Source: a virus | Lineage: Duplodnaviria > Heunggongvirae > Uroviricota > Caudoviricetes | IMG/VR virus record: IMGVR_UViG_649989947_000025 | Reading direction: 5' to 3' (one strand) | DNA length: 34,029 nt | Part shown: piece after piece, positions 1 through 34,029 of the stretch | Position numbering within the stretch: position 1 is the first letter of the stretch | How the letters are laid out: each line of letters opens with the position of its first letter | Made by a program: the position numbers and the translations under genes | Notes under the pieces: model-generated | Seen by the model: the letters and a program-made list of their open reading frames with translations, nothing else | What the model was told of the DNA's origin: nothing | Databases searched by the model: none

Positions 1-258
1 ATGCAAACCGTTATTTTTGGTCGTCCGGGTTGCCCTTACTGTGTGCGTGCAAAAGATCTGGCTGAGAAATTGAGCAATGAACGCGATGATTTCCAGTATC
101 AGTATGTAGATATTCGTGCGGAAGGGATCACTAAAGAAGATCTACAACAAAAGGCAGGAAAACCCGTAGAAACCGTGCCGCAGATTTTTGTCGATCAGCA
201 ACATATCGGCGGCTATACCGATTTTGCTGCATGGGTGAAAGAGAATCTGGACGCCTGA
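1..258 (+). CDS. grxA: glutaredoxin 1
   Basis: 85-aa ORF with CPYC active-site motif (GRPGCPYCVRAK), matching E. coli GrxA from memory; followed by a hairpin terminator. Confidence 0.9.
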   Translation: MQTVIFGRPGCPYCVRAKDLAEKLSNERDDFQYQYVDIRAEGITKEDLQQKAGKPVETVPQIFVDQQHIGGYTDFAAWVKENLDA

Positions 259-269
259 TCGTCTGACAA

Positions 270-300
270 GCCCTCGCGTTGAGGGCTTTATTGATTTTTT
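270..300. terminator. rho-independent terminator between convergent grxA and ybjM
   Basis: stem gccctc/gagggc with 5-nt loop followed by tttattgatttttt. Confidence 0.5.
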
Positions 301-665
301 CTGTGCTGTGGTTTAAACAAACTACTGATAAATAAGAAACACAATGCCCCCAGCGCACACCAGAACACCGCACTTAATAACCATGCCAGCTCTTGCCAGA
401 ATGAGCGCGTCGGTGAAAAAAACAGCCGCATAATGAGCATCGAACAGGGTGCCGCCAGCATTGCGCCAAACAGAGGTTTCAGGACTTCTCTACGATGTGA
501 AAAGAAGCTGGCAACTGCACCAGGAAGAATGAAAAATAGCAAACCGATTTCAGGATGCCCGGCAGCCCGAAAAGCGCCTTTCATGTGCGTCGCCAGAAAA
601 AGACACACCACAATGAAGAGGACAAAACAGCAGATTGCCCCCGCCCAACGTTGTTTATGTTTCAC
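288..665 (-). CDS. ybjM: inner membrane protein YbjM
   Basis: 125-aa hydrophobic ORF in the position and orientation expected between grxA and ybjL. Confidence 0.75.
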   Translation of the reverse strand: MKHKQRWAGAICCFVLFIVVCLFLATHMKGAFRAAGHPEIGLLFFILPGAVASFFSHRREVLKPLFGAMLAAPCSMLIMRLFFSPTRSFWQELAWLLSAVFWCALGALCFLFISSLFKPQHRKNQ

Positions 666-934
666 TCGTTCCTCCTGACACTGCGTCTATCGAACACATT
701 TTTCGCCAGTGTGGCGTTCAGTAAGATAAAGCCGCTTCGCATTCCATGCTAATATAGGCCAACGCAATTCATATAGCCGTTGATACCTAATGTGATTACA
801 CTAGTAAAATATATTGTTACTTTACTATCGTTTAGGTGCGCTGAATGAATCTGCGCCCTGAATTCTGGTAAAAAACATTATCGTAAATTACCATTTCTTT
901 CAACAGCTTACTAGTAAACAAGAAGTTAGCCTCC

Positions 935-2620
935 GTGAATATAAACGTCGCCGAATTGTTAAATGGGAATTACATTCTGTTATTATTTGTGGTCCTCGCG
1001 CTTGGGCTATGTCTCGGGAAATTACGACTTGGTTCGATCCAACTGGGTAATTCCATTGGCGTTTTAGTCGTATCGCTGTTATTAGGCCAACAACATTTCA
1101 GCATTAACACCGACGCGCTTAATCTTGGCTTTATGCTGTTTATTTTCTGCGTCGGGGTCGAAGCCGGACCGAACTTTTTTTCCATTTTTTTTCGCGATGG
1201 GAAAAATTACCTAATGTTAGCACTGGTGATGGTTGGCAGTGCGCTGGTGATCGCCTTAGGGTTAGGTAAGCTGTTTGGCTGGGATATTGGCCTGACGGCC
1301 GGTATGTTAGCTGGCTCTATGACGTCGACACCGGTTCTGGTCGGTGCTGGCGATACACTGCGTCATTCCGGCATGGAAAGCAGGCAGCTCTCACTGGCAC
1401 TGGATAATCTGAGCCTCGGGTATGCCTTAACCTATTTAATCGGTCTGGTGAGTTTGATTGTTGGTGCGCGTTACTTGCCGAAATTGCAGCATCAGGACTT
1501 ACAGACCAGCGCCCAGCAAATCGCCCGCGAACGTGGCCTGGACACTGATGCCAACCGTAAGGTTTATTTACCGGTGATCCGCGCCTACCGCGTCGGCCCG
1601 GAGCTGGTGGCCTGGACCGACGGCAAAAATCTGCGTGAACTGGGTATTTATCGACAAACTGGCTGCTACATTGAACGTATTCGACGTAACGGGATTCTGG
1701 CAAATCCAGACGGTGATGCTGTGCTACAAATGGGCGATGAAATAGCGTTGGTAGGCTATCCCGACGCCCACGCACGACTCGATCCCAGCTTCCGTAACGG
1801 CAAAGAAGTTTTCGATCGTGACCTTCTCGACATGCGTATCGTCACTGAAGAAGTGGTCGTTAAAAACCATAACGCCGTTGGCAAACGTCTCGCACAACTG
1901 AAGTTGACCGATCACGGTTGCTTCCTTAACCGCGTCATTCGTAGCCAGATTGAGATGCCGATAGATGACAACGTCGTGCTTAACAAAGGTGACGTTTTAC
2001 AAGTCAGCGGCGATGCCCGTCGCGTAAAAACCATCGCCGATCGCATCGGCTTTATCTCGATTCACAGCCAGGTCACTGACTTGCTGGCATTCTGCGCCTT
2101 CTTTGTTATTGGGCTGATGATCGGGATGATCACCTTCCAGTTCAGCACATTCAGTTTCGGCATGGGGAACGCTGCCGGGTTGTTATTCGCCGGAATTATG
2201 CTGGGATTTATGCGCGCTAACCACCCGACCTTCGGTTACATTCCGCAGGGTGCATTAAGCATGGTGAAAGAGTTCGGCTTAATGGTGTTTATGGCAGGCG
2301 TTGGTCTGAGCGCCGGTAGCGGTATTAATAACGGCCTGGGCGCGATTGGCGGTCAGATGTTGATTGCCGGATTGATTGTCAGTCTTGTGCCAGTGGTTAT
2401 CTGTTTCTTGTTCGGTGCTTATGTATTGCGAATGAACCGCGCACTGTTGTTCGGCGCAATGATGGGCGCACGCACCTGCGCGCCGGCAATGGAGATCATC
2501 AGTGATACAGCTCGCAGTAACATCCCGGCGCTGGGCTATGCGGGCACCTATGCAATCGCCAACGTCCTGCTGACGCTGGCAGGGACAATCATCGTCATGG
2601 TATGGCCAGGATTAGGATAA
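935..2620 (+). CDS. ybjL: putative transporter YbjL (AAE-family, two TrkA-C domains)
   Basis: 561-aa ORF with GTG start, membrane N- and C-terminal halves flanking a soluble central region; matches the YbjL N-terminus from memory. Confidence 0.9.
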
Positions 2621-2732
2621 AACTGAAGTTGCCCTGAAAATGAAATTTTTATGCACAACCGCAGAACTTTTCCGCAGGGCATCAGTCTTAATTAGTGCCA
2701 CTGCTTTTCTTTGATGTCCCCATTTTGTGGAG

Positions 2733-2775
2733 CCCATCAACCCCGCCATTTCGGTTCAAGGTTGATGGGTTTTTT
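2733..2775 (+). terminator. hairpin plus T-tract downstream of ybjL; host/prophage junction region
   Basis: cccatcaacc ... ggttgatggg followed by tttttt. Confidence 0.4.
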
Positions 2776-2855
2776 GTTGCCTGAAATTTAAGCTGTTTAA
2801 AATCATGATGTTAGAAACACTGTTTTTTAACGATGGCGACAAAATGGCGGCAGCG

Positions 2856-3074
2856 TCAAAGAGAGAGCGCCACCTGTCCTGATTTCATTGGATGCGGCTG
2901 AACCGGATTTGACTCTTTTGGCGTTGCAATCGAACGAACAAAAGTTTCATGGGTAACAAAAGTATGGCTGCAGTTAATGTTCTGGCACTGGTTGTAACGC
3001 TCTTTGGTCAATGAAGATACCTGAAAACTGCTGCGAGTATGGGCGGCACTTCCACACAGTGGGCAAATCATCAT
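2856..3074 (-). CDS. ogr: Ogr/Delta-family zinc-finger late transcription activator
   Basis: CPLCG...CQNxNC four-Cys motif, about 72 aa from the internal Met (longest ORF extends to 3107); last gene before the host junction as in P2. Confidence 0.85.
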   Translation of the reverse strand: MMICPLCGSAAHTRSSFQVSSLTKERYNQCQNINCSHTFVTHETFVRSIATPKESNPVQPHPMKSGQVALSL

Positions 3075-3161
3075 TTTTCGAGTTCTCCCCATTTTTGCTA
3101 AATTCACAATAATACCGCATTATTCCATTTTGCAAACTTAAAAGCTCTCCATTGCGAAGAA

Positions 3162-4262
3162 TCATTCCATTTCGAAATCATCAATCCTCACTTCAAGCTC
3201 CAGACTGGTTGTAAAACCGTTATCGGGGCTGACGGTATGCGTCAGAGTCGTAATGGTCCATTCCGCATCATCTATCGGCTGTTTAAAGCCACTGACTTTC
3301 ACTGGCATTTCCGTGTAGAGATCTGCCCGACCTTCTGCCAGTTGTAGCGAGAATGACGCAACGCCGCGTTGCAGGCGTTCCCACTGCATTTTCGCCGCCC
3401 GTTCGGCGTTGCTCCGGTTGGCATAGGTGCGATTAAGTACCAGCACGTTTTCATCTGTACCCACCAGGTAATCGCCCTGCTTCGCTTCCGGCTCTTTCTT
3501 CTGCTTCTTAGTCCTGCGCTTACGCTTCACCGTGGTGCTTTCATTCTTCGCGGGTTCGCGGGTATGCAACCAGCTGGCAATTACTCCCGTGTAGGCTCCG
3601 CGATCTGCCAGGGTAAAGCGGTGACTGTCGCCGTCCTTACGTGTGATAGTGATAACCGGTAGTGGTTTACCGCTGGCGCTTTTACCCTGTCCCTGCCGGA
3701 TGAATAACAGATTGCCATTTTTCACCGACGCAATAGCACCGTATTGGCGCGCCAGCCGCATCAGAAAACTGCCGTCACTCTCATTGGTCTGGTCTATATG
3801 TTCCACGGGTTTATCTGACAGGTCTTTACCCAATGCCATCTTCAGTTTGTGCCGCACAGCTATTTCCTTCACCACTTCCCCGACGGTGGTCTTGTGCCAC
3901 GACTTTTCACGGCGGGTATTCAGCGTTTCACGAAAATCAGCACTTCGCGCCCGGATAGTCAGGCGGTCCGGTGCGCCAGTGTGTTCAATCTCGTCCACCG
4001 TGAATGCCCCTTTCGGGAAAAGCGGCTGCCCCTTCCAGCCCAGCGCCAGCGTAATAACCGCACCACGGCGCGGCAGCACGATTTTTCCGTCGGCGTCGTC
4101 CAGCTCCAGATCAAGCTGGTCCGCTTCAAAGCCCCGATTGTCCGTCAGCGTCAAACTCATTAGGCGGTTATCCAGCACAGTGGTGATATCCCTGCCCTCA
4201 ATACTGATGCTGAATGCGGGAGTTTTGTTGCCTTTGTTAAGCAGTTCAGAGCTGAAATTCAT
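3162..4262 (-). CDS. D: tail protein gpD (late control D)
   Basis: 366 aa, position downstream of U, 4-nt overlap with the U stop. Confidence 0.85.
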   Translation of the reverse strand: MNFSSELLNKGNKTPAFSISIEGRDITTVLDNRLMSLTLTDNRGFEADQLDLELDDADGKIVLPRRGAVITLALGWKGQPLFPKGAFTVDEIEHTGAPDRLTIRARSADFRETLNTRREKSWHKTTVGEVVKEIAVRHKLKMALGKDLSDKPVEHIDQTNESDGSFLMRLARQYGAIASVKNGNLLFIRQGQGKSASGKPLPVITITRKDGDSHRFTLADRGAYTGVIASWLHTREPAKNESTTVKRKRRTKKQKKEPEAKQGDYLVGTDENVLVLNRTYANRSNAERAAKMQWERLQRGVASFSLQLAEGRADLYTEMPVKVSGFKQPIDDAEWTITTLTHTVSPDNGFTTSLELEVRIDDFEME

Positions 4263-4744
4263 GACAGCAGCCCTCCCACCGTTTTACTGATATCGCTTAA
4301 GGCAGACGTTGCTGTGTCCTGCAGATTATTCAGTTGCGCACTGAGATCACCGAATATATCGGACAGGGATTCATCCACCCGTTTGAGCGACAGGGTGAAC
4401 TCAATCCGGCGCGGCATACCGTCGCGGAAAAACTCCGTTTTAGTCTGATTCAGTCCCTCAATCACATACATGCCATAAATCGTGCCACTGCCTTCAATCA
4501 GGGGCCATGCTTTCCCCTGTTCTGCCATCTGCTCCAGTGCCAGCAACGACAGCCTGCCGCCTGTTATCTCCGGCATAAGAACACCGGAAAGCGTCAGCAT
4601 GTCGTTGTCCGGTCCCAGAAACTGCGTGGACGGACGTCGGTTTACCCGGCTGTTTGCCGCATGTCGCCAGCTGCGTTGATACTGCAGCTCCTGATACGGC
4701 ACGGTGCGCAGCATAAACACGTACAATCCCAGCACCATCATCAT
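4259..4744 (-). CDS. U: tail protein gpU
   Basis: 161 aa, P2 gpU size and position. Confidence 0.8.
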   Translation of the reverse strand: MMMVLGLYVFMLRTVPYQELQYQRSWRHAANSRVNRRPSTQFLGPDNDMLTLSGVLMPEITGGRLSLLALEQMAEQGKAWPLIEGSGTIYGMYVIEGLNQTKTEFFRDGMPRRIEFTLSLKRVDESLSDIFGDLSAQLNNLQDTATSALSDISKTVGGLLS

Positions 4745-5898
4745 GCGTCGTATCCCCCCTGATCGCTGTAGTTACTCCTGGCTTTTGCCTTCAGCCTGCG
4801 TTCACGTTCATCAAGCTGGCGGGCCACCTCCCGCGCAATATCCTGCGCACTTTGTCCTGGCTGTGTCTGGATGATGATCTGCGTCGGTGCTTCAATCCGG
4901 TAAATGGGCGGCACAGTAGCTGCACGACTCACCATCGCTTCACCGCCTTTTGCGGGAAGCGCCAAAGGATGCAACGGTGGAAGCTCTGCTGGCGCGGCAG
5001 CAACACCCATCATTCCGGCGACAACGGCAGCCAGTGCAGCTGTATTTCTCCGGCTGGTCACGTTTGCCGGGCCGTTAACAATTTCCGGCCCGTTTTCACC
5101 GACGATGCCAAACTGCCCGCGCGGGATATAGCCGCCGCTGTCATACATCCCCGCAAAGCCATATCCCCATGACGGAAAATCACCCGATGGCATCATCACT
5201 TTACCGTCTGCATTCACCGTCGCAGGTTGCTGACGCGTCACGCTTTCCGGCAGTTTCGCCTTTGCAGCCTCTTTACTGACAATGCCGAGTTTATCCAGCA
5301 ACCAGGAAACGCCGGATTTCAGGGAGTCCAGCGGATGCATAACCATATTCAGCCCTTCCGCCAGTGCCTCCCCGAATCGTCGCCCCATTGCCGCTGCGCT
5401 CTGCAGTTCGGCAGAGGTCGACTTAACGGGCGTCAGCAGATCAGTAAACCAGCCCCATAGCGCCTGCACTTTGTCGCCAATCCACTGGAACACAGGCTTA
5501 AGCGGTTCGAACGCTGCACTGACGGGACCTACCGCCGCTTTGAATCCTTCCACCACGCCACCGAGAAATGCGGTGATGGGTTGCCAGTATTTCCAGACAA
5601 CCAGCGCCACGCCCGCCAGTGCAGTAACCACAAGACCTATCGGACTGAGCAGAGCACCTAACAGACCAGATATGGCATACAGGGCAACGCGCAGCATCGC
5701 CAGTGGACCAGATGCCAGTACTCGCAGCACCGTGCCTGCGGCGGCCAGTCCACCGCGCAGTACCGCCAGAGGATTCATAAACATCACAGCAACAGCACGT
5801 AAACCGGATAATCCAGACCGCAAAAGTGCAACCGGCGCACCTGCTACAGTTTTCAGGACATTTCCCGTCAGTGATGCCGTGCGGCGCAAAGACGACAA
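4741..5898 (-). CDS. T: tail tape measure protein gpT, C-terminal portion (frame continues upstream of 5898 without a stop)
   Basis: Gly/Ala/Leu-rich repetitive sequence typical of tape measure; frame differs from the N-terminal ORF. Confidence 0.7.
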   Translation of the reverse strand: MSSLRRTASLTGNVLKTVAGAPVALLRSGLSGLRAVAVMFMNPLAVLRGGLAAAGTVLRVLASGPLAMLRVALYAISGLLGALLSPIGLVVTALAGVALVVWKYWQPITAFLGGVVEGFKAAVGPVSAAFEPLKPVFQWIGDKVQALWGWFTDLLTPVKSTSAELQSAAAMGRRFGEALAEGLNMVMHPLDSLKSGVSWLLDKLGIVSKEAAKAKLPESVTRQQPATVNADGKVMMPSGDFPSWGYGFAGMYDSGGYIPRGQFGIVGENGPEIVNGPANVTSRRNTAALAAVVAGMMGVAAAPAELPPLHPLALPAKGGEAMVSRAATVPPIYRIEAPTQIIIQTQPGQSAQDIAREVARQLDERERRLKAKARSNYSDQGGYDA

Positions 5899-7814
5899 CG
5901 GCGCAGTAAGTAAACCTGCGGCGTTGCCCGATGAAGCAAGCCCGCGTCGCAGCAGTGCCAGTGGCGCGCCAGCCAGGACAACGCGCTGCTGGTTCGAGTT
6001 ACTGCTGCCGTAACGGAAGATAACGTTTTGATACCCAACACAGAGAATCCCAGACGGATCACTGCCAGCGGCCCCAGCACTGCAGCCAGCGCCACCGCTA
6101 AGGTGCCGAGGCCGACGGTAACCGCAGCCACAACAGCCGATGCTTTCATCAGTGTGCCTGTCAGTTCCGGGTTAGCTTCCACCCAGCGACGCAACGCCCC
6201 CGTGACGCTTTTCACCGTGTACAGAATATCCATCAGCGGCTGGCGCAGCGTTTCGCCCAGGCTGCTGAAGGTGTTCTGCGCTCCGGTTTTGACCAGCAAC
6301 CACTGCGCAGAAAGTGAATCCTTGTTAATGTCGGATTCTTTCTGCATGGAGCCGAGCGCATCATTGCCCGCTGTCAGTTTTAGCTGGCGCTGCAGTTCCG
6401 GAAGGTTGTTTGCCAGTTTCGCCGCGTCATCACCAAACTCTTTACCAAACAACATGGTCATGGCAGACAGACGCTTGTCCTGCGGCAGTGCGTTCACCTT
6501 CTCCAGCACACGCTGGATAGTTCCCATCGCATCCTTCGTCATCTGCTTTTCAATCACTTCAGGATTGAGTTTCAGCAGATTCATCCCTTCAAAGAAACTC
6601 TTGCTTTGCATGGTGGCAATGGACAATTCACGCACCATCGCGTTTGCTGCACTGGCTGCAACCTCTGGCGCAGCGCCCAGTGTCAGGAAGGTGGAACCCA
6701 GCGCCGCCGCTTTACGATAATCCAGACGGTCAGCCACACCGCCCAGACGTTGCATCACATCAATGATGTCTGCCCCTTTCGACATGGCGTTATCATCCAG
6801 ATAGTTCAGCGCATCACCGAGCTGTTCAATATTGCGGGTGGGGATTTTGTAGAGCTGGGCGATTTTCCCCAGACTTTCTGACAGTTCATCCGCTGGCAGC
6901 TCAAAGGCTGTTGCCGCCTTTGCTGCCGTACTGGCGAAGGCCAGCAGGTCACGTTTCTGATCTTCCCAGCTGTCGTCAGGGTTTGCGACGTTCATGCGCG
7001 CACCACCTTCAACCAGTGCAGCGAAGTCCACCGCACCGTTTTCCATCGGCAACTGTTCGCTGGCAGCCTTGATGGCATCCTGCATTTCATAAAAACGTGC
7101 AGTGCGGTTGCCATTATCGTCACGCAGACCATTGACCTGCTTTGCCACACCTTTCATGGCATCTTCCATGCTGGTATAGCTTTTTACTGCCGACATCACT
7201 GGCGCACCCATTGCCAGCCCTGCAGCCGTGGTGGTGGCTCCGGCACCTGCAATACGATCACGCACCTCCAGCGAACGGGCATAACTGGCACGCGCTGCAT
7301 TCATCCTGCGCTGAGCTTCCCCCAGTCGCTTCAGCCGCGCCTCCTGTTTCGAAAGTTCCTGGTTATAACGTGATGTTTCACGGGCTAAACGGGCAGTTGC
7401 TCCCGCATCGTCTTTCGCAGAAATTCCCGCCCGGTACAGTTCAGCACGCACAAGCGCCGTCTGCTGCTGCAGCTTTTTCTGGCGTTCTTCCAGGCGCTGA
7501 ACAGCCAGCCGTTGACGGCCCAGAGCAACAACCTGACGTTGCGAAGGCGGCCCCATCGCTCCCAGTTCCTGACTGAGCAAATTTGCACGCTGGCGGGCAT
7601 AGTTCAGCCTGTCGCCTAATTTCTGATTTTCTGCCTGCAGCTTTCGGAAGCTGTCCAGACTGCTCCCGGCCTGATCAAGCTGCTTTATTGCATCGCGGGA
7701 TTTTTTGACAGCAGCAGCCAGTTCTCTTGAACTGGCCTGCGCAGATCGAAATGGGCGGGTGAGCTTGTCAACCGCATTAAGAATGACCTGCAGACGCAGG
7801 TTGTTATCACTCAT
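5868..7814 (-). CDS. T: tail tape measure protein gpT, N-terminal portion (coiled-coil rich), ends in an out-of-frame tail
   Basis: 648-aa ORF starting MSDNNLRLQV directly after E/E'; last ~35 aa are Trp/His/Cys-rich, suggesting frame loss. Confidence 0.75.
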   Translation of the reverse strand: MSDNNLRLQVILNAVDKLTRPFRSAQASSRELAAAVKKSRDAIKQLDQAGSSLDSFRKLQAENQKLGDRLNYARQRANLLSQELGAMGPPSQRQVVALGRQRLAVQRLEERQKKLQQQTALVRAELYRAGISAKDDAGATARLARETSRYNQELSKQEARLKRLGEAQRRMNAARASYARSLEVRDRIAGAGATTTAAGLAMGAPVMSAVKSYTSMEDAMKGVAKQVNGLRDDNGNRTARFYEMQDAIKAASEQLPMENGAVDFAALVEGGARMNVANPDDSWEDQKRDLLAFASTAAKAATAFELPADELSESLGKIAQLYKIPTRNIEQLGDALNYLDDNAMSKGADIIDVMQRLGGVADRLDYRKAAALGSTFLTLGAAPEVAASAANAMVRELSIATMQSKSFFEGMNLLKLNPEVIEKQMTKDAMGTIQRVLEKVNALPQDKRLSAMTMLFGKEFGDDAAKLANNLPELQRQLKLTAGNDALGSMQKESDINKDSLSAQWLLVKTGAQNTFSSLGETLRQPLMDILYTVKSVTGALRRWVEANPELTGTLMKASAVVAAVTVGLGTLAVALAAVLGPLAVIRLGFSVLGIKTLSSVTAAVTRTSSALSWLARHWHCCDAGLLHRATPQVYLLRRCRLCAARHH

Positions 7815-7940
7815 CGTTGGCCCCGCTTCTCTGAATCGCTTTATACCGCCATTCCAGCACTTCGGTCAGCGGCATAACGTCAGTAACGGATGGCGGCCAG
7901 TGAAAAATGGTGGCGATATCTGCCACCAGATCGTCAACCG

Positions 7941-8243
7941 TCAGGCTGTCGGTAAACCGGCAAGCACCGACTTCTTCAACAAAAAAGTGACAACCTCAAC
8001 CGACATGGCAGTGAGATCTGCCGGGTCCATCTCTGCAATTTCCTGTGCAGTCAGTGCCGGACTGGAGATGCGGGGGATCACGGTCATCATCGCGTTTACA
8101 TCCATATCCATAATGGCCTGCAGGCGTGTACCGCGCAGCGCACCGGACTGCGGTTTACGCAGCACAATTTCGGTGATTTCTGTTTTACCGCGCTTGATGG
8201 GGGTATCCAGTTGAATGGTCTTTTCAGTCTGCTTATCGCTCAT
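7941..8243 (-). CDS. E: tail assembly chaperone gpE (E+E' made by -1 frameshift, extension ends near 7810)
   Basis: 100-aa ORF between FII and T; in-frame T.TTT.TTG slippery heptamer near its 3' end. Confidence 0.8.
   Translation of the reverse strand: MSDKQTEKTIQLDTPIKRGKTEITEIVLRKPQSGALRGTRLQAIMDMDVNAMMTVIPRISSPALTAQEIAEMDPADLTAMSVEVVTFLLKKSVLAGLPTA
7980..7986 (-). other. programmed -1 ribosomal frameshift site TTTTTTG (E to E+E')
   Basis: heptamer is in frame with Phe-Leu of gpE; the -1 frame stays open about 57 codons to a TGA overlapping the T start. Confidence 0.7.
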
Positions 8244-8297
8244 TTTGCTGTCCTGTCAATTGGGTTCTGGCGCGGTATCCCGCGCCGTTCAGATATA

Positions 8298-8813
8298 TCA
8301 GAGGCCGAGGGCGTTGCGGTGCGCTTCCATCAGGTCCACACCGTCCACAATTTCCACCATGTTGATAAGGTCCACTTCATAGAGCACCTCACCATTGATG
8401 GTCAGCTTCGCGTAGCTGTTGGTACTGGTCACTTTGGTGGTGTTGCTTTCGCCCGTCTTCCACTCACCGGAATCCACTTCTTTGTGACGTCCACGCACCA
8501 CAAGCTCCACGGCCTGCACTTCCCCGGTATCGTCACGCTGGATAGAGCCGGTAAAGCGCAACTGGATGCCATCCACCGTGGCTTTGCCCATCTGCTTAAA
8601 CAGCAGCAGTTCAGTACCACCAATGGTAAATTCTGTGTCCAGCGCACTGTCATCAAGCCCCAGATCCACATCCACTGCCCCCGGCATTCCGCCACCGCGA
8701 TACTTCTCATATTTGCGGGTGAATTTCGGCAGCGTCAGCGACTCAACGATCCCCTGCCAGTTGTTCCCGTCGTTAAACAGGTTCAGGTGTTTTAATTTGC
8801 GTGGTAAAGCCAT
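8298..8813 (-). CDS. FII: tail tube protein gpFII
   Basis: 171 aa, size and position. Confidence 0.85.
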   Translation of the reverse strand: MALPRKLKHLNLFNDGNNWQGIVESLTLPKFTRKYEKYRGGGMPGAVDVDLGLDDSALDTEFTIGGTELLLFKQMGKATVDGIQLRFTGSIQRDDTGEVQAVELVVRGRHKEVDSGEWKTGESNTTKVTSTNSYAKLTINGEVLYEVDLINMVEIVDGVDLMEAHRNALGL

Positions 8814-8822
8814 GTTGTCCCC

Positions 8823-9995
8823 TTACGCGCTGACCTGGCTGGCGAAATTCACCAGGTACTGATCGGTGATGCGCTGACGCAACATCAGGTTTTCAAGTGG
8901 CGGCACTGGCGTGTAGTCGTAGTCGATGGTGAGTTTTCCGGCTTTCAGAGTGTCTTTGTCGTTCACCGACTCGTCCAGCCAGCAATCACCACCAATGAGA
9001 TACCCCTGACTGACCAGGCTGCGCATTTTGGCGCGGATGCCCTCGATAATGTCGCGCGCCAGCGACGGGTTCAGCGGTTTGTCCACTGCCCACATGTGCG
9101 CTTCTGCCATTGTGTCCGTCAGCACCTGCGCCGTGCGGGTGTAGTTTTCGAAGGCAAAGAGCGGGTCATCACTCAGGCAGCGGGAACCCCAGAAGCGGAA
9201 ACCGTCTTTACGCACAAGCGTGGTGACGTCGTTCTGGTTCAGCAGACCTGCATCGGTTGCCGGGTCCTGCAGATCCCAGAACACATCTGCAGAAATTCCG
9301 GTGACACCGTTCACGCCCACGTTGGACAGGCTTTTGTGCCACCCGGTCTGCTCATCAATTTTGGCACGCAGACCAAGCGCACGGGCGGTGGCATATGCCG
9401 TTGCTTCGGCATTCAGCACCGTGTCCCAGCCAGTAAAGTCGGGCCAGATCAGCATTCCTTCGCGCTGGCTGAAGTTTTCACGGTAAGTGATCGCCTCCTG
9501 TACCGTCTTGCAGCCATACGCTGACAGGTAGGCAAACCCACGCAGGCTTTGCGCCACACTCAGCAACTCAGTCGCAACGGCTTTGTTATCGTGACCTGGC
9601 ACGCCGAGAATGCGCGGTTTAACGCCGAGCTGTGTCTGGGCAGATAACAGGGCTTTCATGCCTGTTTTTTTACCTTCAGCAGTCACTGCGCCGATGATAT
9701 TGGTCGTGGTTTCTTCTTCCGTTTCACCCTGCGGCACACGCACAACAACGGTCACGGGTTTTGCCTGGTCAGAGATGGCATCCAGCGAACGGGCCAGCGT
9801 GCCGGACTCACCCGCTTTACCGCTGGCAGTCAGCACATCAGTGATCAGCACGGGTTTATTAAGAGGAAACATTTTTGCATCGGCATCATCGCCCGTGCAG
9901 ACCATGCCCACGATGGCGGTGCTCACCGTGGTAATGGATCGGGTACCTTCGTTGACTTCAACAACGCGCACCCCGTGGTGGTAATCCTGAGCCAT
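8823..9995 (-). CDS. FI: contractile tail sheath protein gpFI
   Basis: 390 aa, size and position. Confidence 0.85.
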
Positions 9996-10071
9996 AGTGG
10001 CGAACCTCCTGATTGGATTAGGCTTCGCCCTATGTTGAAGTGATTGTGCCTGACAAACAGCTAAGCGCAGT

Positions 10072-10089
10072 TGTACCGTTATTCACACA
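10072..10089 (-). promoter_or_regulatory. candidate late-promoter activator site (TGT-N12-ACA) upstream of FI
   Basis: TGTACCGTTATTCACACA about 80 nt upstream of the FI start; same half-site spacing as the site upstream of P. Confidence 0.4.
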
Positions 10090-10137
10090 AAATGACGGTA
10101 TTTGTCTGCTTGCAGGGATAATCAAAATAATGCTGAT

Positions 10138-10704
10138 TCAGGGGGATTCATTGCTCTTATTTGCCGGAAATTTTCTATAAATGGTAGAAACGCCTACATC
10201 AAAAATCAGTGCAATACACTGTCTTGATTCTCCGGCCTCGAGTAAACGCCCAATCTGTGCCCACTGTTCGGTGGTCAACTTAGGACGGCGTCCACCTACT
10301 CTGCCTTTGGCACGAGCTGCAGCCAGCCCTGCCATGGTACGTTCAACTATCAGTTCGCGTTCCATTTCAGCCAGGGCCCCCATGACATGAAAAAAGAAAC
10401 GGCCCATTGGGGTGCTGGTATCAATACTGTCAGTCAGGCTTCGGAAATTCACGCCACGCTGACGCAACTCTTCTATCAGCGTAACAAGATGCCGCATACT
10501 GCGCCCCAACCTGTCCAGCTTCCAGACAACCAGAGTGTCTCCTGCCGATAGTGTCCTGAGCAGTTTTTTAAGCCCCGGTCTGTCGGACTTAGTGCCACTG
10601 ATTTTATCCTCAAAAATCCGCTCACATCCCGCGCAGTTCAGTGCATTACGTTGCAAATCGGTGTTCTGGTCATTTGTTGACACGCGTACATAGCCAATAA
10701 GCAT
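10138..10704 (-). CDS. serine DNA invertase, Hin/Gin/Pin/Cin family
   Basis: MLIGYVRVSTNDQNTDLQ...LVVWKLDRLGRSM...GRFFFHVMGALAEMERELI, near-identical to Gin/Pin over the catalytic domain; longest ORF extends to 10749. Confidence 0.9.
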   Translation of the reverse strand: MLIGYVRVSTNDQNTDLQRNALNCAGCERIFEDKISGTKSDRPGLKKLLRTLSAGDTLVVWKLDRLGRSMRHLVTLIEELRQRGVNFRSLTDSIDTSTPMGRFFFHVMGALAEMERELIVERTMAGLAAARAKGRVGGRRPKLTTEQWAQIGRLLEAGESRQCIALIFDVGVSTIYRKFPANKSNESP

Positions 10705-10748
10705 GATCAATCCCCTGAATAAAAACCGTGGATGATGCCAGTTAGCCA

Positions 10749-11147
10749 TTATCTCTGCATTTTCATAAACGTACGTTTAGCATAACGTATCTGTGGCCCC
10801 TTACGGCTGACGCGATCACGCAAGCCGTAATGGTGAACACGGGCAATGCGCTGTACCTTACCTTCAAACTGCACGCTGGCAGAGTCGGCGCTGGCGGCAG
10901 TTTTCAGGTATTTTGTGGTGCGAAGTTTTGTAAACATCTGCCGTTTGATACGGCCTTTTTTACTGCGTGCTGTTACTCGCCTCGGTTCATAGCTGCTGCC
11001 ATCAGGATTGCGTTGCATCCTGATGTTCTGCTGCTGTGTCCGGCGCAGTTCCTGCGCCAGCTGGCGCATCATGCGGCTTCTTGCGGCTGGCTCCAGATTC
11101 GCCAGCAAGGCACTCAGCCAGTCGTCCACCTTCTGCAGTTCAGCCAC
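10749..11147 (-). CDS. S: tail completion / virion morphogenesis protein gpS
   Basis: 132 aa, follows R as in P2. Confidence 0.7.
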   Translation of the reverse strand: MAELQKVDDWLSALLANLEPAARSRMMRQLAQELRRTQQQNIRMQRNPDGSSYEPRRVTARSKKGRIKRQMFTKLRTTKYLKTAASADSASVQFEGKVQRIARVHHYGLRDRVSRKGPQIRYAKRTFMKMQR

Positions 11148-11592
11148 GTTTCACCGTCCACATTTCTTCAGGTTCATCAGGTTCCGCTACCGCTTCAACA
11201 CTCGACACACTGCCGTCAGTGCTGACCAGCACACGCTCCGTCAGTTGCAGGTTAAGGCTGATATCACAGACATCGTTGCGCAAAATATCCACCTCAAAGG
11301 TGAATAACTTTTCCCGTAACGCCGGGTTATTGATGGCATCGGGCTGGTTATCACGCAGCCACAGCAAAACCGGGGCCATCAGCAGATTCTGGTCGCCGCT
11401 GAAATCCTCAATCACCACGTTCAGGGTGTAGCGGTACTCCCATGACATGGAGCTGGCCCCCGTGGCAACCAGCGAACCGTTATCCACAAACAGATGCAGT
11501 TTGTCCGGGTTATTACGGACATAAGGCACTGCTTTATTAAGGGCGTGGCGCAGGGATTGTGGTTTGTTCACTGTTTCGCTCCTGACACGCAA
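11140..11592 (-). CDS. R: tail completion protein gpR
   Basis: 150 aa, size and position. Confidence 0.75.
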   Translation of the reverse strand: MRVRSETVNKPQSLRHALNKAVPYVRNNPDKLHLFVDNGSLVATGASSMSWEYRYTLNVVIEDFSGDQNLLMAPVLLWLRDNQPDAINNPALREKLFTFEVDILRNDVCDISLNLQLTERVLVSTDGSVSSVEAVAEPDEPEEMWTVKRG

Positions 11593-11824
11593 TAATCATG
11601 TCCACTTTGTCTGCACAGACCGCCCAGGCGGCCTCCGTTTCATCCAGCATTGCGTTCAGATCACCGTTAGTGCGCGGCGCTGCCTGCTCCAGCCGACACG
11701 GCGTCACTCGCGGACAACCACTGACGGTAAGCTGCACCTCCGGTGAGTGCCGGACGTTCCCGCAGCCGGATAATGTCAGCAGGCAAAGGAGTATCAGCCC
11801 AGCGGCGTAAATCCTCGTTCTCAC
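11537..11824 (-). CDS. lysC: LysC, Rz1-like outer-membrane lipoprotein spanin, nested out of frame in lysB
   Basis: signal peptide with lipobox LTLSGC, Pro-rich, embedded in the lysB 3' region. Confidence 0.7.
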   Translation of the reverse strand: MRTRIYAAGLILLCLLTLSGCGNVRHSPEVQLTVSGCPRVTPCRLEQAAPRTNGDLNAMLDETEAAWAVCADKVDMIIACQERNSEQTTIPAPRP

Positions 11825-12095
11825 GTTTCAGTTCCTCGATCCGGTGTTGTCGTTGTCTCAGCAGCGCGCTGGTCTGTTCTGCTTCGGCATAGAGCCGCGC
11901 CTGCTCCCGGTTATTGGTTTCAGTCAGAATGGACAGGCTGATAAGCTGGCTGTTGCTCTTTGCCAGTGCCTGGCTTTTGCTCTGCAGCTCGTCTGCCTGC
12001 GTGGTGATGGTCCGGCTGGCATCAGCCAGCCGCCACGTCTGCCAGCCCAGCGCCGCCAGTAATAACGTCAGCACAACCAGCAGCAACCGGTTCAT
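11667..12095 (-). CDS. lysB: LysB, Rz-like inner-membrane spanin
   Basis: N-terminal TM helix then coiled-coil, 142 aa. Confidence 0.75.
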   Translation of the reverse strand: MNRLLLVVLTLLLAALGWQTWRLADASRTITTQADELQSKSQALAKSNSQLISLSILTETNNREQARLYAEAEQTSALLRQRQHRIEELKRENEDLRRWADTPLPADIIRLRERPALTGGAAYRQWLSASDAVSAGAGSAAH

Positions 12096-12469
12096 GCTGC
12101 TACCTGTTGCGCCATCTGATTACGGGTGATCCAGAAGGCAATAACGGTCAGCAGATAAAAGACCAGGGTAATAGCCCACCCCGTCCAGGCGAGACTGACG
12201 ACAATCAGCAATCGCATCACCCAGCTGATAAATACGTTTTCTTTTCGGGTAATTTTCTTCAGCAAAGATGCCCTCAACTCCTGCCAGAGCGGGCCATTCT
12301 TAATTAACGCAGCCAGTGCTACCGGAATTACCGCCCATGTCAGCAAACAGGCTACCCAAACGCCGGACGCTGCCAGTACCGGAAAAATCCCATGCGGATA
12401 CACCATTGCTGCGATTAACAGCGCCATCCATAACATCAGAAACAGCCCGCTGATTAATTTCTTTTTCAT
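12092..12469 (-). CDS. lysA: LysA, lysis-timing membrane protein
   Basis: multi-TM small protein; start taken at internal Met (MKKKLISGL) next to the K stop; longest ORF reaches 12541. Confidence 0.65.
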   Translation of the reverse strand: MKKKLISGLFLMLWMALLIAAMVYPHGIFPVLAASGVWVACLLTWAVIPVALAALIKNGPLWQELRASLLKKITRKENVFISWVMRLLIVVSLAWTGWAITLVFYLLTVIAFWITRNQMAQQVAA

Positions 12470-12470
12470 T

Positions 12471-12983
12471 TCAGTTTGCTCCCTGTAAGCACCAGGCCAT
12501 CTCCCGCGCACGGCGGTTATCCAGCCCCTGATTAAAAACACCTTTTACATAAACCCAGCGCGGCAACTGTCGGCACGCATCCGCCCAGCGCCGCTGATTG
12601 AGCAATTTCACCAGCGTGGAACTGCAGGCATTGCCCGTCCCCACGTTGAAGGCAAACGACACCGTAGCGTCATACACCTTCTGCGGCGGCTGTTGCTTCA
12701 CACACCTTTCCAGTGCCCGCTCCACACGCAGCACGTTAGAGATCAGCCCTTCCGCTGCCTGTCGTTCCGTAATGGTTTTGCCCGGAATGACGCCCGACGT
12801 ATTACCAATGCCGTCGGTCCAGACACCCGCGCTGCACTGATACGGCTGCAGACGACAGCCTTCGTAATCGGCAATCAGTTTCAGCCCCTCCACGGAGGTG
12901 TGAAGCTGCTGAAAACCCGGCAGCGTGGCAGCAATAGCCAGCACGGCCCCGACAAGGCAGCGTTTAACGATTGATGGATTCAT
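12471..12983 (-). CDS. K: endolysin gpK (lysozyme-like), with N-terminal Gly/Ala-rich hydrophobic segment
   Basis: 170 aa, follows holin. Confidence 0.8.
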   Translation of the reverse strand: MNPSIVKRCLVGAVLAIAATLPGFQQLHTSVEGLKLIADYEGCRLQPYQCSAGVWTDGIGNTSGVIPGKTITERQAAEGLISNVLRVERALERCVKQQPPQKVYDATVSFAFNVGTGNACSSTLVKLLNQRRWADACRQLPRWVYVKGVFNQGLDNRRAREMAWCLQGAN

Positions 12984-13179
12984 AGTCCTCCCGCGAGATC
13001 TGCCCGTCGCGCAGAAGCTGGTAGGCTTTGTGTTTGTAGTACCAGTTGATAGCCAGCATCAGCACACCGATCATCAGGCCGCCCAGCGTTGAGGCATCCT
13101 TGATGGACAAATCGCCCAGCCAGGCCAGCACGACGGCGATGCAATACGTGATAAAGGCGCTGATTCGCTCAAGCGTCAT
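12964..13179 (-). CDS. Y: holin gpY
   Basis: 71 aa with two hydrophobic helices and charged C-terminus. Confidence 0.7.
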   Translation of the reverse strand: MTLERISAFITYCIAVVLAWLGDLSIKDASTLGGLMIGVLMLAINWYYKHKAYQLLRDGQISREDYESINR

Positions 13180-13182
13180 AAT

Positions 13183-13386
13183 TCAGTCCCATAGCTGGAC
13201 GGTCTGCACGGTGGTGGTTGTCGGAATGTCCGGCAGCTCCACCTGCAGCCCGTGAGGTAAAAAGGGGCCGTATTCGGCAAGCCCCGGATTTGCCTTCAGT
13301 ACCTGCTCCGTGACACCCTGCGTGCGCCCGTAATGACGCCAGCAAAGTGCGTCCACCGTGTCATACTGATGCGCACGCACTTTCAT
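13183..13386 (-). CDS. X: tail protein gpX
   Basis: 67 aa, same size as P2 gpX, between L and Y. Confidence 0.7.
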   Translation of the reverse strand: MKVRAHQYDTVDALCWRHYGRTQGVTEQVLKANPGLAEYGPFLPHGLQVELPDIPTTTTVQTVQLWD

Positions 13387-13913
13387 CAGATAAGCTCCAC
13401 TGTGCAGTGCGGCGCATCCTGCACCCGGCTGATGGCCCAGCGGGCGTCACGCCATAAATCACCGCTGGCTTCCGCCAGTTCCTCGCCTCGCTTCGCACCG
13501 GATGCCGTGGCGTCATAGTCCTGGTAACGTTCGTTGAGCATGGCGCGTGCCCAGCAGTAAACCGCGTTGAAATAGTGCTGAATGCGCTCGCTTTTGCCGT
13601 CCAGTTGTTCCGCCAGGACTTCTGCCAGCGAGGCATACCCCAGCATCTGCTGGCGTCTGCGAAACTCATACAGCTCTGCGTTGACCTCCGAAATTGCCGA
13701 CAGCGCAACCTGCTTTAAACGCGGCTGCGTCACCGTGCCGTCAGTGCGCATGACACTGCGAAACTCCGACAGGTCCACATCAGGCCAGAACGGCGTATTT
13801 CTGATGATTTCCGCCTGTTCCGGTGCCTGTTCTGGCGCAACAAACTTCATGCTGCTTTCTCCTGAAATAAAGGGCGGTGGACGGGGTTTTGATGTGGCAG
13901 TGCCTTTCGCCAC
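13386..13913 (-). CDS. L: head completion protein gpL
   Basis: 175 aa, size and position. Confidence 0.8.
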   Translation of the reverse strand: MAKGTATSKPRPPPFISGESSMKFVAPEQAPEQAEIIRNTPFWPDVDLSEFRSVMRTDGTVTQPRLKQVALSAISEVNAELYEFRRRQQMLGYASLAEVLAEQLDGKSERIQHYFNAVYCWARAMLNERYQDYDATASGAKRGEELAEASGDLWRDARWAISRVQDAPHCTVELI

Positions 13914-13945
13914 CCCGTGCCGCCCGTGCGCGGGGGCACGTTCTG

Positions 13946-14596
13946 TCAGCGGCTGTCATTGCGCAGTCTGCGCTCCAGCTGCTGTTTGTCTTTTTTCACG
14001 CCACAGCGGGGATCGAGCTGTAACGCATGGTTGAGATGATTAAGGGCGGAAGCCGGATTGCTTTCACTCAGGACAGCGCCAATCGCTTTATGCAGACGCG
14101 CCCGTGACTGGTCCGGCATATCCAGACCGTCTGTCAGCTCCAGCGTCTGCAGCAACAGATCGGCATCAAAGCCGGTGGCGGCAAGCATTGCGCTCTGCGC
14201 TGCATCTGCCATTTCCTCTGCCAGCACGGTCTGCACGTTGCGGTTACCCAGCGGCATCACCCAGCCATGACGCAGGGCATGACGCCCGATCTCCAGCGCC
14301 CCGGCATAATCTCCGGCATCAATGCGCCACAGCATCACGTACATCAGCACGTCATCCTGTTGAGCGCCTCCGGCAGCCAGGACGCCCTCCGCCCAGGCGG
14401 CATATTTCGGCAGCAGCTCCACCTTTATTTCCGCTTTTTTCACCGTGGACTGAACGCCCTTGAGACGGCGGCGGTCTTCCGCCAGTTGCAGCAGCATCAG
14501 GTCATAGCCCGACGCGTGGCGAACACTGCCGCCCTCACGAGCGGCCTGTTCAGCCTGAACGCGCAGGCGATGCTGCCGTGCGGGACTCAGGCTCAT
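13946..14596 (-). CDS. M: terminase small (endonuclease) subunit gpM
   Basis: 216 aa, between N and L. Confidence 0.75.
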   Translation of the reverse strand: MSLSPARQHRLRVQAEQAAREGGSVRHASGYDLMLLQLAEDRRRLKGVQSTVKKAEIKVELLPKYAAWAEGVLAAGGAQQDDVLMYVMLWRIDAGDYAGALEIGRHALRHGWVMPLGNRNVQTVLAEEMADAAQSAMLAATGFDADLLLQTLELTDGLDMPDQSRARLHKAIGAVLSESNPASALNHLNHALQLDPRCGVKKDKQQLERRLRNDSR

Positions 14597-14599
14597 GAA

Positions 14600-15658
14600 T
14601 TACGCTCCGGTTTCTGCTGCGGCGGCGCTGAAGTCGCCAATCTGGATGTTTTCCACCAGTGCGGCGCAGCGGTAGTCCTCAACCACGTAGGCTTCGTTAA
14701 CGGATTCAAAATTTTCAATCCGGTCACGTTTCGGGTTGTCGATAACTGAACGGCGGCGGGTGTCTTCCTGCCAGTAGATGGACAGGTTATCCAGACGGGT
14801 GATCAGCAGCGCATTCGGCGGGAAGAACGGCGCACGCACGGCCTGCAGACCGCCCATGCGTTTCTGACTGATAATCATATCGGCAGCCAGTTTTTCACTG
14901 TTTTCCTGCTCTTTGTTGACCAGCGGGAAATACTTGTCAGACAGCAGTTCACGACCGCAAATCACCACCAGATCGTCATCGTCCTGGTAGACCACGTCGA
15001 TAAGCTCATTGACCGCATCCATCACCACAGCGTCCAGGTTGGCATATTCGCCACCTTTCCCGACTTTCACCGCACCCGGTGTGGTTTCGCCGCCCGTGGT
15101 GGTGCTGCCCATGACGTGATCCGGTGAATCCTCACGGATTTTCTGCAGCCAGCCTTTGTTCACATCCTGCAGCAGCGGGTTTTCACTACGGTTGGAGGTT
15201 TTCGCACGCTTCACGCCGTTAAAGCCGATCATGATGCGGTCCAGTGCCTGACGTTTCACGATGGCGTCACGGATACGCACCTGGAAATCCTGAAACTTCG
15301 CCCACAGGTCCAGCTTCGCGTAGGTCAGCACCGTGTCAAAGTTGGTCTGCTCGCATTTGTATTCCACATCGACCATCAGCGTCGGATCGACAGGCTCACG
15401 CTCTTTTGCGGTGGTATCAGTGGTTCCGGCAATGGTGCTGCCAACACCCAGCCCCAGCAACTGACCAGACTGCTCAGTCACTGGCGTGACGTTAATCAGC
15501 GTCAGGAATGCGGCGGATTGCTGGATCTGGTCTTCCAGCGTCTGCTGCACGGACGGCTCCACGGTGAACTTGCTGGACAGTTCTTCAACTGCCACACCGT
15601 TCAGACGCGCCAGCTGCTGCAGGTAAGCGTTAAAAGCAAAGCGGGTATTCTTCTTCAT
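14600..15658 (-). CDS. N: major capsid protein gpN
   Basis: 352 aa, size and position. Confidence 0.85.
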   Translation of the reverse strand: MKKNTRFAFNAYLQQLARLNGVAVEELSSKFTVEPSVQQTLEDQIQQSAAFLTLINVTPVTEQSGQLLGLGVGSTIAGTTDTTAKEREPVDPTLMVDVEYKCEQTNFDTVLTYAKLDLWAKFQDFQVRIRDAIVKRQALDRIMIGFNGVKRAKTSNRSENPLLQDVNKGWLQKIREDSPDHVMGSTTTGGETTPGAVKVGKGGEYANLDAVVMDAVNELIDVVYQDDDDLVVICGRELLSDKYFPLVNKEQENSEKLAADMIISQKRMGGLQAVRAPFFPPNALLITRLDNLSIYWQEDTRRRSVIDNPKRDRIENFESVNEAYVVEDYRCAALVENIQIGDFSAAAAETGA

Positions 15659-15674
15659 CAGGTTTTGTGCTCCA

Positions 15675-16508
15675 TCAGCAATTGGTCAGAGTGTCAGCGG
15701 GGGCGTTACCGCCTGTTGCACGCTGGCGGTAGTCCTGGCGGCTGTCTTCATGGCTCAGCTTGTCCACCAGTTCGTTAAAGGCGGTCAGCTGTGCCTGCAG
15801 GGCAGTCTCCAGCTCAGACAGGCGTTCTTCCTGCTCAGACAGGGATTTTTCGGTGCGCGCACTCAGGTTCTGCTGCTCAGTGGCGACCAGTTCCACGGCC
15901 TTATGCACATCAGAGAACCGGGCGTCATCGGACTGCTCTTTTTTGGTGAACAGCGCCGTGACACGGGCAAACAGGGACGGTTTGTCCTCCTGGATTTCTT
16001 CCAGTTCGATCACCGTTTCCTCTGCAGCGGTAAAGAGATTGGCAGGATTCTGCTTGCGGTTTGCCAGCGGGTTATGGGCTGCACTGGCGCTGAATGTCAG
16101 CATTTCAGTGCCCAGACTGGCAGGGTCATCAGTGGCAGCCAGGCCGACCAGGTAGGCTTTGCCCGTATCAGCGAACTTCGGGCTGACTTCCATAGAGGTG
16201 AATAATTTCTGGCCTTTTTTCACCAGCTCCACCAGGGACTCCGTTGGCTCAACGTCGGCATACAGCGCCATCTTGCCTGCCAGCGGACCTTCCGTGATTT
16301 CTTCAGCAAACAGCGCCGTCACCTTGCCGTAGCGGTTAAAGGTGCTGTCCGGCAGATAAGACTTGATGTGCTCAAGGTTAATCAGCGCGGTATACACCGC
16401 CGGGTTGTAGCTGGCTGCCATCTGTTCCAGCCATTCACGCTGGATTTCGCGTCCATCGGTGGTGGCACCTTCCACCCCGATGCGAAAACGCTTTGCTTTC
16501 ACTGTCAT
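15675..16508 (-). CDS. O: capsid scaffolding protein gpO
   Basis: 277 aa, acidic coiled-coil C-terminal half, divergent from P. Confidence 0.85.
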   Translation of the reverse strand: MTVKAKRFRIGVEGATTDGREIQREWLEQMAASYNPAVYTALINLEHIKSYLPDSTFNRYGKVTALFAEEITEGPLAGKMALYADVEPTESLVELVKKGQKLFTSMEVSPKFADTGKAYLVGLAATDDPASLGTEMLTFSASAAHNPLANRKQNPANLFTAAEETVIELEEIQEDKPSLFARVTALFTKKEQSDDARFSDVHKAVELVATEQQNLSARTEKSLSEQEERLSELETALQAQLTAFNELVDKLSHEDSRQDYRQRATGGNAPADTLTNC

Positions 16509-16586
16509 GAGCCGTGCTCCGTTAGAAAAAACTTACTGGAGCCTTATGGTTGCGGTGATGGAGGCAGTGAAACAATGCGCGGTATT

Positions 16587-16604
16587 TGTACCGACAACCA
16601 CACA
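16587..16604 (+). promoter_or_regulatory. candidate late-promoter activator site (TGT-N12-ACA) in the O/P divergent intergenic region
   Basis: TGTACCGACAACCACACA about 50-65 nt upstream of the P start. Confidence 0.45.
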
Positions 16605-16650
16605 AACCGCAGGCGGGGAAAGCCTTCATTCAAGGCTGTAGGTTTGTGCC

Positions 16651-18417
16651 ATGAACACCACACTGACACCCGCAGATCTCGATCCCCGTCGGCAGGCCAT
16701 GCTGCTGTACTTTCAGGGATACCGCGTCGCCCGCATTGCTGAAATGCTGGGCGAGAAAGTTGCAACCGTTCACAGCTGGAAAAAACGCGACAAGTGGGGT
16801 GACTATGGGCCGCTGGATCAGATGCAGCTCACCACCGCCGCACGCTACTGTCAGCTCATTATGAAGGAGCACAAAGAAGGGAAAGATTTCAAAGAGATTG
16901 ACCTGCTGGCGCGCCAGTCGGAGCGCCATGCGCGGATCGGCAAGTTTAACAATGGCGGCAACGAAGCCGACTTAAACCCTAACGTCGCCAACCGCAACAA
17001 AGGCCCGCGCCGTCAGCCGGAAAAGAACGTTTTCACCGATGAACAGATTGAGAAGCTGGAAGAAATCTTCCATTCCTCCATGTTCAACTACCAGCGCCAC
17101 TGGTGGGAAGCCGGAAAAACCAACCGCATCCGCAACCTGCTGAAGTCACGCCAGATCGGCGCGACCTTCTATTTTGCCCGTGAAGCCCTGATTGACGCCC
17201 TGCTAACCGGGCGTAACCAGATTTTCCTTTCCGCCAGCAAGGCTCAGGCCCACGTCTTTAAGCAGTACATCATCGACTTCGCCAAAGAAGTGGAGGTGGA
17301 GCTGAAAGGCGATCCGATGGTGCTTCCTAACGGGGCCACACTGTACTTCCTCGGCACCAATGCCCGCACGGCCCAGAGTTACCACGGCAACCTGTATCTG
17401 GATGAATATTTCTGGATACCGAAATTCCAGGAGCTGCGCAAAGTGGCTTCCGGTATGGCTATTCACAAAAAATGGCGACAAACCTATTTTTCCACGCCAT
17501 CCAGCCTGACACACAGTGCTTATCCGTTCTGGTCCGGTGCGCTGTTTAACCGTGGGCGCAACAAAGCCGATAAGGTGGACATCGACCTGTCCCACAACAA
17601 TCTGGCCCCCGGCCTGCTGTGCGCAGACGGGCAATACCGCCAGATAGTCACCGTGGAAGATGCGGTGCGCGGCGGCTGTAACCTGTTCGACCTCGACCAG
17701 CTACGCATGGAGTACAGCCCGGACGAATACCAGAACCTGCTGATGTGCGAGTTCGTGGACGATCTCGCGTCCGTGTTCCCGCTCAGCGAACTGCAGGCGT
17801 GCATGGTGGACAGTTGGGAAGTCTGGACCGACTTTCATGCACTGGCCCTGCGCCCGTTTGGCTGGCGCGAGGTGTGGATCGGTTATGACCCGGCAAAAGG
17901 TACGCAGAACGGCGACAGCGCCGGATGCGTGGTGGTGGCACCGCCAGCCGTGCCAGGCGGTAAGTTTCGCATTCTTGAGCGTCACCAGTGGCGCGGGATG
18001 GACTTCCGCGCCCAGGCTGATGCAATCAAAAAACTGACCGAGCAGTACAACGTGACCTATATCGGCATCGACTCGACAGGCGTCGGTCACGGGGTTTATG
18101 AGAACGTGAAAGCGTTCTTTCCTGCCGTCCGGGAGTTTGTCTACAACCCCAACGTTAAAAACGCTCTGGTACTCAAGGCCTACGACATTATCAGCCACCG
18201 CCGTCTGGAGTTTGACGCCGGACACACCGACATAGCGCAGTCATTTATGGCAATCCGTCGCGCCACCACCGCCAGTGGCAACCGCCCGACCTATGAAGCC
18301 AGCCGCAGCGAAGAAGCCAGCCACGCCGATCTGGCCTGGGCAACAATGCACGCACTGTTTAACGAACCACTGCAGGGCGAGTCCGCCAATACCAGTAATA
18401 TTGTGGAGATTTTTTGA
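16651..18417 (+). CDS. P: terminase large (ATPase) subunit gpP
   Basis: 588 aa, size and position. Confidence 0.85.
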   Translation: MNTTLTPADLDPRRQAMLLYFQGYRVARIAEMLGEKVATVHSWKKRDKWGDYGPLDQMQLTTAARYCQLIMKEHKEGKDFKEIDLLARQSERHARIGKFNNGGNEADLNPNVANRNKGPRRQPEKNVFTDEQIEKLEEIFHSSMFNYQRHWWEAGKTNRIRNLLKSRQIGATFYFAREALIDALLTGRNQIFLSASKAQAHVFKQYIIDFAKEVEVELKGDPMVLPNGATLYFLGTNARTAQSYHGNLYLDEYFWIPKFQELRKVASGMAIHKKWRQTYFSTPSSLTHSAYPFWSGALFNRGRNKADKVDIDLSHNNLAPGLLCADGQYRQIVTVEDAVRGGCNLFDLDQLRMEYSPDEYQNLLMCEFVDDLASVFPLSELQACMVDSWEVWTDFHALALRPFGWREVWIGYDPAKGTQNGDSAGCVVVAPPAVPGGKFRILERHQWRGMDFRAQADAIKKLTEQYNVTYIGIDSTGVGHGVYENVKAFFPAVREFVYNPNVKNALVLKAYDIISHRRLEFDAGHTDIAQSFMAIRRATTASGNRPTYEASRSEEASHADLAWATMHALFNEPLQGESANTSNIVEIF

Positions 18418-19442
18418 TGGGAAAGAGTAAAAAAAACCGCGTAGCGGCGATGAATCAGATCCAGCATAAAAGCCAGACTTCAGCCGAAGCATTCAGCTTC
18501 GGCGATCCCGTTCCTGTTCTGGACCGCCGTGAACTGCTGGACTATGTGGAATGCGTACAGACAGATCGATGGTATGAGCCGCCAGTGAGTTTTGACGGGC
18601 TGGCGCGCACCTTTCGCGCCGCCGTGCATCACAGCTCACCGATTGCGGTGAAATGCAATATTCTGACCAGTACCTACATCCCTCACCCGCTGCTCAGCCA
18701 GCAGGCTTTTTCACGTTTTGTGCAGGACTATCTGGTATTTGGTAACGCCTACCTGGAGAAACGCACGAACCGCTTCGGTGAAGTTATCGCCCTTGAGCCT
18801 GCTCTGGCAAAATACACCCGACGCGGGTTAGACCTGGATACCTACTGGTTTGTGCAATACGGTATGACAACCCAGCCGTATCAGTTCACGAAAGGCAGCA
18901 TTTTTCATCTGATGGAACCGGACATCAACCAGGAGATCTACGGCCTGCCAGGTTATCTTTCTGCCATTCCGTCAGCCCTGCTCAACGAGTCCGCCACGCT
19001 GTTCCGCCGGAAGTATTACATTAACGGCAGTCATGCAGGCTTCATCATGTACATGACCGATGCCGCGCAGAACCAGGAGGATGTGAACAACCTCCGCAAT
19101 GCGATGAAAAGCGCCAAAGGCCCTGGCAACTTCCGCAACCTGTTTATGTACTCGCCTAACGGCAAAAAGGACGGGCTTCAGATCATCCCGTTGTCAGAAG
19201 TCGCGGCGAAGGATGAATTTCTTAACATCAAGAACGTGAGTCGGGATGACATGATGGCAGCGCATCGTGTGCCGCCACAAATGATGGGGATAATGCCTAA
19301 TAATGTTGGGGGATTTGGGGATGTAGAAAAAGCTAGTAAGGTATTTGTGAAAAATGAATTATTACCATTACAAAAAAGAATGAAAGAATTTAATCATTGG
19401 AGCGGTGAAGAAATTATAAAATTCGAGAGATATCAAATTTAG
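18414..19442 (+). CDS. Q: portal protein gpQ (last ~50 codons AT-rich)
   Basis: 342 aa, ATGA overlap with the P stop; 3' end shows a composition shift. Confidence 0.85.
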   Translation: MMGKSKKNRVAAMNQIQHKSQTSAEAFSFGDPVPVLDRRELLDYVECVQTDRWYEPPVSFDGLARTFRAAVHHSSPIAVKCNILTSTYIPHPLLSQQAFSRFVQDYLVFGNAYLEKRTNRFGEVIALEPALAKYTRRGLDLDTYWFVQYGMTTQPYQFTKGSIFHLMEPDINQEIYGLPGYLSAIPSALLNESATLFRRKYYINGSHAGFIMYMTDAAQNQEDVNNLRNAMKSAKGPGNFRNLFMYSPNGKKDGLQIIPLSEVAAKDEFLNIKNVSRDDMMAAHRVPPQMMGIMPNNVGGFGDVEKASKVFVKNELLPLQKRMKEFNHWSGEEIIKFERYQI

Positions 19443-19448
19443 CAAAGT

Positions 19449-19463
19449 GCCTCTAAAAGAGGC
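19449..19463. terminator. short hairpin between convergent Q and the DprA-like gene
   Basis: gcctct-aaa-agaggc stem-loop. Confidence 0.35.
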
Positions 19464-19466
19464 GCT

Positions 19467-20441
19467 TTAAATCAAGTCTAATGTACTCTGTTTCCCTGGC
19501 CATTTTAGCTCTAACAAATACTCCCGGGACTCATTTATGATCATAATCACATCATCATAATCCCGTTTTGTTTTTAGCGCTCTAGCCATGTTGCTCTTAA
19601 CTAAATCAACTGTTCCCTCACAATTAAGATTAAGCGGATTATTAGGTAGGTGAGGTACAACCGCAAACACTGGTCTTTTCGCCTTATTTGCAAACTCAGC
19701 TTGAGTTATCGTTCCGCTATTTAACGCAGCCTCGATTAAAATTGAACCTGCAGATAATCCAACTTGTATCCGATTTCTTTGTACAAATGATTGTTTCTGG
19801 GCCGGCCGACCCATAGGATACTCAGAAATCCATGCACCACCTTTATCCAGAATCTCTTGAGCAAGTCGACTGTTTTGCTTCGGCTTAGCCTCCTCAAGAC
19901 CATGCGCCAAGACAGCAATGGTTTTTCCTTTTGCCTGTAACGTTGCCTTGTGGGCATTCGCATCAGTGCCTATTGCTAACCCACTTACAACAATATACCC
20001 AGCAGACACTATCTGATTAGTGATCCGCCTCGTTATTTCTTCCCCTGCAGGGGAGGTATCACGGGATCCTACAATTGCGACACCCGGCAATTCTTTGAGT
20101 ATACTTTTATCCCCTTTTATGTAGAGAATTGATGGTGGATTAGGAGTAAAAGCTAAACTAAGAGGATAGAATTCAGACCCATATGGTATTAGCTCCACAC
20201 CATTAACATGGTGGTTCTCCAATTCAGCGTTCGCTATTAGAAAATCAGTCTCAGATATTTTATCTTTTAGAAACCCGTGGCTATTAACCATCTCAGTTAA
20301 GTCGCGTATATCACGAATAACATCAAAATCGATAAGCTCAAAGAATTTTAATACACTTTGATCAGATGCTAGCTTCCCGATTTGAATAGCTAATCCAAGT
20401 GTATTTTTTAATTCTTCTGAGTGCACTTTGCTACTCCTCAT
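19467..20441 (-). CDS. DprA/Smf-like (SLOG Rossmann-fold) protein, ShosA-like partner of the upstream PRTase
   Basis: AIVGSRDTS ... VVSGLAIGTDANAHKATL ... TIAVLAHGLE motifs; 11-nt overlap with the upstream gene; AT-rich. Confidence 0.7.
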   Translation of the reverse strand: MRSSKVHSEELKNTLGLAIQIGKLASDQSVLKFFELIDFDVIRDIRDLTEMVNSHGFLKDKISETDFLIANAELENHHVNGVELIPYGSEFYPLSLAFTPNPPSILYIKGDKSILKELPGVAIVGSRDTSPAGEEITRRITNQIVSAGYIVVSGLAIGTDANAHKATLQAKGKTIAVLAHGLEEAKPKQNSRLAQEILDKGGAWISEYPMGRPAQKQSFVQRNRIQVGLSAGSILIEAALNSGTITQAEFANKAKRPVFAVVPHLPNNPLNLNCEGTVDLVKSNMARALKTKRDYDDVIMIINESREYLLELKWPGKQSTLDLI

Positions 20442-21006
20442 AGTTTGCAGTTTCTAGCAGAGCTAATGGCATTATAACTCCAGCTCCTGCAGACTCCAGT
20501 AAATAAAAACACGCAGACAAACTACCGCCTGTTGTTTTAACATCATCTAGTAGTAACACATTTCGCCCCATGAGGTTACCACCCCTAACTCTGATACTAG
20601 ACATGTGACCAGTAATTGAGCGATCTCCTCCTTCACGATGTGCGCTAGGAACAGTGCGTGTTCTTTCCAAACAGCAATCAACAATGCCCCGACGGTGAAC
20701 ATTTACGATTCGCTCGGCGACCTCAATCAAAGCCGGTGAAATTCTGCCTTCAGTGTGAGACGGGACAACTGCTATCGAAAAAGGAGACTCAACAAAACGC
20801 CCACCGCCACCTCTGATTACTAACCGCCCAACCTTATCTATAGCTAATCGAGAAAAACGGTTAATGGCCCTTTGATGATTACGATTATTTTCATCCTTAA
20901 AATCCATCATCTGCCTTGATAGTTCATCGCTATGAGGGTTGCGCTCTCCCAAATGCCAGTAGGGGTGATACAAGCCACACGATGTAATACTTACGGGTAA
21001 AAGCAT
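20431..21006 (-). CDS. phosphoribosyltransferase-domain protein, ShosT-like candidate toxin/effector
   Basis: PRTase PRPP-binding signature VLLLDDVKTTGGSL; first gene of a two-gene operon; AT-rich. Confidence 0.7.
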   Translation of the reverse strand: MLLPVSITSCGLYHPYWHLGERNPHSDELSRQMMDFKDENNRNHQRAINRFSRLAIDKVGRLVIRGGGGRFVESPFSIAVVPSHTEGRISPALIEVAERIVNVHRRGIVDCCLERTRTVPSAHREGGDRSITGHMSSIRVRGGNLMGRNVLLLDDVKTTGGSLSACFYLLESAGAGVIMPLALLETANYEE

Positions 21007-21130
21007 TCTTTATTCTCATGTAGTCCTAACTCAAACAATGTTAAGCGAAATGATATTTCATAGACAAACACAAATTTAAGAATAATCTCAATGATCACAT
21101 TTTTGATTATGAAACAAAGCCAAGAGTTAG

Positions 21131-21165
21131 CGCGCGCTCGTATCCCCGCCACGCCTGCCCGCTTT
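21131..21165 (-). other. candidate cos site (cohesive-end region)
   Basis: minus strand reads GGCGTGGCGGGGATACGAGCGCGCGCT, resembling the P2/186 cohesive-end start recalled from memory; correct position and orientation relative to Q. Confidence 0.45.
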
Positions 21166-21534
21166 ATGCAGTGGTTTTCATGCACATGCATGACATGAGC
21201 AAAAGCCCGCCAGTTCTGGCGGATCTGAGCAAAGACGATCCTCAATCGATCATGCGATTTCATGCAGCATAGTCATGCACTGTCAAGGAAGTGAAAATCC
21301 GTATCTGAATGGCCACTTGAAAAACGGATCATACGGGTTTACAAAGATGAATGTTCGCTGTGAACGGGAAGCGGAAGTTAGCTTTCAGATAACATAATCC
21401 ATATGCACGAGAACCTCTAAAATAGAATGGGACACCTAAGCGGGGTACTTACAACGATTCTTTCCATATTCACAGTTAACACTCTGTTTGGCGTATTTTT
21501 ATTCAAATAGCAAACACCAATAAAAGGAGTTTCC

Positions 21535-21870
21535 ATGAACAATATTCCCCCTATACCACAGTTAGGAATTTATGTCTCAAAAATCGATCCCACCCTACGT
21601 ATCACTGTAACCGATGTTGATATTGTTGATGGTGAGGATGATTCTCCTGATGATGAATTGTTTTATTTAGTCCACTGGATCGAGGGGGAAGATGAAAGTG
21701 ATATGACAGCAATGGGATTTGAGCTAGACCCAGTAGAGTGGCAGGCTTTCGTTGAATCTGAGCAATTAGTGTTTGAGCGTGATCCGTACATGGATTCAAT
21801 CCCCGAAAATTCAAACTTGGCAAAGATTCGGGATTTTCTCATGAAGACTAAACAGAATGATCATTCGTAA
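21535..21870 (+). CDS. hypothetical highly acidic small protein
   Basis: 111 aa, about 26 Asp/Glu vs 7 Lys/Arg; strong SD AAAAGGAG 6 nt before ATG; AT-rich. Confidence 0.6.
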   Translation: MNNIPPIPQLGIYVSKIDPTLRITVTDVDIVDGEDDSPDDELFYLVHWIEGEDESDMTAMGFELDPVEWQAFVESEQLVFERDPYMDSIPENSNLAKIRDFLMKTKQNDHS

Positions 21871-22062
21871 GTGTAAGCATTCATCAGGAAAATGGTTTTG
21901 TAAGTGAATCATCAACTTTTAGAGAGTCTCAGACACTCCCACTTCTGCTTCTGACACAAAGCGGACGATCACTTATCAAAATAACCGCCCACCTTACGCC
22001 TTATTTCACTCATTGCCCAAACTAGCCCCCATCAGAATGAATCCTCCTGGGGGCAACGTTTC

Positions 22063-22296
22063 TTAATGCAGCCAGCTGTCGTCCTCCCACACCTTCTGCA
22101 TAATTTTCATCACTTGTTTTCTTTCTTCATCCAGTTGCAGTCCGGTTAGTTCCACACCGTTAGAGCTACCTTTGCGAATGCGAATTACCGTTTTGGGATA
22201 CAGGGGGCGCAGATTGCGGTAAAGCTCGGATTCAAGGGCGTCCAGGGTAGACTGGCTAATCTTCTGCTCTTTATCGATCATTATTTCAATGCGCAT
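22063..22296 (-). CDS. DinI-family protein
   Basis: MRIEIMIDK...LYRNLRPLYP...VWEDDSWL resembles DinI; start at internal Met (longest ORF to 22368). Confidence 0.75.
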   Translation of the reverse strand: MRIEIMIDKEQKISQSTLDALESELYRNLRPLYPKTVIRIRKGSSNGVELTGLQLDEERKQVMKIMQKVWEDDSWLH

Positions 22297-22306
22297 AAAA
22301 GTCACC

Positions 22307-22495
22307 TCAGCTGATGACATCCATTGAGCGGTTGTATTCGTGGCTTCTGATTTTTGCCATAAGTTCATCAGTCAATTCAGAAACCCACTGCAGAGCCAGC
22401 CCCTTCTCTTCATCACTACACTCACTAGCCGCTACAAGCTTAAGAAAAAAATCAATGCGCTGGAGCTTCAAAGACTCCAAAAAATAGTCCTGCAT
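22307..22495 (-). CDS. SOS-inducible small protein, Tum-like antirepressor candidate
   Basis: 62 aa from MQDY with AGGAGG SD; first gene downstream of the LexA box; arrangement recalls the 186 tum operon. Confidence 0.5.
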   Translation of the reverse strand: MQDYFLESLKLQRIDFFLKLVAASECSDEEKGLALQWVSELTDELMAKIRSHEYNRSMDVIS

Positions 22496-22537
22496 CTTTC
22501 CTCCTATGACACCACACACAATGCTGTATGTATAACC

Positions 22538-22556
22538 ACTGTTTATATTTACAGTA
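22538..22556. promoter_or_regulatory. LexA box (SOS operator)
   Basis: ACTGTTTATATTTACAGTA, i.e. CTGT-N8(AT-rich)-ACAG, 43-61 nt upstream of the Tum-like start. Confidence 0.75.
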
Positions 22557-22649
22557 TATAATAATCTTACTGATGTAAAACGTTTTTTTTACGCTTATCA
22601 GCCTGATATGCCTGGTATTATTAAGAGCACGAATTGTTAACCAGCGTAA

Positions 22650-22883
22650 TTAATACAGGTTCCGCCACTTATCATCTTCCTGCAAACGCTGGTTCCGATA
22701 GAAGATACGCAGGCCAGCTCCTGACGGAATACTGCCGCCGCGAAGGAGTAAATCGACCTCTTTCTCGCTGCCATCAAATCCTCTGGATTTCAGTTCATAG
22801 ACGAGCTGCTGTCGTTGATGGTCTGTAATTCGCTGTTTGTAGTCTCTACGCCGTTTCGGTTTCACCAGACGTAACCTTGCAGC
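22650..22883 (-). pseudogene. A: displaced 3' fragment of replication gene A (about 76 codons) separated by the IS insertion
   Basis: reading frame is continuous with the A ORF once the IS and one target-duplication copy are removed. Confidence 0.65.
22879..22883. repeat. 5-bp target site duplication GCAGC (left copy)
   Basis: identical 5-mer directly abuts both IS ends. Confidence 0.75.
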
Positions 22884-27019
<4,136 letters not shown>

Positions 27020-27023
<4 letters not shown>

Positions 27024-27877
27024 ACACGCACCTCGTACACAGCAGAACTATCCACGCCACGCGAAGGATCAAATCCCACCCAGCAGCGCGCCCCGGAAAC
27101 AGCAATGATTTCTGTTGCAGATTTACTCTCGCCAGCCGACACGCCGATGCTGCGTTTTGCCTTGATGTAGTGGTGAGTGAAATTGCGATACAGCGAACGA
27201 ATCAGGGATGTGTCACTGTTAGAAACAATGACCGGATGACCTTCAGATGATCGATGTTCAAGAACGGATGCCAGGTGATACTGGTCATCCTCAGTGAAGC
27301 CATCAGTGTGATAGCCGGAAAACGTACCGTCATAAGGCGGATCGCAATACACCACATCCCCCGCCTTCAACATCGCCAGCGTTTCATCAAAGCTGGCGCA
27401 GATAAACGTTGCTCGCTGGGCTTTTTCTGCAAATTTGCGAATTTCTTTTTCAGGGAAATACGGATTTTTATAATTCCCGTAGGGAATGTTGAAATGCCCG
27501 CTCTTGTTATAGCGACATAACCCACGGTAACCATGACGATTGAGATACAGGAAATATACCGCTTTCATGAAATCAGTAATTTCAGTGGAGTAATTAAACT
27601 CCTGCCTTATGTTGTAATAAGCCACCTCCCTGTTTGCTTCCTCAAATAAAGCTCTGGCACGAGATATAAACGCCTCGCAATCAGCAGCAACCTTTTTATA
27701 GAGGTTGATTAAATCAGGATTAATATCCGCAACAAGATAGCTGGGGTAATCCGTCTCTATCATCACAGCACAAGAACCCGCGAAAGGTTCAACCAGTCGC
27801 GGGCCAGCAGGAAGGTATTTTTTCAGTTCTGGCATAATGGCGGTTTTATTACCCGCCCATTTCAGGATGGTGCTCAT
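27020..27877 (-). CDS. DNA adenine methyltransferase (Dam family)
   Basis: [12 protein letters not shown]-terminus and DPPY catalytic motif (VYCDPPYDG); start at internal Met. Confidence 0.85.
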
Positions 27878-28101
27878 ACAGCACCTCCGTTGTAATGTTT
27901 GCCTTTCAGCTCTGCGATTTCCTGACAGGTAATGCAAAGCTGCACACCCGGAATGGCGCGACGTCGTGCTGGCGGAATTGGTGCTTCACACTCAATGCAA
28001 AGCACGCGGGATACGCCCGGCGTTTTGGCGCGGGCAGCACGGATATGACGCTGGCGTTCTTCTTCAACGCGCTGCTGTACGAGATCCATTGCATCAGCCA
28101 T
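27874..28101 (-). CDS. TraR/DksA-family C4 zinc-finger protein
   Basis: CIECEAPIP...CITCQ four-Cys motif, 75 aa. Confidence 0.7.
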   Translation of the reverse strand: MADAMDLVQQRVEEERQRHIRAARAKTPGVSRVLCIECEAPIPPARRRAIPGVQLCITCQEIAELKGKHYNGGAV

Positions 28102-28340
28102 CAGTGGATCTCCTGCGCTTCGTTCTGGATTGCTTCAGCAGTCACACGCAGCAGTTCTGCCGCTTCGACGTGGTTTAGCTGGCGGGATGTGATATGACAC
28201 GCCAGGCTATCAAGGCGAGCTGCCATTGCTTCAGCCCTTGCCCGGCGTTCTTCCAGACGAGCCTCTGTCAGTAAAATATTAAGCCCTGCATCATCCGGTC
28301 CGGTTTTAGTCGTGAGGGTTTCAATATTACGCATAATCAA
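28101..28340 (-). CDS. hypothetical early-operon protein
   Basis: 79-aa ORF tightly packed in the early operon. Confidence 0.5.
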   Translation of the reverse strand: MIMRNIETLTTKTGPDDAGLNILLTEARLEERRARAEAMAARLDSLACHITSRQLNHVEAAELLRVTAEAIQNEAQEIH

Positions 28341-28401
28341 TTCTCCTGAATTTAGATAAAGGGATGCCTGGCGGGTTTACGCCATGAATTTCATTAGTTG
28401 G

Positions 28402-28743
28402 TTAATTCGGCATGGTTAGCCGTCTGGGAAATAAGCTCACCACTGCACGAAAATGATTCATTGCTTTAATCAGCTCCCGCTTTTCGTCAGTGGTCAGCTC
28501 ATTAATGCTGATGCTATGACGTTCAGCTGGAATTTTTGCCATAAAGAATATGGCAGCCAGTGCCCGTTTATTTTGTTCATTATTGATATCCCGTGGATCA
28601 CGCATATCTTTAATAAACCGCTCAAGCTCTGACTCAATATTCAGGCCAAAAACTTTCGCTCTTAATTCCGCAATATGATTAAGTCCATTCAGGCGTTCAC
28701 CGGGGCTTAATGGAACAGTCGCCGCAGCGCCTTCAATAGCCAT
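28402..28743 (-). CDS. hypothetical early-operon protein
   Basis: 113-aa ORF. Confidence 0.5.
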   Translation of the reverse strand: MAIEGAAATVPLSPGERLNGLNHIAELRAKVFGLNIESELERFIKDMRDPRDINNEQNKRALAAIFFMAKIPAERHSISINELTTDEKRELIKAMNHFRAVVSLFPRRLTMPN

Positions 28744-28907
28744 TGGTTCCCCCGTTTTTTCGTTGATAGTTCTGCCAGCAATTCATCTTGTGAACGGCAC
28801 GGATGCCAGCGTTTACCATCCTCACCCATGATCCAGCCGTGACCGTAGTGCATTGCCGGACTTTGTTTTACCAGCAGCGATGCAAATGATGGTTCTTTCG
28901 TCAGCAT
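28707..28907 (-). CDS. hypothetical small early protein (start uncertain)
   Basis: 66-76 aa ORF between cII-like and the next gene. Confidence 0.35.
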   Translation of the reverse strand: MLTKEPSFASLLVKQSPAMHYGHGWIMGEDGKRWHPCRSQDELLAELSTKKRGNQWLLKALRRLFH

Positions 28908-28914
28908 AAGCACC

Positions 28915-29430
28915 TCACAGCAAACCGAATGAAGCACCGAGGCCAGTCACGGTATCAACTGCACTCGCCATCGCAGGATTAGCCTGTAAACGGGCCTGCA
29001 ATGAAACAGCAGCCAGCGCCATCAGTCGTGTAACAGAGTTAATGCTGCTGATCGCATCACGACGGCCTGCACTGGTTTTTACATCGCCAGAAACCGCACC
29101 TGCCGCGACACGCCCTATCTCTGCAGTTGCACTCATGACGTAATGCGGCAGTTTCTCTTTTGCCACCTCATTAATCGGTACACATGGCAGGCAGTGAATC
29201 TGTGCCAGAAAGCCATCTACCAGCGTTGAATCTTCAGTCAGATCGGTAAGCAGCCAGATTTCTGGCGCATTGAGCTGATGCGGTTGATCTGGGTTGAGTT
29301 TGTTTCGCAGAGTCTGGACATTCATTCCTGCACGTTCTGCCAGCTTCGCCATATTGTGACGAAGTGCAAAAGCTCTACAGGCTTCATCAAAATGCGGGTG
29401 TTTGGAAACTTGGTAATCAAACATGGTCAA
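28915..29430 (-). CDS. CII-like lysogeny establishment regulator (186 CII-type)
   Basis: 171 aa, second gene of the early operon after the Apl/Cox-like gene; size matches 186 CII. Confidence 0.6.
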
Positions 29431-29456
29431 TGCCTCTGATGTATTTCAGAATCGAA

Positions 29457-29678
29457 CTAATTAAGGTTTAGATTGCATTCTGAAAGCGCATCAACGGTCA
29501 TGGCTGCTATGTTGATCATCACTTTTTCGCGTTTTTTATCTTTCCGCAGACGGTGACGGATAAGACGTCCATCAGCCAACATGTCATTGATAGTATCGAT
29601 GGATAGCCCTGTCAGCTCGCTATAACGTTCAATAGTCACATGAGGCGTGGTAAGAGTGATTGAAATGTTAGGTTTCAT
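29457..29678 (-). CDS. Apl/Cox-like small DNA-binding protein
   Basis: 73 aa, first gene of the early operon, divergent from cI. Confidence 0.6.
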
Positions 29679-29797
29679 GATGCAACATTCCTCGTTTAAT
29701 GTTGATTAATCAGGACGAATACGGATCGTTTGTATTTTGTGAACACCATAAACATACGATCGCATAATGAAATCATCAAGACAAAAGTTCACTTGGA
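29679..29797. promoter_or_regulatory. lysis-lysogeny switch region between apl-like and cI
   Basis: 119-bp AT-rich intergenic region between divergently oriented repressor and early operon. Confidence 0.5.
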
Positions 29798-30373
29798 GTG
29801 ACCATGAATTTGGAGAAAGGCGGACGAGGCGCTATAGAGCGCATGGTAGAAGCATATGGCTTCAAGACTCGACAGGCGTTGTGCGATCACTTAGGAATCT
29901 CTAAAAGTACTCTCGCCACACGCTATATGCGTGACTCATTCCCTGCTGAATGGGTAATCCAGTGCGCACTTGAAACGGGCGCCTCGCTTAACTGGCTCAC
30001 GACCGGACATGGTTCAAAGCAAACTTCAGGTAATACAAATACTATGGAAGTCGTTAAATATGTATTATCTGATGGAACCTTGCAGGAAGATGGTTTTTAT
30101 ATTTTCGATAAAGAATTTCTACCATCTACGCTCAAAAATCCGTTTGTAATCACCGATAACAATTCCGTTTTTATTTGCGATAAAGAGTTTAACGATATTC
30201 GTGACGGCAAATGGGTAATAAGTATTGATGCCGAAGTAACAATCCGCGATATCACTCGTTTACCTGGTGGAAGAATCTTAGTTGAAGGTGGAAATAGGGC
30301 TTTCGAATGTAAAAAAGAAGAAATCGAAATTATTGGAAAAATTATAAGCATAACAGTTAAGTACTTTGAGTAA
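29798..30373 (+). CDS. cI: CI-type immunity repressor (186 CI-like)
   Basis: 191 aa, N-terminal CI-type HTH (KTRQALCDHLGISKSTLATRYMRD) plus C-terminal oligomerisation domain; position next to the switch. Confidence 0.8.
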   Translation: MTMNLEKGGRGAIERMVEAYGFKTRQALCDHLGISKSTLATRYMRDSFPAEWVIQCALETGASLNWLTTGHGSKQTSGNTNTMEVVKYVLSDGTLQEDGFYIFDKEFLPSTLKNPFVITDNNSVFICDKEFNDIRDGKWVISIDAEVTIRDITRLPGGRILVEGGNRAFECKKEEIEIIGKIISITVKYFE

Positions 30374-30423
30374 TATAGGAATGTTTTTATGCTTGGTAAA
30401 GCATTTGTTGTGGTGTAAAAAAT

Positions 30424-31347
30424 ATGTCAACTCAAAAATTAAAATTTAGCCATATCAAAAACGATCTGAAAGCAATAGTTATGCAGAATCGTGGAGGGCA
30501 AAAAGTTATTGAGCGTATACTCCTAGCCTATGGCTTCAAGTCACGACAGGCATTATGTAATCATCTAGGTATTTCCCAAAGTACTATGGCCAACAGATAT
30601 GCACGTAATACCTTTCCTGCAGATTGGGTTGTTATATGTTCCATAGAAACAGGAGCATCAATTGAATGGTTAGTTCTTGGTTCAGATACTGCTCCTTCAT
30701 CAGAGCAATATTCTGAAAAACATGCCGTTAATGGCCTTTGCAATGAAGTATACATTCCCACTATAAAGTTCGATAATGAAAAACTCATGAATTTTAACCG
30801 AGGGGGTAAGGCAACAATAGAACGAATTGTCGAGGCTTACGGTTACAAAACGCGCCAAGCATTAGCTGATCACCTAGGTATTTCAAAAAGCACATTAGCC
30901 ACACGATACATGCGTGACATTTTTCCTGCAGACTGGGTTTTGCAGTGTGCAATAGAAACGGGCCATTCTATTGAATGGATTTCATTTGGTACAGGAGAAA
31001 TGAAAAACGCAAAAAATAAAGATACTTTAACATTAGTGAAAAAAGTATTAATCAATGGCAAGTTAATAAATGATGGCTCATATTTATTTGACCCATGCTT
31101 TCTACCTTCCAATTTAAAAAATGCATTCGTAGTATCTACCGAAGACTCTGAATTAATATGTGAAATGGGTTTTAAAGATGTACATGATGGTAAGTGGCTA
31201 GTAAATATTGATGGAGAGAATTCATTTAGAATGATAACTCGACTACCTAAAGGACGAGTTTATATTTCATCCCAAAATCACTCTTTTGAATGTTCGCTTA
31301 CAGACATTGAGTTTATTGCAAAAGTTATTATAAGTTGTTTACATTAA
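30424..31347 (+). CDS. CI-repressor paralog with two tandem CI-type HTH domains
   Basis: residues ~24-88 and ~127-190 each repeat the CI HTH; C-terminal ~110 aa align with the C-terminal domain of the upstream CI. Confidence 0.75.
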   Translation: MSTQKLKFSHIKNDLKAIVMQNRGGQKVIERILLAYGFKSRQALCNHLGISQSTMANRYARNTFPADWVVICSIETGASIEWLVLGSDTAPSSEQYSEKHAVNGLCNEVYIPTIKFDNEKLMNFNRGGKATIERIVEAYGYKTRQALADHLGISKSTLATRYMRDIFPADWVLQCAIETGHSIEWISFGTGEMKNAKNKDTLTLVKKVLINGKLINDGSYLFDPCFLPSNLKNAFVVSTEDSELICEMGFKDVHDGKWLVNIDGENSFRMITRLPKGRVYISSQNHSFECSLTDIEFIAKVIISCLH

Positions 31348-31372
31348 GTAAATTTTTCATGGAGACTTCATA

Positions 31373-32890
31373 GTGAAATGTGGTGATTGTAATTGGAACT
31401 GGGATGAAGAAACTACCTTTATATTAGACGACGAAGAGGAAATTCTTTCCAAAGACAAACTTAATCGGAGACACTATGCAGAATATCTATATTTTTATCT
31501 TAAGGAAAAGGGGCAAAAGAACAACACGGTAATCAACCTTAATGCAGAATGGGGAGCTGGTAAAAGTTTTTTCATAAAGAGATTTTATAACTCAATAAAA
31601 GATGCACACCCATGCGTTTACATTGATGCCTGGAAGCAAGACTTTTCTGATGATGCATTTTTAACCCTTTTTTCTTCTTTGTCACAACAATTGCAAACAT
31701 ATGCAGGAAAACTTGATGCTCGATTGATACAAAGCGGCCATGCTATCGGACGCTTTACAAAAGGTGTTCTACCTGAAATCATATCTGGCCTAATCAAGAC
31801 TTATGCAGGAGTAGATAACGTAGGTGATATAGCCAAAGAAGCCTCATTAATAATGCTGAAGGAACACCAGGAAAAACTGAAGAGCATTAAGGTATTAAAA
31901 AAAGAACTAACGTTATGGTCTAGGTTGGCATATGAAAATAGTTTTTCATGTCCTATATTTATCTTTATAGATGAATTAGACAGATGCAGGCCAGATTATG
32001 CAATTTCTCTTTTAGAGATTGTTAAACATATATTCGATATTAAAAATTTTGTCTTTATTATTGCTACTGACACAGATCAATTACAACATTCAATCAAGAA
32101 TGTTTACGGTAATGATTTTTCCGCAAATGACTATTTAGGCCGTTTTTTTCATAGAAGATTTACTTTAAAACAACCTGAACTTAAAGATTTAATTAATGGT
32201 GTTGTTGGTGATTATATTGGTACCGATTTTGAAAATATCACATCAAAAACACACCCACTAACAGCAACATTAGAAGACTTTTCAATAAATATTTCCAACG
32301 TATTTGAAGCATTTGGGTTAAATCTAAGAGACTCAATCCGAAATACTGAAAGGTTAATAGACATTCTTAAATCTGATTTAGTCAAAAAGAAAGTAGATTA
32401 TATTTTTATAATTTCGCTAATGATTATATATGATAAGGAACGTCAAATTATAGATGGACTAATTGGTCGAAGAAATGCAGCACAACGTTTCACTGATTCG
32501 ATAAAGCAAAGCTCCAATTTAAAAGGTGTTTCTCAAGCCATCCTTGAATTAAATCTTGATACAAATCAGCAAAGAATAGGTGTCAATTATATCTATAGAA
32601 CGGCGAGCAGTAGATTATTCATCTCACAGATCGAGCCCAAAATAAATTTAACATTAATAAATTACTTAGATGTTGCATTGTATTTTATTAATAATATAAA
32701 CATGCTTAAATCAAGTATAAAAAACAATGGGCAAAATTCACTAATGATTATATCTCAACAAGGCCCTATTGATGGTGATACAGCTATAAAGTATTTGCAA
32801 GGAGCCCTTATAGAGAATGGTCTGAATACATCTTTTTATGCCTTACATAATTACATTGAATTAATTGAACTGGCCACATCATTTGATTAA
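31373..32890 (+). CDS. KAP-family P-loop NTPase
   Basis: Walker A NAEWGAGKSFF, KAP-type Walker B FIFIDELDRC, 505 aa, GTG start with GGAG SD; very AT-rich. Confidence 0.75.
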   Translation: MKCGDCNWNWDEETTFILDDEEEILSKDKLNRRHYAEYLYFYLKEKGQKNNTVINLNAEWGAGKSFFIKRFYNSIKDAHPCVYIDAWKQDFSDDAFLTLFSSLSQQLQTYAGKLDARLIQSGHAIGRFTKGVLPEIISGLIKTYAGVDNVGDIAKEASLIMLKEHQEKLKSIKVLKKELTLWSRLAYENSFSCPIFIFIDELDRCRPDYAISLLEIVKHIFDIKNFVFIIATDTDQLQHSIKNVYGNDFSANDYLGRFFHRRFTLKQPELKDLINGVVGDYIGTDFENITSKTHPLTATLEDFSINISNVFEAFGLNLRDSIRNTERLIDILKSDLVKKKVDYIFIISLMIIYDKERQIIDGLIGRRNAAQRFTDSIKQSSNLKGVSQAILELNLDTNQQRIGVNYIYRTASSRLFISQIEPKINLTLINYLDVALYFINNINMLKSSIKNNGQNSLMIISQQGPIDGDTAIKYLQGALIENGLNTSFYALHNYIELIELATSFD

Positions 32891-32952
32891 AAGCATTGTT
32901 TGAATAAACTAAACCATACATTGACCACTGGTCAAACATACAGTTAAATTTA

Positions 32953-32976
32953 GCCCTCTGATATGAGGGCTTTATT
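32953..32976 (+). terminator. hairpin plus T-tract ending at the int start codon
   Basis: gccctc-tgatat-gagggc then tttatt, then ATG at 32977. Confidence 0.5.
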
Positions 32977-34029
32977 ATGGCAGTACGAAAACTCACCACA
33001 GGAAAATGGCTTTGCGAATGTTACCCCGCCGGACGTAGTGGGCGTCGTGTGCGTAAACAATTCGCCACCAAAGGCGAAGCACTGGCTTTTGAGCGTCACA
33101 CGATGGAAGAAACCGAAGCAAAGCCCTGGCTGGGTGAATCAGTGGATCGTCGAACACTGAAAGACGTGGTTGAGCTATGGTTCAAACTACATGGTAAATC
33201 TCTGACTGCTGGGCAGCATGTCTATGACAAATTGCTGCTGATGGTTGACGCTCTGGGCAATCCCCTTGCAACTGATCTAACCTCTAAAATGTTTGCCCAC
33301 TATCGAGATAAACGCCTGACAGGTGAGATCTACTTCAGTGAGAAATGGAAGAAAGGAGCAAGCCCGGTCACCATTAACCTGGAGCAAAGCTATCTAAGTA
33401 GTGTTTTTAGCGAACTATCCCGCCTGGGCGAATGGTCGTATCCGAACCCACTGGAGAACATGCGAAAATTCACCATCGCAGAAAAAGAGATGGCATGGCT
33501 TACCCATGAGCAGATTGTTGAATTACTAGCTGATTGCAAACGTCAGGACCCAATTCTGGCACTGGTAGTTAAGATATGCTTAAGCACAGGCGCACGCTGG
33601 CGAGAAGACGTAAATCTTACCCGCTCACAGGTGACCAAATACCGAATTACCTTTGTAAGAGCGAAGGGGAAGAAAAACAGAAGCATCCCTATCAGTAAAG
33701 AGCTTTACGAAGAGATCATGGCGCTTGATGGGTTCAATTTCTTCACAGACTGCTATTTTCAATTTTTATCCGTGATGGAAAAAACGTCTATCGTGCTCCC
33801 TCGCGGTCAACTCACACACGTTCTGCGCCATACGTTTGCGGCGCACTTCATGATGTCGGGTGGAAACATTCTGGCTTTACAAAAAATTCTCGGACACCAC
33901 GATATAAAAATGACTATGCGTTACGCACATCTGGCACCGGATCATCTGGAAACGGCGCTCCGTTTCAATCCTCTGGCAACGCTGCCAAGTGGCGACAAAG
34001 TGGCGGCAGCGGTTGGCATTACCCCGTAA
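32977..34029 (+). CDS. int: tyrosine integrase (P2/186 Int family)
   Basis: 350 aa with RHTFA and HHDIKMTMRYAHL motifs (catalytic R..H..R..Y); stop codon is the last 3 nt of the window. Confidence 0.9.
   Translation: MAVRKLTTGKWLCECYPAGRSGRRVRKQFATKGEALAFERHTMEETEAKPWLGESVDRRTLKDVVELWFKLHGKSLTAGQHVYDKLLLMVDALGNPLATDLTSKMFAHYRDKRLTGEIYFSEKWKKGASPVTINLEQSYLSSVFSELSRLGEWSYPNPLENMRKFTIAEKEMAWLTHEQIVELLADCKRQDPILALVVKICLSTGARWREDVNLTRSQVTKYRITFVRAKGKKNRSIPISKELYEEIMALDGFNFFTDCYFQFLSVMEKTSIVLPRGQLTHVLRHTFAAHFMMSGGNILALQKILGHHDIKMTMRYAHLAPDHLETALRFNPLATLPSGDKVAAAVGITP

Follow-up and report, generated by a model that had tools for sequence, protein, structure and literature searches.

Gene T, which encodes the tail tape measure protein of a P2-like (Peduoviridae) prophage adjoining ybjL in Escherichia coli, is very probably a pseudogene that arose through the loss of one CTGG repeat unit, an instance of inherited decay in a prophage that was already defective. 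The window, that is, the whole stretch of 34,029 nucleotides that was analysed, carries the gene on the minus strand as two overlapping reading frames, whose coordinates are as follows.

4741..7814, minus strand: gene T (tail tape measure), frameshifted pseudogene, 3074 nt versus 3078 nt in intact relatives
5868..7814, minus strand: N-terminal ORF of T, 648 aa, with its stop codon at 5868–5870
4741..6171, minus strand: second (−1) frame of T, encoding the last ~409 native residues; TTG 5898 is the start of the ORF as listed
5968..5977, minus strand: lesion site, C-CTGG-CTGG-C in the window versus C-CTGG-CTGG-CTGG-C in intact relatives

The missing unit and the two frames of gene T

The window gene is 98–100% identical to 3078-nt genes annotated as "phage tail tape measure protein", and it is flanked, in a contractile-tail operon, by the E/E′ chaperone genes and by U/D; the window and annotated relatives alike have the order FI, FII, E, E′, T, U, D. 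The N-terminal ORF matches PF10145 over residues 246–457 (68.6 bits against a cut-off of 33.2) and TIGR01760 over residues 200–567 (310.7 bits against a cut-off of 28.8), while a search of the C-terminal frame against Pfam and NCBIfam returned no family match. Because the gene is split into two frames at 5968–5977 and has no continuous full-length ORF, we classify it as a predicted pseudogene of the P2 gpT/TIGR01760 tape measure family rather than as a functional member.

An earlier note on this DNA, made from the sequence alone, had recognized two ORFs, 5868–7814 (minus strand, 648 aa) and 4741–5898 (minus strand, 385 aa), and both lie as it placed them, in different frames and overlapping one another. 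The 648-aa ORF matches the intact protein exactly over its initial 616 residues, encoded by 7814–5967. The remaining 32, encoded by 5966–5871 (sequence RHWHCCDAGLLHRATPQVYLLRRCRLCAARHH), are indeed the out-of-frame, Trp/His/Cys-rich tail that the note had singled out. The C-terminal frame, which it had observed to stay open well upstream of 5898, continues up to a stop at 6172–6174, 273 nt above that position. Within this frame 411 C-terminal residues agree exactly with the intact protein, a count that includes two of them twice owing to the repeat. Gene callers in public assemblies begin the C-terminal piece at ATG 5784 (347 aa).

Alignment to intact gpT, the check that the note had proposed, pinpoints the indel as a missing CTGG unit. 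Phage 500465-1 and E. coli E2348/69 both read TC-CTGG-CTGG-CTGG-CGCG where the window reads TC-CTGG-CTGG-CGCG, with the two surviving units at 5976–5969 and the gap in columns 1839–1842 of the gene T alignment. The net effect of this 4-nt deletion on the frame is −1. Over 3078 nt the gap is the sole difference between the window gene and that of E2348/69, with zero substitutions, and when CTGG is put back in silico the product is a 1025-aa protein identical to WP_001282790.1 of E2348/69. Intact relatives are likewise 3078 nt and 1025 aa, close to the ~1020 aa that had been expected, and the lesion, found at 5965–5977, falls inside the bracket of 5900–6060 that had been given for the break. The change is not the single-base one that had been supposed, since four bases are missing, and the suspected repetitive region amounts merely to a three-unit tetranucleotide tract. 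(CTGG)3 is nevertheless the only tetranucleotide repeat with at least three units in gene T.

Two separate frames need not mean loss of the protein if the split is tolerated or bypassed, either by a −1 ribosomal or transcriptional slip within 6171–5868 or by separate synthesis of halves that still work. The shift needed is −1, the same direction as the frameshift between E and E+E′ in this operon, the 304-nt overlap leaves room in which to shift, and the core domain is whole in the N-terminal ORF. However, a scan of the 6171–5868 overlap finds no zero-frame X_XXY_YYZ heptamer and no homopolymer run of at least six bases, and because of this recoding of the split gene is rejected as a likely route to a full-length product. 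Reading the sequence by eye, we saw no Shine-Dalgarno-like sequence before either candidate C-terminal start, TTG 5898 or ATG 5784. Nor is the two-frame arrangement conserved. T has matches in about 900 records of E. coli and in 39 of phages, and all of the best-matching copies are continuous 3078-nt genes; the gap is present in just two E. coli records, both annotated as pseudogenes. A single ORF in some 900 related genes is hard to reconcile with a bypass, and in the window the baseplate genes are deleted, so a tail could not form regardless. We consider tolerance or bypass of the split extremely improbable.

A recoding site does appear to exist elsewhere in the operon. The sequence TTTTTTG at 7980–7986 lies in gene E, upstream of T, and by reference to P2 E/E+E′ we take it to be the putative programmed −1 frameshift site of the operon; it is unrelated to the T lesion. 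The split in T resembles P2 E/E+E′ and lambda G/GT in having overlapping frames in a tail operon and in its −1 direction, but those systems use a conserved slippery heptamer, whereas the split in T comes without a signal and is not conserved.

Occurrence of the frameshift in other assemblies

The exact 648-aa product, including its out-of-frame tail, is found in 44 blocks of a public collection, and every contig read (24 of 24) carries it. These carriers, at least 24 contigs, come from different projects and assembly types, and they include a 5.1-Mb contig of GCA_900448265.1, the 2012-era draft GCA_000249155.2, and the Logan assembly of run ERR180823. The product is on 25 contigs, with several NCBI accessions as tape measure protein, such as EFR14406.1 from E. 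coli 2362-75. Across the 17.8 kb that they share, the window is 100% identical to the locus in GCA_900448265.1. The carriers of the 648-aa product span three prophage architectures. In the carrier loci examined, three of three have two CTGG units, and the same three have in common six SNP states that differ from E2348/69.

These data bear on the two origins that the earlier note had left open, an inactivating frameshift that is genuine and fits the other decay, or a sequencing error. If the lesion were an error of sequencing or assembly, the true genome would carry (CTGG)3 and read T as one uninterrupted ORF of 1025 aa. The position of the lesion in a short tandem repeat agrees with such an error, as does the presence of this exact allele on an E2348/69-like background in 0 of 5,426 complete E. 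coli genomes. Against it, the same frameshifted product recurs on at least 24 contigs and in three prophage architectures, and the deletion co-segregates with the six SNPs. The data also contain an internal control, as one draft assembly (L005) is alone in lacking a single base at two places, both in A7/A8 runs, and its sheath and ybjL genes are broken there. True error indels in these data are thus single bases in homopolymers, private to one draft, and this signature differs from the loss of CTGG, which is common to all carriers examined. An artefact is accordingly hardly credible, and of the two origins it is the genuine frameshift that stands. We regard the frameshift as genuine on the strength of the concordance between assemblies. 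The resequenced genome of E2348/69 (CP059840.2) has three CTGG units. No exact match to a 42-nt probe for the two-unit allele occurs in contigs representing one genome per species, a result that carries no weight, as the carriers are not among the species representatives.

Because the carrier loci examined share six SNP states although carriers span three architectures, the comparison indicates that T would have mutated once and that a clade of strains would have inherited the change vertically. What is found is therefore the loss of a whole repeat unit, vertical inheritance, and other inactivating lesions in the same element, which together make T an ordinary frameshift pseudogene of the slipped-strand type in a prophage undergoing decay, and the same lesion is already annotated elsewhere by PGAP. 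For annotation, T is best entered as one frameshifted pseudogene in place of two proteins, with the lesion left as it is and not "corrected" on the assumption of a sequencing error.

The prophage sits between ybjL and rcdA and, three structural differences aside, has 99.9% identity with the corresponding prophage of E. coli O127:H6 E2348/69 (gene T: WP_001282790.1, E2348C_RS04470). The two have the same ybjL-adjacent site and gene order, and 3074 of 3078 nt in T are identical, but with its three CTGG units E2348/69 reads T as one 1025-aa ORF, whereas in the window, with two units, the gene is split. E2348/69 also differs in that its baseplate segment is inverted and its gene A is free of IS100, whereas in the window the segment is deleted and IS100 is present. 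Escherichia phage 500465-1 (Wadgaonvirus, Peduoviridae) is similar in its gp40, with 98.3% DNA identity over the entire gene, and in its operon FI, FII, E, E′, T, U, D. Unlike the window, this record covers a complete phage genome, in which T is intact, the fibre gene has its full 502 aa, chaperones for the fibre are encoded, and the invertible segment is normal.

Decay of the prophage around gene T

The tail operon and the other lesions of the window are listed here.

3162–4262, minus strand: D, intact, PF05954 Phage_GPD
4259–4744, minus strand: U, intact, PF06995 Phage_P2_GpU
7811–7930, minus strand: E′ extension of the tail chaperone, and 7941–8243, minus strand: tail chaperone E, from the ORFs and the E2348/69 annotation ("GpE family")
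8298–8813, minus strand: tube FII, tail operon
8823–9995, minus strand: sheath FI, tail operon
10138–10749: Resolvase match
10749–11147, minus strand: truncated S, PF05069 match
10760..10785, minus strand: hybrid Hin/Gin-type site TTATGCTAAACG-TA-CGTTTATGAAAA, which marks a precise 4.75-kb deletion
22884..24837, minus strand: IS100 (IS21 family), 1954 bp, in replication gene A, 100% identical to annotated IS100 copies
23729–24751 and 22950–23732: IS100 genes istA and istB, respectively

The 4.75-kb block that is missing from the window comprises V, W, J, I, a truncated H, and an AT-rich gene. In phage 500465-1, H is 502 aa long and contains a Hin-type site, TTCTCACATACC-TT-GGTTTGGGAGAA, that is paired with a second site beside the invertase gene. 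In every member of the enteropathogenic E. coli (EPEC) prophage lineage, E2348/69 included, H instead ends at about residue 352, at the hybrid site TTCTCACATACC-TA-CGTTTATGAAAA, and the distal fibre is gone together with its chaperones. Because the truncation of H and the loss of the chaperones are found throughout the lineage, E2348/69 included, the prophage would already have been non-infective before T broke.

A secondary site, TTATGCTAAACG-TA-GGTTACTTGGAA, lies within S, and its joints are seen in collinear, inverted and deleted forms. The V-W-J-I-H′ segment of 4.75 kb is collinear in some genomes, inverted in E2348/69 and in the locus L006, and deleted in the window. The AT-rich gene of the invertible segment, 384 aa in E2348/69, gave no match in PADLOC. 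The IS100 copy in gene A is flanked by a 5-bp target duplication, GCAGC, at 22879–22883 and 24838–24842. The truncated gene A product that results from this insertion is on just two contigs, a figure that is an undercount since short-read assemblies break at IS copies, and its distribution suggests that the insertion is late. The one paper on E2348/69 inversions that our literature search for this prophage returned, Goldberg et al. 2014 (PMC4272514), places invertible loci at 1.89, 2.75 and 2.98 Mb, which lie elsewhere and do not correspond to this prophage.

These observations are consistent with a stepwise history. H would first have lost its distal half along with the chaperone, leaving the prophage non-infective. 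Replication slippage, the mechanism we infer, would next have dropped one CTGG from (CTGG)3, once, in a close relative of E2348/69. Translation would from then on have run through 32 codons out of frame to a stop, giving a product that lacks the C-terminal ~409 residues, and a clade of strains would have inherited the frameshift vertically. In the sub-lineage of the window, the secondary site in S would have recombined with the hybrid site, with loss of the baseplate genes, and gene A would have gained IS100, later than the frameshift in T.

Tape measure proteins act as tail rulers. The truncated product would presumably be unable to serve as one, and tail-assembly function would be lost. Because the prophage was, on the above reconstruction, already non-infective, the frameshift was probably neutral decay. 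This neutrality is deduced from the other lesions; T itself has zero substitutions relative to E2348/69 and so bears no sequence sign of relaxed selection. The locus illustrates cleanly how a prophage can decay step by step in an enteropathogenic E. coli lineage, and beyond annotation it is otherwise of little importance.

Loss of the same unit in F829 and K99B

An 80-nt probe across the two-unit tract gave a gap-free match in 2 of ~900 records, the complete E. coli genomes F829 (NZ_OY754443.1) and K99B (NZ_CM135133.1). In both, PGAP labels T a "frameshifted" pseudogene of 3074 nt. These genes resemble that of the window in the CTGG loss and its position, in their length, and in belonging to prophages at ybjL. 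They differ in that their alleles are 153–170 substitutions from the window allele and have intact genes of their own as nearest relatives, which marks the losses as separate events. Pairwise, the window and F829 differ by 170 substitutions in T, the window and K99B by 153, and F829 and K99B by 90, and the same CTGG is the sole indel. For each of the three two-unit alleles the nearest relatives are intact genes.

Among the three two-unit alleles dN/dS is 0.10–0.15, and downstream of the break it is 0.11–0.20, compared with 0.09 between intact alleles; no further stops or indels are present in the three. Because dN/dS is low, in the downstream part as well, and additional stops are lacking, the divergence of the window, F829 and K99B alleles appears to predate the deletions, and the full frame would have been under selection while they diverged. 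The same dN/dS values, 0.10–0.20, and the lack of additional stops or indels also led us to reject common descent of the deletions in F829 and K99B. Gene conversion of a shared patch was likewise set aside, as the identity tracts around the deletion are just 35–80 nt long and a SNP occurs already 5 nt downstream of the CTGG tract. These comparisons point to at least three independent contractions of the CTGG tract, which would make the three-unit tract a small slippage hot spot. Some long-read base-callers err at CCTGG (Dcm) motifs. Because F829 and K99B are represented by one assembly each and the tract overlaps such a motif, one or both of these recurrences could be artefactual.

Independent loss of the same unit at least three times would also be expected if (CTGG)n were a contingency locus, at which the host exploits an on/off switch of tail production that is reversible or under selection. 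Known phase-variable tetranucleotide tracts are, however, much longer than three units. Two units occur in just 2 of ~900 records, and no (CTGG)4 allele is present in 5,426 complete E. coli genomes. A contingency locus would have a long tract with expansions as well as contractions, and here we find contractions to two units only. The carrier loci, with two units in all three, give no hint of switching back, and two of the three affected prophages bear other irreversible lesions. A switch of this kind is very improbable.

A related possibility is that slippage recurs at (CTGG)3 as a hot spot in this family of P2-like tape measure genes and that selection acting on the host has favoured its contraction, for instance through silencing of tail production by prophages at ybjL while their defence cargo is kept, or that the 648-aa product is useful in itself. 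We judge this very unlikely, and neutral decay by slippage in a defective prophage remains the preferred reading. Recurrence of the loss in F829 and K99B would mean that even a three-unit tetranucleotide tract can suffer repeated loss.

Sites bounding the baseplate and fibre segment

Comparison of the window with L005 (draft assembly GCA_000249155.2) and a further locus, L003, reveals that a 4.75-kb baseplate and fibre segment is collinear, inverted or deleted depending on strain. It is associated with a pair of Hin/Gin-like sites of 12-2-12 architecture, a secondary site within gene S and a hybrid site adjoining the invertase gene.

Features and loci used in the comparison
Window 10142-10708: invertase gene
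Window 10749-11147: gene S, truncated
Window 10760-10785: Hin/Gin-like site at the deletion joint
L005 2221-7140 and L003 23680-28560: loci compared for segment forms
L005 7038-7065: hybrid site of the EPEC prophage
L007 (Escherichia phage 500465-1) 8692-8719 and 10523-10550: phage sites

The joints of the collinear, inverted and deleted forms all lie exactly at the palindromic TA core. One and the same site pair has generated all three forms of the segment, and the symmetry of the core would render both inversion and deletion chemically permissible. In the EPEC prophage, the hybrid site combines a left half from the phage site within the tail-fibre gene H with a right half from the site adjoining the invertase gene, and its core is TA, as opposed to TT and AA in the parental sites. 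In sequence, the hybrid site looks like the product of a deletion between sites that normally invert.

Indels and gene decay in related prophages

As a contrast case for the 4-base CTGG deletion that splits the tape measure gene, we used single-base gaps in L005, which occur in A7 and A8 runs at positions matching 9671 and 1192 of the window. These gaps break the sheath and ybjL genes of L005 and are probably sequencing errors. The prophage at ybjL in E. coli F829 (NZ_OY754443.1; locus L008, 95-1652), which has the CTGG loss in common with the window, is a further copy in heavy decay: its invertase and sheath genes are truncated, and the tube and E genes are absent.

In the window, replication gene A is broken by an IS100 copy ~230 nt short of the gene end. 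The resulting 752-aa product turned up on only two other contigs, among them ADUL01000076.1.

Window 22884-24837: IS100 (IS21 family; istA and istB), target duplication GCAGC

Cargo genes and the repressor boundary

The cargo region past the portal gene holds a ShosTA-like defence pair (19467-21263). Because the annotation of the near-identical prophage in E. coli E2348/69 has no CDS across the ShosT stretch, the ShosT gene may be damaged too. Adjoining the integrase gene is a low-GC block (30-37% GC) with a gene for a P-loop NTPase of the KAP family, which matches the PADLOC candidate PDC-S20 (E = 5e-78), and with a second CI-like repressor ORF.

Window 19467-20441: ShosA (DprA-like) match, E = 2.8e-70
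Window 20431-21006: ShosT match, E = 3.7e-14
Window 20991-21263: 90-aa ORF in a different frame, overlapping the start of ShosT
Window 30424-32890: low-GC block
Window 30424-31347: second CI-like repressor ORF

Finally, four transitions relative to E2348/69 are packed into 76 bp (29733-29808) at the boundary of the repressor and early promoter; SNP density elsewhere in the window is about one per 1.5 kb.

Follow-up and report, generated by a model that had tools for sequence, protein, structure and literature searches.

The prophage in the window, the 34,029-nucleotide stretch of DNA analysed here, lacks the baseplate and tail-fibre genes of its P2-like relatives, and comparison with intact relatives indicates that this block was very probably removed by conservative site-specific recombination, in which a serine invertase of the Gin family would have joined a genuine crossover site to a quasi-site in the tail completion gene S. 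The prophage itself is P2-like (Peduoviridae, Elveevirus-like) with late genes mostly on the minus strand, as judged from its open reading frames (ORFs) and from comparison with annotated phages. It lies adjacent to ybjL, with grxA-ybjM-ybjL of E. coli forming the left flank of the window, which on sequence grounds holds the ybjL-adjacent prophage of an EPEC lineage close to E. coli O127:H6 E2348/69.

The head, lysis and tail-completion genes Q, P, O, N, M, L, X, Y, K, lysABC, R and S stand in P2 order and are collinear with those of Cartapus at 93-98% identity, and a Pfam family is on record in identical loci for each late gene from Q to S. The tail operon (FI, FII, E, E', T, U, D) and ogr are complete in the window, but T carries a 4-bp frameshift (Table 1). 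The dyad in the spacer between FI and the invertase gene presumably corresponds to P_F, the Ogr-dependent late promoter motif of P2, and would thus be a candidate promoter upstream of FI that was retained. A promoter and terminator scan of 9900-11000 returned nothing above chance; given that no terminator-like site was seen between the S fusion described below and the invertase gene, read-through from the late operon into the latter is possible.

Table 1. Features of the prophage, in positions of the window.
Feature	Position	Strand	Details and evidence
ogr		-
D	3162-4262	-
U		-
T, tape measure, split	4741-7814	-	4-bp deletion at 5967/5968, (GCCA)3 to (GCCA)2, relative to E2348/69 T of 3078 nt
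E/E'		-
FII	8298-8813	-
FI, tail sheath, 390 aa, intact	8823-9995	-	98% identity to CFSAN064036 FI over full length; Pfam sheath domains in identical loci
TGT-N12-ACA dyad in FI-invertase spacer	10072-10089	.	pattern search
Gin/Pin-type DNA invertase, 188 aa, starts MLIGYVRVS	10138-10704	-	Pfam, Gin structure match, RefSeq annotation in E2348/69
Invertase leader, from crossover site to ATG; also supplies last 7 codons and stop of S fusion	10705-10759	-
Truncated S (tail completion) fusion ORF, 132 aa	10749-11147	-	Pfam Phage_tail_S, profile positions 2-130 of 148
Hybrid 26-bp crossover site TTTTCATAAACG-TA-CGTTTAGCATAA, the deletion junction	10760-10785	.	left half from invertase-proximal site, right half from S quasi-site
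R, tail completion, intact	11140-11592	-	98% identity to CFSAN064036 R over full length; PF06891 in identical loci
Lysis genes, X, L, M, N, O	beyond R
P and Q	beyond O	+
IS21-family insertion in 3' part of replication gene A	22884-24837	-	Pfam rve and IstB_IS21; absent in E2348/69
Remaining genes: cargo, early region with A, two CI-type repressor genes, KAP NTPase, integrase

Between FI and S the window holds a single gene, that of the 188-aa Gin-type invertase. Neither V, W, J, I, H, G, G' and Hv' nor the orf in the V-S spacer of CFSAN064036 had a tblastn match in the 34-kb window at E <= 1e-3, with the sole exception of an annotated ORF whose start lies upstream of the crossover site and of which the first 16 codons matched. 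In Cartapus, a spacer orf, V, W, J, I, H, G, G' and an alternative fibre end lie between S and the invertase gene, and CFSAN064036 and ECO2947 have a gene block of the same type; 4LV2017 has V-W-J-I-H-G between S and FI, without an invertase. A deletion of V-W-J-I-H-G, as an earlier note on this DNA had claimed from the sequence, is therefore confirmed by these four relatives, all of which carry the block, and an ancestor that never had the V-G block was rejected. Intact relatives hold 6.3-6.7 kb at the locus, made up of the orf, V, W, J, I, H, G and the invertible fibre segment, and the DNA lost from the window amounts to 6,289 bp when measured against CFSAN064036 and to 6,728 bp against ECO2947. 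The ancestral invertible segment proposed in the same note is likewise seen in Cartapus, CFSAN064036 and ECO2947, where H/G and the alternative G'/Hv' are flanked by inverted 26-bp sites with core TT, so that alternative fibre C-termini and assembly genes lie between inverted sites. Two such inverted 12-2-12 sites accompany the invertase gene in these three relatives but not in the window, which retains one hybrid site; the invertase is thus an orphan, as had been proposed.

Intact relatives and E2348/69 also have, on the opposite strand, a 384-aa ORF that separates V from S (4292-5446 in IMG/VR locus L003; 14359-15513 in L004), which had only a weak, sub-threshold Pfam match and was lost in the window lineage. 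Cartapus carries another gene here, so this position may, from the sequences compared, be a cargo hotspot. A different arrangement of the fibre switch was seen in six IMG/VR loci (L023, L061, L062, L063, L084 and L088), in which the invertase-proximal half-site and its 9-bp outer flank occur twice, inverted and 1.7-1.9 kb apart, with the same outer sequence at both ends.

Mapping of the deletion endpoints against intact P2-like relatives, a check put forward in the earlier note, resolved the junction to the base. Alignments of the invertase side to Cartapus, CFSAN064036 and ECO2947, and of the S side to CFSAN064036 and ECO2947, put the break between 10772 and 10773, where the match to the invertase side gives way to the match to S, with 0 bases gained or lost. 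The parental invertase-proximal site in intact relatives is TTTTCATAAACG-TT-GGTTTGGGAGAA, which together with an inverted partner in H (reverse complement, TTCTCACATACC-TT-GGTTTGGGAGAA) flanks the fibre segment, and the parental quasi-site at the 3' end of S is TTCCAAGTAACC-TA-CGTTTAGCATAA. Both deletion endpoints thus coincide with the central dinucleotides of invertase-type 12-2-12 sites, and the cores differ by one base (TT in the genuine site, TA in the quasi-site), with TA present in all three recombinant junctions, namely that of the window and the two of E2348/69.

Likeness to crossover sites was scored by scanning 26-mers with a half-site weight matrix built solely from the six published crossover sites of EC958 prophages (PMC4134206, Table 3). 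By this matrix, the genuine sites in two intact relatives scored 26.8 and 23.5 bits, and the S quasi-site, at 13.3 bits, ranked third of ~18,300 positions in these relatives, behind both genuine sites. The top background score in ~70 kb of examined loci was 11.5 bits, and none equalled the S quasi-site; in the window, the junction site scored best (19.3 bits, against 11.5 for the next). The scan found no site in 9996-10137 or 10705-10748, where a search for crossover sites had been suggested, and located it at 10760-10785 instead. Given that both ends fall exactly on the cores of such sites, a random deletion is very unlikely.

The deletion left S truncated. Codons 1-125 of S (10773-11147) are followed by seven foreign codons (TFMKMQR) and a stop from the invertase leader, yielding a fusion shorter than the intact S alleles of 148 aa, and we advise its annotation as a pseudogene. 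The earlier note was right that only an invertase separates S from FI, but S, which it took to end at 10749, is not intact. The ORF reaching to 10749 is an in-frame upstream extension of the invertase coding sequence, which starts at 10704, as RefSeq annotates it in E2348/69. At 10745-10752, in the sequence TAATG, the stop codon of the S fusion shares bases with an ATG that lies upstream of the invertase start and in the same frame; initiation there would give a 203-aa enzyme with an N-terminal extension. This codon is ATG in intact E. coli relatives and ACG in Cartapus.

The invertase has matches to Pfam Resolvase (PF00239, E 5.9e-53, residues 3-135) and HTH_7 (PF02796, E 4.4e-15), is 74% identical to Mu Gin, and matched the Gin structure 3UJ3 over residues 1-184 with E 3e-93. 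Its motif GYVRVSTNDQ aligns Ser9 to that of Gin, so that the catalytic Ser9 motif is present, and by its sequence it is a full-length member of the Gin/Hin/Cin/Pin (Din) small serine recombinases. Relative to the widespread allele WP_000905023.1 it carries R163C in the HTH domain (window position 10218), a position held by Val in Mu Gin. The distance from the core of the crossover site to the ATG is 68 nt in the window, compared to 67 nt between gixR and gin in phage Mu. The full-length enzyme and this Mu-like spacing were counted in favour of the invertase explanation. A Fis motif scan of the 5' part of the gene found loose Fis-like 15-mers only and 0 strict-motif matches; this region aligns with Mu gin, and coding constraint accounts for the alignment.

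At least 24 contigs from independent assemblies, including GCA_900448265.1, GCA_000249235.2, GCA_000249195.2 and several SRA runs, carry an identical S fusion and junction. An assembly artefact, in which baseplate and fibre genes present at the locus were collapsed or dropped, for instance because the invertible segment confused the assembler, is conceivable in that invertible fibre segments can yield spurious contigs (PMC4134206). However, these contigs come from separate NCBI- and SRA-derived assemblies, one of them, from GCA_900448265.1, spans 5.1 Mb and matches the window at 100% identity across 20.4 kb, and the S-fusion protein has been deposited under several GenBank accessions. The sharing of the junction across independent assemblies effectively rules out misassembly, which we consider extremely improbable, and shows the junction to be a fixed lineage marker; a corrected assembly with contiguous baseplate and fibre genes, which the earlier note had named as the case that would overturn its reading, is countered by the same assemblies.

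The junction was found in 0 of 5,426 complete E. coli genomes, and an exact search of a species-representative genome collection found neither the junction nor the S allele. Seventeen of the 5,426 genomes carry the intact S allele with the quasi-site, unrearranged, and four, all of the E2348/69 type, carry an inversion junction. In IMG/VR, ~100 copies of the invertase-proximal half-site had the canonical right half, and the only aberrant one belonged to an E2348/69-type locus, which leaves a widespread hotspot of aberrant junctions unsupported. The hypothetical intermediate junction between the inner half-site and the S quasi-site had no match in IMG/VR.

The prophage at the same insertion site in E2348/69 (NC_011601, 852446-889278) is 99.94% identical to the window over shared DNA. 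The two differ by 20 SNPs in 34 kb, the 4-bp loss in T, the 1,954-bp IS21-family insertion and a segment of ~4.76 kb absent from the window; T is intact in E2348/69 and A is free of the insertion. Both prophages have used the same quasi-site, have S truncated at the same codon (in E2348/69, a RefSeq pseudogene without the C-terminus) and have the same invertase save R163C. Unlike the window, which lost the whole segment, E2348/69 kept it in inverted orientation, comprising the 3' end of S, the spacer orf, V, W, J, I and a truncated H, and lost the invertible segment. Its junctions, at ~873.7 kb and ~878.5 kb of NC_011601, read TTTTCATAAACG-TA-GGTTACTTGGAA and TTCTCACATACC-TA-CGTTTAGCATAA: the former joins the invertase-proximal half to the reverse complement of the quasi-site left half, and the latter joins the H-side half of the other genuine site to the quasi-site right half. 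Both halves of the quasi-site are thus kept at reciprocal junctions, which argues for conservative site-specific recombination, given that slippage cannot yield them. Two events, an inversion and the loss of the invertible segment, are needed to reach the state of E2348/69. In principle, the palindromic TA core shared by its two hybrid sites would allow the 4.76-kb segment to flip back, restoring S, or to be deleted. Paired-end sequencing of E2348/69 detected neither flipping nor deletion at the ybjL-adjacent locus (Goldberg et al., PMC4272514, Table S1), so that the hybrid sites are at best weak substrates; three other invertible prophage loci were found in that strain, in a Mu-like and two P2-like prophages (PMC4272514).

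These observations can be assembled into a mechanism, for which we infer an invertase as the cause. The catalyst would be the prophage's own invertase or a similar enzyme from a co-resident prophage, of which E2348/69-type genomes carry several. Serine recombinases break both strands at the central dinucleotide and swap half-sites. One partner would have been the genuine 26-bp site by the invertase gene and the other the chance quasi-site in S, or a hybrid derived from it; cutting at both central dinucleotides and rejoining of the outer halves would give the hybrid site, the fusion of S to the leader and the orphan invertase. Recombination by Gin/Hin-type enzymes normally depends on inverted sites, supercoiling and Fis, and these enzymes have a strong preference for inversion over deletion. 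This preference and the TT/TA core mismatch suggest that a deletion event would be inefficient, which, like the rarity of aberrant junctions (one of ~100 IMG/VR half-sites), the lack of flipping in the paired-end data and a Fis enhancer that the motif scan could not confirm, was counted against the invertase explanation. Homologous recombination was rejected, there being no repeat longer than the imperfect 26-bp sites. An illegitimate deletion without RecA or an invertase, by replication slippage or microhomology end-joining and with endpoints on the sites by coincidence, would find some footing in the T that the parental sequences share at the junction and the AAC motif a few bases to the left, as well as in the frequency of deletions in decaying prophages and the slippage-type 4-bp loss in T of this same prophage. 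However, microhomology at the junction is a single base, the endpoints lie on the cores of the second-best and third-best crossover-type sites among ~18,300 positions, and slippage could not have produced the reciprocal inversion products that E2348/69 carries at the same quasi-site. We therefore regard an illegitimate deletion as very unlikely.

If an invertase was responsible, the state of the window can be reached by three routes: in one step from an intact prophage, from a first inversion intermediate, or from the E2348/69 state through a deletion that joins its two hybrid sites. We lean towards a deletion via an inverted intermediate shared with E2348/69. A shared first step is favoured by the closeness of the two lineages and the rarity of such events otherwise, and the route through the intermediate by the matching palindromic TA core that both E2348/69-type hybrid sites have. 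A single invertase-mediated deletion that started from a fully intact prophage and had no link to the rearrangement in E2348/69 appears possible but is not what we would expect. For the window junction, a single exchange of the genuine site with the quasi-site suffices, and three events in total over both lineages would be required, equal to the stepwise route. On the other hand, rare core-mismatched events would then have hit the same quasi-site independently in sisters that differ by so few SNPs, the 17 complete genomes with the same S allele have stayed unrearranged, and a deletion between two TA-core hybrid sites would need no mismatch.

Beyond the deletion, the prophage bears other lesions. 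The frameshift splits T into ORFs of 648 aa and 385 aa, a split shared by the other assemblies that lack the baseplate and fibre block. The IS21-family element in A is 1954 bp long, encodes IstA (340 aa) and IstB (260 aa), and has TGTCA ends and a 5-bp target duplication (GCAGC). The element is thus defective several times over, with no baseplate, spike, fibres or fibre chaperones, a truncated S, a frameshifted T and a disrupted A, and the expectation that it cannot make infective tails holds as far as its own genes are concerned.

Cargo and immunity genes were also recognized. Between Q and the early region, on the minus strand (19467-21006), two cargo genes matched the Shosta defence pair in PADLOC (ShosA, DprA-like, E 2.8e-70; ShosT, E 3.7e-14), and a 90-aa ORF just upstream of them (20991-21263) had no match. 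In the interval between the repressors and the integrase, on the plus strand (31373-32890), lies a gene for a KAP-family P-loop NTPase that matched the candidate defence family PDC-S20 (E 5e-78). Two CI-type repressor genes are adjacent (29798-30373 and 30424-31347); the second encodes 307 aa with two CI HTH stretches and a C-terminal domain, and looks from its sequence like a duplicated or fused immunity region.

The closest precedents come from phage P1, for which Iida and Hiestand-Nauer reportedly described, in 1986 and 1987, quasi-site recombination by Cin and conversion of mismatched cores. As in the window, the P1 Cin/Din cases joined a genuine 26-bp site to a partial look-alike by a conservative break at the central dinucleotide, with a one-base core mismatch resolved to one parental form. 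Those cases were laboratory-selected, on plasmids or P1, whereas the rearrangements of the window and E2348/69 are fixed in natural chromosomes; in the window, moreover, the look-alike lies in the structural gene S, baseplate and fibre genes were lost, and dependence on an invertase is what we infer. The window also shares with the Mu G segment and gin, EC958 Phi1/2/4 and Cartapus a Gin-type recombinase and a 12-2-12 site 67-68 nt upstream of the invertase gene but, unlike these switches, it has no invertible segment, a single hybrid site and no switching in cis. PinE of e14 and PinQ of Qin are likewise small serine invertases kept in defective prophages short of most tail genes, although e14, unlike the window, retained its P segment. 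Orphan Pin-type invertases can act in trans on the sites of other prophages, as PinQ does on e14 (PMC12529663).

We found no publication describing the deletion; an earlier mention is possible, as the E2348/69 genome paper fell outside the literature covered. Our results represent a natural, base-resolved example of a known process, Din quasi-site recombination, in a known element, and not a new type of system. By analogy with the Pin enzymes, the orphan invertase might have been kept for action in trans on co-resident segments, and self-grounding at look-alike sites might recur in P2-like prophages, a broader reading that we consider doubtful. If true, grounded P2-like prophages would keep their lysis and capsid genes and their defence cargo (here the ShosTA-like pair and the KAP NTPase). 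The orphan invertase is a candidate trans-acting factor for other invertible loci. The proposed mechanism would replace a generic call of defective prophage with one resolved to the base, and the junction provides a clean lineage marker. The mechanism would also explain the odd inverted V-W-J-I-H' arrangement and the S pseudogene of the reference EPEC strain E2348/69, linking them to a sister lineage with the deletion. These results suggest that a phage can have its baseplate and fibre genes deleted or inverted via a chance look-alike site, whether by the enzyme of its own host-range switch or by a paralogue that the cell also carries.

Follow-up and report, generated by a model that had tools for sequence, protein, structure and literature searches.

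Does the defence cassette of a P2-like prophage begin after the portal gene that precedes it, or inside that gene? In P2-like phages, a hotspot of rapidly swapped cargo lies between gpQ and gpA beside cos, and a system of a DprA-like protein with a PRTase is among its contents (PMC9122126, PMC13586616). This site beside cos serves as a major reservoir of anti-phage systems, and the passages of the two papers drawn on here leave the mechanism of swapping open: Rousset et al. 2022 (PMC9122126) speculate that cos ends serve as a recombination substrate together with a second homologous event, and Moura de Sousa et al. 2026 (PMC13586616) list homologous or illegitimate recombination as possibilities. 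We analysed such a locus in a window of 34,029 nucleotides (the whole stretch of DNA under study), for which a first-pass annotation had proposed that the cargo was exchanged by recombination with an endpoint inside the portal gene.

The portal gene, its cargo and the cos site

The window matched NC_011601 (E. coli O127:H6 E2348/69) with 100% identity. On the evidence of its sequence, it is a P2-like prophage of E. coli E2348/69 carrying putative ShosTA defence cargo between Q and cos. This is the locus of the hotspot described by Rousset et al. and Moura de Sousa et al.; in the passages considered, cargo varies among near-identical prophages, as it does here. The features of the locus are as follows.

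16651–18417, plus strand: terminase gene P (large subunit), directly upstream of Q with a 1-nt overlap
18417–19442, plus strand: portal gene Q, 341 aa, P2 family (Pfam PF04860 and portal homology)
19281–19324, plus strand: crossover interval, a conserved 44-nt block encoding (Q)MMGIMPNNVGGFGD, the final stretch common to all relatives ahead of the divergent tails
19323–19442, plus strand: cassette-linked AT-rich portal tail, 39 codons and the stop, VEKASKVFVKNELLPLQKRMKEFNHWSGEEIIKFERYQI
19444–19468, no strand assigned: hairpin, candidate bidirectional terminator, occupying the 24 nt that separate the convergent Q and shosA stop codons
19467–20441, minus strand: shosA (DprA-like, 324 aa; PADLOC and Pfam)
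20431–21006, minus strand: shosT (PRTase-like putative toxin/effector, 191 aa), with an 11-nt overlap with shosA
21125–21281, no strand assigned: conserved cos island with a presumed 19-nt cohesive end at 21137–21155 (TCCCCGCCACGCC core), the right limit of the cassette

Q matched Pfam PF04860 (Phage_portal) over residues 95–324 with 62.6 bits (cutoff 39.1) and showed 93–95% amino acid identity, at 99–100% coverage, to the portal proteins of P2-like phages from Klebsiella and Escherichia. Its synteny is also P2-like, as it lies immediately 3′ of the terminase large subunit gene P and is divergent from the O-N-M-L operon. Its homology to the P2 and 186 portals (gpQ and W) extends from end to end and takes in the C-terminal helix. 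In those two phages, cos directly follows the portal stop after a terminator (stop at 187 or 196, cos at 1–19), whereas here the ShosTA cargo lies in between. The cargo thus sits between gpQ and gpA and next to cos, with the end of Q at 19442, the cos core at 21137–21155 and the replication endonuclease gene further to the right.

ShosTA, which Millman reportedly described as a defence system in 2022, consists of two overlapping genes, DprA-like ShosA and PRTase-like ShosT, and both were matched here by PADLOC. For shosA the match was strong in PADLOC (ShosA, 2.8e-70) and in Pfam (DNA_processg_A, 1.4e-60), and the RefSeq annotation is DprA. The shosT gene, immediately upstream in the same operon, gave a modest match (ShosT, 3.7e-14, 51 bits), had no Pfam match and carries no annotation in NC_011601; a defence role is suggested by homology. 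For ShosTA as a toxin-antitoxin or defence system, PMC9122126 cites Kimelman 2012, and a DprA and PRTase pair from the P2 hotspot, possibly the allele in the window, was shown to protect against T7 and lambda (PMC9122126).

Composition of the 3′ end of Q

We found that the GC content falls from 0.53 in the body of Q to 0.30 in its last 165 nt, and GC3 from 0.645 to 0.255. Codons 19323–19439 have an overall GC of 0.26, with 0.38, 0.21 and 0.18 at the three codon positions. The corresponding values for ShosA are 0.52, 0.37 and 0.33, so that the tail of Q exceeds its cargo in AT content, and a composition simply shared with the cargo cannot account for the excess. The segment 19280–19442 (GC 0.30) was compared with 16,262 overlapping 163-nt segments of the late region (2856–19279; mean GC 0.557, sd 0.045, minimum 0.368). 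None of them was as AT-rich (z = -5.7), which places the tail at the low-GC extreme of the 16.4 kb of late genes.

When the region from P to ShosT was analysed, the single maximum-likelihood change point fell at 19279 (support interval 19177–19327); within Q alone it fell at 19321, and the likelihood ratio observed for Q was matched in none of 2,000 codon shuffles. The reading frame is intact to the TAG at 19440–19442. GC, GC3, change point and frame therefore all bear out the abrupt in-frame switch to AT-rich composition that had been noted at the end of the gene. Its extent had been given as the last ~50 codons; the AT-rich switch stands, and the extent has to be shortened, as the divergent part covers ~39 codons with dense divergence from ~19325. 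The proposed start at 19280 coincides with the last backbone-type mismatch in ten related prophages (see below).

The tail as a genuine portal C-terminus

An open reading frame that merely runs into foreign DNA would also show a change of composition, and its tail would not be portal sequence. The composition jump, and nothing else, speaks for such an artefact. Against it, the tail aligned gap-free and at the same length with the C-termini of P2 gpQ, 186 W and all relatives, sharing the pattern VFV.NEL.PLQ...E.N.W.G.E.I.F..Y with P2 and 186, and it keeps V309, F310, N313, E314, N326, W328, F336 and Y339, which are invariant across 69 portals. The alignment and the retained residues rule out read-through into foreign DNA, to which we attach practically no probability.

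We also compared the tail with that of a diverged ShosTA phage (L103). Twelve codons differed synonymously and six non-synonymously, and the first 24 residues were the same, which indicates that purifying selection still acts on the tail. By these sequence comparisons, the portal appears to stay a complete and constrained protein. Structure prediction was less informative: AlphaFold gave poor models (pLDDT 31 from the single sequence and 45 from a 69-sequence alignment) in which only the helix 303–329 was confident, so residues 303–329 are predicted to form one long helix. A sequence search of the PDB with Q returned no relative.

Body and tail of Q have different closest relatives

Prophages with other cargo at this site (TIR, DUF4062, PIN, a frameshifted gene) were ~90–100% identical to the window through most of Q, and TIR, DUF4062, PIN and other cargo were found to adjoin Q genes 91–93% identical to that of the window. 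Identity to these relatives drops from 0.9–1.0 to ~0.7 after ~19320 (at 19223 for the PIN phage L006), and dense divergence starts at 19325. Each of the other-cargo prophages has its own AT-rich tail, with a GC of 0.34–0.42. Where the Q bodies are 93–97% identical and the cargo differs, the tails are only 59–68% identical. The comparison that had been suggested, with prophages carrying other cargo, thus gave near-identical bodies and divergent tails, and the divergence step and the composition step in Q fall at the same point.

The reverse pattern was seen in ten prophages and viral contigs that also carry ShosTA. Over the 864 nt of Q before 19281 they show 43–58 mismatches to the window (~5%), the last of which is at 19280 in all ten. 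From 19281 to 21130 there are only 0–21 mismatches in 1,850 nt (0–1.1%; three in L090). Nine of the ten tails have none, and the remaining one (L097) has one, at 19343. The comparators comprise few haplotypes, so that one or two historical events may lie behind the last mismatch that they share at 19280.

In a triplet test with the window, L006 and a ShosTA phage (L090 or L088), 27–35 of the 40–50 informative sites before 19217–19226 favoured L006, while from 19238 to the stop codon 49/49 favoured the ShosTA phage (Fisher p = 2.5e-13 and 4e-15). The position of the split is due in part to L006 itself, whose own cassette boundary lies at ~19223. The crossover of the window is bounded by 19281 and 19324. 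This block is moderately AT-rich and encodes the invariant motif MGIMPNNVGGFGD, and the residues it encodes are invariant or nearly so in the 69 portals.

Taken on its sequence, the portal would be a chimera of two portal genes, whose body shares history and composition with the backbone and whose C-terminal helix and tail share them with the cassette. The proposal of a cargo exchange by recombination with its endpoint inside the portal gene is supported by four concordant, independent lines of evidence: the triplet test, the divergence step, the linkage described below and the tails of P2 and 186. The chimeric C-terminus that had been predicted along with it also holds, since the nearest relatives on either side of the break are discordant.

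The tail travels with ShosTA

We searched 5,426 complete E. coli genomes for the tail together with the first 94 nt of shosA. At an identity of at least 99% the query was found in 23 genomes, with the full query covered in all 23, and all other matching genomes were below 90%. The entire Q-ShosTA-cos block is present in these 23 genomes, and the tail always occurs with ShosA. Outside ShosTA cassettes, neither phage records nor E. coli genomes yielded a portal with this tail. The last ~40 portal codons thus appear to be inherited with ShosTA and not with the rest of Q.

Two distant P2-like contigs, L099 and L103, extend this association. Their Q bodies are 80% and their ShosTA genes 77% identical to those of the window, and the same tail type is recognisable (LPLQKRMKEF/LN...; 74–81% nucleotide identity). 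These tails have a GC of 0.29–0.30 and are joined to Q bodies with a GC of 0.54–0.55. In contrast, 26 pairs of loci with Q bodies at least 93% identical and with unrelated cargo had tails that were 66% identical on average. GTDB pairs with moderately related cargo had tails no more alike than their bodies (tail minus body = -0.11, n=11). Long-range linkage shows only as co-divergence, and linkage is demonstrable only for ShosTA and via composition.

The right limit of the cassette

The cohesive end was placed by homology to the P2 and 186 cos; the cos core of the window ends at 21155 and matches the reverse complement of the P2 and 186 cos ends. With other-cargo prophages that share the right flank of the window, homology returns at 21125–21130 and stays at 98.4–98.6% over the next 1.67 kb. 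With same-cargo prophages that have different right flanks, mismatches restart at 21161–21169. The two bounds bracket the presumed cohesive end at 21137–21155. The cos core is functionally conserved, and its freedom from mismatches therefore cannot by itself place the junction at the physical end. An island of ~155 bp (21125–21281) is common to all relatives, and a second variable slot lies beyond it, at the position of old/tin in P2.

Tail composition follows cargo composition across species

One genome per GTDB species was scanned, which gave 80 loci, 75 of them usable. In GC, the final 120 nt of Q correlated with the 1.5 kb downstream (r = 0.84), and in a joint regression of tail GC over the 75 loci the slope on downstream GC was 0.99 and the coefficient of Q-body GC -0.05. 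In 42 loci with low-GC cargo, the mean GC starts at ~0.52 at -150 nt and has dropped to 0.28 by the final 30 nt, with values of 0.47, 0.40, 0.37 and 0.28 from -120 nt to the stop. No fall towards the Q stop was seen in the 21 loci with GC-normal downstream DNA.

The distance to cos gave a similar separation. Loci with 600–3,500 nt of cargo between Q and cos (n=50) had a tail-minus-body GC of -0.154, as against -0.007 for those with the cos core 154–255 nt past the Q stop (n=7; Mann-Whitney p = 1e-5). The tails of P2 and 186 also have a normal GC (0.52 and 0.55); alignment with these two portals shows the tail of the window to be homologous throughout.

These data bear on the view that an AT-rich, weakly constrained 3′ end is intrinsic to the portal family and unrelated to cargo. 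The last 20 residues are indeed the most variable internal part of the portal (1.45 bits against a mean of 0.29), cargo-free portals have tails somewhat less conserved than their bodies at large distances (-0.076), and tail GC is more than 0.10 below body GC in 37/75 loci, i.e. in half of those sampled. However, tail GC equals body GC in P2, 186 and the seven GTDB loci with cos after Q; it tracks cargo GC with a slope of about 1 and is indifferent to body GC; the same tail is found on backbones differing by 5%; and in close cargo-free pairs (only three) the tails are as conserved as the bodies. The normal tails of cargo-free portals and the tracking of cargo GC largely refute an inherent AT-richness of portal 3′ ends, and we consider it very improbable. 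Full alignment of the tail with canonical portals and AT-richness being typical there had been named as what would count against an exchange. Both are seen, the second in 37/75 loci, but this is not a true refutation: AT-rich tails owe their frequency to a chimerism that recurs wherever cargo separates Q and cos, and none is seen where cos lies immediately after Q.

A model for cassette exchange

The breakpoint, the linkage of tail and cargo and their generality across species are direct observations. As to the unit that is swapped, it probably runs from the conserved block inside Q to cos, with the tail sharing the ancestry of the cassette and the portal becoming a chimera. Its left crossover would lie in or upstream of 19281–19324 and its right limit in the cos island (21125–21168). 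With its start inside Q, each cassette carries its own last ~39 portal codons, hairpin and cargo. At the left junction, homologous recombination could proceed via the conserved portal motif and the upstream backbone; the right junction would be at or beside the cohesive end. The cassette forms the terminal ~1.9 kb of the packaged linear genome, so that one crossover in Q together with cos joining would swap it; this is the mechanism on which Rousset et al. speculated, and the data fit it. Alternatively, exchange may occur by double homologous recombination, with the second crossover in the ~45-bp conserved cos core.

The papers on the hotspot (PMC9122126, PMC13586616) bound it, in the passages considered, by whole flanking genes, whereas here the variable unit enters the portal gene by ~120–220 nt. 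Neither these passages nor broader literature searches yielded a portal-internal endpoint, which older work on P2 recombination may hold; the passages likewise make no mention of a tail composition that follows the cargo or of two slots flanking a ~155-bp cos island. The hotspot and ShosTA are already known, and the portal-internal endpoint appears to be undescribed in the parts of the hotspot papers considered. In the window and in 50/57 species-level loci with a locatable cos core, the left endpoint lies within the last ~120–220 nt of Q. The right endpoint falls in a span of ~45 bp that surrounds the cohesive end, and what had been speculation becomes a testable model. The endpoint in Q marks, to a few dozen bases, the site at which defence cassettes are swapped between related phages. 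Pipelines that define hotspots by whole flanking genes overlook a portal protein that differs from cassette to cassette.

Mosaic junctions inside genes are classical in temperate phages, both lambdoid phages and mycobacteriophages. Such mosaicism was reportedly described by Juhala et al. in 2000 and in the work of Hendrix. The event in Q is a well-resolved instance of intragenic mosaicism, with a general pattern across loci. As in the classical joints, ancestry changes abruptly within a gene, the chimera is functional and a short conserved sequence adjoins the junction. Unlike them, as they are mostly idiosyncratic and at gene boundaries, the site is recurrent across species and tied to a defence hotspot and to the packaging site.

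Why the tail is AT-rich

Linkage accounts for the history that tail and cargo have in common, but not for the AT-richness of that history. The tail would share the long-term fate of the cargo, through import from a low-GC source or through AT-ward drift, and the locus can serve as a natural experiment on the cause of AT-richness in defence cargo.

One version is that a P2-like phage from a low-GC host donated tail and cargo as one piece, with the crossover at the conserved motif; the tail would then be a remnant of a donor portal gene that was AT-rich throughout. The abrupt composition step coincides with the homology break, and as a true homologue of portals the tail must derive from some P2-like phage. 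The Budvicia prophage L082 is uniformly low in GC (body 0.41, tail 0.38) and shares the residues RMKEFN..W.G.E.I.F..YQ with the tail of the window. However, when 50,697 phage records were searched with the tail (blastn) and its 43-aa translation (tblastn), nothing exceeded 81% nucleotide or 73% amino acid identity, none of them combined a uniformly low-GC portal with a closely matching tail, and the best matches were all enterobacterial phages with chimeric tails themselves. The bodies are GC-normal in all three ShosTA backbones examined, and the tail, read by eye, is equally near to the enterobacterial consensus and to L082 (~26/39 residues each). Dozens of different cassettes would, moreover, need separate low-GC donors. 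We therefore regard import as possible, if somewhat unlikely.

The other version is drift in place, in which a tail too diverged to recombine with the backbone pool forms, with its cargo, a small lineage that seldom recombines and decays AT-ward, at synonymous sites and in its amino acids alike. It is consistent with the graded fall in GC over the last 120 nt of the 42 low-GC-cargo loci, with the quantitative dependence of tail GC on cargo GC, with an amino acid composition that shifts with GC3 (FYMINK rho = -0.71) and with changes of the R to K and V to I type on the otherwise local-consensus sequence of the tail. The gradient could, on the other hand, stem from variable breakpoints (19223 in L006, ~19325 in others) combined with protein constraint, and the excess AT of the tail over ShosTA is left unexplained. 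The graded fall and the FYMINK shift are compatible with in-place decay and are not decisive for it; drift is a possible but tentative reading.

A joint reading would be that cassette-locked sequence, even a piece of an essential structural gene of normal GC, drifts to the composition of the cargo because it has lost recombination with the backbone, while a single crossover in Q and cos joining exchange the cassettes as the last ~2 kb of the linear genome. As a whole we hold this to be rather doubtful. If drift were true, AT-rich phage defence islands would be a consequence of linkage and recombination isolation and not a mark of foreign origin, and the portal tail would be a built-in control for hotspot cargo turning AT-rich in place.

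The AT-rich DNA might instead be selected for a function at the DNA or RNA level that serves the cargo. It might terminate the convergent transcription or control it by antisense RNA, or it might bind nucleoid proteins that insulate cargo expressed in the lysogen from the silent late genes. The AT content of the tail is above that of the cargo, and the 24 nt between the stops of Q and shosA hold a strong hairpin, replaced by others in diverged relatives. Against this, a promoter and terminator scan of 19100–21400 gave nothing inside the tail and no more sites in total than in shuffles, no promoter-like site was seen within 19280–19466, the hairpin fell below the criteria of a strict terminator scan and was not flagged, and, coding constraint aside, no DNA motif is common to the tails of different cassettes. 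We consider selection at this level improbable.

The hairpin itself (19444–19468) was predicted to fold at -15.5 kcal/mol as RNA of the plus strand (z = -4.1) and at -12.9 kcal/mol as RNA of the minus strand (z = -2.9). In L099 and L103 its site is taken by different sequences, which are palindromic again.

Variable genes on both sides of cos

We found a second variable slot directly after the conserved cos island of about 155 bp. In the window it is occupied as follows:

21282-22050, second slot, the window's own version: a 111-aa ORF and a DinI-like gene

The ShosTA prophages compared here (L088-L091 and the window) share their cargo between the portal gene Q and cos, but their second slots hold different genes: a KAP P-loop NTPase, other hypothetical genes, or the 111-aa ORF with the DinI-like gene. 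It follows that the slots on either side of cos assort independently of each other.

RefSeq lists no CDS in E. coli E2348/69 (NC_011601) for the ShosT-like ORF of the window (20431-21006, minus strand, 191 aa, PADLOC 3.7e-14), and in ECCHD184 this ORF is labelled 'hypothetical protein'. A third AT-rich island, with a GC content of 0.30-0.37, lies near the immunity/integrase end:

30000-33000, third AT-rich island: ORFs of 307 aa and 505 aa

The product of the longer ORF was found to match the PADLOC candidate system PDC-S20 (5e-78), with weaker PADLOC matches to PifA and QatA.

The portal gene and its 3' junction

The portal tail (19323-19439) has a GC content of 0.26 and a GC3 of 0.18, while the ShosTA genes (19467-21006) have values of 0.41-0.45 and 0.33-0.36, respectively. 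In the window the tail is thus more AT-rich than the cargo it accompanies; the opposite was observed in the GTDB sample, where the average tail is slightly less AT-rich than the cargo. Q and shosA converge, and a hairpin (19444-19468) lies between their stop codons; other palindromes were found in its place in phages with diverged ShosTA (L099 and L103). The structure of this inter-stop hairpin appears to be kept while its sequence changes.

In the 5' third of Q (18417-18700), informative sites switch in short blocks between two comparison phages, one carrying PIN cargo (L006) and one carrying ShosTA (L090 or L088). This alternation suggests further old recombination tracts within the portal body. 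The first ~23 portal residues are hypervariable (1.75 bits); maturation of P2 gpQ removes the N-terminal 26 residues.

Among the GTDB loci, an in-frame stop was found within the portal tail of a Candidatus Pantoea superficialis MAG (L047), and in Pantoea stewartii (L044) the Q frame extends about 30 codons beyond its usual end, into unrelated sequence; both tails may be damaged or rearranged. Two portal homologues from the database, P0003 from Burkholderia (505 aa) and P0019 from E. coli (469 aa), exceed the normal length by 130-160 residues and may be fusions or have mis-called starts.

Follow-up and report, generated by a model that had tools for sequence, protein, structure and literature searches.

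The locus studied here raises the question of what two overlapping minus-strand genes, lying between the portal gene and the cos site of a P2-like prophage, do for the element that carries them. The window, by which we mean the whole stretch of 34,029 nucleotides that was analysed, is a P2/186-like prophage of Escherichia coli, with ybjM, ybjL and RybB in its left flank and the integrase at its right end, and its positions 19300-21400 are 100% identical to EPEC E2348/69. The two genes were found exactly where the sequence-only reading had placed them, as open reading frames (ORFs) at 19467-20441 and 20431-21006 that share an 11-nt overlap, and the order on the minus strand is cos, putative toxin, putative antitoxin and then the convergent gene Q. 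We conclude that this cassette is probably a minimal ShosTA-family type IV toxin-antitoxin/abortive-infection module that the prophage carries as cargo.

The left boundary of the cassette is the portal gene Q (18414-19442, plus strand; phage portal protein in RefSeq), which is convergent with the ShosA-like gene, the two stops being separated by 24 nt. A hairpin of 11 bp at 19444-19468, on both strands, occupies the space between these stops, with a folding energy of -15.5 kcal/mol on the plus strand (z -5.3) and -12.9 kcal/mol on the minus strand (z -3.8). The hairpin is a candidate bidirectional terminator, although its T tracts are too short for it to have been called by a consensus terminator scan. 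At the other end, an AT-rich leader of 130 nt (21007-21136, minus strand) lies between cos and the toxin start and is presumed to be the promoter region of the cassette. A sigma-70 scan found no minus-strand promoter in this leader, which was counted against the ShosTA assignment, and a weak promoter candidate, TTAAAT-N18-TATCAT, was found in it by eye.

The equivalent of the cohesive end was located at 21137-21155 (minus strand) through alignment with the cos sites annotated for phages 186 and P2, and this bears out the placement of the pair between the Q stop and a cos-like site. On the minus strand, the homologous site reads GGCGTGGCGGGGATACGAG-GCGCGC, compared with GGCGTGGCGGGGAAAGCAT-TGCGCGC in phage 186, and the block surrounding it (21125-21281) is conserved across many P2-like phages and was found in 47 phage records. 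The exact P2 cos 19-mer is absent from the window even with 3 mismatches allowed. The distance from the Q stop to cos is ~170 nt in P2 and 186 and 1.7 kb here, and the cassette is inserted into the Q-cos interval of the P2-like layout. Its GC content, which had been put at about 35%, is in fact 42.4% (40.7% for the ShosA-like gene and 45.3% for the ShosT-like gene), still below the 54.2% of the adjacent P and Q genes. Rfam and repeat scans returned nothing within the cassette.

The cos-proximal region between gpA and gpQ of P2-like phages has been published as a defence hotspot (Rousset 2022, PMC9122126), in keeping with the earlier description of the locus as a known variable cargo region of P2-like prophages. 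The cassette belongs to this hotspot, lying beside cos on its Q side, and the neighbouring cargo varies among otherwise alike prophages. It is present in 22 of the 1266 E. coli genomes having the same flanks. A DprA and phosphoribosyltransferase (PRTase) system from the same gpA-gpQ hotspot protects against T7 and lambda (PMC9122126).

The upstream gene (20431-21006, minus strand) encodes a putative toxin of 191 aa with a pI of 8.4, which we describe as a minimal ShosT-like, ComF-like type I PRTase. The PRPP-binding signature read earlier from the sequence was recovered as the loop VLLLDDVKTTGG at residues 150-161 (20524-20559, minus strand), in which 30 homologues show no variation at D155, T158 and G160 and at least 90% conservation at D154. 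G11, Y13 and P15 at the N terminus are likewise conserved in at least 90% of the homologues. The AF2 model has a PRTase fold with a pLDDT of 91 and is confident along the whole chain; its top structural matches in the PDB are ComF, ShosT and PRTases, with ShosT (8zvc/8zvd) ranked first by Foldseek and Helicobacter pylori ComF next. The protein therefore has what defines a type I phosphoribosyltransferase, namely an acidic pair and a T/S-G-rich phosphate loop on a PRTase fold. Searches with sequence profiles gave a more distant relationship. The generic ShosT model of PADLOC (PDLC03962) matched with an E value of 3.7e-14, the match covering positions 62-211 of its 237-position profile. The narrow APEC-type model (PDLC03012), which matches APEC O1 ShosT at 4e-276, gave no match to the 191-aa protein, and this was counted against the ShosTA assignment. 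So was the behaviour of a 30-sequence family profile, which found the solved ShosT with an E value of 0.0056, no better than housekeeping PRTases, and aligned to it at the PRPP loop alone. A phmmer search of PDB sequences with the toxin gave no match.

The Pfam Pribosyltran model reached 18.6 bits (E 0.0012), under its 26.3-bit cut-off, so that the domain searches suggested along with the sequence-only reading came out for the downstream protein, as described below, and fell short for the upstream one. This Pfam match under the gathering score, the PHROG profile that begins only at residue 34 of the protein, and the omission of the PRTase ORF by RefSeq in 21 of the 22 E. coli genomes in which the cassette is present would all fit a reading in which the 191-aa ORF is a non-gene, or the remnant of a long ShosT minus its N-terminal domain, and the DprA-like gene is an orphan. 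We consider this highly improbable. An exhaustive profile search yielded 269 clusters of PRTase homologues (50% identity, E<1e-30), mostly 180-195 aa long, and the same length, about 190 aa, recurs in homologues from Citrobacter, Enterobacter, Dickeya, Yersinia, Hafnia, Pectobacterium, Kluyvera, Shewanella, Vibrio and Alteromonas. The conserved N-terminal residues and the confident model over the whole chain speak against a truncation as well. The gene is under purifying selection, with a dN/dS against an 88%-identical orthologue of 0.04 overall and 0.09 in the first 33 codons, and the low value in these codons favours the upstream ATG over a shorter PHROG-style start. Upstream of the PRTase gene there is no HAD-like coding remnant, and the sequence leads directly into cos. 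The status of a pseudogene or truncation was ruled out by the conservation and the dN/dS.

The downstream gene (19467-20441, minus strand) encodes a putative antitoxin of 324 aa, a ShosA-like protein of the DprA family. The DprA/SLOG motifs that had been noted in it were confirmed by matches to Pfam DNA_processg_A (1.4e-60) and SLOG LDcluster4 (8.2e-05), and PADLOC matched it to the ShosA model PDLC03961 (2.8e-70) and to PDLC02997 (2.8e-33). Its AF2 model (pLDDT 93) contains a helical N-domain (residues 4-79), a Rossmann core (82-289), a C-terminal helix (292-310) and a disordered tail. The top Foldseek matches of this model were to Rhodopseudomonas palustris DprA (3maj, 1.8e-20) and to APEC O1 ShosA (8zva, 4e-19, full length, TMt 0.75). 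The protein is as near to genuine DprA as to ShosA, which was counted against the ShosTA assignment. Its dN/dS, again against an 88%-identical orthologue, is about 0.04.

An alternative GTG start at 20426, codon 6 of the 324-aa ORF, would yield a protein of 319 aa, as long as most of the homologues. This GTG is preceded at 7 nt by a GAGGAG Shine-Dalgarno sequence, which lies within the last codons of the toxin gene. The position of this site and the length of the homologues suggest that translation of the antitoxin starts at GTG 20426 and is coupled to that of the toxin.

Membership of ShosTA was taken here as a pair of PADLOC/DefenseFinder-style HMM matches, judged per model, in which a protein matching the ShosA model is encoded next to one matching the ShosT model. 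Both matches were obtained when the PADLOC check suggested earlier was carried out, and the ShosTA-like pairing that had been proposed holds in the form of a distant, PRTase-only version whose gene order and side of cos are unlike those of APEC O1. The characterised ShosTA of E. coli APEC O1/KTE181 (structures 8ZVA-8ZVD and 9VZO; Rousset 2022, Millman 2022, Pu 2025, Yang 2026) likewise consists of an adjacent and co-directional PRTase toxin and DprA-like antitoxin, is carried by a P2-like prophage in the gpA-gpQ hotspot near cos, and matches the same generic PADLOC models with both of its proteins.

The two toxins share the PRPP loop and differ in architecture. The solved ShosT (APEC O1, KTE181) has 424 aa, with a HAD-like pyrophosphatase at residues 1-164 and a PRTase with long loops at 165-424, whereas the 191-aa toxin is a single PRTase domain that has no N-terminal HAD/pyrophosphatase and hence not the two-domain build of the APEC O1 type. 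The D331A/D332A mutant of ShosT has lost its toxicity (PMC11961720; PMC12961424), and this DD pair of the PRPP loop is kept here as D154/D155. By hhalign, residues 141-188 align to 321-367 of APEC O1 ShosT, and BLASTP likewise aligned the PRPP-loop region alone; neither method detected similarity to ShosT beyond ~45 residues at the loop, which was counted against the ShosTA assignment. Since ShosT with a dead pyrophosphatase is still toxic, just marginally less so (PMC11961720), the missing pyrophosphatase domain is no obstacle to reading the short protein as a toxin.

The antitoxin is 36% identical to APEC O1 ShosA over 198 aa, which correspond to the DprA core. Its predicted structure reproduces the layout of the ShosA crystal structures (PMC12961424), both having a helical N-domain and a Rossmann core followed by an additional C-terminal helix and a disordered, floppy tail. 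The ssDNA-binding arginines R139 and R234 of ShosA correspond to the invariant R127 and R222 here. The third ssDNA-binding arginine, R261, is replaced by E249, at a position that is D or E in each of the 11 short-type sequences, and L181/F182 of the dimer interface are replaced by Q/A. Both replacements were counted against the ShosTA assignment. The N-domain is also ~28 residues shorter than that of ShosA. The APEC O1 region runs Q, tQ, cos, shosA, shosT and gene A, with the antitoxin first and on the A side of cos. Here the toxin gene comes first, overlaps the antitoxin gene by 11 nt and lies with it on the Q side of cos, and the reversed gene order was again counted against the ShosTA assignment. 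The cassette and the APEC O1 system thus have a common hotspot, but not a common slot, orientation or toxin architecture. The literature searched contained no description of a PRTase-only subtype, of its reversed gene order or of the Q-side slot, and the sequences of the two cassette proteins were not found in the accessible part of the supplementary tables of Rousset 2022.

The short form is maintained as a pair across a range of mobile elements. The generic PADLOC ShosT model was the best match in 10 of the 10 short-PRTase members sampled. In all 27 IMG/VR loci encoding a relative, a ShosA-like gene lies directly 3' of the toxin gene, and in nearly every case the pair faces a convergent P2-type portal gene; since most of these loci are closely related, they are not independent. 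Viewed from the antitoxin side, three distant ShosA-like genes (44-57% identity) were examined, and each has an A1-family PRTase gene immediately upstream. This strict toxin-antitoxin synteny was found on mobile elements of several kinds: the pair is present in SopEPhi, an inducible phage of Salmonella, in a P4-like satellite of Hafnia, in Mu-like prophages of Shewanella and Aeromonas, in Vibrio, in one unassigned contig, and in an Alteromonas island beside AAA_15/AAA_21 genes. In SopEPhi, the genes orf14/orf15 (AY319521; PHROGs 7188/4299) are true orthologues, 50% and 60% identical and of the same lengths, in the same toxin-then-antitoxin order and in the same cos-Q slot. They and the two PHROGs carry only the annotation 'unknown'. 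The pairing does not extend to every member of the wider PRTase family, since no Pfam-annotated DprA gene adjoins the gene of a cyanobacterial homologue of 294 aa (37% identity). The pair is real and mobile and does not consist of chance ORFs, and the size and uniform length of the family, the selection, the synteny and the separate contexts indicate that the short form is a real, coherent system.

HAD domains recur around the short form. In Alteromonas, a separate gene for a 172-aa HAD hydrolase lies just 5' of the PRTase gene, and one family member (P0179) is a PRTase with a C-terminal HAD fusion, a domain order opposite to that of the long ShosT. The recurrence of HAD as a separate gene or as a fusion links the short form with the long ShosT, which is itself HAD-fused. 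The HAD phosphatase is thus a recurrent optional accessory of the PRTase family and a plausible evolutionary bridge between short and long ShosT.

We also compared the cassette with other systems that contain similar domains. PsyrTA/RqlHI has a DprA-like antitoxin too (PsyrA, 1e-30), and the C-terminal region of its toxin PsyrT resembles the PRTase (4.9e-06, positions 577-686), PsyrA and PsyrT being the weaker second PADLOC matches of the cassette proteins. Only the C-terminal ~110 of the 689 positions of the PsyrT model align to the 191-aa protein, and most of the model is what we take to be the RecQ-like helicase region from RqlH, so that the short protein does not have the helicase that marks PsyrTA/RqlHI. 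A comparison by literature alone showed that the type III retron effectors and Ophion OpnC also use a PRTase domain as a defence effector but have other partner genes and no DprA-like antitoxin. These defence PRTases reportedly belong to one clade (2025 preprint).

The competence proteins ComFC and DprA of natural transformation suggest two further readings. One is that the pair is a ComFC/DprA-derived phage DNA-processing module for ssDNA handling, for example RecA loading or the protection or recombination of phage or incoming DNA, which would be of direct benefit to the phage, with no toxin and no abortive infection. This is quite unlikely. The PRTase is a small protein without the N-terminal four-cysteine zinc finger of ComF, its cysteines being only those at positions 10, 111, 112 and 166, a single one of them N-terminal. 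Both proteins fall under the curated ComF and DprA cut-offs, far under them for the ComF and Smf models: the PRTase scores 25.5 bits with TIGR00201 against a cut-off of 233.6, and the DprA-like protein scores 168.6 with the E. coli Smf model NF008007 against 495 and 186.4 with TIGR00732, just below 191.15. The DprA equivalog assignment is accordingly not reached, although the Pfam domain is clearly present. In its predicted fold, the PRTase nevertheless comes nearest to ComF. A better fit was obtained with the PADLOC defence models (3.7e-14 versus 1e-05), and unlike comFC and dprA, which are core genes, the cassette genes are adjacent and accessory and reside on mobile elements, as cargo in unrelated elements and in a defence island and not with replication or recombination genes.

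The other reading is that the short PRTase and DprA-like pair is an exapted ComFC-DprA competence module, with a PRTase that would act on or sense DNA or ssDNA and not free nucleotide pools. We give this a small but real likelihood. If it were true, the long ShosT would be a later elaboration through HAD fusion, the mechanism would be unlike the purine-metabolism model of the long ShosT, and natural-transformation machinery would be linked to anti-phage immunity.

The state of the surrounding prophage bears on whom the cassette serves. An IS21 element of the IS100kyp type splits replication gene A. Immediately after the truncated gene S come a DNA invertase gene and then the sheath gene, so that the prophage lacks the baseplate and tail-fibre genes V to G. 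The prophage is degraded and decaying, and the cassette within it is intact. An intact cassette under selection inside a dead prophage fits a host-beneficial function. The persistence of an intact cassette under purifying selection in a degraded prophage would also be expected of a genuine toxin-antitoxin system that serves addiction, stabilising the decaying prophage and giving no meaningful anti-phage protection. ShosTA was reportedly first described, by Kimelman in 2012, as a plain toxin-antitoxin system, and that original description counts towards an addiction role. An addiction role of this kind is nonetheless unlikely: the slots that hold the cassette turn over fast with other defence genes, the cassette recurs in inducible phages such as SopEPhi, where addiction is unnecessary, and both tested ShosTA relatives defend against phages (PMC9122126; bioRxiv 2022.05.11.491447; PMC11961720).

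For the ShosTA-family module that we favour, we infer toxicity, neutralisation, trigger and defence phenotype by analogy with the characterised system, for which a mechanism model has been put forward (PMC11961720, PMC12961424, bioRxiv 2022.08.27.505566). The 191-aa PRTase-only toxin would bind PRPP via its conserved DD...TTGG loop and, by analogy with the solved ShosT, may transfer phosphoribosyl to some acceptor. This reaction would consume PRPP and disturb nucleotide metabolism and DNA replication/homeostasis. The DprA-like antitoxin, presumably ssDNA-binding and RecA-associated, would counter this damage indirectly, without binding the toxin. Upon infection, the phage may shut off host expression so that a labile antitoxin is depleted, or ssDNA/SSB intermediates of replication may titrate the antitoxin. 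In either case, pre-made toxin would be freed and would cause cell death or arrest ahead of the invader completing its cycle.

The kind of system is already known, as the pairing of a PRTase with a DprA-like protein defines ShosTA and has been validated from the P2 hotspot. The cassette is an expected type of prophage cargo, a stripped-down ShosTA and not a new kind of system, and current understanding is not overturned by it, the same domain pair having been validated from that hotspot before. Its annotation is incomplete: RefSeq lists the DprA-like gene but not the PRTase ORF on E2348/69, the ORF is listed in 1 of the 22 complete E. coli genomes with the cassette, as 'hypothetical protein' WP_001316964.1, and PHROGs gives both protein families as 'unknown function'. 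Because RefSeq skips the toxin ORF, protein-based defence censuses would, on the ShosTA reading, see only an orphan 'DprA' and under-count the system. If the ShosTA assignment is right, the cassette would be a natural minimal ShosTA in which the pyrophosphatase domain of ShosT is dispensable, and its 21-kDa toxin would be useful for seeking the phosphoribosyl acceptor. Its ties to ComF, DprA and HAD phosphatases would then outline how this defence family may have been assembled.

The gene for the RybB sRNA (2700-2778, plus strand; 105 bits in Rfam) was located ~380 nt away from the gpD end of the prophage, and therefore the element appears to be integrated beside rybB. In the morphogenesis region, the virion-morphogenesis gene S was truncated (10749-11147, within 9995-11150 of the window) and adjoined a gene for a Hin/Gin-type DNA invertase (10138-10749), with the sheath gene next in line. 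Missing from the prophage in the window were the genes for baseplate and tail fibres (V, W, J, I, H and G), a block that the EPEC reference E2348/69 keeps in inverted orientation. The prophage in the window looks non-viable.

The replication gene A was broken into two ORFs (22650-22934 and 24765-27023) by an IS100kyp-type element of the IS21 family (22935-24765), with IstB at 22950-23732 and IstA at 23729-24751, both on the minus strand. Gene A is uninterrupted in E2348/69 (804 aa), and the IS/gene A junction of the window was found in none of the complete E. coli genomes of the collection. Adjoining gene A was a gene for a Dam-like orphan DNA adenine methyltransferase (27020-27937, minus strand; PADLOC oMTase, 3.7e-111), which probably serves the prophage as a self-protective anti-restriction function.

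An island of 29-36% GC (30000-33000) separated the CI repressor gene from that of the integrase. It contained a second, duplicated CI-like repressor gene (30424-31347, plus strand) and a gene for a KAP-family P-loop NTPase (31373-32890, plus strand), which matched the PADLOC candidate defence system PDC-S20 at 5e-78 and PifA at 9e-17. The island probably represents a second locus for cargo or defence, independent of the first.

The classical cargo slot between cos and gene A contained a gene (21535-21870, plus strand) carried by only part of the otherwise near-identical prophages. Its 111-aa product was strongly acidic (pI 4.05; 26 D/E versus 7 K/R residues) and matched PHROG 17127 (function unknown), with no matches in Pfam or PADLOC; it could be a DNA mimic or an anti-defence protein. 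Further prophages that share the ShosTA-like cassette varied in the cargo they carried across cos from it, as at the E. coli ECCHD184 locus (3642-5027). One such prophage carried a P-loop NTPase gene beyond cos, and others carried 1.5-3 kb of other sequence. Since this cargo differs while the cassette is the same, both cos-flanking slots turn over independently.

In Alteromonas macleodii (locus L045, 2823-4960), a standalone gene for a 172-aa HAD hydrolase directly preceded the short PRTase and DprA-like genes, and one short-PRTase family member, P0179, was a PRTase-HAD fusion with the domain order opposite to that of long ShosT, the solved 424-aa toxin. The L045 HAD gene and the P0179 fusion suggest that, in this toxin family, the pyrophosphatase is an accessory that is optional and has been shuffled.

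Follow-up and report, generated by a model that had tools for sequence, protein, structure and literature searches.

The gene examined here, ORF111, lies within a P2-like (Peduoviridae) prophage, which constitutes the window (the whole stretch of 34,029 nucleotides that was analysed). It belongs to a small module which, as comparison of its copies indicates, was copied out of the lysogeny operon of P2-like prophages and, in E. coli, came to occupy the cargo slot that separates cos from the DinI-like gene. The module, of approximately 550 bp, was shown to comprise a 165-nt leader, ORF111 itself and the dead start of an integrase gene, and to be a self-contained accessory (“moron”) gene. A lysogeny-operon gene that moved to the cos slot with a dead int start still attached would represent a clear small example of prophage cargo movement. 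The family has already been catalogued as a DUF and the hotspot is well known; ORF111 is an uncharacterised hotspot cargo gene and not a new kind of system. The gene and its ribosome-binding site are located as follows.

21535-21870, plus strand: ORF111 coding sequence (protein WP_001059831.1; Pfam DUF8087/PF26332; phrog_17127)
21524-21529, plus strand: Shine-Dalgarno sequence AAGGAG, 5 nt 5' of the ORF111 ATG, as read from the sequence

The open reading frame opens with an ATG and translates into 111 residues, of which 26 are acidic (15 Asp and 11 Glu) and seven basic (4 Lys and 3 Arg), corresponding to a net charge of -19 and a pI of ~4.05. The original prediction, made from the letters of the window, had described a highly acidic protein of 111 residues with a strong ribosome-binding site, encoded by an AT-rich gene alone on the plus strand between cos and the SOS operon. 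Each of these points was confirmed: both of the acidic clusters that it quoted are present (within the motifs VDGEDDSPDDE and EGEDESD), the AAGGAG stands 5 nt from the ATG, the GC content of the gene is 40.5% as against 50.4% for the window, and no other sizeable plus-strand reading frame occurs in that interval. The AAAGGA of the ribosome-binding site was kept in seven of the eight diverged leader copies. Pairwise comparison with ten diverged homologs (57-96% protein identity) yielded dN/dS values of 0.10-0.22, so that ORF111 is no fortuitous open frame but a real gene under selection. The sequence contains neither a signal peptide nor a hydrophobic segment, and the product is most likely soluble and cytoplasmic.

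The description of this protein as an orphan, on the other hand, did not survive. ORF111 matches phrog_17127, to which no function has been assigned, with an E-value of 2e-70 and with residues 1-111 aligned on profile positions 1-111, and recent PGAP runs name the identical protein WP_001059831.1 “DUF8087 domain-containing protein”. PF26332 (DUF8087) is precomputed on all of the homolog clusters (61 and 78), including the 98%-identical cluster P0001. The Pfam scan of ORF111 returned no match because the release that was searched did not contain the PF26332 model; NCBIfam and PADLOC profile scans of the product likewise gave no match, and a comparison of 21 DUF8087 members with Pfam at E<=10 revealed no family common to them. 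Of 5426 complete E. coli genomes, 214 (~4%), including BL21, W and E2348/69, carry the gene for WP_001059831.1, with an identity of at least 99% in 132 of them and as a ~90%-identity allele in another 80. Conserved homologs, whose absence from other prophages had been named as counting against the original prediction, are present in other P2-like prophages.

The family as a whole is small: when 1.84 billion representative proteins were searched, its members formed 26 clusters at 50% identity. It was detected in five of 185,579 species-representative genomes, all named matches being Enterobacterales, and homologs were also found in several other genera of this order. An 899-aa match in the representative search (P0069) was discarded as a low-complexity repeat protein. 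Using tblastn, ORF111 had no match among 50,697 phage records and a single match among 72,556 plasmids, a 45-kb non-mobilizable record, and a scan of viral contigs with a short-form homolog was also empty. The DUF8087 gene was shown to occur only in temperate or integrated elements. Copies in Serratia, Proteus, Lonsdalea and E. coli are 85-90% identical, which indicates that the gene moves horizontally between genera. A literature search on DUF8087, PF26332, WP_001059831 or DNA mimics of P2-like prophages retrieved no paper on the ORF111 protein, and the iLund4u preprint does not discuss it.

The region around ORF111 is 100% identical to that of E. coli O127:H6 E2348/69 and 99.7% identical to that of BL21 and other B strains. 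The gene order reads gpP terminase and gpQ portal (plus strand), DprA-like and PRTase genes (minus strand), cos, ORF111 (plus strand), and the DinI-like and 62-aa phrog_698 genes (minus strand), followed by an IS21-family insertion, gpA and a Dam-type methylase. The landmarks that delimit the slot and the module are listed below.

21125-21281 (157 bp), minus strand: cos block, ~90% identical to other Peduoviridae
21144-21162, minus strand: cos core GGCGTGGCGGGGATACGAG, a motif match within the conserved cos block
21282-22052, unstranded: variable segment holding the ORF111 module, between the cos block and the DinI-like gene and absent from related phages
21361-21534, plus strand: conserved non-coding leader, forming the 5' edge of the mobile module, defined by comparison with copies elsewhere
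21857-21907, plus strand: fossil 5' end of a P2-type integrase gene (MIIRKCKHSSGKWFCK and a stop), overlapping the ORF111 stop by 14 nt

ORF111 is situated 373 nt from cos, whose first 13 bases follow the 186 type before the sequence diverges; the same cos type is found in the pFR109 insert of Rousset et al. 2022. The exact P2 cos 19-mer, allowing up to three mismatches, had no match in the window. In phage vB_EcoM-813R9, the cos block and the DinI-like gene lie ~68 bp apart, this stretch replacing the segment 21282-22052; the segment is also missing from Yersinia phage MLG42, and it is fully covered in 131 of the 813 E. coli genomes that match the region. This variable presence at a fixed site identifies ORF111 as variable cargo in its own right. 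The interval between gpA and gpQ is a known defence hotspot of P2-like phages, and Rst_3HP, a validated defence system, occupies the same cos/DinI-like slot in E. coli E1114, from which it was cloned (PMC9122126). The tables of Rousset et al. list WP_001059831 in the hotspot only as “hypothetical” (PMC9122126). Many anti-phage systems have already come from the cargo hotspots of P2-like prophages. P2 old/tin and Rst_3HP share with ORF111 both the gpA-gpQ hotspot and the gpA/DinI side of cos, and the AT-richness of ORF111 is likewise that of typical hotspot cargo. However, old/tin and Rst_3HP, for which anti-phage phenotypes have been demonstrated, are large enzymes or systems of several genes, whereas ORF111 encodes a single protein of 111 aa that carries no domain of known activity.

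The edges of the module were defined against copies in unrelated contexts, namely an E. coli island next to ychF and islands in Lonsdalea, Proteus, Serratia and Symbiopectobacterium. Similarity to these copies sets in ~165-174 nt upstream of the ATG and extends to 36 nt past the stop codon, and the sequences upstream of the 5' edge of the leader are unrelated between contexts. A hexanucleotide repeat, (GCGGAA)n, is found exactly at the 5' edge, with two copies in the window (~21367-21378) and about seven in the cos-slot variant L046 (~5800-5850 in L046-L048); it could mark a recombination junction or be a slippage-prone site.

On the portal side of cos lies a second cargo, and the original prediction had suggested that ORF111 could be a partner or antagonist of a neighbouring cargo system.

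19467-20441, minus strand: DprA-like gene (Pfam DNA_processg_A, 1.4e-60; PADLOC ShosA, 2.8e-70)
20431-21006, minus strand: PRTase gene, ShosT-like (phrog_7188, E=4.5e-83; PADLOC ShosT, 3.7e-14)

The PRTase reading frame shares 11 nt with the DprA-like gene. In the RefSeq records that were inspected (CP059840.2 and CP030939) it is not annotated as a CDS, and for CP030939 the Rousset table gives DNA_processg_A only and does not list the PRTase (PMC9122126). The portal-side cargo found beside an identical ORF111 protein differs among five complete genomes.

E2348/69: DprA-PRTase
AMSHJX01: DprA-PRTase
BL21: retron Ec86 (St85 family)
E. coli W: GmrSD
13E0725: retron Ec67

Across 27 cos-type IMG/VR prophage loci, the block running from cos through the leader, ORF111 and the tail to the DinI-like gene is ~99-100% identical. 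In these loci the slot between the portal gene and cos accommodates at least 17 different cargos and is empty in one locus; besides those listed above, these include PIN_12, Schlafen/AlbA_2, ORC-CDC6-like, Old-like, AbiU, PDC-S06, a second GmrSD, bSEFIR, AbiL-like and several small ORFs. As the same module stands opposite so many cargos, or opposite none, ORF111 is not tied to the DprA-PRTase (ShosTA-like) pair as its partner; the pair accompanies it in only four of the 27 cos-type loci, and for this pair the suggested relationship was not upheld. The idea that ORF111 specifically serves the adjacent ShosTA-like system as a third component, or counteracts it, draws its sole support from their closeness in the window; as the two are encoded on opposite strands with cos in between, in addition to the shifting company of the identical protein, this reading is already contradicted and considered highly improbable.

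The origin of the module is revealed by its 3' end and by its relatives in other prophages. The 36-nt tail after the ORF111 stop, in the +2 frame, reads MIIRKCKHSSGKWFCK up to a stop codon, which is the beginning of a P2-type integrase. Intact integrase genes start VTVRKLPSGKWLCQCFPYGRDGKRIRRQF, and the intact starts used for comparison read VTVRKLPSGKWLCQC in Klebsiella and MTVRKLPSGKWLSEC in the L053 lineage. A longer int fossil of 71 aa is retained in the island copies and the cos-slot variant (L006, L046, L051, L055 and L057), and in the cos-slot variant (L046-L048) two further genes, one of 127 aa and one for a GNAT, are preserved. In Enterobacter kobei, the DUF8087 gene overlaps a live int by the same 14 nt. 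The order cI, Flk_N-like gene, DUF8087, int recurs in the P2-like prophages of the Klebsiella, Enterobacter kobei, Buttiauxella and L053 lineages, and altogether five lineages place DUF8087 inside a cI-int operon, with gaps of 10-25 nt and with its stop overlapping the start of int. The DUF8087 proteins of the four lineages named, at 57-77% identity, are the most diverged of the long forms. The Flk_N-like protein is 211-215 aa in length and bears an Flk_N domain and a C-terminal membrane anchor; its gene is absent from the window. Wherever it was seen (L017-L021, L053, L054, L059 and L062), it always precedes DUF8087, ~650 nt upstream.

The narrow gaps and the int overlap leave no room for a promoter of DUF8087's own in the lysogeny-operon lineages and imply its co-transcription with the repressor; given the established organisation of P2- and 186-type phages, the gene should be co-transcribed with the repressor in lysogens. 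Elsewhere it was encountered in other arrangements.

Metagenomic integrative elements: int, DUF8087, SRA+HNH, AlpA-like, gpA-like replication gene
Metagenomic contig L011: DUF8087, PD-Lambda-5_A (E=1e-96), D12 methylase, PD-T4-6-like kinase
Providencia P2-like prophage: ogr, DUF8087, AAA_15/21 ATPase pair
Pantoea chromosome (L009): lone 102-aa DUF8087 gene between an MFS transporter gene and pgsA-uvrC

The pgsA-uvrC locus is the integration site of the Klebsiella and Enterobacter P2-like prophages, and the lone Pantoea copy at this site is probably all that remains of a prophage that has decayed. The ~90%-identity allele was examined in one of its E. coli carriers, FDAARGOS_497 (L006/L022), where it stands outside any P2 prophage in an integrase-bounded island next to ychF of roughly 35 kb or more. 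This island contains very large genes for helicases and ATPases together with RadC, DUF2787 and IS elements, and within it DUF8087 is followed by the 71-aa int fossil and then by the 127-aa gene.

In the simplest history compatible with these comparisons, the lysogeny-operon gene would have been excised together with the first codons of int, the resulting small module would then have spread among islands and genera, and it would finally have entered the E. coli cos slot, where a later deletion would have left the 16-codon fossil; this order of events is the one that we infer.

The recurrence of the operon order, with the DUF8087 stop overlapping the int start, could also be taken to signify that DUF8087 is an accessory factor of the lysogeny operon, working with the Flk_N-like membrane protein or with the integrase, and not a mimic. 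Such a factor might tune integration or excision, or might alter a host membrane or export process (lysogenic conversion), and the E. coli copy would then be a stand-alone derivative keeping part of the activity. The position of DUF8087 directly after int in the metagenomic integrative elements, the int fossil still carried by the E. coli and island copies, the C-terminal membrane anchor of the putative partner, and the fact that SH3-like barrels (the fold predicted for ORF111, as described below) are typically protein-binding modules all agree with this reading. Nevertheless, the E. coli module remains intact, nearly invariant in more than 100 genomes and under purifying selection although it has neither a Flk_N-like gene nor a live adjacent int. 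The Flk_N-like partner also diverges much faster than DUF8087: in two lineages it shows ~40% identity, whereas DUF8087 shows ~77% and 70% to the window protein. Finally, int-adjacent sites are generic cargo sites, the window itself having a KAP NTPase between cI and int. An accessory role of this kind is thus regarded as rather unlikely.

The protein itself was modelled with AlphaFold2 on a 32-sequence alignment. The conserved core of DUF8087 spans residues 5-82 in ORF111 numbering, with P8, G11, Y13, S15, V25, E63 and W69 invariant; the last ~30 residues, including a helix, are found mainly in the long members of ~100-111 aa. In the model (pLDDT 78.7, pTM 0.64), strands at residues 11-15, 22-31, 43-50, 61-64 and 78-82 and helices at 66-76, 84-87 and 94-108 are arranged in a beta-barrel plus helix topology. 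The product is accordingly predicted to be a small SH3-like beta-barrel with two poly-Asp/Glu loops, at residues 31-42 and 50-60, which hold most of its charge. Across the family, the first loop varies from 4 to 14 residues in length and averages 58% Asp/Glu and 3% basic residues, and the second averages 36% Asp/Glu; the composition of these loops is conserved and their sequence is not. A profile of 32 DUF8087 members found no chain among the PDB sequences at E<=10, and a Foldseek search of the model against PDB and BFVD returned nothing at E<=1e-3. DUF1653 (PDB 3be3), FeoA and the small barrels of CarD/Tudor and EF-P domain I gave marginal scores at 4-15% identity; none of them has poly-acidic loops and none indicates a function.

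The comparison with Ocr- and ArdA-like DNA mimics that the original prediction had proposed as a check was carried out by structure prediction, and the model does not resemble any solved DNA mimic in fold. Proteins of the Ocr (T7) and ArdA type are, like the ORF111 product, small (~110-170 aa), strongly acidic, soluble and encoded by mobile elements. Ocr is helical and ArdA is elongated and multi-domain, whereas the ORF111 model is a beta-barrel with acidic loops. There is no sequence similarity between ORF111 or DUF8087 and Ocr, ArdA or other solved DNA mimics, as judged from Pfam scans and from the profile comparison with PDB at E<=10, nor do they share a fold with the model in Foldseek. The setting differs as well, DUF8087 being placed, in the relatives, in the lysogeny operon and not among the first-expressed early genes. 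The similar size and acidity notwithstanding, membership in such families is already contradicted, and hardly any credence can be given to ORF111 being a distant relative of Ocr, ArdA or another established anti-restriction protein. The absence of DUF8087 from virulent or isolated phages and its near-absence from plasmids argue, moreover, against a general anti-restriction role, and its lysogeny-operon position in relatives argues against a classical one.

That a protein is acidic says little, taken by itself, about whether it mimics DNA. A large net negative charge conserved across the family, which is expected of the DNA-mimic class, is nonetheless found here, with -19 for ORF111 and -8 to -22 for the whole protein across 46 DUF8087 relatives. 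CarS, the antirepressor of Myxococcus xanthus, combines small size, acidity and an SH3-like beta fold and has been reported as a mimic of operator DNA; it resembles the ORF111 model in all three respects and demonstrates that such a fold can act as a DNA mimic. As far as ORF111 itself is concerned, these findings decide neither for nor against a role as a DNA mimic.

The reading preferred here, held tentatively and with some reserve, is that the ORF111 product may be an acidic decoy, directed at the basic surface with which a target protein binds nucleic acid. Made in the lysogen and acting stoichiometrically, the decoy would occupy this surface and so block the target in the manner of a DNA mimic. 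Two roles are considered about equally probable: the element, whether incoming or already resident, would be shielded from a nuclease-type defence of the host, or a superinfecting phage would have one of its DNA-binding proteins disabled. The decoy is suggested by the net negative charge being conserved across DUF8087 while the sequence is not, by the location of some copies directly upstream of defence genes (SRA+HNH; PD-Lambda-5_A, D12 methylase and PD-T4-6-like kinase; the AAA_15/21 pair), and by the ability of Rst_3HP to take the place of ORF111 in the E. coli slot. A bolder version is more doubtful: DUF8087 would constitute a structurally new class of nucleic-acid mimics, in which poly-acidic loops are displayed on an SH3-like barrel. 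Temperate P2-like phages and small integrative elements would co-express it with the integrase and the repressor, and while lysogeny is established and maintained it would neutralise a nuclease-type defence of the host or a DNA-binding protein of a rival phage. It would then also have escaped notice in E. coli BL21, W and EPEC E2348/69.

ORF111 could also be a superinfection-exclusion or defence gene that does not rely on charge mimicry, for example a sensor or adaptor for neighbouring defence effectors or a block of phage-receptor assembly. DUF8087 occupies slots that related prophages fill with defence systems, whether validated or predicted, is restricted to prophages and integrated elements, and would be expressed from the lysogeny operon in relatives, to judge from gene order. 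No PADLOC model matches it, however, and it has no enzymatic or membrane domain; it also has no fixed partner, being found beside many unrelated effectors or alone. Exclusion or defence without mimicry is viewed as rather unlikely.

The outcome would matter beyond this prophage, given that ORF111 is native to BL21(DE3), where it adjoins retron Ec86 in a locus widely used in retron research and engineering. Should it turn out to inhibit a defence system or a competing phage, the acidic decoy proteins would gain a new fold, and the reading of phage-plating and retron data from B strains could be affected. If nothing of the kind were found, ORF111 would stay an ordinary DUF-family moron.

As for its expression, the E. 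coli copy was searched for signals of its own and for those of its neighbours.

21469-21499, plus strand: weak candidate sigma-70 promoter (TTCACA, 19-nt spacer, TATTTT), the best site kept in seven of eight leaders
22063-22554, minus strand: SOS operon of the DinI-like gene (Pfam DinI, 1.2e-22) and the 62-aa phrog_698 gene
22539-22554, minus strand: perfect LexA box CTGTTTATATTTACAG in the promoter region of the DinI-like/phrog_698 operon
21223-21206, minus strand: terminator-like hairpin inside the cos block, from the terminator scan

The candidate promoter scores 8.4, which equals the median best score of shuffled sequence, and it was not detected in a consensus promoter scan, which gave no convincing promoter for the E. 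coli copy. The product is nevertheless probably made in the lysogen, as the analysis of its relatives suggests. The leader was rejected as a structured RNA: the comparison with Rfam gave no credible match (only a chance snoRNA, E=0.93, downstream of ORF111), and its folding z-score of -0.27 indicates no unusual fold. A LexA box of ORF111's own, CTTTCCATATTCACAG at 21460-21475, was also rejected, since it has one mismatch in the critical CTG and the island copy differs; matches to the LexA box with one mismatch are not enriched in the window (17 found as against 11.9 expected). The hairpin at 21223-21206 is the only minus-strand terminator that the scan placed between the DinI-like gene and cos, so that SOS transcripts may run antisense through ORF111.

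Several further features of the window prophage deserve mention. The IS21-family element (22884-24837; 1954 bp, with a 5-bp target duplication) encodes IstA with an rve domain (23729-24751) and IstB (22950-23732), and is absent from the E2348/69 assembly CP059840.2. Its insertion 233 nt before the 3' end of gpA has produced a truncated gpA of 752 aa (24765-27023) and a C-terminal remnant, and the prophage is probably replication-defective. Two tandem CI-type repressor genes are present, the first encoding 191 aa (29798-30373) and the second, an ORF at 30424-31347, containing Phage_CI_repr and Phage_CI_C domains. The KAP-family NTPase gene (31373-32890; PADLOC PDC-S20, 5e-78) lies between cI and int (32977 onward), which marks the cI-int interval as another cargo slot of this prophage.

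Follow-up and report, generated by a model that had tools for sequence, protein, structure and literature searches.

A split tum operon as the probable module for SOS induction in a P2-like prophage of the Fels-2/DuoHS type from Escherichia coli

The viral sequence IMGVR_UViG_649989947_000025 (34,029 nucleotides; the whole stretch of DNA that was analysed, called the window below) contains two short minus-strand genes preceded by a LexA-like palindrome, which raises the question of whether this locus links the awakening of the prophage to DNA damage, by which proteins, and with what outcome. The initial annotation had proposed an SOS-inducible antirepressor operon arranged as in phage 186, coupling prophage derepression, and possibly the expression of cargo genes, to DNA damage. 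Our analysis indicates that the region is, with little room for doubt, the module for SOS induction in a P2-like prophage of the Fels-2/DuoHS type, in the split version of the 186 tum gene. As such the module is already known: it corresponds to the split tum described before and there is nothing new in it.

Phage context and position of the operon

Comparison by blastn with the prophage of E. coli O127:H6 E2348/69 gives 99.9–100% identity, except for the insertion of an IS element and for the part of the window left of position 10760. The window is a Fels-2/DuoHS-type P2-like (P2/186-like) prophage from an E2348/69-like strain of E. coli, lying between rcdA and ybjL, with RybB at the end opposite to rcdA. 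An Rfam scan of the whole window returned RybB as its sole match, with none inside the operon region; the location of this small RNA at the left boundary next to ybjL implies that the prophage occupies the rcdA-rybB-ybjL interval, as does DuoHS of E. coli HS. The features that define the surroundings of the operon are the following.

2700–2778: RybB small RNA (Rfam RF00110, 105 bits), at the left prophage boundary, adjoining ybjL
19467–20441, minus strand: ShosA, DprA-like, 324 aa, of the Shosta anti-phage system
20431–21006, minus strand: ShosT, phosphoribosyltransferase-like, 191 aa, of the Shosta anti-phage system
21535–21870, plus strand: convergent 111-aa gene with no assigned function, between the dinI hairpin and Shosta
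22025–22054, minus strand: GC-rich hairpin GCCCCCA...TGGGGGC with a poor T-run, 3' of the dinI stop codon, from the minimum-energy fold; possible weak terminator
22884–24837, minus strand: IS21-family (IS100kyp-type) insertion sequence, 1954 bp long, interrupting replication gene A; target duplication of 5 bp, GCAGC

The two-gene operon (tumA and tumB, the latter being the DinI-family gene, also called dinI here) is situated directly 3' of replication gene A, before the cos/portal end. Gene A reaches its C-terminus at 22650, after which come the promoter and then tumA; gene A is likewise the neighbour in 29 of 32 related loci. The operon region (end of gene A, STM2728 and the DinI-family STM2726.1) shares about 96% nucleotide identity with Fels-2 and is near-identical to DuoHS, and the homology to both phages breaks off exactly at the dinI stop codon. 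P2-like phages have variable cargo in this place after gene A and before the cos/portal end, and in the window the cargo placed between the cos/portal end and dinI is the Shosta system.

The homology border at the dinI stop places the GC-rich hairpin in the variable cargo region. Folding of the 91-nt region after dinI is unexceptional (z = −0.94), and a terminator scan of 21400–23000 did not call the hairpin, its sole call being a spurious one inside a coding region. The suggestion that cargo expression might be coupled to the SOS operon did not hold up: homology ends at the dinI stop, the hairpin and a convergent gene follow, and Shosta lies more than 1 kb away, so that co-transcription of Shosta with the operon was rejected as unsupported.

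The IS element was delimited from the gap and the 5-bp overlap in the blastn comparison with the E2348/69 reference, from which it is absent, and its junctions were read directly. It carries istA and istB, whose products have Pfam matches; the name IS100kyp is that given by RefSeq. The junction between gene A and the IS was found in none of 5426 complete E. coli genomes, which argues that the insertion is recent. Since gene A is split, the copy in the window is probably replication-defective, with its SOS module intact, and the pathway may end in this strain without a productive outcome.

Elsewhere in the window, a serine DNA invertase gene (203 aa, Resolvase and HTH_7 domains) abuts a shortened virion-morphogenesis gene S (10138–11147). 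For the part of the window left of 10760, no counterpart was found in the stretch of the E2348/69 reference that was compared; in that place the reference contains baseplate and tail-fibre genes in the opposite orientation, beside an S gene annotated as incomplete. The unmatched left end, the invertase next to a short S gene and the opposite orientation of the baseplate and tail-fibre genes in E2348/69 together suggest that the tail region is rearranged.

The tum promoter and its predicted LexA operator

The intergenic segment between gene A and tumA contains a candidate promoter, equivalent to p95 of phage 186, together with two LexA boxes.

22574–22579, minus strand: −35 hexamer TTTACA of the tum promoter, with five of six positions matching TTGACA, 17 nt 5' of TACTGT
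22551–22556, minus strand: TACTGT, left arm of LexA box 1, doubling as the likely −10; the overlap is annotated alike for 186 p95
22537–22556, minus strand: LexA box 1, 20-mer TACTGTAAATATAAACAGTG, with the top matrix score of the window
22539–22554, minus strand: 16-mer core of LexA box 1, CTGTAAATATAAACAG, of the form CTGT-N8-ACAG
22522–22541, minus strand: LexA box 2, CAGTGGTTATACATACAGCA, weaker (15.3 bits, third in the window)

The distance from box 1 to the ATG of tumA at 22495 is 41 nt when counted from the 20-mer and 43 nt from the 16-mer core, in agreement with the roughly 45 nt of the initial annotation, whose coordinates for the region (22063–22556) were also correct. The bare pattern CTGT-N8-ACAG is not significant taken alone, with two matches in the window for 0.57 expected and two reached in 12 of 100 shuffles; the other match lies inside the transposase gene of the IS. 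Scoring with a weight matrix had been proposed at the outset. With a matrix derived from some 27 SOS boxes of E. coli (training range 12.7–27.0 bits, median 20.0), box 1 obtains 23.7 bits, the best score of the window and above all 200 shuffles, the highest of which reached 19.2.

Conservation across loci is a stronger argument than the matrix score that the box exceeds chance. The layout of a −35 element, 17–18 nt and TACTGT-N8-ACAGT recurs in all 11 phage loci compared (the window, DuoHS, Fels-2, SopEPhi, SEN8, a Yersinia phage, a Klebsiella phage, two ESSI-2-type phages, 186 and PSP3), with diverged spacers and with flanks that have diverged beyond recognition. A single-protein locus search yielded 32 species-representative genomes, covering at least 14 Enterobacterales genera, and nearly all of them have the layout as well. 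Of these 32 genomes, 31 carry a LexA box that scores 15 bits or more and lies no further than 130 nt from the start codon, in 24 distinct sequences where the spacer is variable and the CTGT and ACAG arms are nearly always kept. These observations lead us to predict that a LexA operator overlaps the tum promoter. A simple promoter scan of 21400–23000 called no promoter, TACTGT being a poor match to the −10 consensus.

Box 2 is offset by +15 from box 1, so that the two 16-nt cores share one base. All seven Fels-2-type phage loci have it with this offset, as do 20 of the 32 species genomes, and it was not found in the 186, PSP3 and ESSI-2-type loci, which have a single box each. The double site of Fels-2 matches, at about 90% identity over 42 nt, the double SOS operator in front of a colicin-like bacteriocin gene carried by ColRNAI plasmids, and the operator in the window is a putative double LexA site of the colicin type. 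Double SOS sites of this kind provide tight repression and delayed firing of a lethal gene.

One further LexA-type box lies outside the operon, just upstream of the integrase gene.

32926–32945: separate LexA-type box CACTGGTCAAACATACAGTT (18.8 bits, second in the window)

This box occupies the spacer of a promoter-like site (TTGACC, 18 nt, TAAATT), within a block at 32921–32977. A terminator-like hairpin comes next (32952–32971), whose 3' arm holds the ribosome site of int and whose T-run ends at the int ATG, 32977. DuoHS retains the box (23.4 bits), as do three other E. coli strains, one of them in the canonical form CTGT-N8-ACAG, and it was not found in Fels-2 or 186; homology among about 1100 E. 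coli genomes starts right at this block. Judging from the sequence, a second LexA-controlled promoter may drive the integrase gene. Its transcript would start inside the 5' arm of the hairpin and would therefore escape termination, which would make the integrase SOS-specific. We found no paper on a LexA-controlled int promoter of this kind.

TumA, TumB and the presumed target repressor of TumA

The operon proper is composed of two reading frames, each with its own ribosome site.

22500–22505, minus strand: Shine-Dalgarno sequence AGGAGG of tumA
22307–22495, minus strand: tumA, start ATG 22495, 62-aa antirepressor assigned from PHROG 698 and hhalign, predicted helical hairpin
22063–22296, minus strand: tumB, likely start ATG 22296, 77-aa DinI-family protein (Pfam PF06183)

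A mechanical ORF list gives longer products, 70 aa for tumA (from a GTG 24 nt further upstream) and 101 aa for tumB; the ribosome sites and the homologues favour the shorter starts of both. The genes are separated by a stop codon and a gap of 10 nt, and the ribosome site of tumB, GAGG, overlaps the stop codon of tumA, which makes translational coupling between them likely.

The relationship of the 62-aa protein to Tum of phage 186 is only seen at the profile level. Pairwise BLASTP against 186 Tum produced no alignment, and the direct alignment by which the initial annotation would have checked its proposal thus came back empty. In PHROG, however, TumA matches families 698 (E = 6e-38), phrog_8554 (1e-8) and phrog_1993 (2e-3), and residues 1–69 of 186 Tum match, reciprocally, 1993 (2e-23), 8554 (3e-12) and phrog_698 (6e-6). 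Comparison by hhalign of a 28-member alignment of the TumA family with a 16-member alignment of 186-type N-termini gives a probability of 96.4% and E = 1e-9 over residues 1–43 of both. TumA thus appears homologous to the N-terminal, non-DinI part of 186 Tum, a relationship that extends over only about 43 residues. When TumA was searched as a single sequence against 1.84 billion representatives, 67 relatives were recovered, all short stand-alone proteins, with no DinI fusion among them that would join the TumA and Tum families directly.

TumA is identical, by accession and translation, to WP_001154431.1, which is ECHS_RS04495, the "tum" of the DuoHS prophage of E. coli HS, and also the E2348/69 gene at the coordinates of the window. 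In DuoHS, an in-frame deletion of this gene abolishes induction by mitomycin C (PMC12055606), while the host SOS reporter still responds (PMC12055606). A non-cleavable repressor, lexA(Ind-), also abolishes induction by mitomycin C (PMC12055606); as this allele stops the entire SOS response, the result is no proof of direct LexA control at the tum promoter.

Structure and family searches add little to the picture. The AlphaFold model of TumA consists of two helices (pLDDT 88), for which Foldseek against the PDB retrieved only generic helical hairpins, none at E ≤ 0.001, and a sequence search of the PDB gave no match. Scans with Pfam, NCBIfam and PADLOC returned no meaningful match, Pfam and NCBIfam having no model for it. 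Some database records label the protein "levan regulatory protein". The gene evolves under strong purifying selection, with dN/dS of 0.05–0.09 for relatives at dS of about 1. The tumA promoter and gene are present in 1101 of 5426 complete E. coli genomes, about one fifth, and wherever an annotation was listed among these roughly 1100 carriers, tumA is called "hypothetical protein".

The assignment of the second gene, DinI-like as first annotated, is straightforward. TumB gives a full-length match to PF06183 (1–63 of 63) with E = 6.6e-23 and 81.3 bits for a cut-off of 24.2, is 41% identical to residues 71–145 of 186 Tum (E = 3e-24) and matches the solved structure of E. coli DinI, 1GHH (E = 2.7e-6). 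Against the NCBIfam equivalog for chromosomal DinI it scores 42.7, below the cut-off of 111, and is therefore a phage paralogue and not dinI itself. The acidic stretch VWEDDSW at its C-terminal end is also conserved in 186 Tum and in E. coli DinI, the protein is identical to those of DuoHS and Fels-2, and tumA and tumB taken together show dN/dS between 0.05 and 0.11, again strong purifying selection. By analogy with its family, TumB would bind RecA filaments and modulate the cleavage of LexA and UmuD. The ESSI-2-type phages and 13 of the 32 species loci lack dinI and have the LexA box and the small gene, which makes the small gene the conserved core and dinI dispensable to the architecture. 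In the prophages Gifsy-1 and Gifsy-3, removing dinI by a non-polar deletion made no significant difference (PMC3121763).

The presumed target of TumA is encoded on the other strand.

29804–30373, plus strand: cI, 186-type immunity repressor (Pfam Phage_CI_repr, PF07022, and Phage_CI_C, PF16452)

Over 175 aa, this CI shares 31% identity with the repressor of 186 (E = 2e-38); it is 91% identical to that of DuoHS, from which it differs by one residue in the N-terminal domain. In six phages compared, TumA is 97–100% identical and the N-terminal DNA-binding domains of the paired CI proteins are 68–98% identical, whereas in five of the six CI is only 39–54% identical overall, and 25–42% in the C-terminal domain. 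That TumA is far more conserved than CI, and CI mostly at its N-terminus, hints at recognition of the DNA-binding domain and at action across immunity types. TumA might accordingly be a broad-range antirepressor acting in trans on the conserved N-terminal DNA-binding domain of many 186-type CI proteins, an idea that we put forward tentatively and with more doubt than confidence, as mosaic recombination could equally produce this pattern of conservation. If it were true, a defective prophage could trigger co-resident or incoming P2-like phages upon DNA damage, with a timing set by the colicin-like double LexA operator.

Two extra genes lie between cI and int (30424–32890, plus strand). The first encodes a protein of 307 aa with two CI-type helix-turn-helix domains and a CI C-terminal domain, the second a KAP P-loop NTPase of 505 aa that matches PDC-S20, a candidate defence family (E = 5e-78). 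It is pure speculation that the CI look-alike and the NTPase might be a sensor-effector pair, perhaps one that senses an antirepressor.

Taking these elements together, the following mechanism can be proposed for the module. In the lysogen, LexA would occupy the double operator, with box 1 over the −10 and box 2 over the start region, and hold the promoter silent, as suggested by the sequence, its conservation and the mapped p95 promoter of 186. Upon DNA damage, activated RecA would promote self-cleavage of LexA and the promoter would fire, a step whose phenotype has been shown in the near-identical DuoHS prophage. The two cistrons would then be translated, probably in a coupled manner. TumA would bind the 186-type CI and block its binding to DNA by reversible sequestration and not by cleavage, thereby derepressing the early lytic promoter; the mechanism is that shown for 186 Tum (PMC7708051), and the genetic requirement that shown for the identical DuoHS protein (PMC12055606). 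TumB would presumably bind RecA filaments and tune the SOS signal. In the copy carried by the window, derepression would be unlikely to give productive phage growth, gene A being split by the IS.

Three other explanations of the locus have to be considered. The operon could be a functionless relic of a defective prophage, its genes inducing nothing and persisting only by recent descent, in favour of which speak the 1954-bp IS with its target duplication in gene A, the part left of 10760 that is unmatched to the E2348/69 stretch and the serine invertase abutting a shortened S gene. We consider this unlikely, while taking it as the most serious of the three. Neither the promoter nor the two boxes nor the two reading frames are damaged, and the encoded proteins do not differ from those of DuoHS, which is inducible; as CI, Apl/CII and integrase are likewise intact, derepression, excision or killing could still follow SOS induction; and the IS junction, found in 0 of the 5426 complete genomes, points to a recent event. 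Moreover, this explanation bears on the outcome in the strain and not on the identity of the module.

The small protein could also be some other SOS-induced factor, such as a toxin, a division inhibitor or a partner of DinI, with DinI as the main product. Neither a curated family nor BLASTP similarity to Tum speaks against such a role, and the "levan regulatory protein" label of some records and the generic helical hairpin fold would fit it as well. It is nevertheless highly improbable, given that in-frame deletion of the identical gene abolishes induction of DuoHS while the host SOS reporter responds, that the profile homology to the Tum N-terminus is significant, and that the box and the small gene are kept in the loci without dinI (ESSI-2-type phages and 13 of 32 species). 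Least credible of all, in our view, is that the LexA-like sequence is a chance palindrome in AT-rich intergenic DNA, with the genes controlled in another way, for example by read-through from gene A. The bare pattern does occur twice in the window, as in 12% of shuffles, and no clear terminator separates gene A from the promoter; against this stand the matrix score above all 200 shuffles, the fixed distance between box and −35 in loci with completely diverged flanks, the box in 31 of 32 species genomes and the block that lexA(Ind-) imposes on induction of the sister prophage.

We therefore retain the reading as a LexA-controlled operon of a Tum-type antirepressor that would couple derepression to DNA damage, as the initial annotation had it, on the grounds of position, promoter, profile homology, a 186-type CI and the genetics of DuoHS. 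Such a module would set the time at which a prophage family very common in E. coli, Klebsiella and Salmonella wakes. It opens no new biological question, and its value is one of annotation: naming tumA correctly would help to predict which P2-like prophages are SOS-inducible.

Comparison with known systems

In phage 186, the promoter p95 is repressed by LexA, and Tum sequesters CI reversibly (PMC7708051). According to the 186 record, Tum (146 aa) is a composite that joins an N-terminal part to a C-terminal one resembling DinI, and the latter is also produced alone, from a GTG start inside tum; Lemire et al. (2011) noted that Tum looks like an antirepressor fused to DinI (PMC3121763). The p95-tum-orf97 region of 186 resembles the operon of the window in lying immediately 3' of gene A and in having a −10, TACTGT, that doubles as left arm of the LexA box. 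The N-terminal part of Tum is related to TumA at the profile level and its C-terminal part is 41% identical to TumB, and in both cases the target, a presumed one for the window, is a 186-type CI lacking a cleavage domain. The differences are that 186 has one fused tum where the window has two cistrons, a single LexA box where the window has two overlapping ones, and orf97 downstream where the window has the unrelated Shosta cargo. The antirepressor and the DinI-like part, which 186 joins in one polypeptide, are not fused in the window. The likeness to 186 first proposed is thus retained for the LexA-boxed promoter, whereas the arrangement of the genes is that of the split form of PSP3 and Fels-2.

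Lemire et al. describe the tum region of Fels-2 and PSP3 as interrupted by a stop codon (PMC3121763), and in PSP3 it is the upstream gene that carries the antirepressor activity (PMC3121763). The PSP3 record annotates the two genes as tumA and tumB; a literature search on tumA/tumB found nothing relevant. The two-gene arrangement of the window is shared with tumA/tumB of PSP3 and with STM2728/STM2726.1 of Fels-2. Fels-2 is not materially different from the window, the nucleotide identity of about 96% extending over promoter and genes, with TumA two residues apart and DinI identical. PSP3 differs in that its TumA falls in the 186-type sequence family, not in that of Fels-2, and in its single LexA box.

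DuoHS is very close, with identical TumA and DinI, a near-identical promoter, a CI that is 91% identical and the same insertion site next to rcdA. It is unlike the window in having an intact gene A and other cargo, both 3' of dinI and between cI and int.

[quoted passage not shown] There, however, dinI comes first, the prophages are lambdoid and the repressors belong to another family. As to the operator, the 35-nt arrangement TACTGT-N8-ACAGTGG-N8-ACAGTA in its Fels-2 version has a counterpart of about 90% identity on ColRNAI plasmids, where it precedes a colicin-like tRNase bacteriocin gene as a double operator of the colicin type. In the bacteriocin promoter, both boxes are situated downstream of the −10, TAATTT, whereas in the window box 1 overlaps the −10.

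Follow-up and report, generated by a model that had tools for sequence, protein, structure and literature searches.

A double-HTH CI repressor behind the resident CI of a 186-like Escherichia coli prophage: a candidate immunity gene carried as cargo

Why should a prophage carry a second CI-type repressor gene directly behind the one at its lysis-lysogeny switch? The question is raised by a 186-like (Peduoviridae) prophage in E. coli, which we analysed in a stretch of 34,029 nucleotides, referred to here as the window. The initial annotation had described two tandem CI-type repressors, a 191-aa protein followed after 50 bp by a 307-aa protein with a duplicated DNA-binding domain, and had proposed that the second is a captured heterologous immunity repressor, a dominant-negative or anti-repressor partner, or the regulator of a downstream NTPase. 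Both ORFs, their lengths and spacing, and their Pfam domains were confirmed. The features of the region are as follows.

28915..29430, minus strand: cII (PF06892, E 1e-43; RefSeq 'phage regulatory CII family protein'), early lytic/establishment operon
29457..29678, minus strand: apl/cox-like 73-aa excisionase-repressor (PHROG 575 'Cox-like excisionase and repressor', E 1.4e-30)
29679..29803, no strand: resident lysis-lysogeny switch (~91% identity to the single-CI prophage L002)
29804..30373, plus strand: CI-1, resident primary repressor, single HTH and C-terminal domain (CTD)
30389..30418, plus strand: 9-codon remnant of a 63-aa cargo ORF (sequence, alignment, blastn end points)
30415..32910, plus strand: low-GC cargo block of ~2.5 kb with CI-2 and KAP, read as acquired (composition, blastn end points)
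30424..31347, plus strand: CI-2, 307 aa (ORF)
31373..32890, plus strand: KAP-family P-loop NTPase (KAP), 505 aa, candidate anti-phage gene (PF07693, E 9e-46)
32977..34029, plus strand: integrase (int), final gene of the lysogenic operon (Pfam)

The prophage switch is run by CI-1. This protein starts at ATG 29804 in RefSeq (189 aa), and a start at GTG 29798 gives 191 aa. It contains PF07022 (E 3e-33) and PF16452 (E 7e-27), and its N-terminal domain (NTD) and CTD are 99% and 86% identical to those of the L002 CI. CI-1 occupies the position typical of the 186-type CI family, whereas CI-2, as the second gene, does not. The resident switch possesses one 186 A-type-like site (TTCAC-N5-GTGAC, 29788-29802) and one sigma70-like promoter on the plus strand (29740-29768). 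In reference genomes, rcdA adjoins the prophage.

CI-2 is composed of the following parts.

30424..30786, plus strand: N-terminal cassette, aa 1-121 (Pfam, AF2 model, nucleotide identity to double-HTH cI genes)
30460-30678, plus strand: HTH1 domain, aa 13-85
30700-30780, plus strand: disordered linker, aa 93-119 (AF2 pLDDT <50)
30787..31347, plus strand: core, a complete single-HTH CI from the internal Met122
30802-30987, plus strand: HTH2, aa 127-188
31027-31341, plus strand: CTD, aa 202-306

Two PF07022 stretches (E 3.8e-56) and one PF16452 oligomerisation domain (E 1.5e-25) were detected in CI-2, and its AF2 model shows two 5-helix domains, a disordered linker and a confident beta CTD (block-mean pLDDT ~89-97). 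In the alignment, Met122 falls on the initiator Met of CI-1 and the L002 CI, and the 121-aa cassette (HTH1 and linker) is placed in frame ahead of this core-CI start Met. In BLASTP, CI-1 matched CI-2 residues 122-302 with 56% identity (E 5e-78), and the CI-1 NTD matched HTH1 with 58% (E 3e-30). The pairwise identities with the CI-1 NTD are 71% for HTH2 and 62% for HTH1, and HTH1 and HTH2 are 65% identical to each other. The initially annotated resemblance of the second HTH to that of CI-1 includes the stretch SKSTLATRYMRD, the presumed recognition helix, which does not differ between CI-1 and HTH2. The homology of the two CTDs was likewise borne out (48% identity, PF16452 in both).

CI-2 also matches the structures of coliphage 186 CI (PDB 2FJR, E 1e-22, and 2FKD), which has the same PF07022 HTH and PF16452 CTD. 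The neighbourhood of 186 resembles the window, with apl-cII divergent and int downstream. However, 186 CI has one HTH, and its gene comes first at the switch and overlaps int with zero cargo, whereas CI-2 has the additional HTH cassette, is encoded by the second cI of its operon, has no switch of its own and is only 29% identical to 186 CI.

The duplicated HTH, initially treated as a peculiarity of this gene, is an architecture found throughout a family. Double-HTH CIs are a widespread enterobacterial subfamily, forming at least 37 clusters at 90% identity, and at all other loci examined the double-HTH protein is the only primary repressor; these include 29 IMG/VR loci, E. coli prophages that share the rcdA site, Klebsiella phage 4LV2017 (CI) and Salmonella phage PSP3 (cI, annotated 'immunity repressor'). 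The last two proteins share the two PF07022 domains and PF16452 with CI-2, but each is its phage's only cI and is located at the switch. Extrapolated roughly from 30 sampled rows, the subfamily is perhaps present in ~4-5% of complete E. coli genomes. Full-text literature searches, in which only the PF07022 term was relevant, found no description of a PF07022 duplication in CI repressors, and nothing relevant was found on the repressors of the E2348/69 P2-like prophage. PSP3 CI was noted only for its longer C-terminal domain in a comparative paper (PMC3448106). The subfamily, including this classical phage, appears to be so far undescribed as such.

The mean pairwise identities in the family are 73% (HTH1), 76% (HTH2), 24% (linker) and 36% (CTD), and the sequences indicate that both HTHs are constrained. 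Double-HTH CIs are modular, consisting of a cassette and a core, as is evident from the alignment of Met122 with core start codons and from a locus (L104) in which the cassette is fused to a CI-1-like core. HTH1 and HTH2 of CI-2 are 85-90% and 81-84% identical, respectively, to those of double-class primary repressors, and its closest full-length relative is ~62% identical; for 4LV2017 CI, the values are 62% overall, ~90% in HTH1 and ~84% in HTH2.

The unusual feature is the tandem placing and not the double HTH. Among ~165 related loci, the tandem is confined to one lineage. It is present in 17 of 5426 complete E. coli genomes (99.3-99.9% identity), among them E2348/69, and on one IMG/VR contig (L103). 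Exact matches to the CI-2 protein are indexed in 1074 assembly blocks; all ten places listed for it show the same CI-1/CI-2/KAP/int order. Mis-assembly, raised at first as a possible source of the duplicated domain, is rejected because the layout is shared by the 17 complete genomes and the ten listed places. A local tandem duplication is also rejected: the CI-2 CTD is 68% identical to L126-type CIs versus 48% to CI-1, and the GC content of the block differs. The label 'paralog' is therefore misleading, and the second cI is better described as a horizontally acquired mosaic.

The GC content is ~0.28-0.40 in the block and ~0.42-0.57 in the backbone. Backbone homology stops at 30414, and the left recombination junction lies at ~30415/30416, 8 nt upstream of the CI-2 ATG, the point at which homology of the CI-2 region to other cI loci begins. 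The right junction lies at ~32907-32916, ~20 nt past the KAP stop, and backbone homology returns at ~32910. Window positions 30416-30991 have ~79% nucleotide identity to the double-HTH cI genes of three loci (L087, L001 and L105), and positions 30788-33980 are colinear with L126 (cI-KAP-int) at 73% nucleotide identity. In L002-type prophages, cI is followed by the 63-aa cargo ORF. Its remnant in the window has an AGGA 8 nt upstream, and its stop is located 5 nt before the CI-2 ATG.

The CI-2/KAP block thus reads as the product of a recombination that placed it in the variable interval between cI and int. Its source was another 186-like phage, which contributed its repressor (CI-2) and the KAP NTPase behind that repressor. 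Because the left crossover is only 8 nt before the CI-2 ATG, the donor promoter, operators and apl partner were left behind. No donor with CI-2 as primary repressor was found in a 5.8-billion-protein search, GTDB genomes, IMG/VR or exact-protein contexts, nor was a donor found for the exact combination of the cassette, an L126-like core and KAP.

No terminator and no promoter were found in the 50-bp gap between CI-1 and CI-2 (30374-30423), which suggests a common transcript of CI-1, CI-2, KAP and int that would start at the lysogenic promoter(s). A canonical Shine-Dalgarno sequence is lacking in front of CI-2. The stop of the remnant ORF is so close to the CI-2 ATG that termination-reinitiation is possible, and this may aid CI-2 translation.

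The switches of related loci give an indication of what CI-2 might recognize. In 52 loci that share one switch backbone, the centre is a CCCAA(A/T)TGGG near-palindrome in every single-HTH variant, whereas in every double-HTH variant it is non-palindromic and ~5-8 nt shorter. The double-class centre, GTGAC-N5-7-TCACAAAACGGAGAATAGGATC, was present in 27/27 double-HTH loci on that backbone (16 distinct sequences). Because the symmetry of the centre differs between the two variants, HTH1 probably matters for DNA recognition. The double-class switch elements, which are cognate to CI-2, are absent across the window. No defensible set of CI-1/CI-2 operators was obtained from short inverted-repeat scans of both switch types, from k-mer enrichment around nine switches, or from k-mers that the switch has in common with the positions equivalent to pB, FL and FR; when the sites annotated in 186 (ATTCAC-N5-GTGAAT) were looked for in the window, one was found, which is not above chance. 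The possibility that double-class cI mRNAs are leaderless was considered and dropped; the 186 annotation puts pL beside apl.

We assign a probability of about one half to the reading in which the lysogenic operon includes CI-2 in its transcript and CI-2 provides immunity in trans against double-HTH-class phages. In the lysogen, CI-2 would have no cognate switch in cis. Its targets would be incoming 186-like phages of the double-HTH class, which occur commonly in E. coli and share the attachment site of the window prophage; CI-2 would bind their non-palindromic operators and repress their early promoter. Such repression would give the lysogen a second immunity specificity. KAP would be a separate defence gene carried on the repressor mRNA, as rexAB is on that of lambda cI. 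The captured heterologous immunity repressor is the best supported of the three roles originally proposed: the relatives of CI-2 are sole repressors, CI-2 arrived without its switch, and the cognate elements are absent. The heterologous capture stands, and an immunity function is what these observations suggest.

The 186-type CI binds operators at pR/pL and flanking sites, and 186 CI reads operator types A and B with a single HTH. The cassette may be a portable specificity module by which a 186-type repressor changes from a symmetric, dimer-reading protein into one that reads asymmetric operators in bipartite fashion; this could split the A and B operator types between its two domains. In the window, such a repressor would have lost its link to any switch and would be retained only as anti-phage immunity cargo in a defence hotspot. 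We put this extended proposal forward tentatively.

CI-2 could also be a neutral hitch-hiker that was dragged in with a selected KAP by a crossover just upstream of the donor cI, and that is without a selected function here and perhaps unexpressed. One recombination event would account fully for the block and its junctions. The CI-2 CTD and KAP have the same nearest relatives (CTD/KAP identities of 68%/69% in L126, 66%/69% in L130 and 59%/62% in L132), the window does not contain the cognate switch of CI-2, and the tandem is restricted to one young lineage. However, the CI-2 ORF is intact in every examined copy, as is also reflected in the many assembly blocks with the exact protein, and zero stops or frameshifts were observed in 15 compared copies (the window and 14 loci). 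These copies contain three synonymous and three non-synonymous sites; 3/3 of the latter are in the CTD and none is in either HTH domain, although six polymorphic sites in a lineage this young are too few to show constraint or to give a meaningful dN/dS. Visible frameshifts in two other sampled double-HTH cI genes (L008 and L125) indicate that decay of such genes happens and is detectable. We regard the hitch-hiker as rather doubtful, and immunity in trans remains the preferred reading.

Another possibility is that CI-2 modulates the resident switch. It would act on the CI-1 operators via HTH2, co-assemble with CI-1 through the CTD or serve as an antirepressor sink, and thereby alter lysogen stability or the induction threshold. 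The helix identity between HTH2 and CI-1, within NTDs that are 71% identical, makes cross-talk with the resident switch possible, and the CTDs are homologous. Since 186 CI acts as a 14-mer wheel, mixed assemblies are conceivable (PMC3675496). The prophage also has a DinI-like ORF (22063-22368), but its match is limited to the C-terminal half of the PHROG profile, and a Tum-type antirepressor is a candidate only. The SKSTLATRYMRD helix, or a near-identical one, is found in many CIs with differing switches, so that having this helix in common is not enough to predict common operators. Moreover, the CTD is the most divergent domain of the family, as expected if heterologous repressors avoid co-assembly. 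A modulator of this kind is unlikely in our view. The dominant-negative or anti-repressor partner of CI-1 proposed at the outset is neither supported nor excluded.

The KAP translation contains a Walker A motif (GAGKS) and a Walker B motif (IFIDELD). It matches the PADLOC candidate PDC-S20 (E 5e-78), with weaker matches to PifA and QatA, while neither CI-1 nor CI-2 matched any PADLOC model. PDC entries are candidates, and no experimental report of anti-phage activity was found for PDC-S20. In E. coli W, Hafnia, Citrobacter, Brenneria and ~10 IMG/VR loci, KAP lies directly behind the phage's only cI, which indicates that it pairs with the lysogenic operon rather than with an extra repressor.

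CI-2 had also been suggested to regulate this NTPase, and a dedicated partnership could be imagined in which CI-2 is, for example, the sensor or guardee of a two-gene defence system. The two genes are adjacent (25-bp gap) and inherited together, and the closest KAPs adjoin the closest CI CTDs. However, in those relatives, as in others, KAP follows the only cI. Co-evolution of KAP and CI was tested as co-variation of KAP with the CI CTD across the family and was unsupported (Mantel r 0.26, p 0.18); two loci (L027 and L133) are 59% identical in KAP but 33% in the CTD. The 25-bp gap is too small for a promoter and an operator, and PDC-S20 matched KAP alone. The claim of regulation is thus not supported, and a dedicated partnership of any kind is highly improbable. 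An immunity repressor with KAP as a separate defence gene remains the favoured account.

The interval between cI and int in related prophages ranges from zero gap to ~3 kb. Its cargo in 186-like prophages comprises KAP, GmrSD with HEPN, hypotheticals and the 63-aa ORF, so that conserved cI and int flanks enclose unrelated variable genes, as in a prophage hotspot. A hotspot of variable anti-phage cargo flanked by conserved cI and int genes has been reported in K139-like P2-related Vibrio phages (Rousset et al. 2022, PMC9122126). The pattern across 186-like prophages matches this hotspot, although the latter belongs to Vibrionaceae phages and no repressor was reported as its cargo.

Two further systems are comparable. 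The lambda cI-rexA-rexB operon co-transcribes a defence gene with the immunity repressor in the lysogen. By analogy, the same logic is likely to apply to cI-KAP here and in E. coli W, although the proteins are unrelated and the cargo here also includes a second repressor. P2-like phages swap immunity modules by recombination, as in the P2 Hy dis type. In P2 Hy dis, the immunity region is replaced, whereas the window prophage kept its resident repressor and gained the incoming one behind it, and so has two. P2 Hy dis has been treated as a heteroimmune relative (PMC1904268).

If CI-2 works in trans, one lysogenic operon would confer two immunity specificities plus a KAP defence gene. This would be a simple route for a prophage to exclude rivals that use the same attachment site, and repressor genes themselves would be able to travel as defence-hotspot cargo. 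The double-HTH subfamily would also be a natural experiment for the wheel model of 186 CI, with the core and backbone constant, the second HTH present or absent, and the operator symmetry changing to match. In the window copy, replication gene A is interrupted by an IS21-family element; this prophage may be decaying.

The initial annotation had placed two tandem CI-type repressors in this region, the second with a duplicated DNA-binding domain, and both ORFs were confirmed there, followed by an NTPase gene and the integrase gene:

GTG 29798 to 30373, + strand: CI-1, the resident primary repressor, ORF of 191 aa (189 aa in RefSeq, from ATG 29804)
30424-31347, + strand: CI-2, the second repressor, ORF of 307 aa
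31373-32890, + strand: KAP P-loop NTPase (Pfam), ORF of 505 aa
32977-34029, + strand: int, the ORF after KAP

CI-1 and CI-2 are 50 bp apart. Pfam assigned one HTH (PF07022) and one C-terminal domain (CTD, PF16452) to CI-1, and two PF07022 stretches (HTH1 and HTH2) and one PF16452 to CI-2, which bears out the duplication. In the proposed alignment of the HTH and CTD units, the N-terminal domain of CI-1 was 71% identical to HTH2 and 62% to HTH1 (58% between the CI-1 HTH and HTH1 by BLASTP), HTH1 and HTH2 were 65% identical, and the two CTDs 48%. Residues 122-302 of CI-2 match CI-1 with 56% identity (E 5e-78). CI-1 and HTH2 agree exactly over SKSTLATRYMRD, the presumed recognition helix.

The tandem arrangement is real. 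It was found in 17 of 5426 complete E. coli genomes (99.3-99.9% identity), including EPEC E2348/69, and in one IMG/VR contig. Proteins identical to CI-2 are indexed in 1074 assembly blocks, and the gene order around them was the same in all ten contexts listed. When ~165 related loci were scanned for CI domains, a second cI gene appeared in this lineage alone. One of the 17 records with the full CI-1/CI-2/KAP/int order (NZ_JBRERE010000002.1, 'plasmid pE100181_149') is labelled a 150-kb circular plasmid; the label may be wrong, or the arrangement may truly have relocated.

The double-HTH architecture defines a family rather than an oddity. Dozens of 290-330-aa proteins with it, from E. coli, Salmonella, Klebsiella, Enterobacter, Citrobacter, Kosakonia, and Edwardsiella, came up when 5.8 billion proteins were searched. 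At all the other loci examined, the switch has no cI but the double-HTH one; these loci are Klebsiella phage 4LV2017, Kp ST11-VIM1phi8.4, Salmonella phage PSP3 (286 aa, annotated as immunity repressor), E. coli prophages that also sit at rcdA, one GTDB locus (L007), and 29 IMG/VR loci. In two further loci, L008 (5986-6946) and L125 (4986-5937), a frameshift splits the gene into one N-terminal ORF with two HTHs and one ORF for the CTD, as in a primary repressor that has been frameshifted or is decaying. Full-text searches gave no description of the HTH duplication; a comparison of P2-like regulatory regions says of PSP3 CI only that its C-terminal domain is longer (PMC3448106). The subfamily is uncharacterised and, with the operator co-variation described below, is the most interesting by-product of this analysis.

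Across 37 double-HTH clusters, mean pairwise identity was 73% for HTH1, 76% for HTH2, 24% for the linker, and 36% for the CTD; conservation of both HTHs and not of the linker and CTD indicates that both HTHs are constrained. In the AF2 model of CI-2 (mean pLDDT 81.6, pTM 0.45), each of the two N-terminal domains has five helices, the linker (93-119) is disordered, and the beta CTD is modelled with confidence; the model predicts no fixed inter-domain geometry. Residues 131-302 match 186 CI (PDB 2FJR; E 1e-22).

Met122 inside CI-2 lines up with the start Met of CI-1 and other single-HTH CIs, as do the equivalent Mets of two related loci, L104 and L087. From 30788, CI-2 is colinear at the nucleotide level with the complete single-HTH cI of L126, a related cI-KAP-int locus. 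L104 joins a CI-2-type cassette to a core like those of CI-1 and the single-CI prophage L002; the CTDs of L104 and CI-1 are 87% identical, and nucleotide homology between the two genes begins exactly at the CI-1 start codon. Together, these observations indicate that a double-HTH repressor consists of a ~121-aa cassette (HTH1 and linker) and a full core CI. The cassette query matched 475 of 5426 E. coli genomes, and about half of the matches started at the first codons of the cassette (30 rows sampled across the listing). Prophages of this double class may thus be common in E. coli, at ~4-5% of genomes by a rough extrapolation rather than a count.

The conserved switch elements of double-class phages (ATCTCCTATTGG, CGGAGAATAGGATC, and GTGA-N6-9-TTCAC) are absent or at chance level in the window; CI-2 is without a cognate switch there. 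We compared the switches of 52 loci (26 distinct sequences) with one common backbone. The 197/198-aa single-HTH CIs, which start with MSTSKYP(S/N)EIKI (MSALKYPNEIKI once), all pair with a central CCCAA(A/T)TGGG near-palindrome ~80-87 nt upstream of cI (L162, L013, L014, L030, L135, and others). The near-palindrome (AGTACCCAATTGGGTACA in L162) resembles the central 186 pR operator, where the counterpart is TCTCTCAATTGGGAGA. The 308-326-aa double-HTH CIs all pair with a non-palindromic centre ~5-8 nt shorter (L087, L001, L104, and others). This perfect co-variation of CI architecture and operator centre argues for a part of HTH1 in recognition and for heteroimmunity between single and double variants. 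The MST start and the segment preceding HTH2 are common to the 198-aa CIs and the double-HTH proteins, as if the two differed only in the presence or absence of HTH1. CI-2 is 85-90% (HTH1) and 81-84% (HTH2) identical to the double-class primary repressors, and its HTH1 contains the near-invariant family stretch SQSTMANRYAR(N/D).

The cI gene of phage 186 overlaps int and leaves no room for cargo. In related prophages the cI-int interval varies between no gap and ~3 kb and holds unrelated cargo: a 63-aa ORF in L002, two hypotheticals in L087, GmrSD + HEPN in L088, and, in the hosts and loci named below, a KAP NTPase. A cI-int defence hotspot is reported for K139-like P2-related Vibrio phages (PMC9122126). 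In PADLOC, KAP hits the candidate PDC-S20 (E 5e-78) and, less strongly, PifA and QatA. The locus is a variation on known kinds, 186-type CI and prophage defence cargo, rather than a system of a new kind.

Backbone homology to single-CI prophages (91% to L002) extends to 30414, and the first 9 codons of the L002 cargo ORF are kept (ATG 30389 to TAA 30418). The match to double-HTH cI genes starts at 30416, 8 nt before the CI-2 ATG, and the backbone returns at ~32907-32916, ~20 nt past the KAP stop. GC is ~0.28-0.40 in the block and ~0.42-0.57 in the backbone. Positions 30416-30991 are ~79% identical to the L087/4LV2017-type cI, and 30788-33980 are colinear with L126 at 73%. The closest KAP and the closest CTD occur in the same loci (KAP/CTD identity 69%/68% in L126, 69%/66% in L130, 62%/59% in L132). 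The simplest history would be one recombination with a 186-like donor carrying a primary double-HTH cI and then KAP; its left end would have been illegitimate and its right end in the conserved pre-int region, with the resident cI retained. No donor with this gene order was found, and the nearest full-length relative has ~62% identity. A cassette-plus-core protein, acquired with its block into a cargo hotspot as an orphan repressor lacking its switch, is well supported.

Among the roles suggested initially, a captured heterologous immunity repressor is the best-supported. Trans-immunity of CI-2 against double-class 186-like phages would have about an even chance (probability ~0.5). The main rival is neutral hitch-hiking. 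In 15 copies (the window and 14 loci), CI-2 varies at 6 of 924 nt; 3 of these sites are synonymous and 3, all in the CTD, are non-synonymous, and every copy compared is free of stops and frameshifts. This polymorphism is too low for a selection test. In the same copies, KAP varies at 30 of 1518 nt (14 sites non-synonymous, mostly in the C-terminal third), ~three times the polymorphism of the two repressor genes.

The suggestion that CI-2 regulates or partners the NTPase is not supported. The closest KAP and CTD do share loci, but elsewhere KAP comes right after the one primary cI (in E. coli W, Hafnia, Citrobacter, Brenneria, Rahnella, and ~10 IMG/VR loci), KAP and CTD do not co-vary family-wide (Mantel r 0.26, p 0.18), two loci with KAPs 59% identical (L027 and L133) have CTDs only 33% identical, and just 25 bp separate CI-2 from KAP. 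This role is unlikely. CI-2 may cross-talk with CI-1 or be its partner, given the helix sequence that the two share and their related CTDs. Expression of CI-2 is plausible from the sequence: neither a terminator-like nor a + strand promoter-like site was seen in the 50-bp gap, and the 9-codon remnant ORF has AGGA 8 nt upstream and stops 5 nt before the CI-2 ATG, which makes co-transcription with CI-1 and reinitiation plausible.

The window is a 186-like (Peduoviridae) prophage, with cII, apl, fil, DUF5347, DUF2732, TraR/DksA, dam, and gpA on the − strand and cI to int on the + strand; host rcdA adjoins in reference genomes. Its left end (288-2620) is host DNA with a ybjM-like gene (PF11045) and a ybjL-like Asp-Al_Ex permease, so the window covers the left prophage-host junction; its right end is exactly the int stop codon. 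A 1954-bp IS21-family element (22884-24837) splits replication gene A:

22950-23732, − strand: istB (PF01695 IstB)
23729-24751, − strand: istA (PF00665 rve)

Of gene A there remain an ORF for the N-terminal 752 aa (24765-27023) and a fragment of the C-terminus (22650-22934). In E2348/69, gene A is whole (804 aa) and the rest of the stretch is 99.9-100% identical. The copy in the window is probably replication-defective. The gpA-portal interval (19467-21870), P2 defence hotspot #1 of Vassallo et al. (PMC9519451), encodes a 324-aa DprA-like protein (PF02481, weak SLOG match) and 191-aa, 90-aa, and divergent 111-aa ORFs matching only PHROGs of unknown function; these may be further defence cargo. 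A DinI-like ORF (PF06183; 22063-22368, − strand) covers only positions 64-148 of the 151-position PHROG 189 profile and thus resembles the C-terminal half of a Tum/DinI-type protein.

Follow-up and report, generated by a model that had tools for sequence, protein, structure and literature searches.

The described candidate closest to the locus considered here is PDC-S20, which PADLOC models as a single-gene candidate for phage defence. It is one of 145 such candidates (PDCs), nominated because they lie within BREX, DISARM and type I RM loci (Payne et al., bioRxiv 10.1101/2024.01.29.577857). In Enterococcus, protection by unrelated KAP NTPases, dependent on Walker B, has recently been demonstrated (PMC12632615). 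A second point of reference concerns position: the interval between cI and int is reported to be a defence hotspot in the K139-like, P2-related phages of Vibrio (Rousset et al. 2022, PMC9122126).

The DNA analysed here (IMGVR_UViG_649989947_000025, 34,029 nt in its entirety, hereafter ‘the window’) represents an entire 186-like prophage (Peduoviridae), integrated beside rcdA/ybjJ, of the type found in E. coli E2348/69. Its cI–int region is 99.8–99.9% identical to that of E. coli E2348/69, KFu019 and 15 other complete genomes. A first-pass annotation had placed an insert of two genes at 30424–32890 and had proposed that they form an undescribed exclusion module. The placement is correct, the insert comprising ORFs of 307 aa (30424–31347) and 505 aa (31373–32890), both on the plus strand. 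The novelty is not borne out, because the KAP family to which the second gene belongs is already listed as the single-gene candidate PDC-S20, and a cI–int hotspot is on record for Vibrio in the relevant part of PMC9122126. The cassette is a PDC-S20 KAP gene in a prophage hotspot, not an undescribed two-gene system; what is unusual in it is a supernumerary, captured repressor.

The prophage and the limits of the insert

The early genes of the prophage lie on the minus strand (replication gene A, dam, a traR-like gene, genes for DUF2732 and DUF5347, fil, cII and apl), and the order on the plus strand is cI, gene 1, gene 2, int (Table 1). A DinI/Tum-like ORF is present at 22063–22368. The assignment of apl fits because the 73-aa ORF adjoins cII (Phage_CP76 in relatives); this ORF is, by eye, approximately 85% identical to the equivalent ORF of phage 4LV2017. 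The first cI, cI_A, is named phage repressor protein CI in RefSeq and carries the Pfam domains Phage_CI_repr (3e-33) and Phage_CI_C (7e-27).

Table 1. Features of the cI–int region and its surroundings (positions in the window)
Feature	Position	Strand	Basis or remark
cII	28915–29430	-	
apl-like gene, opening the lytic operon and oriented away from cI	29457–29678	-	73-aa ORF
Lysis–lysogeny switch region, cognate to the first cI	29679–29797		Inside block 29400–30414
cI_A, resident immunity repressor, single HTH	29798–30373	+	RefSeq start 29804
Remnant, first nine codons of the 63-aa ORF (left junction)	30389–30415	+	30360–30440 aligned with L002 3661–3741
Low-GC cassette, 2.5 kb, replacing most of the 63-aa ORF	30415–32914	+	BLAST breakpoints against L002
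Gene 1, supernumerary tandem-HTH CI-type repressor, 307 aa	30424–31347	+	Pfam
Gene 2, KAP-family P-loop NTPase, 505 aa	31373–32890	+	
Promoter-like hexamers (TTGACC, 18 nt, TAAATT) upstream of int	32921–32950	+	Consensus scan; conserved in L002, L007 and L001
GC-rich hairpin and T-run, ending at the int ATG	32952–32971	+	Terminator-like; conserved, although the stems vary, in L002, L007 and L001
Integrase, conserved right flank of the slot	32977–34029	+	Pfam Int_N 4e-32, Phage_integrase 2e-20

The limits of the insert were found by comparison with prophage L002, the commonest related E. coli prophage, in which a 63-aa ORF (a match to phrog_6000) stands alone between cI and int. The earlier expectation that int lies directly downstream of the repressor in 186-type phages thus comes close for the ‘empty’ state, the exception being this small ORF. 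The match to L002 ends at 30414 (91.5% identity) and resumes at 32915 (97.6%). The left junction falls within the 63-aa ORF, with no evident homology there, and gene 1 starts directly after the ORF remnant; on the right, the similarity to L002 begins again within a conserved element that precedes int. The much lower GC content that had been remarked on is confirmed, at 0.331 in 30415–32914 versus 0.518 in the remainder of the window.

The block that contains the switch, 29400–30414, is shared with L002, in which cI_A is the sole cI type. The resident switch matches that of prophages with cI_A as their one repressor, which makes the first cI its cognate repressor and leaves gene 1 supernumerary. 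The window switch and those of the tandem-CI and KAP-carrying phages have no 10-mers in common, except in a conserved stretch at the start of apl. In an operator analysis of all three kinds of switch, the candidate inverted repeats varied by lineage, and the sites are not rigorously definable.

The hairpin before int is probably the 3′ boundary, or an attenuator, of the transcript that carries cI and the cargo. It also gave the sole Rfam match, to RyhB, at 26 bits (gathering score 55), which was set aside as a terminator-driven chance match. A promoter consensus scan found 15 sites, compared with 15.7 expected from shuffled sequence, and, there being no excess, it gives no reason to assume that the cassette has independent promoters of its own.

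Different parts of the cassette match different kinds of relative. The region from the second HTH of gene 1 through int (30829–33988) is colinear with Klebsiella prophage L007 at 77% DNA identity, the gene order there being apl, cI (186 aa), KAP, int; the portion of gene 1 concerned is itself colinear with the L007 cI at 77% DNA and 69% protein identity. Both L007 and a prophage of Enterobacter keep a spacer of 25–26 nt between cI and KAP. In its 5′ third (30416–30991), gene 1 instead has approximately 79% DNA identity to the tandem-HTH cI of 4LV2017 and of ECE218. Given this split similarity, gene 1 looks like a tandem-HTH N-terminus joined to a CI of the kind that travels with KAP. The cassette as a whole looks like a cI–KAP block from a heteroimmune relative, placed downstream of the resident cI without a switch of its own; no donor-type switch-like sequence was detected in the window. 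The putative donor (apl, a gene 1-like tandem cI, KAP and int, without cI_A) was not found in this analysis. The earlier view that the stretch reached the lysogenic operon as cargo, by horizontal acquisition, is supported.

The arrangement in full (4.3 kb) is rare: of 5426 complete E. coli genomes just 17 have it, as do four of 80 IMG/VR loci (the best 80 of 598 integrase relatives). Both ORFs are intact in all 17 genomes, the sources of which include human, dog, pig, river and seawater.

The cI–int interval as a defence hotspot

As the first-pass annotation had proposed, cI–int intervals were compared for alternative cargo. The census covered 80 IMG/VR loci with integrases at least 99% identical (the best 80 of 598 confirmed relatives) and recorded what lies between the first cI and int. 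The 63-aa ORF is the only content in 46 loci. A 558-aa homologue of PD-Lambda-1 (2e-120) is found in 11 and a tandem CI with a homologue of P2 Old in five (9e-235 for the L004 example). The arrangement of the window, that is cI, a tandem CI and KAP, occurs in four, and three others have cI, the 63-aa ORF and a shorter KAP, such that KAP variants are present in seven of the 80. A tandem CI accompanies PDC-M18A/B in two loci, 349-aa and 201-aa unknowns in one (the 4LV2017/ECE218 type), and other cargo without a family match in five. The remaining loci have cI with a 354-aa protein and PDC-M11A/B (one) or no CI detected upstream of int (two). DUF2971, Panacea and a 240-aa protein were also considered as cargo of this slot and were rejected, as the fetched loci place all of them downstream of int, in a second variable slot.

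There are thus at least 11 distinct slot contents among 80 loci with near-identical int, Old and PD-Lambda-1 included, and the cI–int interval is a defence hotspot with fast turnover. It is the enterobacterial equivalent, in 186-like prophages of E. coli, Klebsiella, Enterobacter and Serratia, of the Vibrio hotspot as the relevant part of PMC9122126 describes it. The earlier view that a role in defence or exclusion is plausible gains from the occurrence of Old and PD-Lambda-1 in the same slot of sister prophages, and from the likeness of gene 2 to PDC-S20 (5e-78).

The two genes of the cassette

Gene 1 had been taken for a CI paralog with a duplicated HTH, and Pfam agrees, with two Phage_CI_repr stretches (3.8e-56) and a Phage_CI_C domain (1.5e-25), the domains of a 186-type CI repressor. 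HTH-1 occupies residues ~23–86, HTH-2 ~126–189 and the CI C-terminal domain ~207–302; the two HTH domains are 66% identical. The dN/dS ratio relative to its relatives is 0.15–0.30. When clustered at 90%, tandem-HTH CIs of 290–330 aa fall into dozens of groups, which come from Salmonella, E. coli, Klebsiella, Enterobacter, Citrobacter and Edwardsiella. In Klebsiella phage 4LV2017, E. coli ECE218 and elppa10, a protein of this kind is the sole cI and is directly divergent from apl, next to the switch. In the window, gene 1 neither adjoins nor diverges from a cognate apl/pR switch, and sits downstream of another cI. The first-pass annotation had held that its proposal would fail if both genes were present and essential in functional 186-like phages; half of this is the case, in that the gene 1 type is the sole, and presumably essential, repressor in the isolated phage 4LV2017.

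Judged by its domains, gene 1 encodes an immunity repressor of the tandem-HTH CI class, and it is intact. The most likely role that it adds is superinfection immunity against the immunity type of the donor; otherwise, it is possibly a tolerated passenger.

The assignment of gene 2 to the KAP family, made earlier on the basis of its Walker motifs, is secure. Its match to Pfam KAP_NTPase (PF07693) has an E-value of 9.2e-46 and 156.9 bits against a cut-off of 20, and aligns residues 32–293 with profile positions 1–248 of 293; the lack of any KAP hit, which had been named as a possible refutation, is not what was found. Walker A (GAGKS) lies at residues 61–65 and Walker B, IFIFIDELDRCRP, at residues 195–207, with IFIFIDELD at 195–203; G61, G63, K64 and D200–P207 are invariant in 44 homologues. 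The protein consists of an NTPase region (~30–293), with a helical insert at residues 95–188 that is modelled at low confidence, and a C-terminal region of ~215 aa. The fold of the latter is predicted confidently, and the model matches no solved structure; the solved fold predicted to be closest to gene 2 is that of RdrA, the RADAR ATPase. Transmembrane helices in or near the NTPase domain are common in the KAP family, although not obligatory. None is predicted in gene 2, the highest 19-residue Kyte–Doolittle mean being 1.43, in a segment that is part of the NTPase core. The gene is under purifying selection, with a dN/dS ratio of 0.08 relative to the Klebsiella homologue.

A search for homologues of gene 2 returned 923 relatives at E ≤ 1e-10. 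Those that are 79, 62 and 52% identical follow single-HTH CIs in the cI–int slot of Klebsiella, Enterobacter and Serratia prophages. In E. coli W, too, the slot contains a full-length homologue (34% identical) after a single-HTH CI. A homologue of 36% identity lies in an Enterobacter prophage remnant (GIY-YIG, KAP and a shortened int) at the same attachment site. Chromosomal homologues have a 160-aa unknown upstream in Pectobacterium, a 76-aa HTH_3 gene directly upstream in Ewingella, and no partner, among housekeeping genes, in Pseudoalteromonas and Aeromonas. The neighbours therefore vary (CI, the 63-aa ORF, GIY-YIG, the 160-aa unknown, HTH_3 or none), which argues for the autonomy of KAP, and the ability of homologues to stand alone fits the single-gene PDC-S20. 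The conserved two-gene pairing that had been proposed does not hold: each gene occurs many times without the other, and the two are independent in their occurrence. No study of the KAP protein or of the arrangement emerged from literature searches on PDC-S20, WP_000649630, KAP with P2-like phages, and orphan or second repressors.

Possible functions and comparison with known systems

The KAP gene is best read, on sequence grounds, as single-gene defence cargo, a reading for which there are three independent lines of support, namely the embedding-based nomination by PADLOC, the hotspot position and the retention of KAP in decayed prophages. In the scheme that we favour, and consider moderately probable as a whole, a promoterless cI–KAP block would have been taken from a heteroimmune relative into the hotspot, replacing most of the 63-aa ORF. 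A single transcript from the lysogenic promoter would cover the resident cI and the cassette and end at the hairpin just before int, in which case the cargo would be made in lysogens. Gene 2 would be the defence component, a soluble, single-protein KAP (STAND-like) NTPase that needs no dedicated partner. Its conserved C-terminal region might recognise a cue that stems from the phage, and NTP-dependent switching or oligomerisation might then block or abort infection. Gene 1 would not be its sensor, but a repressor left without its own switch region.

A different emphasis, possible although on balance doubtful, is that the tandem-HTH repressor is itself the selected defence cargo, either as a second, switch-less repressor, captured from a rival 186-like lineage, that shuts down superinfecting phages of the same immunity group as that lineage, or as a bait that licenses KAP. 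In the bait form, an antirepressor or Apl from an incoming phage would inactivate the orphan repressor, and it is this that would license the KAP NTPase. If either form is correct, repressor-based warfare between phages would constitute a layer not described for P2/186-like phages.

It has also to be considered whether gene 1 acts on the resident prophage, by binding its operators, by co-assembling with cI_A or by titrating a Tum-type antirepressor, and would thereby tune how stable or inducible lysogeny is, with KAP as unrelated cargo. We regard this as unlikely. It is a live alternative because the recognition-helix region of HTH-2, GISKSTLATRYMRD, is identical to that of cI_A; the C-terminal domains of the two proteins align throughout (54% identity overall), and the prophage has the DinI/Tum-like ORF noted above. 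However, CIs with quite different-looking switch regions have almost the same sequence in this HTH stretch, such that identity of the helix does not predict the choice of operator, and most relatives manage with a single CI.

It is in our view distinctly unlikely that the two genes form a true system, with the tandem-HTH CI-like protein as the regulator of KAP or as its sensor of infection (one that, for example, detects the antirepressor or the operators of a superinfecting phage and then releases KAP activity). The genes are only 25 nt apart, a length that is kept where KAP follows a CI-type gene in prophages of Klebsiella and Enterobacter; they occur together in every exact-match context, and the Ewingella homologue has its small HTH_3 gene directly upstream. 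The adjacency is nevertheless accounted for by a slot that lies directly downstream of cI. KAP homologues are found with no CI or HTH neighbour, and others have the 63-aa ORF between cI and KAP, whereas the tandem-HTH CI is the sole repressor beside Old, PDC-M18 and unknown cargo. Moreover, PADLOC models the KAP family as a single-gene candidate.

The cassette might instead be a neutral recombination scar, both genes being passengers of an illegitimate exchange between 186-like phages that brought no benefit. The left junction without evident homology and the rarity of the arrangement (17 of 5426 genomes) are consistent with this, as is the identity of the copies, which exceeds 99% and thus says little on selection within this lineage. 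We nonetheless judge it improbable: both ORFs are intact in 17 of 17 genomes from varied sources, both families are under purifying selection relative to their nearest relatives, the slot otherwise carries validated defence genes, and KAP is kept in decayed prophages. Finally, a role for KAP in the phage life cycle (control of integration or excision, or the lysogeny decision) rather than in defence is suggested by its place beside int in the cI–int operon of many 186-like prophages of several genera, but is very improbable, given that KAP is missing from most prophages with the same integrase, stands alone among chromosomal housekeeping genes, and has been picked up independently within BREX, DISARM and RM loci.

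If the KAP protein does protect against phages, this would be the first functional evidence for PDC-S20, and would provide a compact, soluble, 505-aa KAP/STAND-like defence protein in a tractable host (E. coli E2348/69 and its relatives). With its two repressors, the locus offers a natural way to test whether prophages widen their superinfection immunity by capturing the repressors of rivals. The cI–int interval of enterobacterial 186-like prophages is, in addition, a rich and easily mined hotspot, in which validated systems occur beside several unannotated cargos.

As regards known systems, RADAR and QatABCD can be set aside. RdrA has 12% sequence identity to gene 2 and ~785–796 residues compared with 505, and no RdrB deaminase gene lies near gene 2. 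The match to QatA is partial (residues 148–247, 6.9e-14), and the neighbours are cI-type genes and int rather than those of QatABCD. The link to PifA, which mediates T7 exclusion by the F plasmid and had been invoked in the first-pass annotation, is valid for the KAP-type P-loop NTPase domain (PADLOC PifA, 9.4e-17). It does not extend further: only this domain aligns (residues 26–274 with positions 15–262 of a 720-position profile), the two proteins have unrelated C-terminal regions and gene 2 has no predicted membrane segment, so there is no full-length similarity to PifA.

PDC-S20 is much closer. Judged on E-values, gene 2 matches all four PADLOC models (5.1e-78, 6.5e-47, 6.2e-33 and 4.7e-26), the best match aligning residues 20–389 with profile positions 11–382 of 464, and the E. 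coli W homologue matches these models equally well. The differences are that the last ~115 residues of gene 2 lie outside the model match, and that PDC-S20 was nominated from BREX, DISARM and RM loci, whereas the family is found here in a prophage cI–int slot. For gene 1, the comparison is with the CI of coliphage 186. Both Phage_CI_repr and Phage_CI_C are present, as they are in the resident cI of the same family, but gene 1 has two N-terminal HTH domains and, in this prophage, does not lie beside a switch region.

The slot itself resembles the hotspots of Rousset et al., as set out in the relevant part of that report, in being a locus of 0.3–3 kb between conserved phage genes with quick turnover and known systems as alleles. 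It differs from them in its host range, as the E. coli P2 hotspots described in that part of PMC9122126 are not placed at cI–int and its cI–int example is from Vibrionaceae, and also in that one allele here carries a whole extra repressor gene.

Repressor type and the contents of the cI–int interval

Repressor type and slot contents were compared in the census of 80 IMG/VR loci whose integrase is at least 99% identical (L034–L113), together with the comparison loci L001, L004 (an Old-carrying example) and L006. Where the tandem-HTH CI is the sole repressor, sizeable cargo occupies the interval between cI and int in every census locus (13/13), whereas a single-HTH CI as the only repressor is accompanied by a 63-aa ORF alone in 46 of 61. 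The switch region is also shorter in the tandem-CI phages (87–88 bp versus 119–146 bp). Shared lineage could account for the contrast in cargo, or repressor type and cargo could be genuinely linked. The 63-aa ORF is the slot's default content. Its small product, labelled 'YdcA family' in some genome annotations, has a hydrophobic N-terminus and several cysteines, and could be a moron of the secreted or lipoprotein type. In the window, the cassette of gene 1 (the tandem-HTH CI) and the KAP NTPase gene has cut this ORF to nine codons, which remain at 30389–30415.

Coordinates of the features discussed
Feature	Sequence	Position	Strand	Remarks
63-aa ORF	L002 (commonest related E. coli prophage)	3690–3881		phrog_6000
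int–rcdA slot	L015	2588–3340
int–rcdA slot	L016	2555–3783
int–rcdA slot	L017	2410–3132
int–rcdA slot	L018	6093–6644
int–rcdA slot	L007 (Klebsiella cI-KAP-int prophage)	7878–9100
Shosta-like pair (ShosA + ShosT)	window	19467–21006	-	between portal gene and DinI-like gene
DinI-like ORF, 101 aa	window	22063–22368	-	Pfam DinI, 1.2e-22
IS21-family element	window	22881–24842
IstB	window	22950–23732	-
IstA	window	23729–24751	-
Conserved element directly 5' of int	window	32910–32978	+	promoter-like hexamers, GC-rich hairpin, T-run

Other variable regions

A second variable slot lies between int and the attachment site at rcdA. Its contents are alternatives: a DUF2971 protein (matching PADLOC PDC-S31, 4e-23), a pair made up of a Panacea-domain protein and a 251-aa protein, an unknown protein of 240 aa, or a serine acetyltransferase. 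Within the window, the Shosta-like pair matches ShosA (2.8e-70, with a DprA-like DNA_processg_A domain) and ShosT (3.7e-14). The closely related E. coli genome KFu019 has other genes at this position, which is therefore a second variable cargo region within the same prophage.

Condition of individual copies

In the window, replication gene A is interrupted by the IS21-family element approximately 230 nt short of its 3' end, leaving an ORF of 752 aa as against 804 aa in KFu019 and E2348/69, from which the insertion is absent; replication may be defective in the window's copy of the prophage. One example of the whole arrangement comes from a record of 150 kb that carries a plasmid label (L018; NZ_JBRERE010000002.1, 'plasmid pE100181_149'), yet its neighbours there are rcdA and ybjJ, both of them chromosomal genes. 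In this copy the int allele is divergent (dS 0.42), while cI, gene 1 and KAP are nearly identical; this suggests that the right flank has recombined, and perhaps also that the record has an assembly or labelling problem.

Elements resembling known regulators

The T-run of the element preceding int, which is kept in L002, L007 and L001 with varying stems, extends into the int start codon. The element gives a full-length, sub-threshold match to Rfam RyhB (26.1 bits versus 55; E 0.1). Part of the Tum protein of phage 186 is DinI-like, and the DinI-like ORF could, by this resemblance, be a candidate SOS antirepressor.

Follow-up and report, generated by a model that had tools for sequence, protein, structure and literature searches.

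A predicted promoter module with candidate CII and LexA sites and a Shine-Dalgarno-pairing hairpin upstream of the integrase gene in a 186-like prophage lineage

The integrase gene (int) of the virus described here is probably uncoupled from the cI operon and served by a self-contained, insulated promoter module in this 186-like lineage. The window, i.e., the whole stretch of DNA that was analysed, comprises 34,029 nucleotides of the IMG/VR record IMGVR_UViG_649989947_000025. A preliminary description of this DNA was focused on a terminator-like hairpin in front of int. We found that the hairpin is the last element of an int-linked module of ~80 nt, in which a copy of the CII operator, a -35 hexamer, a LexA box placed in the promoter spacer, a -10 element and the hairpin follow one another. 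In the proposed layout, a 186-type CII operator would be followed by a recA-like sigma70 promoter (TTGACC-LexA box-TAAAT, 32921-32950), called here Pint, then by a hairpin with the int Shine-Dalgarno (SD) sequence as its 3′ arm and by a U-rich tail. The elements of the module and the gene itself are as follows:

32896-32921, no strand assigned: inverted repeat TTGTTTG-N12-CATACAT, candidate CII site (match to the 186 pE operator)
32921-32926, + strand: -35 hexamer TTGACC of Pint (promoter scan; columns invariant or nearly so in alignment A1)
32926-32945, no strand assigned: candidate LexA SOS box CACTGGTCAAACATACAGTT, with the core CTG-N10-CAG at 32928-32943 (PWM score; orthologues)
32944-32950, + strand: candidate -10 element of Pint (promoter scan), read as TTAAAT (spacer of 17 nt) or TAAATT (spacer of 18 nt)
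32952-32971, + strand: hairpin AGCCCTC-tgatat-GAGGGCT (sequence, RNA folds, terminator-like scan match)
32955-32958, + strand: predicted Pint start, ~32956, inside the 5′ arm (two geometric rules)
32965-32969, + strand: SD sequence GAGGG in the 3′ arm (sequence; distinct modules alike)
32971-32976, + strand: U-rich tail TTTATT (sequence, scan, comparison with relatives)
32977-34029, + strand: int, tyrosine integrase of 350 aa (ORF; Pfam Int_N and Phage_integrase)

The hairpin and the TTTATT tail reaching up to the int ATG were found as described earlier, at 32952-32976. The arms, gccctc (32953-32958) and gagggc (32965-32970), enclose the loop tgatat (32959-32964), and the tail is followed directly by the ATG at 32977. 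An extra A-T pair extends the stem to 7 bp, five of which are G-C pairs; with a 6-nt loop and about -13 kcal/mol, it has the properties of an intrinsic-terminator stem-loop. Folding of the RNA 32940-32990, proposed in the preliminary description, gave a strong structure and not a weak one (-16.8 kcal/mol, z = -3.5, 1 of 200 shuffles equally stable). For the longer read-through RNA 32935-33010, the value was -19.1 kcal/mol (z = -3.0, none of 200 shuffles equally stable), and its centroid contains the hairpin. In a consensus scan of positions 28500-34029, the hairpin was one of only two terminator-like sites on the + strand. The same description had pointed to GAGGG in the 3′ arm as the only SD-like sequence, and we agree: located 7 nt before the ATG, it is the sole purine-rich SD candidate of int. 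In 61 of 65 distinct modules the SD lies within the 3′ arm, i.e., the ribosome-binding site is paired with an upstream segment, as in fold-back structures. The sequence does not point to an alternative upstream start of int, because no in-frame start exists between the preceding stop and 32977, and the N-terminus of the integrase, MAVRKLTTGKW, is conserved across homologues.

The orthologous int leaders (65 distinct sequences) had a median MFE of -12.2 kcal/mol and a median z of -4.7, with z < -2 in 94% of them, whereas the int leaders of 35 module-less relatives were unstructured (median MFE -0.4 kcal/mol). Among the relatives, 27 distinct versions of the stem were observed, and between clades the stem sequences are wholly different. 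One clean compensatory double change was seen (AGCCCTC/GAGGGCT to AGTCCTC/GAGGACT). Many other stem changes are C-to-T opposite G, so that G·U pairs are kept only in the + strand RNA; the + strand fold was more stable than that of the opposite strand in 17 cases, compared with 8 for the reverse. The int-leader hairpin is thus real, conserved and beyond chance expectation. When 25 diverse modules were aligned with MAFFT and analysed with RNAalifold, only the invariant LexA palindrome was returned, and the hairpin was not recovered. Because the stems are too divergent for sequence alignment, per-sequence folds with shuffles were used instead. A search against Rfam 15 gave no match at the gathering score; the only hit, RyhB (26 bits; gathering score 55), was rejected as a sub-threshold, chance resemblance of a hairpin plus U-tail.

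The U-tract of the window is interrupted (TTTATT, compared with TTTTT(T) in most E. coli and Klebsiella relatives), and termination may therefore be inefficient here. A run of T5-T7 is present in most relatives with an int identity of at least 76%; the exceptions are two loci (L004 and L105, 84-85%) in which the tail is absent. Clades with an int identity of at most 73% have no U-tract; overall, the tract is a property of the E. coli clade. It is missing from the Yersinia, Serratia, Rahnella, Ewingella, Pantoea and Brenneria versions, in which the SD is still located in the 3′ arm of a stable stem abutting the ATG. It is quite unlikely that the hairpin is a plain intrinsic terminator of the lysogenic or cargo operon, overlapping the int SD incidentally and having no translational role. 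The scan called the site terminator-like, and T5-T7 follows a GC-rich stem in nearly all E. coli, Klebsiella and Enterobacter versions; however, the lineages of the six genera named above keep the SD in the stem without a U-tract, some of them own a separate strong upstream terminator, and the property that is conserved is the presence of the SD in the stem. Judging from this comparison, termination cannot be the conserved function of the hairpin, because the Yersinia, Serratia, Rahnella and Pantoea versions keep SD sequestration without any U-tract. The earlier proposal that read-through from cI and the cargo is silenced at this site is thus retained in part. The strong conserved stem, the sole SD inside it and the U-tail of this version are consistent with silencing, but the termination component is not conserved across clades. 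In several distant loci, a strong separate terminator was found directly 5′ of the module, and some of these loci keep a strong SD hairpin too, which is unexpected if the hairpin does no more than deal with read-through. A tendency of loci with a separate strong terminator to have a weaker SD hairpin fits Pantoea, Mixta and Pectobacterium and is contradicted by Rahnella, so we make no such claim.

Upstream of the hairpin, the 17-18 nt that separate TTGACC from TAAAT(T) are occupied by the candidate LexA box, an overlap with the core promoter of the kind found at SOS promoters. In relatives, the -10 position is occupied by TAAAAT, AAAAAT or TAAATT. The box was scored with a PWM trained on known SOS boxes (training range 13-27 bits). 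At 18.4 bits it is the second-best match in the 34-kb window, where only three sites score above the weakest training box. Orthologous boxes of 15-27 bits are located at a constant distance of 27-36 nt from the ATG in ~60 distinct modules, which span int identities from 99% down to 53%, and the CTG and CAGT of the box are invariant in alignment A1. The consensus of LexA sites is taCTGtatatatataCAGta (PMC7556043). The only other LexA-type sites of the window precede the tum-like operon:

22522-22556, - strand: reference SOS boxes, an overlapping pair before the tum/DinI-like operon (PWM 24.2 and 15.7)

The DinI-like ORF and the C-terminal half of 186 Tum share 41% identity. As a side observation, the window is not collinear with E2348/69 across 20-29 kb. 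In the recA promoter, the LexA box lies between the -35 and the -10, and in 186 p95-tum the annotated LexA site overlaps the -10; Pint resembles both in having CTG-N10-CAG with an AT-rich centre that overlaps core promoter elements. From these elements, Pint is apparently repressed by LexA. The gene controlled by this box would be int, whereas the known SOS input to induction of 186 is Tum only. Two further candidates in this region were discarded. The palindrome TTGACCACTGGTCAA (32921-32935) was rejected as an operator since it is not conserved in relatives, and it appears to be an accident of the -35 plus a LexA half-site. IHF-like matches near the -35 were dropped as inconsistent between clades.

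The inverted repeat upstream of Pint was compared with the CII site of 186 pE, for which the window contains its own reference copy and the cognate gene:

29398-29424, no strand assigned: reference CII site at the pE position, GTGTTTG-N13-CAAACAT, starting, like that of 186, at the initiation codon of cII
28915-29430: cII gene (Pfam Phage_CP76, E = 1e-43)

The annotated site of 186 pE is ATGTTTG-N13-CAAACAT, and the repeat before int has the same half-site sequence, with one mismatch to the pattern ATGTWTG/CAWACAT. Two sites with at most one mismatch occur in the 34-kb window, where 0.04 were expected. When up to two mismatches were allowed at a fixed position, a match was found in 67 of 71 int upstream regions bearing the LexA box and in none of 33 box-less ones. 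In most module-bearing loci, a single additional copy is present, located at the pE position. The CII protein of the window belongs to the same Pfam family as 186 CII. The window and 42 of the 67 modules have a half-site spacer of 12 nt, compared with 13 nt at pE, and the similar two-turn spacing corresponds to a centre-to-centre distance of 19 bp at Pint and 20 bp at pE. The right half-site abuts the -35 of Pint. At pE of 186, the centres of the two CII half-sites lie at -38 and -58, and the basal activity of the promoter is negligible (PMC6593788); with the start predicted from the -10, the sites at Pint would be consistent with this geometry. The two promoters differ in the -35, which at Pint is near-consensus (TTGACC here, TTGACA in most relatives), unlike the poor core elements and weak -35 of pE, and Pint may therefore not need CII. 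Because of this good -35, set against the negligible basal activity of pE, Pint is not a straightforward pE-type promoter; LexA repression may substitute for a weak -35. From the operator match, Pint is apparently switched by CII. In 186, the sole annotated CII site is located at pE, whereas in the window the second site is predicted to serve int directly.

An alternative that we regard as unlikely is that the repeat at 32896-32921 represents a hairpin in RNA or DNA, or else a recombination scar at the edge of the hotspot, and that LexA alone controls Pint. The repeat sits exactly where homology between different cargoes starts, some extensions of its arms covary (e.g., ATGTATGAATTT/AAATTCATACAT in L096), and with the good -35 of Pint an activator may be unneeded. 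On the other hand, what is conserved is the arm sequence itself and not pairing alone, and it equals the pE operator. The spacing is fixed at 12-13 nt while the spacer sequence varies, as for a two-turn protein site, and a stem formed by the arms would be weak, AT-rich and without a U-tract.

The Pint start was predicted by two geometric rules. Addition of 7 nt to the end of the -10 gives 32956-32957; the centre of the right CII half-site (32918), with the -38 geometry of 186 pE, gives +1 at 32956. TACAGT inside the LexA box, 17 nt from the CII half-site, was considered as the -10 by analogy with the TACAAT of pE, for which this distance is 10 nt. The analogy was rejected, because TACAAT is not the -10 of pE, and by the published -38/-58 positions it is TAAAT that suits the geometry of Pint. 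The stem starts 0-3 nt after the -10 in each of the 55 distinct modules, so that a canonical start is always located in the 5′ arm or in the loop. In this set, the median MFE was -13.5 kcal/mol for the read-through RNAs and -1.0 kcal/mol for the RNAs from the predicted start, every one of which was above -4 kcal/mol; the centroid of the Pint RNA of the window is unstructured. Read-through RNA carries the full stem. By this modelling, Pint transcripts would lack it and have a free SD, because the predicted start is located within the 5′ arm. In modules of the Rahnella type, a start 2 nt 5′ of the predicted one would retain a residual stem of 6 bp, so that some occlusion of the Pint mRNA may persist.

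A different position of the start was also considered, at or before 32952, in which case all int mRNAs would carry a 5′-terminal stem-loop that stabilises the message and throttles the translation of Int. The purines A32952 and G32953 come directly after the -10, the RNA from 32952 retains the full stem (-14.8 kcal/mol), and only small amounts of Int are needed. Nevertheless, the distance from the -10 would then be 2-4 nt, shorter than the usual 6-9 nt, the geometry of CII at pE (-38/-58) predicts 32956 (PMC6593788), and the position of the stem relative to the -10 in 55 of 55 modules puts a canonical start in the 5′ arm or the loop. We consider this variant very unlikely.

With the start inside the 5′ arm, the module would work as follows. 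In the lysogen, LexA bound at the spacer would keep Pint off. Transcripts from pL or pE that run through cI and the cargo would carry both arms of the hairpin and be terminated at the U-tract, and in those passing the terminator the SD would be paired, as would the AUG in an extended helix. No Int would be made from incoming transcripts, because they would either be terminated or have the SD (and AUG) paired. Polymerase starting from Pint at ~32956 would produce an RNA in which the stem cannot form; with its free SD and a leader of ~20 nt, this mRNA would be immune to termination by its own hairpin. Pint would fire with CII after infection, when Int is needed for integration, in parallel to lambda pI. 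It would also fire upon LexA cleavage in the SOS response, when Int and Apl are needed for excision, and the tum-like operon, which bears the other LexA boxes of the window, would be derepressed by the same signal. The hairpin would thus more likely be bypassed than opened. With int independent of the cI transcript, the cI-int junction would therefore tolerate insertions and could have become a hotspot for cargo. More broadly, and only as a tentative proposal, the module may be a discriminator of promoter origin that replaces the classical cI-int operon in 186-like prophages of about one-fifth of complete E. coli genomes. One 80-nt cassette would combine a CII input for integration, a LexA input for excision and a hairpin transcribed only by incoming polymerases, its own start lying inside; Int would be kept strictly off in the lysogen, and the junction would be a free docking site for defence cargo.

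Parts of this scheme have parallels in known systems. In IS10/Tn10, fold-back inhibition reportedly operates. As proposed for the Pint module, the ribosome-binding site is paired with an upstream segment in transcripts that enter from outside, initiation at the promoter of the element itself takes place 3′ of this segment, and only the self-initiated mRNA is translatable. The Pint module differs in that it would protect a phage integrase, its stem in the E. coli clade doubles as a putative intrinsic terminator, and its internal promoter appears to be gated by LexA and apparently CII; the mechanism proposed for it is deduced from geometry. Fold-back inhibition is attributed to Davis, Simons and Kleckner (1985, Cell 43:379; cited in PMC13181058). 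Lambda pI is a dedicated, CII-activated int promoter for integration, and the output of Int depends on the promoter from which the transcript originates, which is similar to the role suggested for Pint. In lambda sib retroregulation, discrimination takes place at the 3′ end, via sib and RNase III, whereas the Pint module would discriminate at the 5′ end. Lambda pI is not known to have a LexA box, in contrast to the candidate box of Pint. Lambda CII activates integrase expression, and the 186-type CII is unrelated to it (PMC7708051). Integron integrases (intI) are under LexA control (e.g., PMC3108266). Like intI, int of the window is a tyrosine recombinase gene under direct LexA repression (predicted here), with recombination licensed by DNA damage; integrons, however, represent another branch of recombinases and another type of element, and their promoters are not known to have a CII input or an insulating hairpin.

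If confirmed, the module would change the textbook view of integrase supply in the P2/186 family, as Int would not come from a constitutive repressor operon. A dedicated promoter would read both the lysogeny decision (CII) and the SOS state of the host, an RNA insulator would shield it from upstream transcription, and the SOS response would gate the competence for excision directly, with no dependence on Tum. The module would also be a compact part for synthetic biology, namely a terminator that transcripts from its own promoter escape. In the literature searched, no LexA- or CII-controlled int promoter was found for P2/186-like phages, and this absence is no proof of novelty.

The surroundings of the module were compared among related genomes. 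Of 5426 complete E. coli genomes, about 1100 carry it; its range comprises 20+ enterobacterial genera, and it is preceded by 39 unrelated clusters of cargo or, in some cases, by none. The cargo of the window is located as follows:

30424-32890, + strand: cargo between cI and int (ORFs, Pfam), the putative source of read-through transcripts

Two proteins are encoded in it, a 307-aa CI-like protein that contains two HTH domains and a KAP P-loop NTPase of 505 aa. Homology with phages carrying other cargo or no cargo starts ~60-65 nt 5′ of the int ATG. The idea that the hairpin is a device tied to the inserted cargo does not hold, as it belongs to the int module and occurs with other cargoes or none, including the cargo-less phage ESSI2_ev040. 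The comparison with 186 suggested earlier was informative: 186 has neither the hairpin nor the gap, its cI and int overlap by 1 nt and are translationally coupled, unlike those of the window, and in other module-less relatives as well the stop codon of cI adjoins or overlaps the ATG of int.

These data bear on the first interpretation of the hairpin, in which int has no promoter of its own, is expressed from the cI-cargo transcript only, and is occluded by a regulated terminator or SD trap unless the structure is opened. The hairpin, the occlusion of the SD and the U-tail are all real, and 186 itself expresses int from the cI transcript. Against it, the -35, LexA box, -10 and CII operator are conserved right upstream in every module, no anti-hairpin candidate or alternative fold was evident (the same hairpin alone was seen), and the stem is kept also in the cargo-less phage. 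Its assumption that int lacks a promoter does not agree with the predicted sigma70 promoter directly upstream, and we regard this interpretation as highly improbable. A dedicated Pint would, if confirmed, give a mechanistic reason for the very diverse cargo between cI and int, much of which is probably involved in anti-phage defence. The median distance from cI to int is 1.7 kb in loci with the module, and the distance exceeds 300 nt in 108 of 109 cases, whereas in 16 of 28 module-less loci it is at most 22 nt.

The preliminary description had placed a hairpin, with the Shine-Dalgarno (SD) sequence in its 3′ arm, at the start of int, the tyrosine integrase gene on the + strand. The sequence is as described there. 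The elements of this region and the related sites of the window are as follows:

22522 and 22537, minus strand, overlapping pair of LexA boxes ahead of the DinI/Tum-like operon, the expected positive control
29398-29424, the window's own copy of the CII site of pE (the CII-activated establishment promoter of phage 186), beginning at the cII ATG, as in 186
32926-32945, LexA box CACTGGTCAAACATACAGTT, from the LexA PWM
32953-32958, + strand, 5′ arm of the hairpin (gccctc), read from the sequence
32965-32970, + strand, 3′ arm (gagggc), preceded by the loop tgatat, read from the sequence
32971-32976, + strand, tttatt tail, followed by the int ATG at 32977

An extra A-T pair extends the stem to 7 bp (32952-32971). 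GAGGG, which lies within the 3′ arm, 7 nt from the ATG, is the sole SD-like run; an ORF check of int found no in-frame start upstream of 32977, and the N-terminus is conserved among homologues. RNA folding of 32940-32990 indicated a strong structure (MFE −16.8 kcal/mol, z −3.5), with 1 of 200 shuffles as stable. The read-through RNA (32935-33010) folded at −19.1 kcal/mol (z −3.0; 0/200 shuffles as stable), with the AUG also drawn into an outer A/U helix. A pattern scan scored the hairpin as terminator-like. Against Rfam, the segment 32910-32978 matched RyhB, but below threshold (26 bits vs. a gathering score of 55, E = 0.011), which we regard as a chance resemblance.

The int region is 99.8-99.9% identical to that of prophages of E. 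coli KFu019 and E2348/69, in which the genes upstream of int are annotated as CI, CI, and KAP NTPase. In phages with the same int and other cargo or none, the sequence common to the window begins at ~32912. The hairpin with the SD in its 3′ arm was found in KP12 and 813R9 (cargo, a 558-aa ATPase), in 4LV2017 (other genes), and in the cargo-less ESSI2_ev040, where 78 nt separate cI and int. The stems differ: ATGCTCTCC/GGAGGGCAT in 4LV2017, and ACCCCT/AGGGGT in ESSI2_ev040, where the loop has 13 nt and a U-tract is lacking. Thus, the proposed tie of the hairpin to the inserted cargo did not hold. At the 186-like junctions of 186, MHG7, and ST15-OXA48phi14.1, the cI stop overlaps or abuts the int ATG, and the hairpin is absent. 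Judged by this sequence comparison, the hairpin is part of int and not of the cargo.

The hairpin ends an int-linked block of ~80 nt, called here the module, which also comprises a CII-type site, a −35, a LexA box, and a −10. Of 5426 complete E. coli genomes, 1121 carry the module together with the int start. Cargo between cI and int is almost always present in module-bearing loci, where the gap has a median of 1.7 kb and exceeds 300 nt in 108/109; in module-less loci it is at most 22 nt in 16/28. The 690 nt ahead of the module fall into 39 unrelated clusters. In P2-like phages, a recent survey reported that the interval from integrase to primase is a minor hotspot of defence genes; it mentioned no regulatory elements there (PMC13586616). 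In the window, the cargo (30424-32890) begins with the gene of a 307-aa protein that combines two CI-type HTH domains with a CI C-terminal domain, in effect a putative CI repressor with a duplicated HTH domain. The second gene encodes a 505-aa KAP-family P-loop NTPase, and together the two genes may form a defence or exclusion system.

A sigma70 promoter, TTGAC(A/C)/TAAAT, lies in the conserved block just upstream of the hairpin, and its spacer is the LexA box. The PWM was based on 24 SOS boxes known from the E. coli literature, and only three sites in the 34-kb window scored above the weakest training box. The SOS box consensus is also quoted in PMC7556043. When int homologues were scanned (one genome per species plus viral contigs), ~60 distinct upstream sequences carried a LexA box of 15-27 bits at a constant 27-36 nt from the ATG, at int identities from 99% down to 53%. 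They came from Escherichia, Klebsiella, Enterobacter, Citrobacter, Raoultella, Kluyvera, Serratia, Yersinia, Rahnella, Ewingella, Pantoea, Brenneria, and other genera. Alignment of 25 diverse modules with MAFFT showed CTG, CAGT, and the −35 to be invariant or nearly so. The earlier idea of a structure that has to be opened, which presupposes an int without its own promoter, is very unlikely beside this predicted promoter (Pint). A perfect, subtype-specific palindrome, TTGACCACTGGTCAA (32921-32935), overlaps the −35 and the left LexA half-site. The pattern scan marked it as terminator-like on the minus strand; relatives do not share it, and it is probably incidental.

The inverted repeat ATGTWTG-N12/13-CAWACAT adjoins the −35 on its 5′ side and corresponds to the annotated CII-binding site of 186 pE, ATGTTTG-N13-CAAACAT. 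The window encodes a CII-family protein and contains only two such sites with at most one mismatch, at pE and upstream of int (0.04 expected). Among 104 distinct int upstream regions, a match with at most two mismatches at the fixed distance occurred in 67/71 with a LexA box vs. 0/33 without. In most loci that bear the module, a single additional copy occupies the pE position, 1-3.7 kb upstream. Two features weaken the CII reading: the −35 of Pint is strong, unlike that of pE, and the half-site spacer is 12 nt vs. 13 at pE. That the repeat is not a CII site, which would be compatible with the rest of the model, is doubtful. A third repeat, TTCTTTG-N12-CAAACAT (31675-31700, two mismatches), lies inside the KAP NTPase gene and is probably a chance occurrence, as ~0.8 such sites are expected in the window.

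At 186 pE, the centres of the CII half-sites lie at −38 and −58, and CII makes contact with alpha and sigma (PMC6593788). With the right half-site upstream of int centred at 32918, this rule gives +1 at 32956; the −10 (32944-32950) plus 7 nt gives 32956-32957. Both fall within the 5′ arm (32952-32958), and therefore the hairpin would exist only on transcripts from upstream. The centroid of the window's Pint RNA is unstructured. For 55 distinct modules, the median MFE was −13.5 kcal/mol for read-through RNA and −1.0 kcal/mol for RNA from the predicted start (all values above −4), and the predicted Pint leader is ~19 nt long. A 5′-terminal stem on all int mRNAs is, with this geometry, quite improbable.

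Leaders of 65 distinct modules had a median MFE of −12.2 kcal/mol (median z −4.7), and 35 int leaders without the module −0.4 kcal/mol. There are 27 different stems. The close relatives L060 and L064 show a compensatory double change (C-G to T-A), and several C-to-T changes lie opposite G in stems of close relatives. The + strand RNA folded better than the − strand via G·U pairs in 17 cases vs. 8, in non-independent sequences. Where int identity is at least 76%, nearly all modules have a U-tract; it is absent at 73% or less and from loci L004 and L105 (84-85%). Since the U-tract is clade-limited and the SD lies in the 3′ arm in 61/65 modules, SD sequestration is the predicted conserved property, with termination apparently added in the E. 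coli/Klebsiella clade. It is accordingly unlikely that the hairpin is just an operon terminator that happens to overlap the SD. Six loci from Pantoea, Winslowiella, Mixta, Acerihabitans, and Pectobacterium (L119, L121, L126, L133, L124, L114) have a strong GC hairpin with a T5-T7 terminator that immediately precedes the CII-site repeat and lies about 40-70 nt upstream of the LexA box. In them, int is apparently set off as a transcription unit entirely of its own. Their SD hairpins are on the whole weaker, a trend that Rahnella breaks.

The explanation that we consider probable is an insulated int promoter with two inputs, CII and LexA, and a hairpin acting only on incoming transcripts. CII would act on Pint for integration, and LexA cleavage would free it for excision; the hairpin would be a terminator in the window's clade and an SD trap everywhere. 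The insulation model is weakened by lineages that keep both a separate terminator and a strong SD hairpin. The proposed logic is that of fold-back inhibition in IS10 (Davis et al. 1985, as cited in PMC13181058), lambda pI (PMC7708051) and sib offer a functional parallel, and the parts correspond to those of 186 pE and of SOS promoters, recA and 186 p95 among them. For integrons, a recombinase gene controlled by LexA has been described (PMC3108266). For P2/186-like phages, our literature search found no description of such a combination, nor of a LexA or CII site at int. To those who work on 186 the module will come as a surprise; it is widespread and lends itself to simple tests, and the case for it is at present wholly computational.

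The SOS operon (22063-22556, minus strand) has a colicin-like pair of overlapping LexA boxes (22522-22556). The similarity of its DinI-like ORF (22063-22368) to 186 Tum, an SOS-induced protein, is confined to the C-terminal half of Tum; the 62-aa ORF that precedes and overlaps it, in a different frame, does not resemble Tum. Possible readings are a tum gene with a frameshift and an antirepressor with another N-terminal module. E2348/69 (NC_011601) shares 99.8% identity with the window over int-cI. For window ~20400-29700 (replication and tum region), extrapolated coordinates disagree with the NC_011601 annotation, and the DprA and portal genes are ~2 kb off their expected places; therefore, the window derives from a related prophage that is not collinear with it, perhaps one of the KFu019 type.
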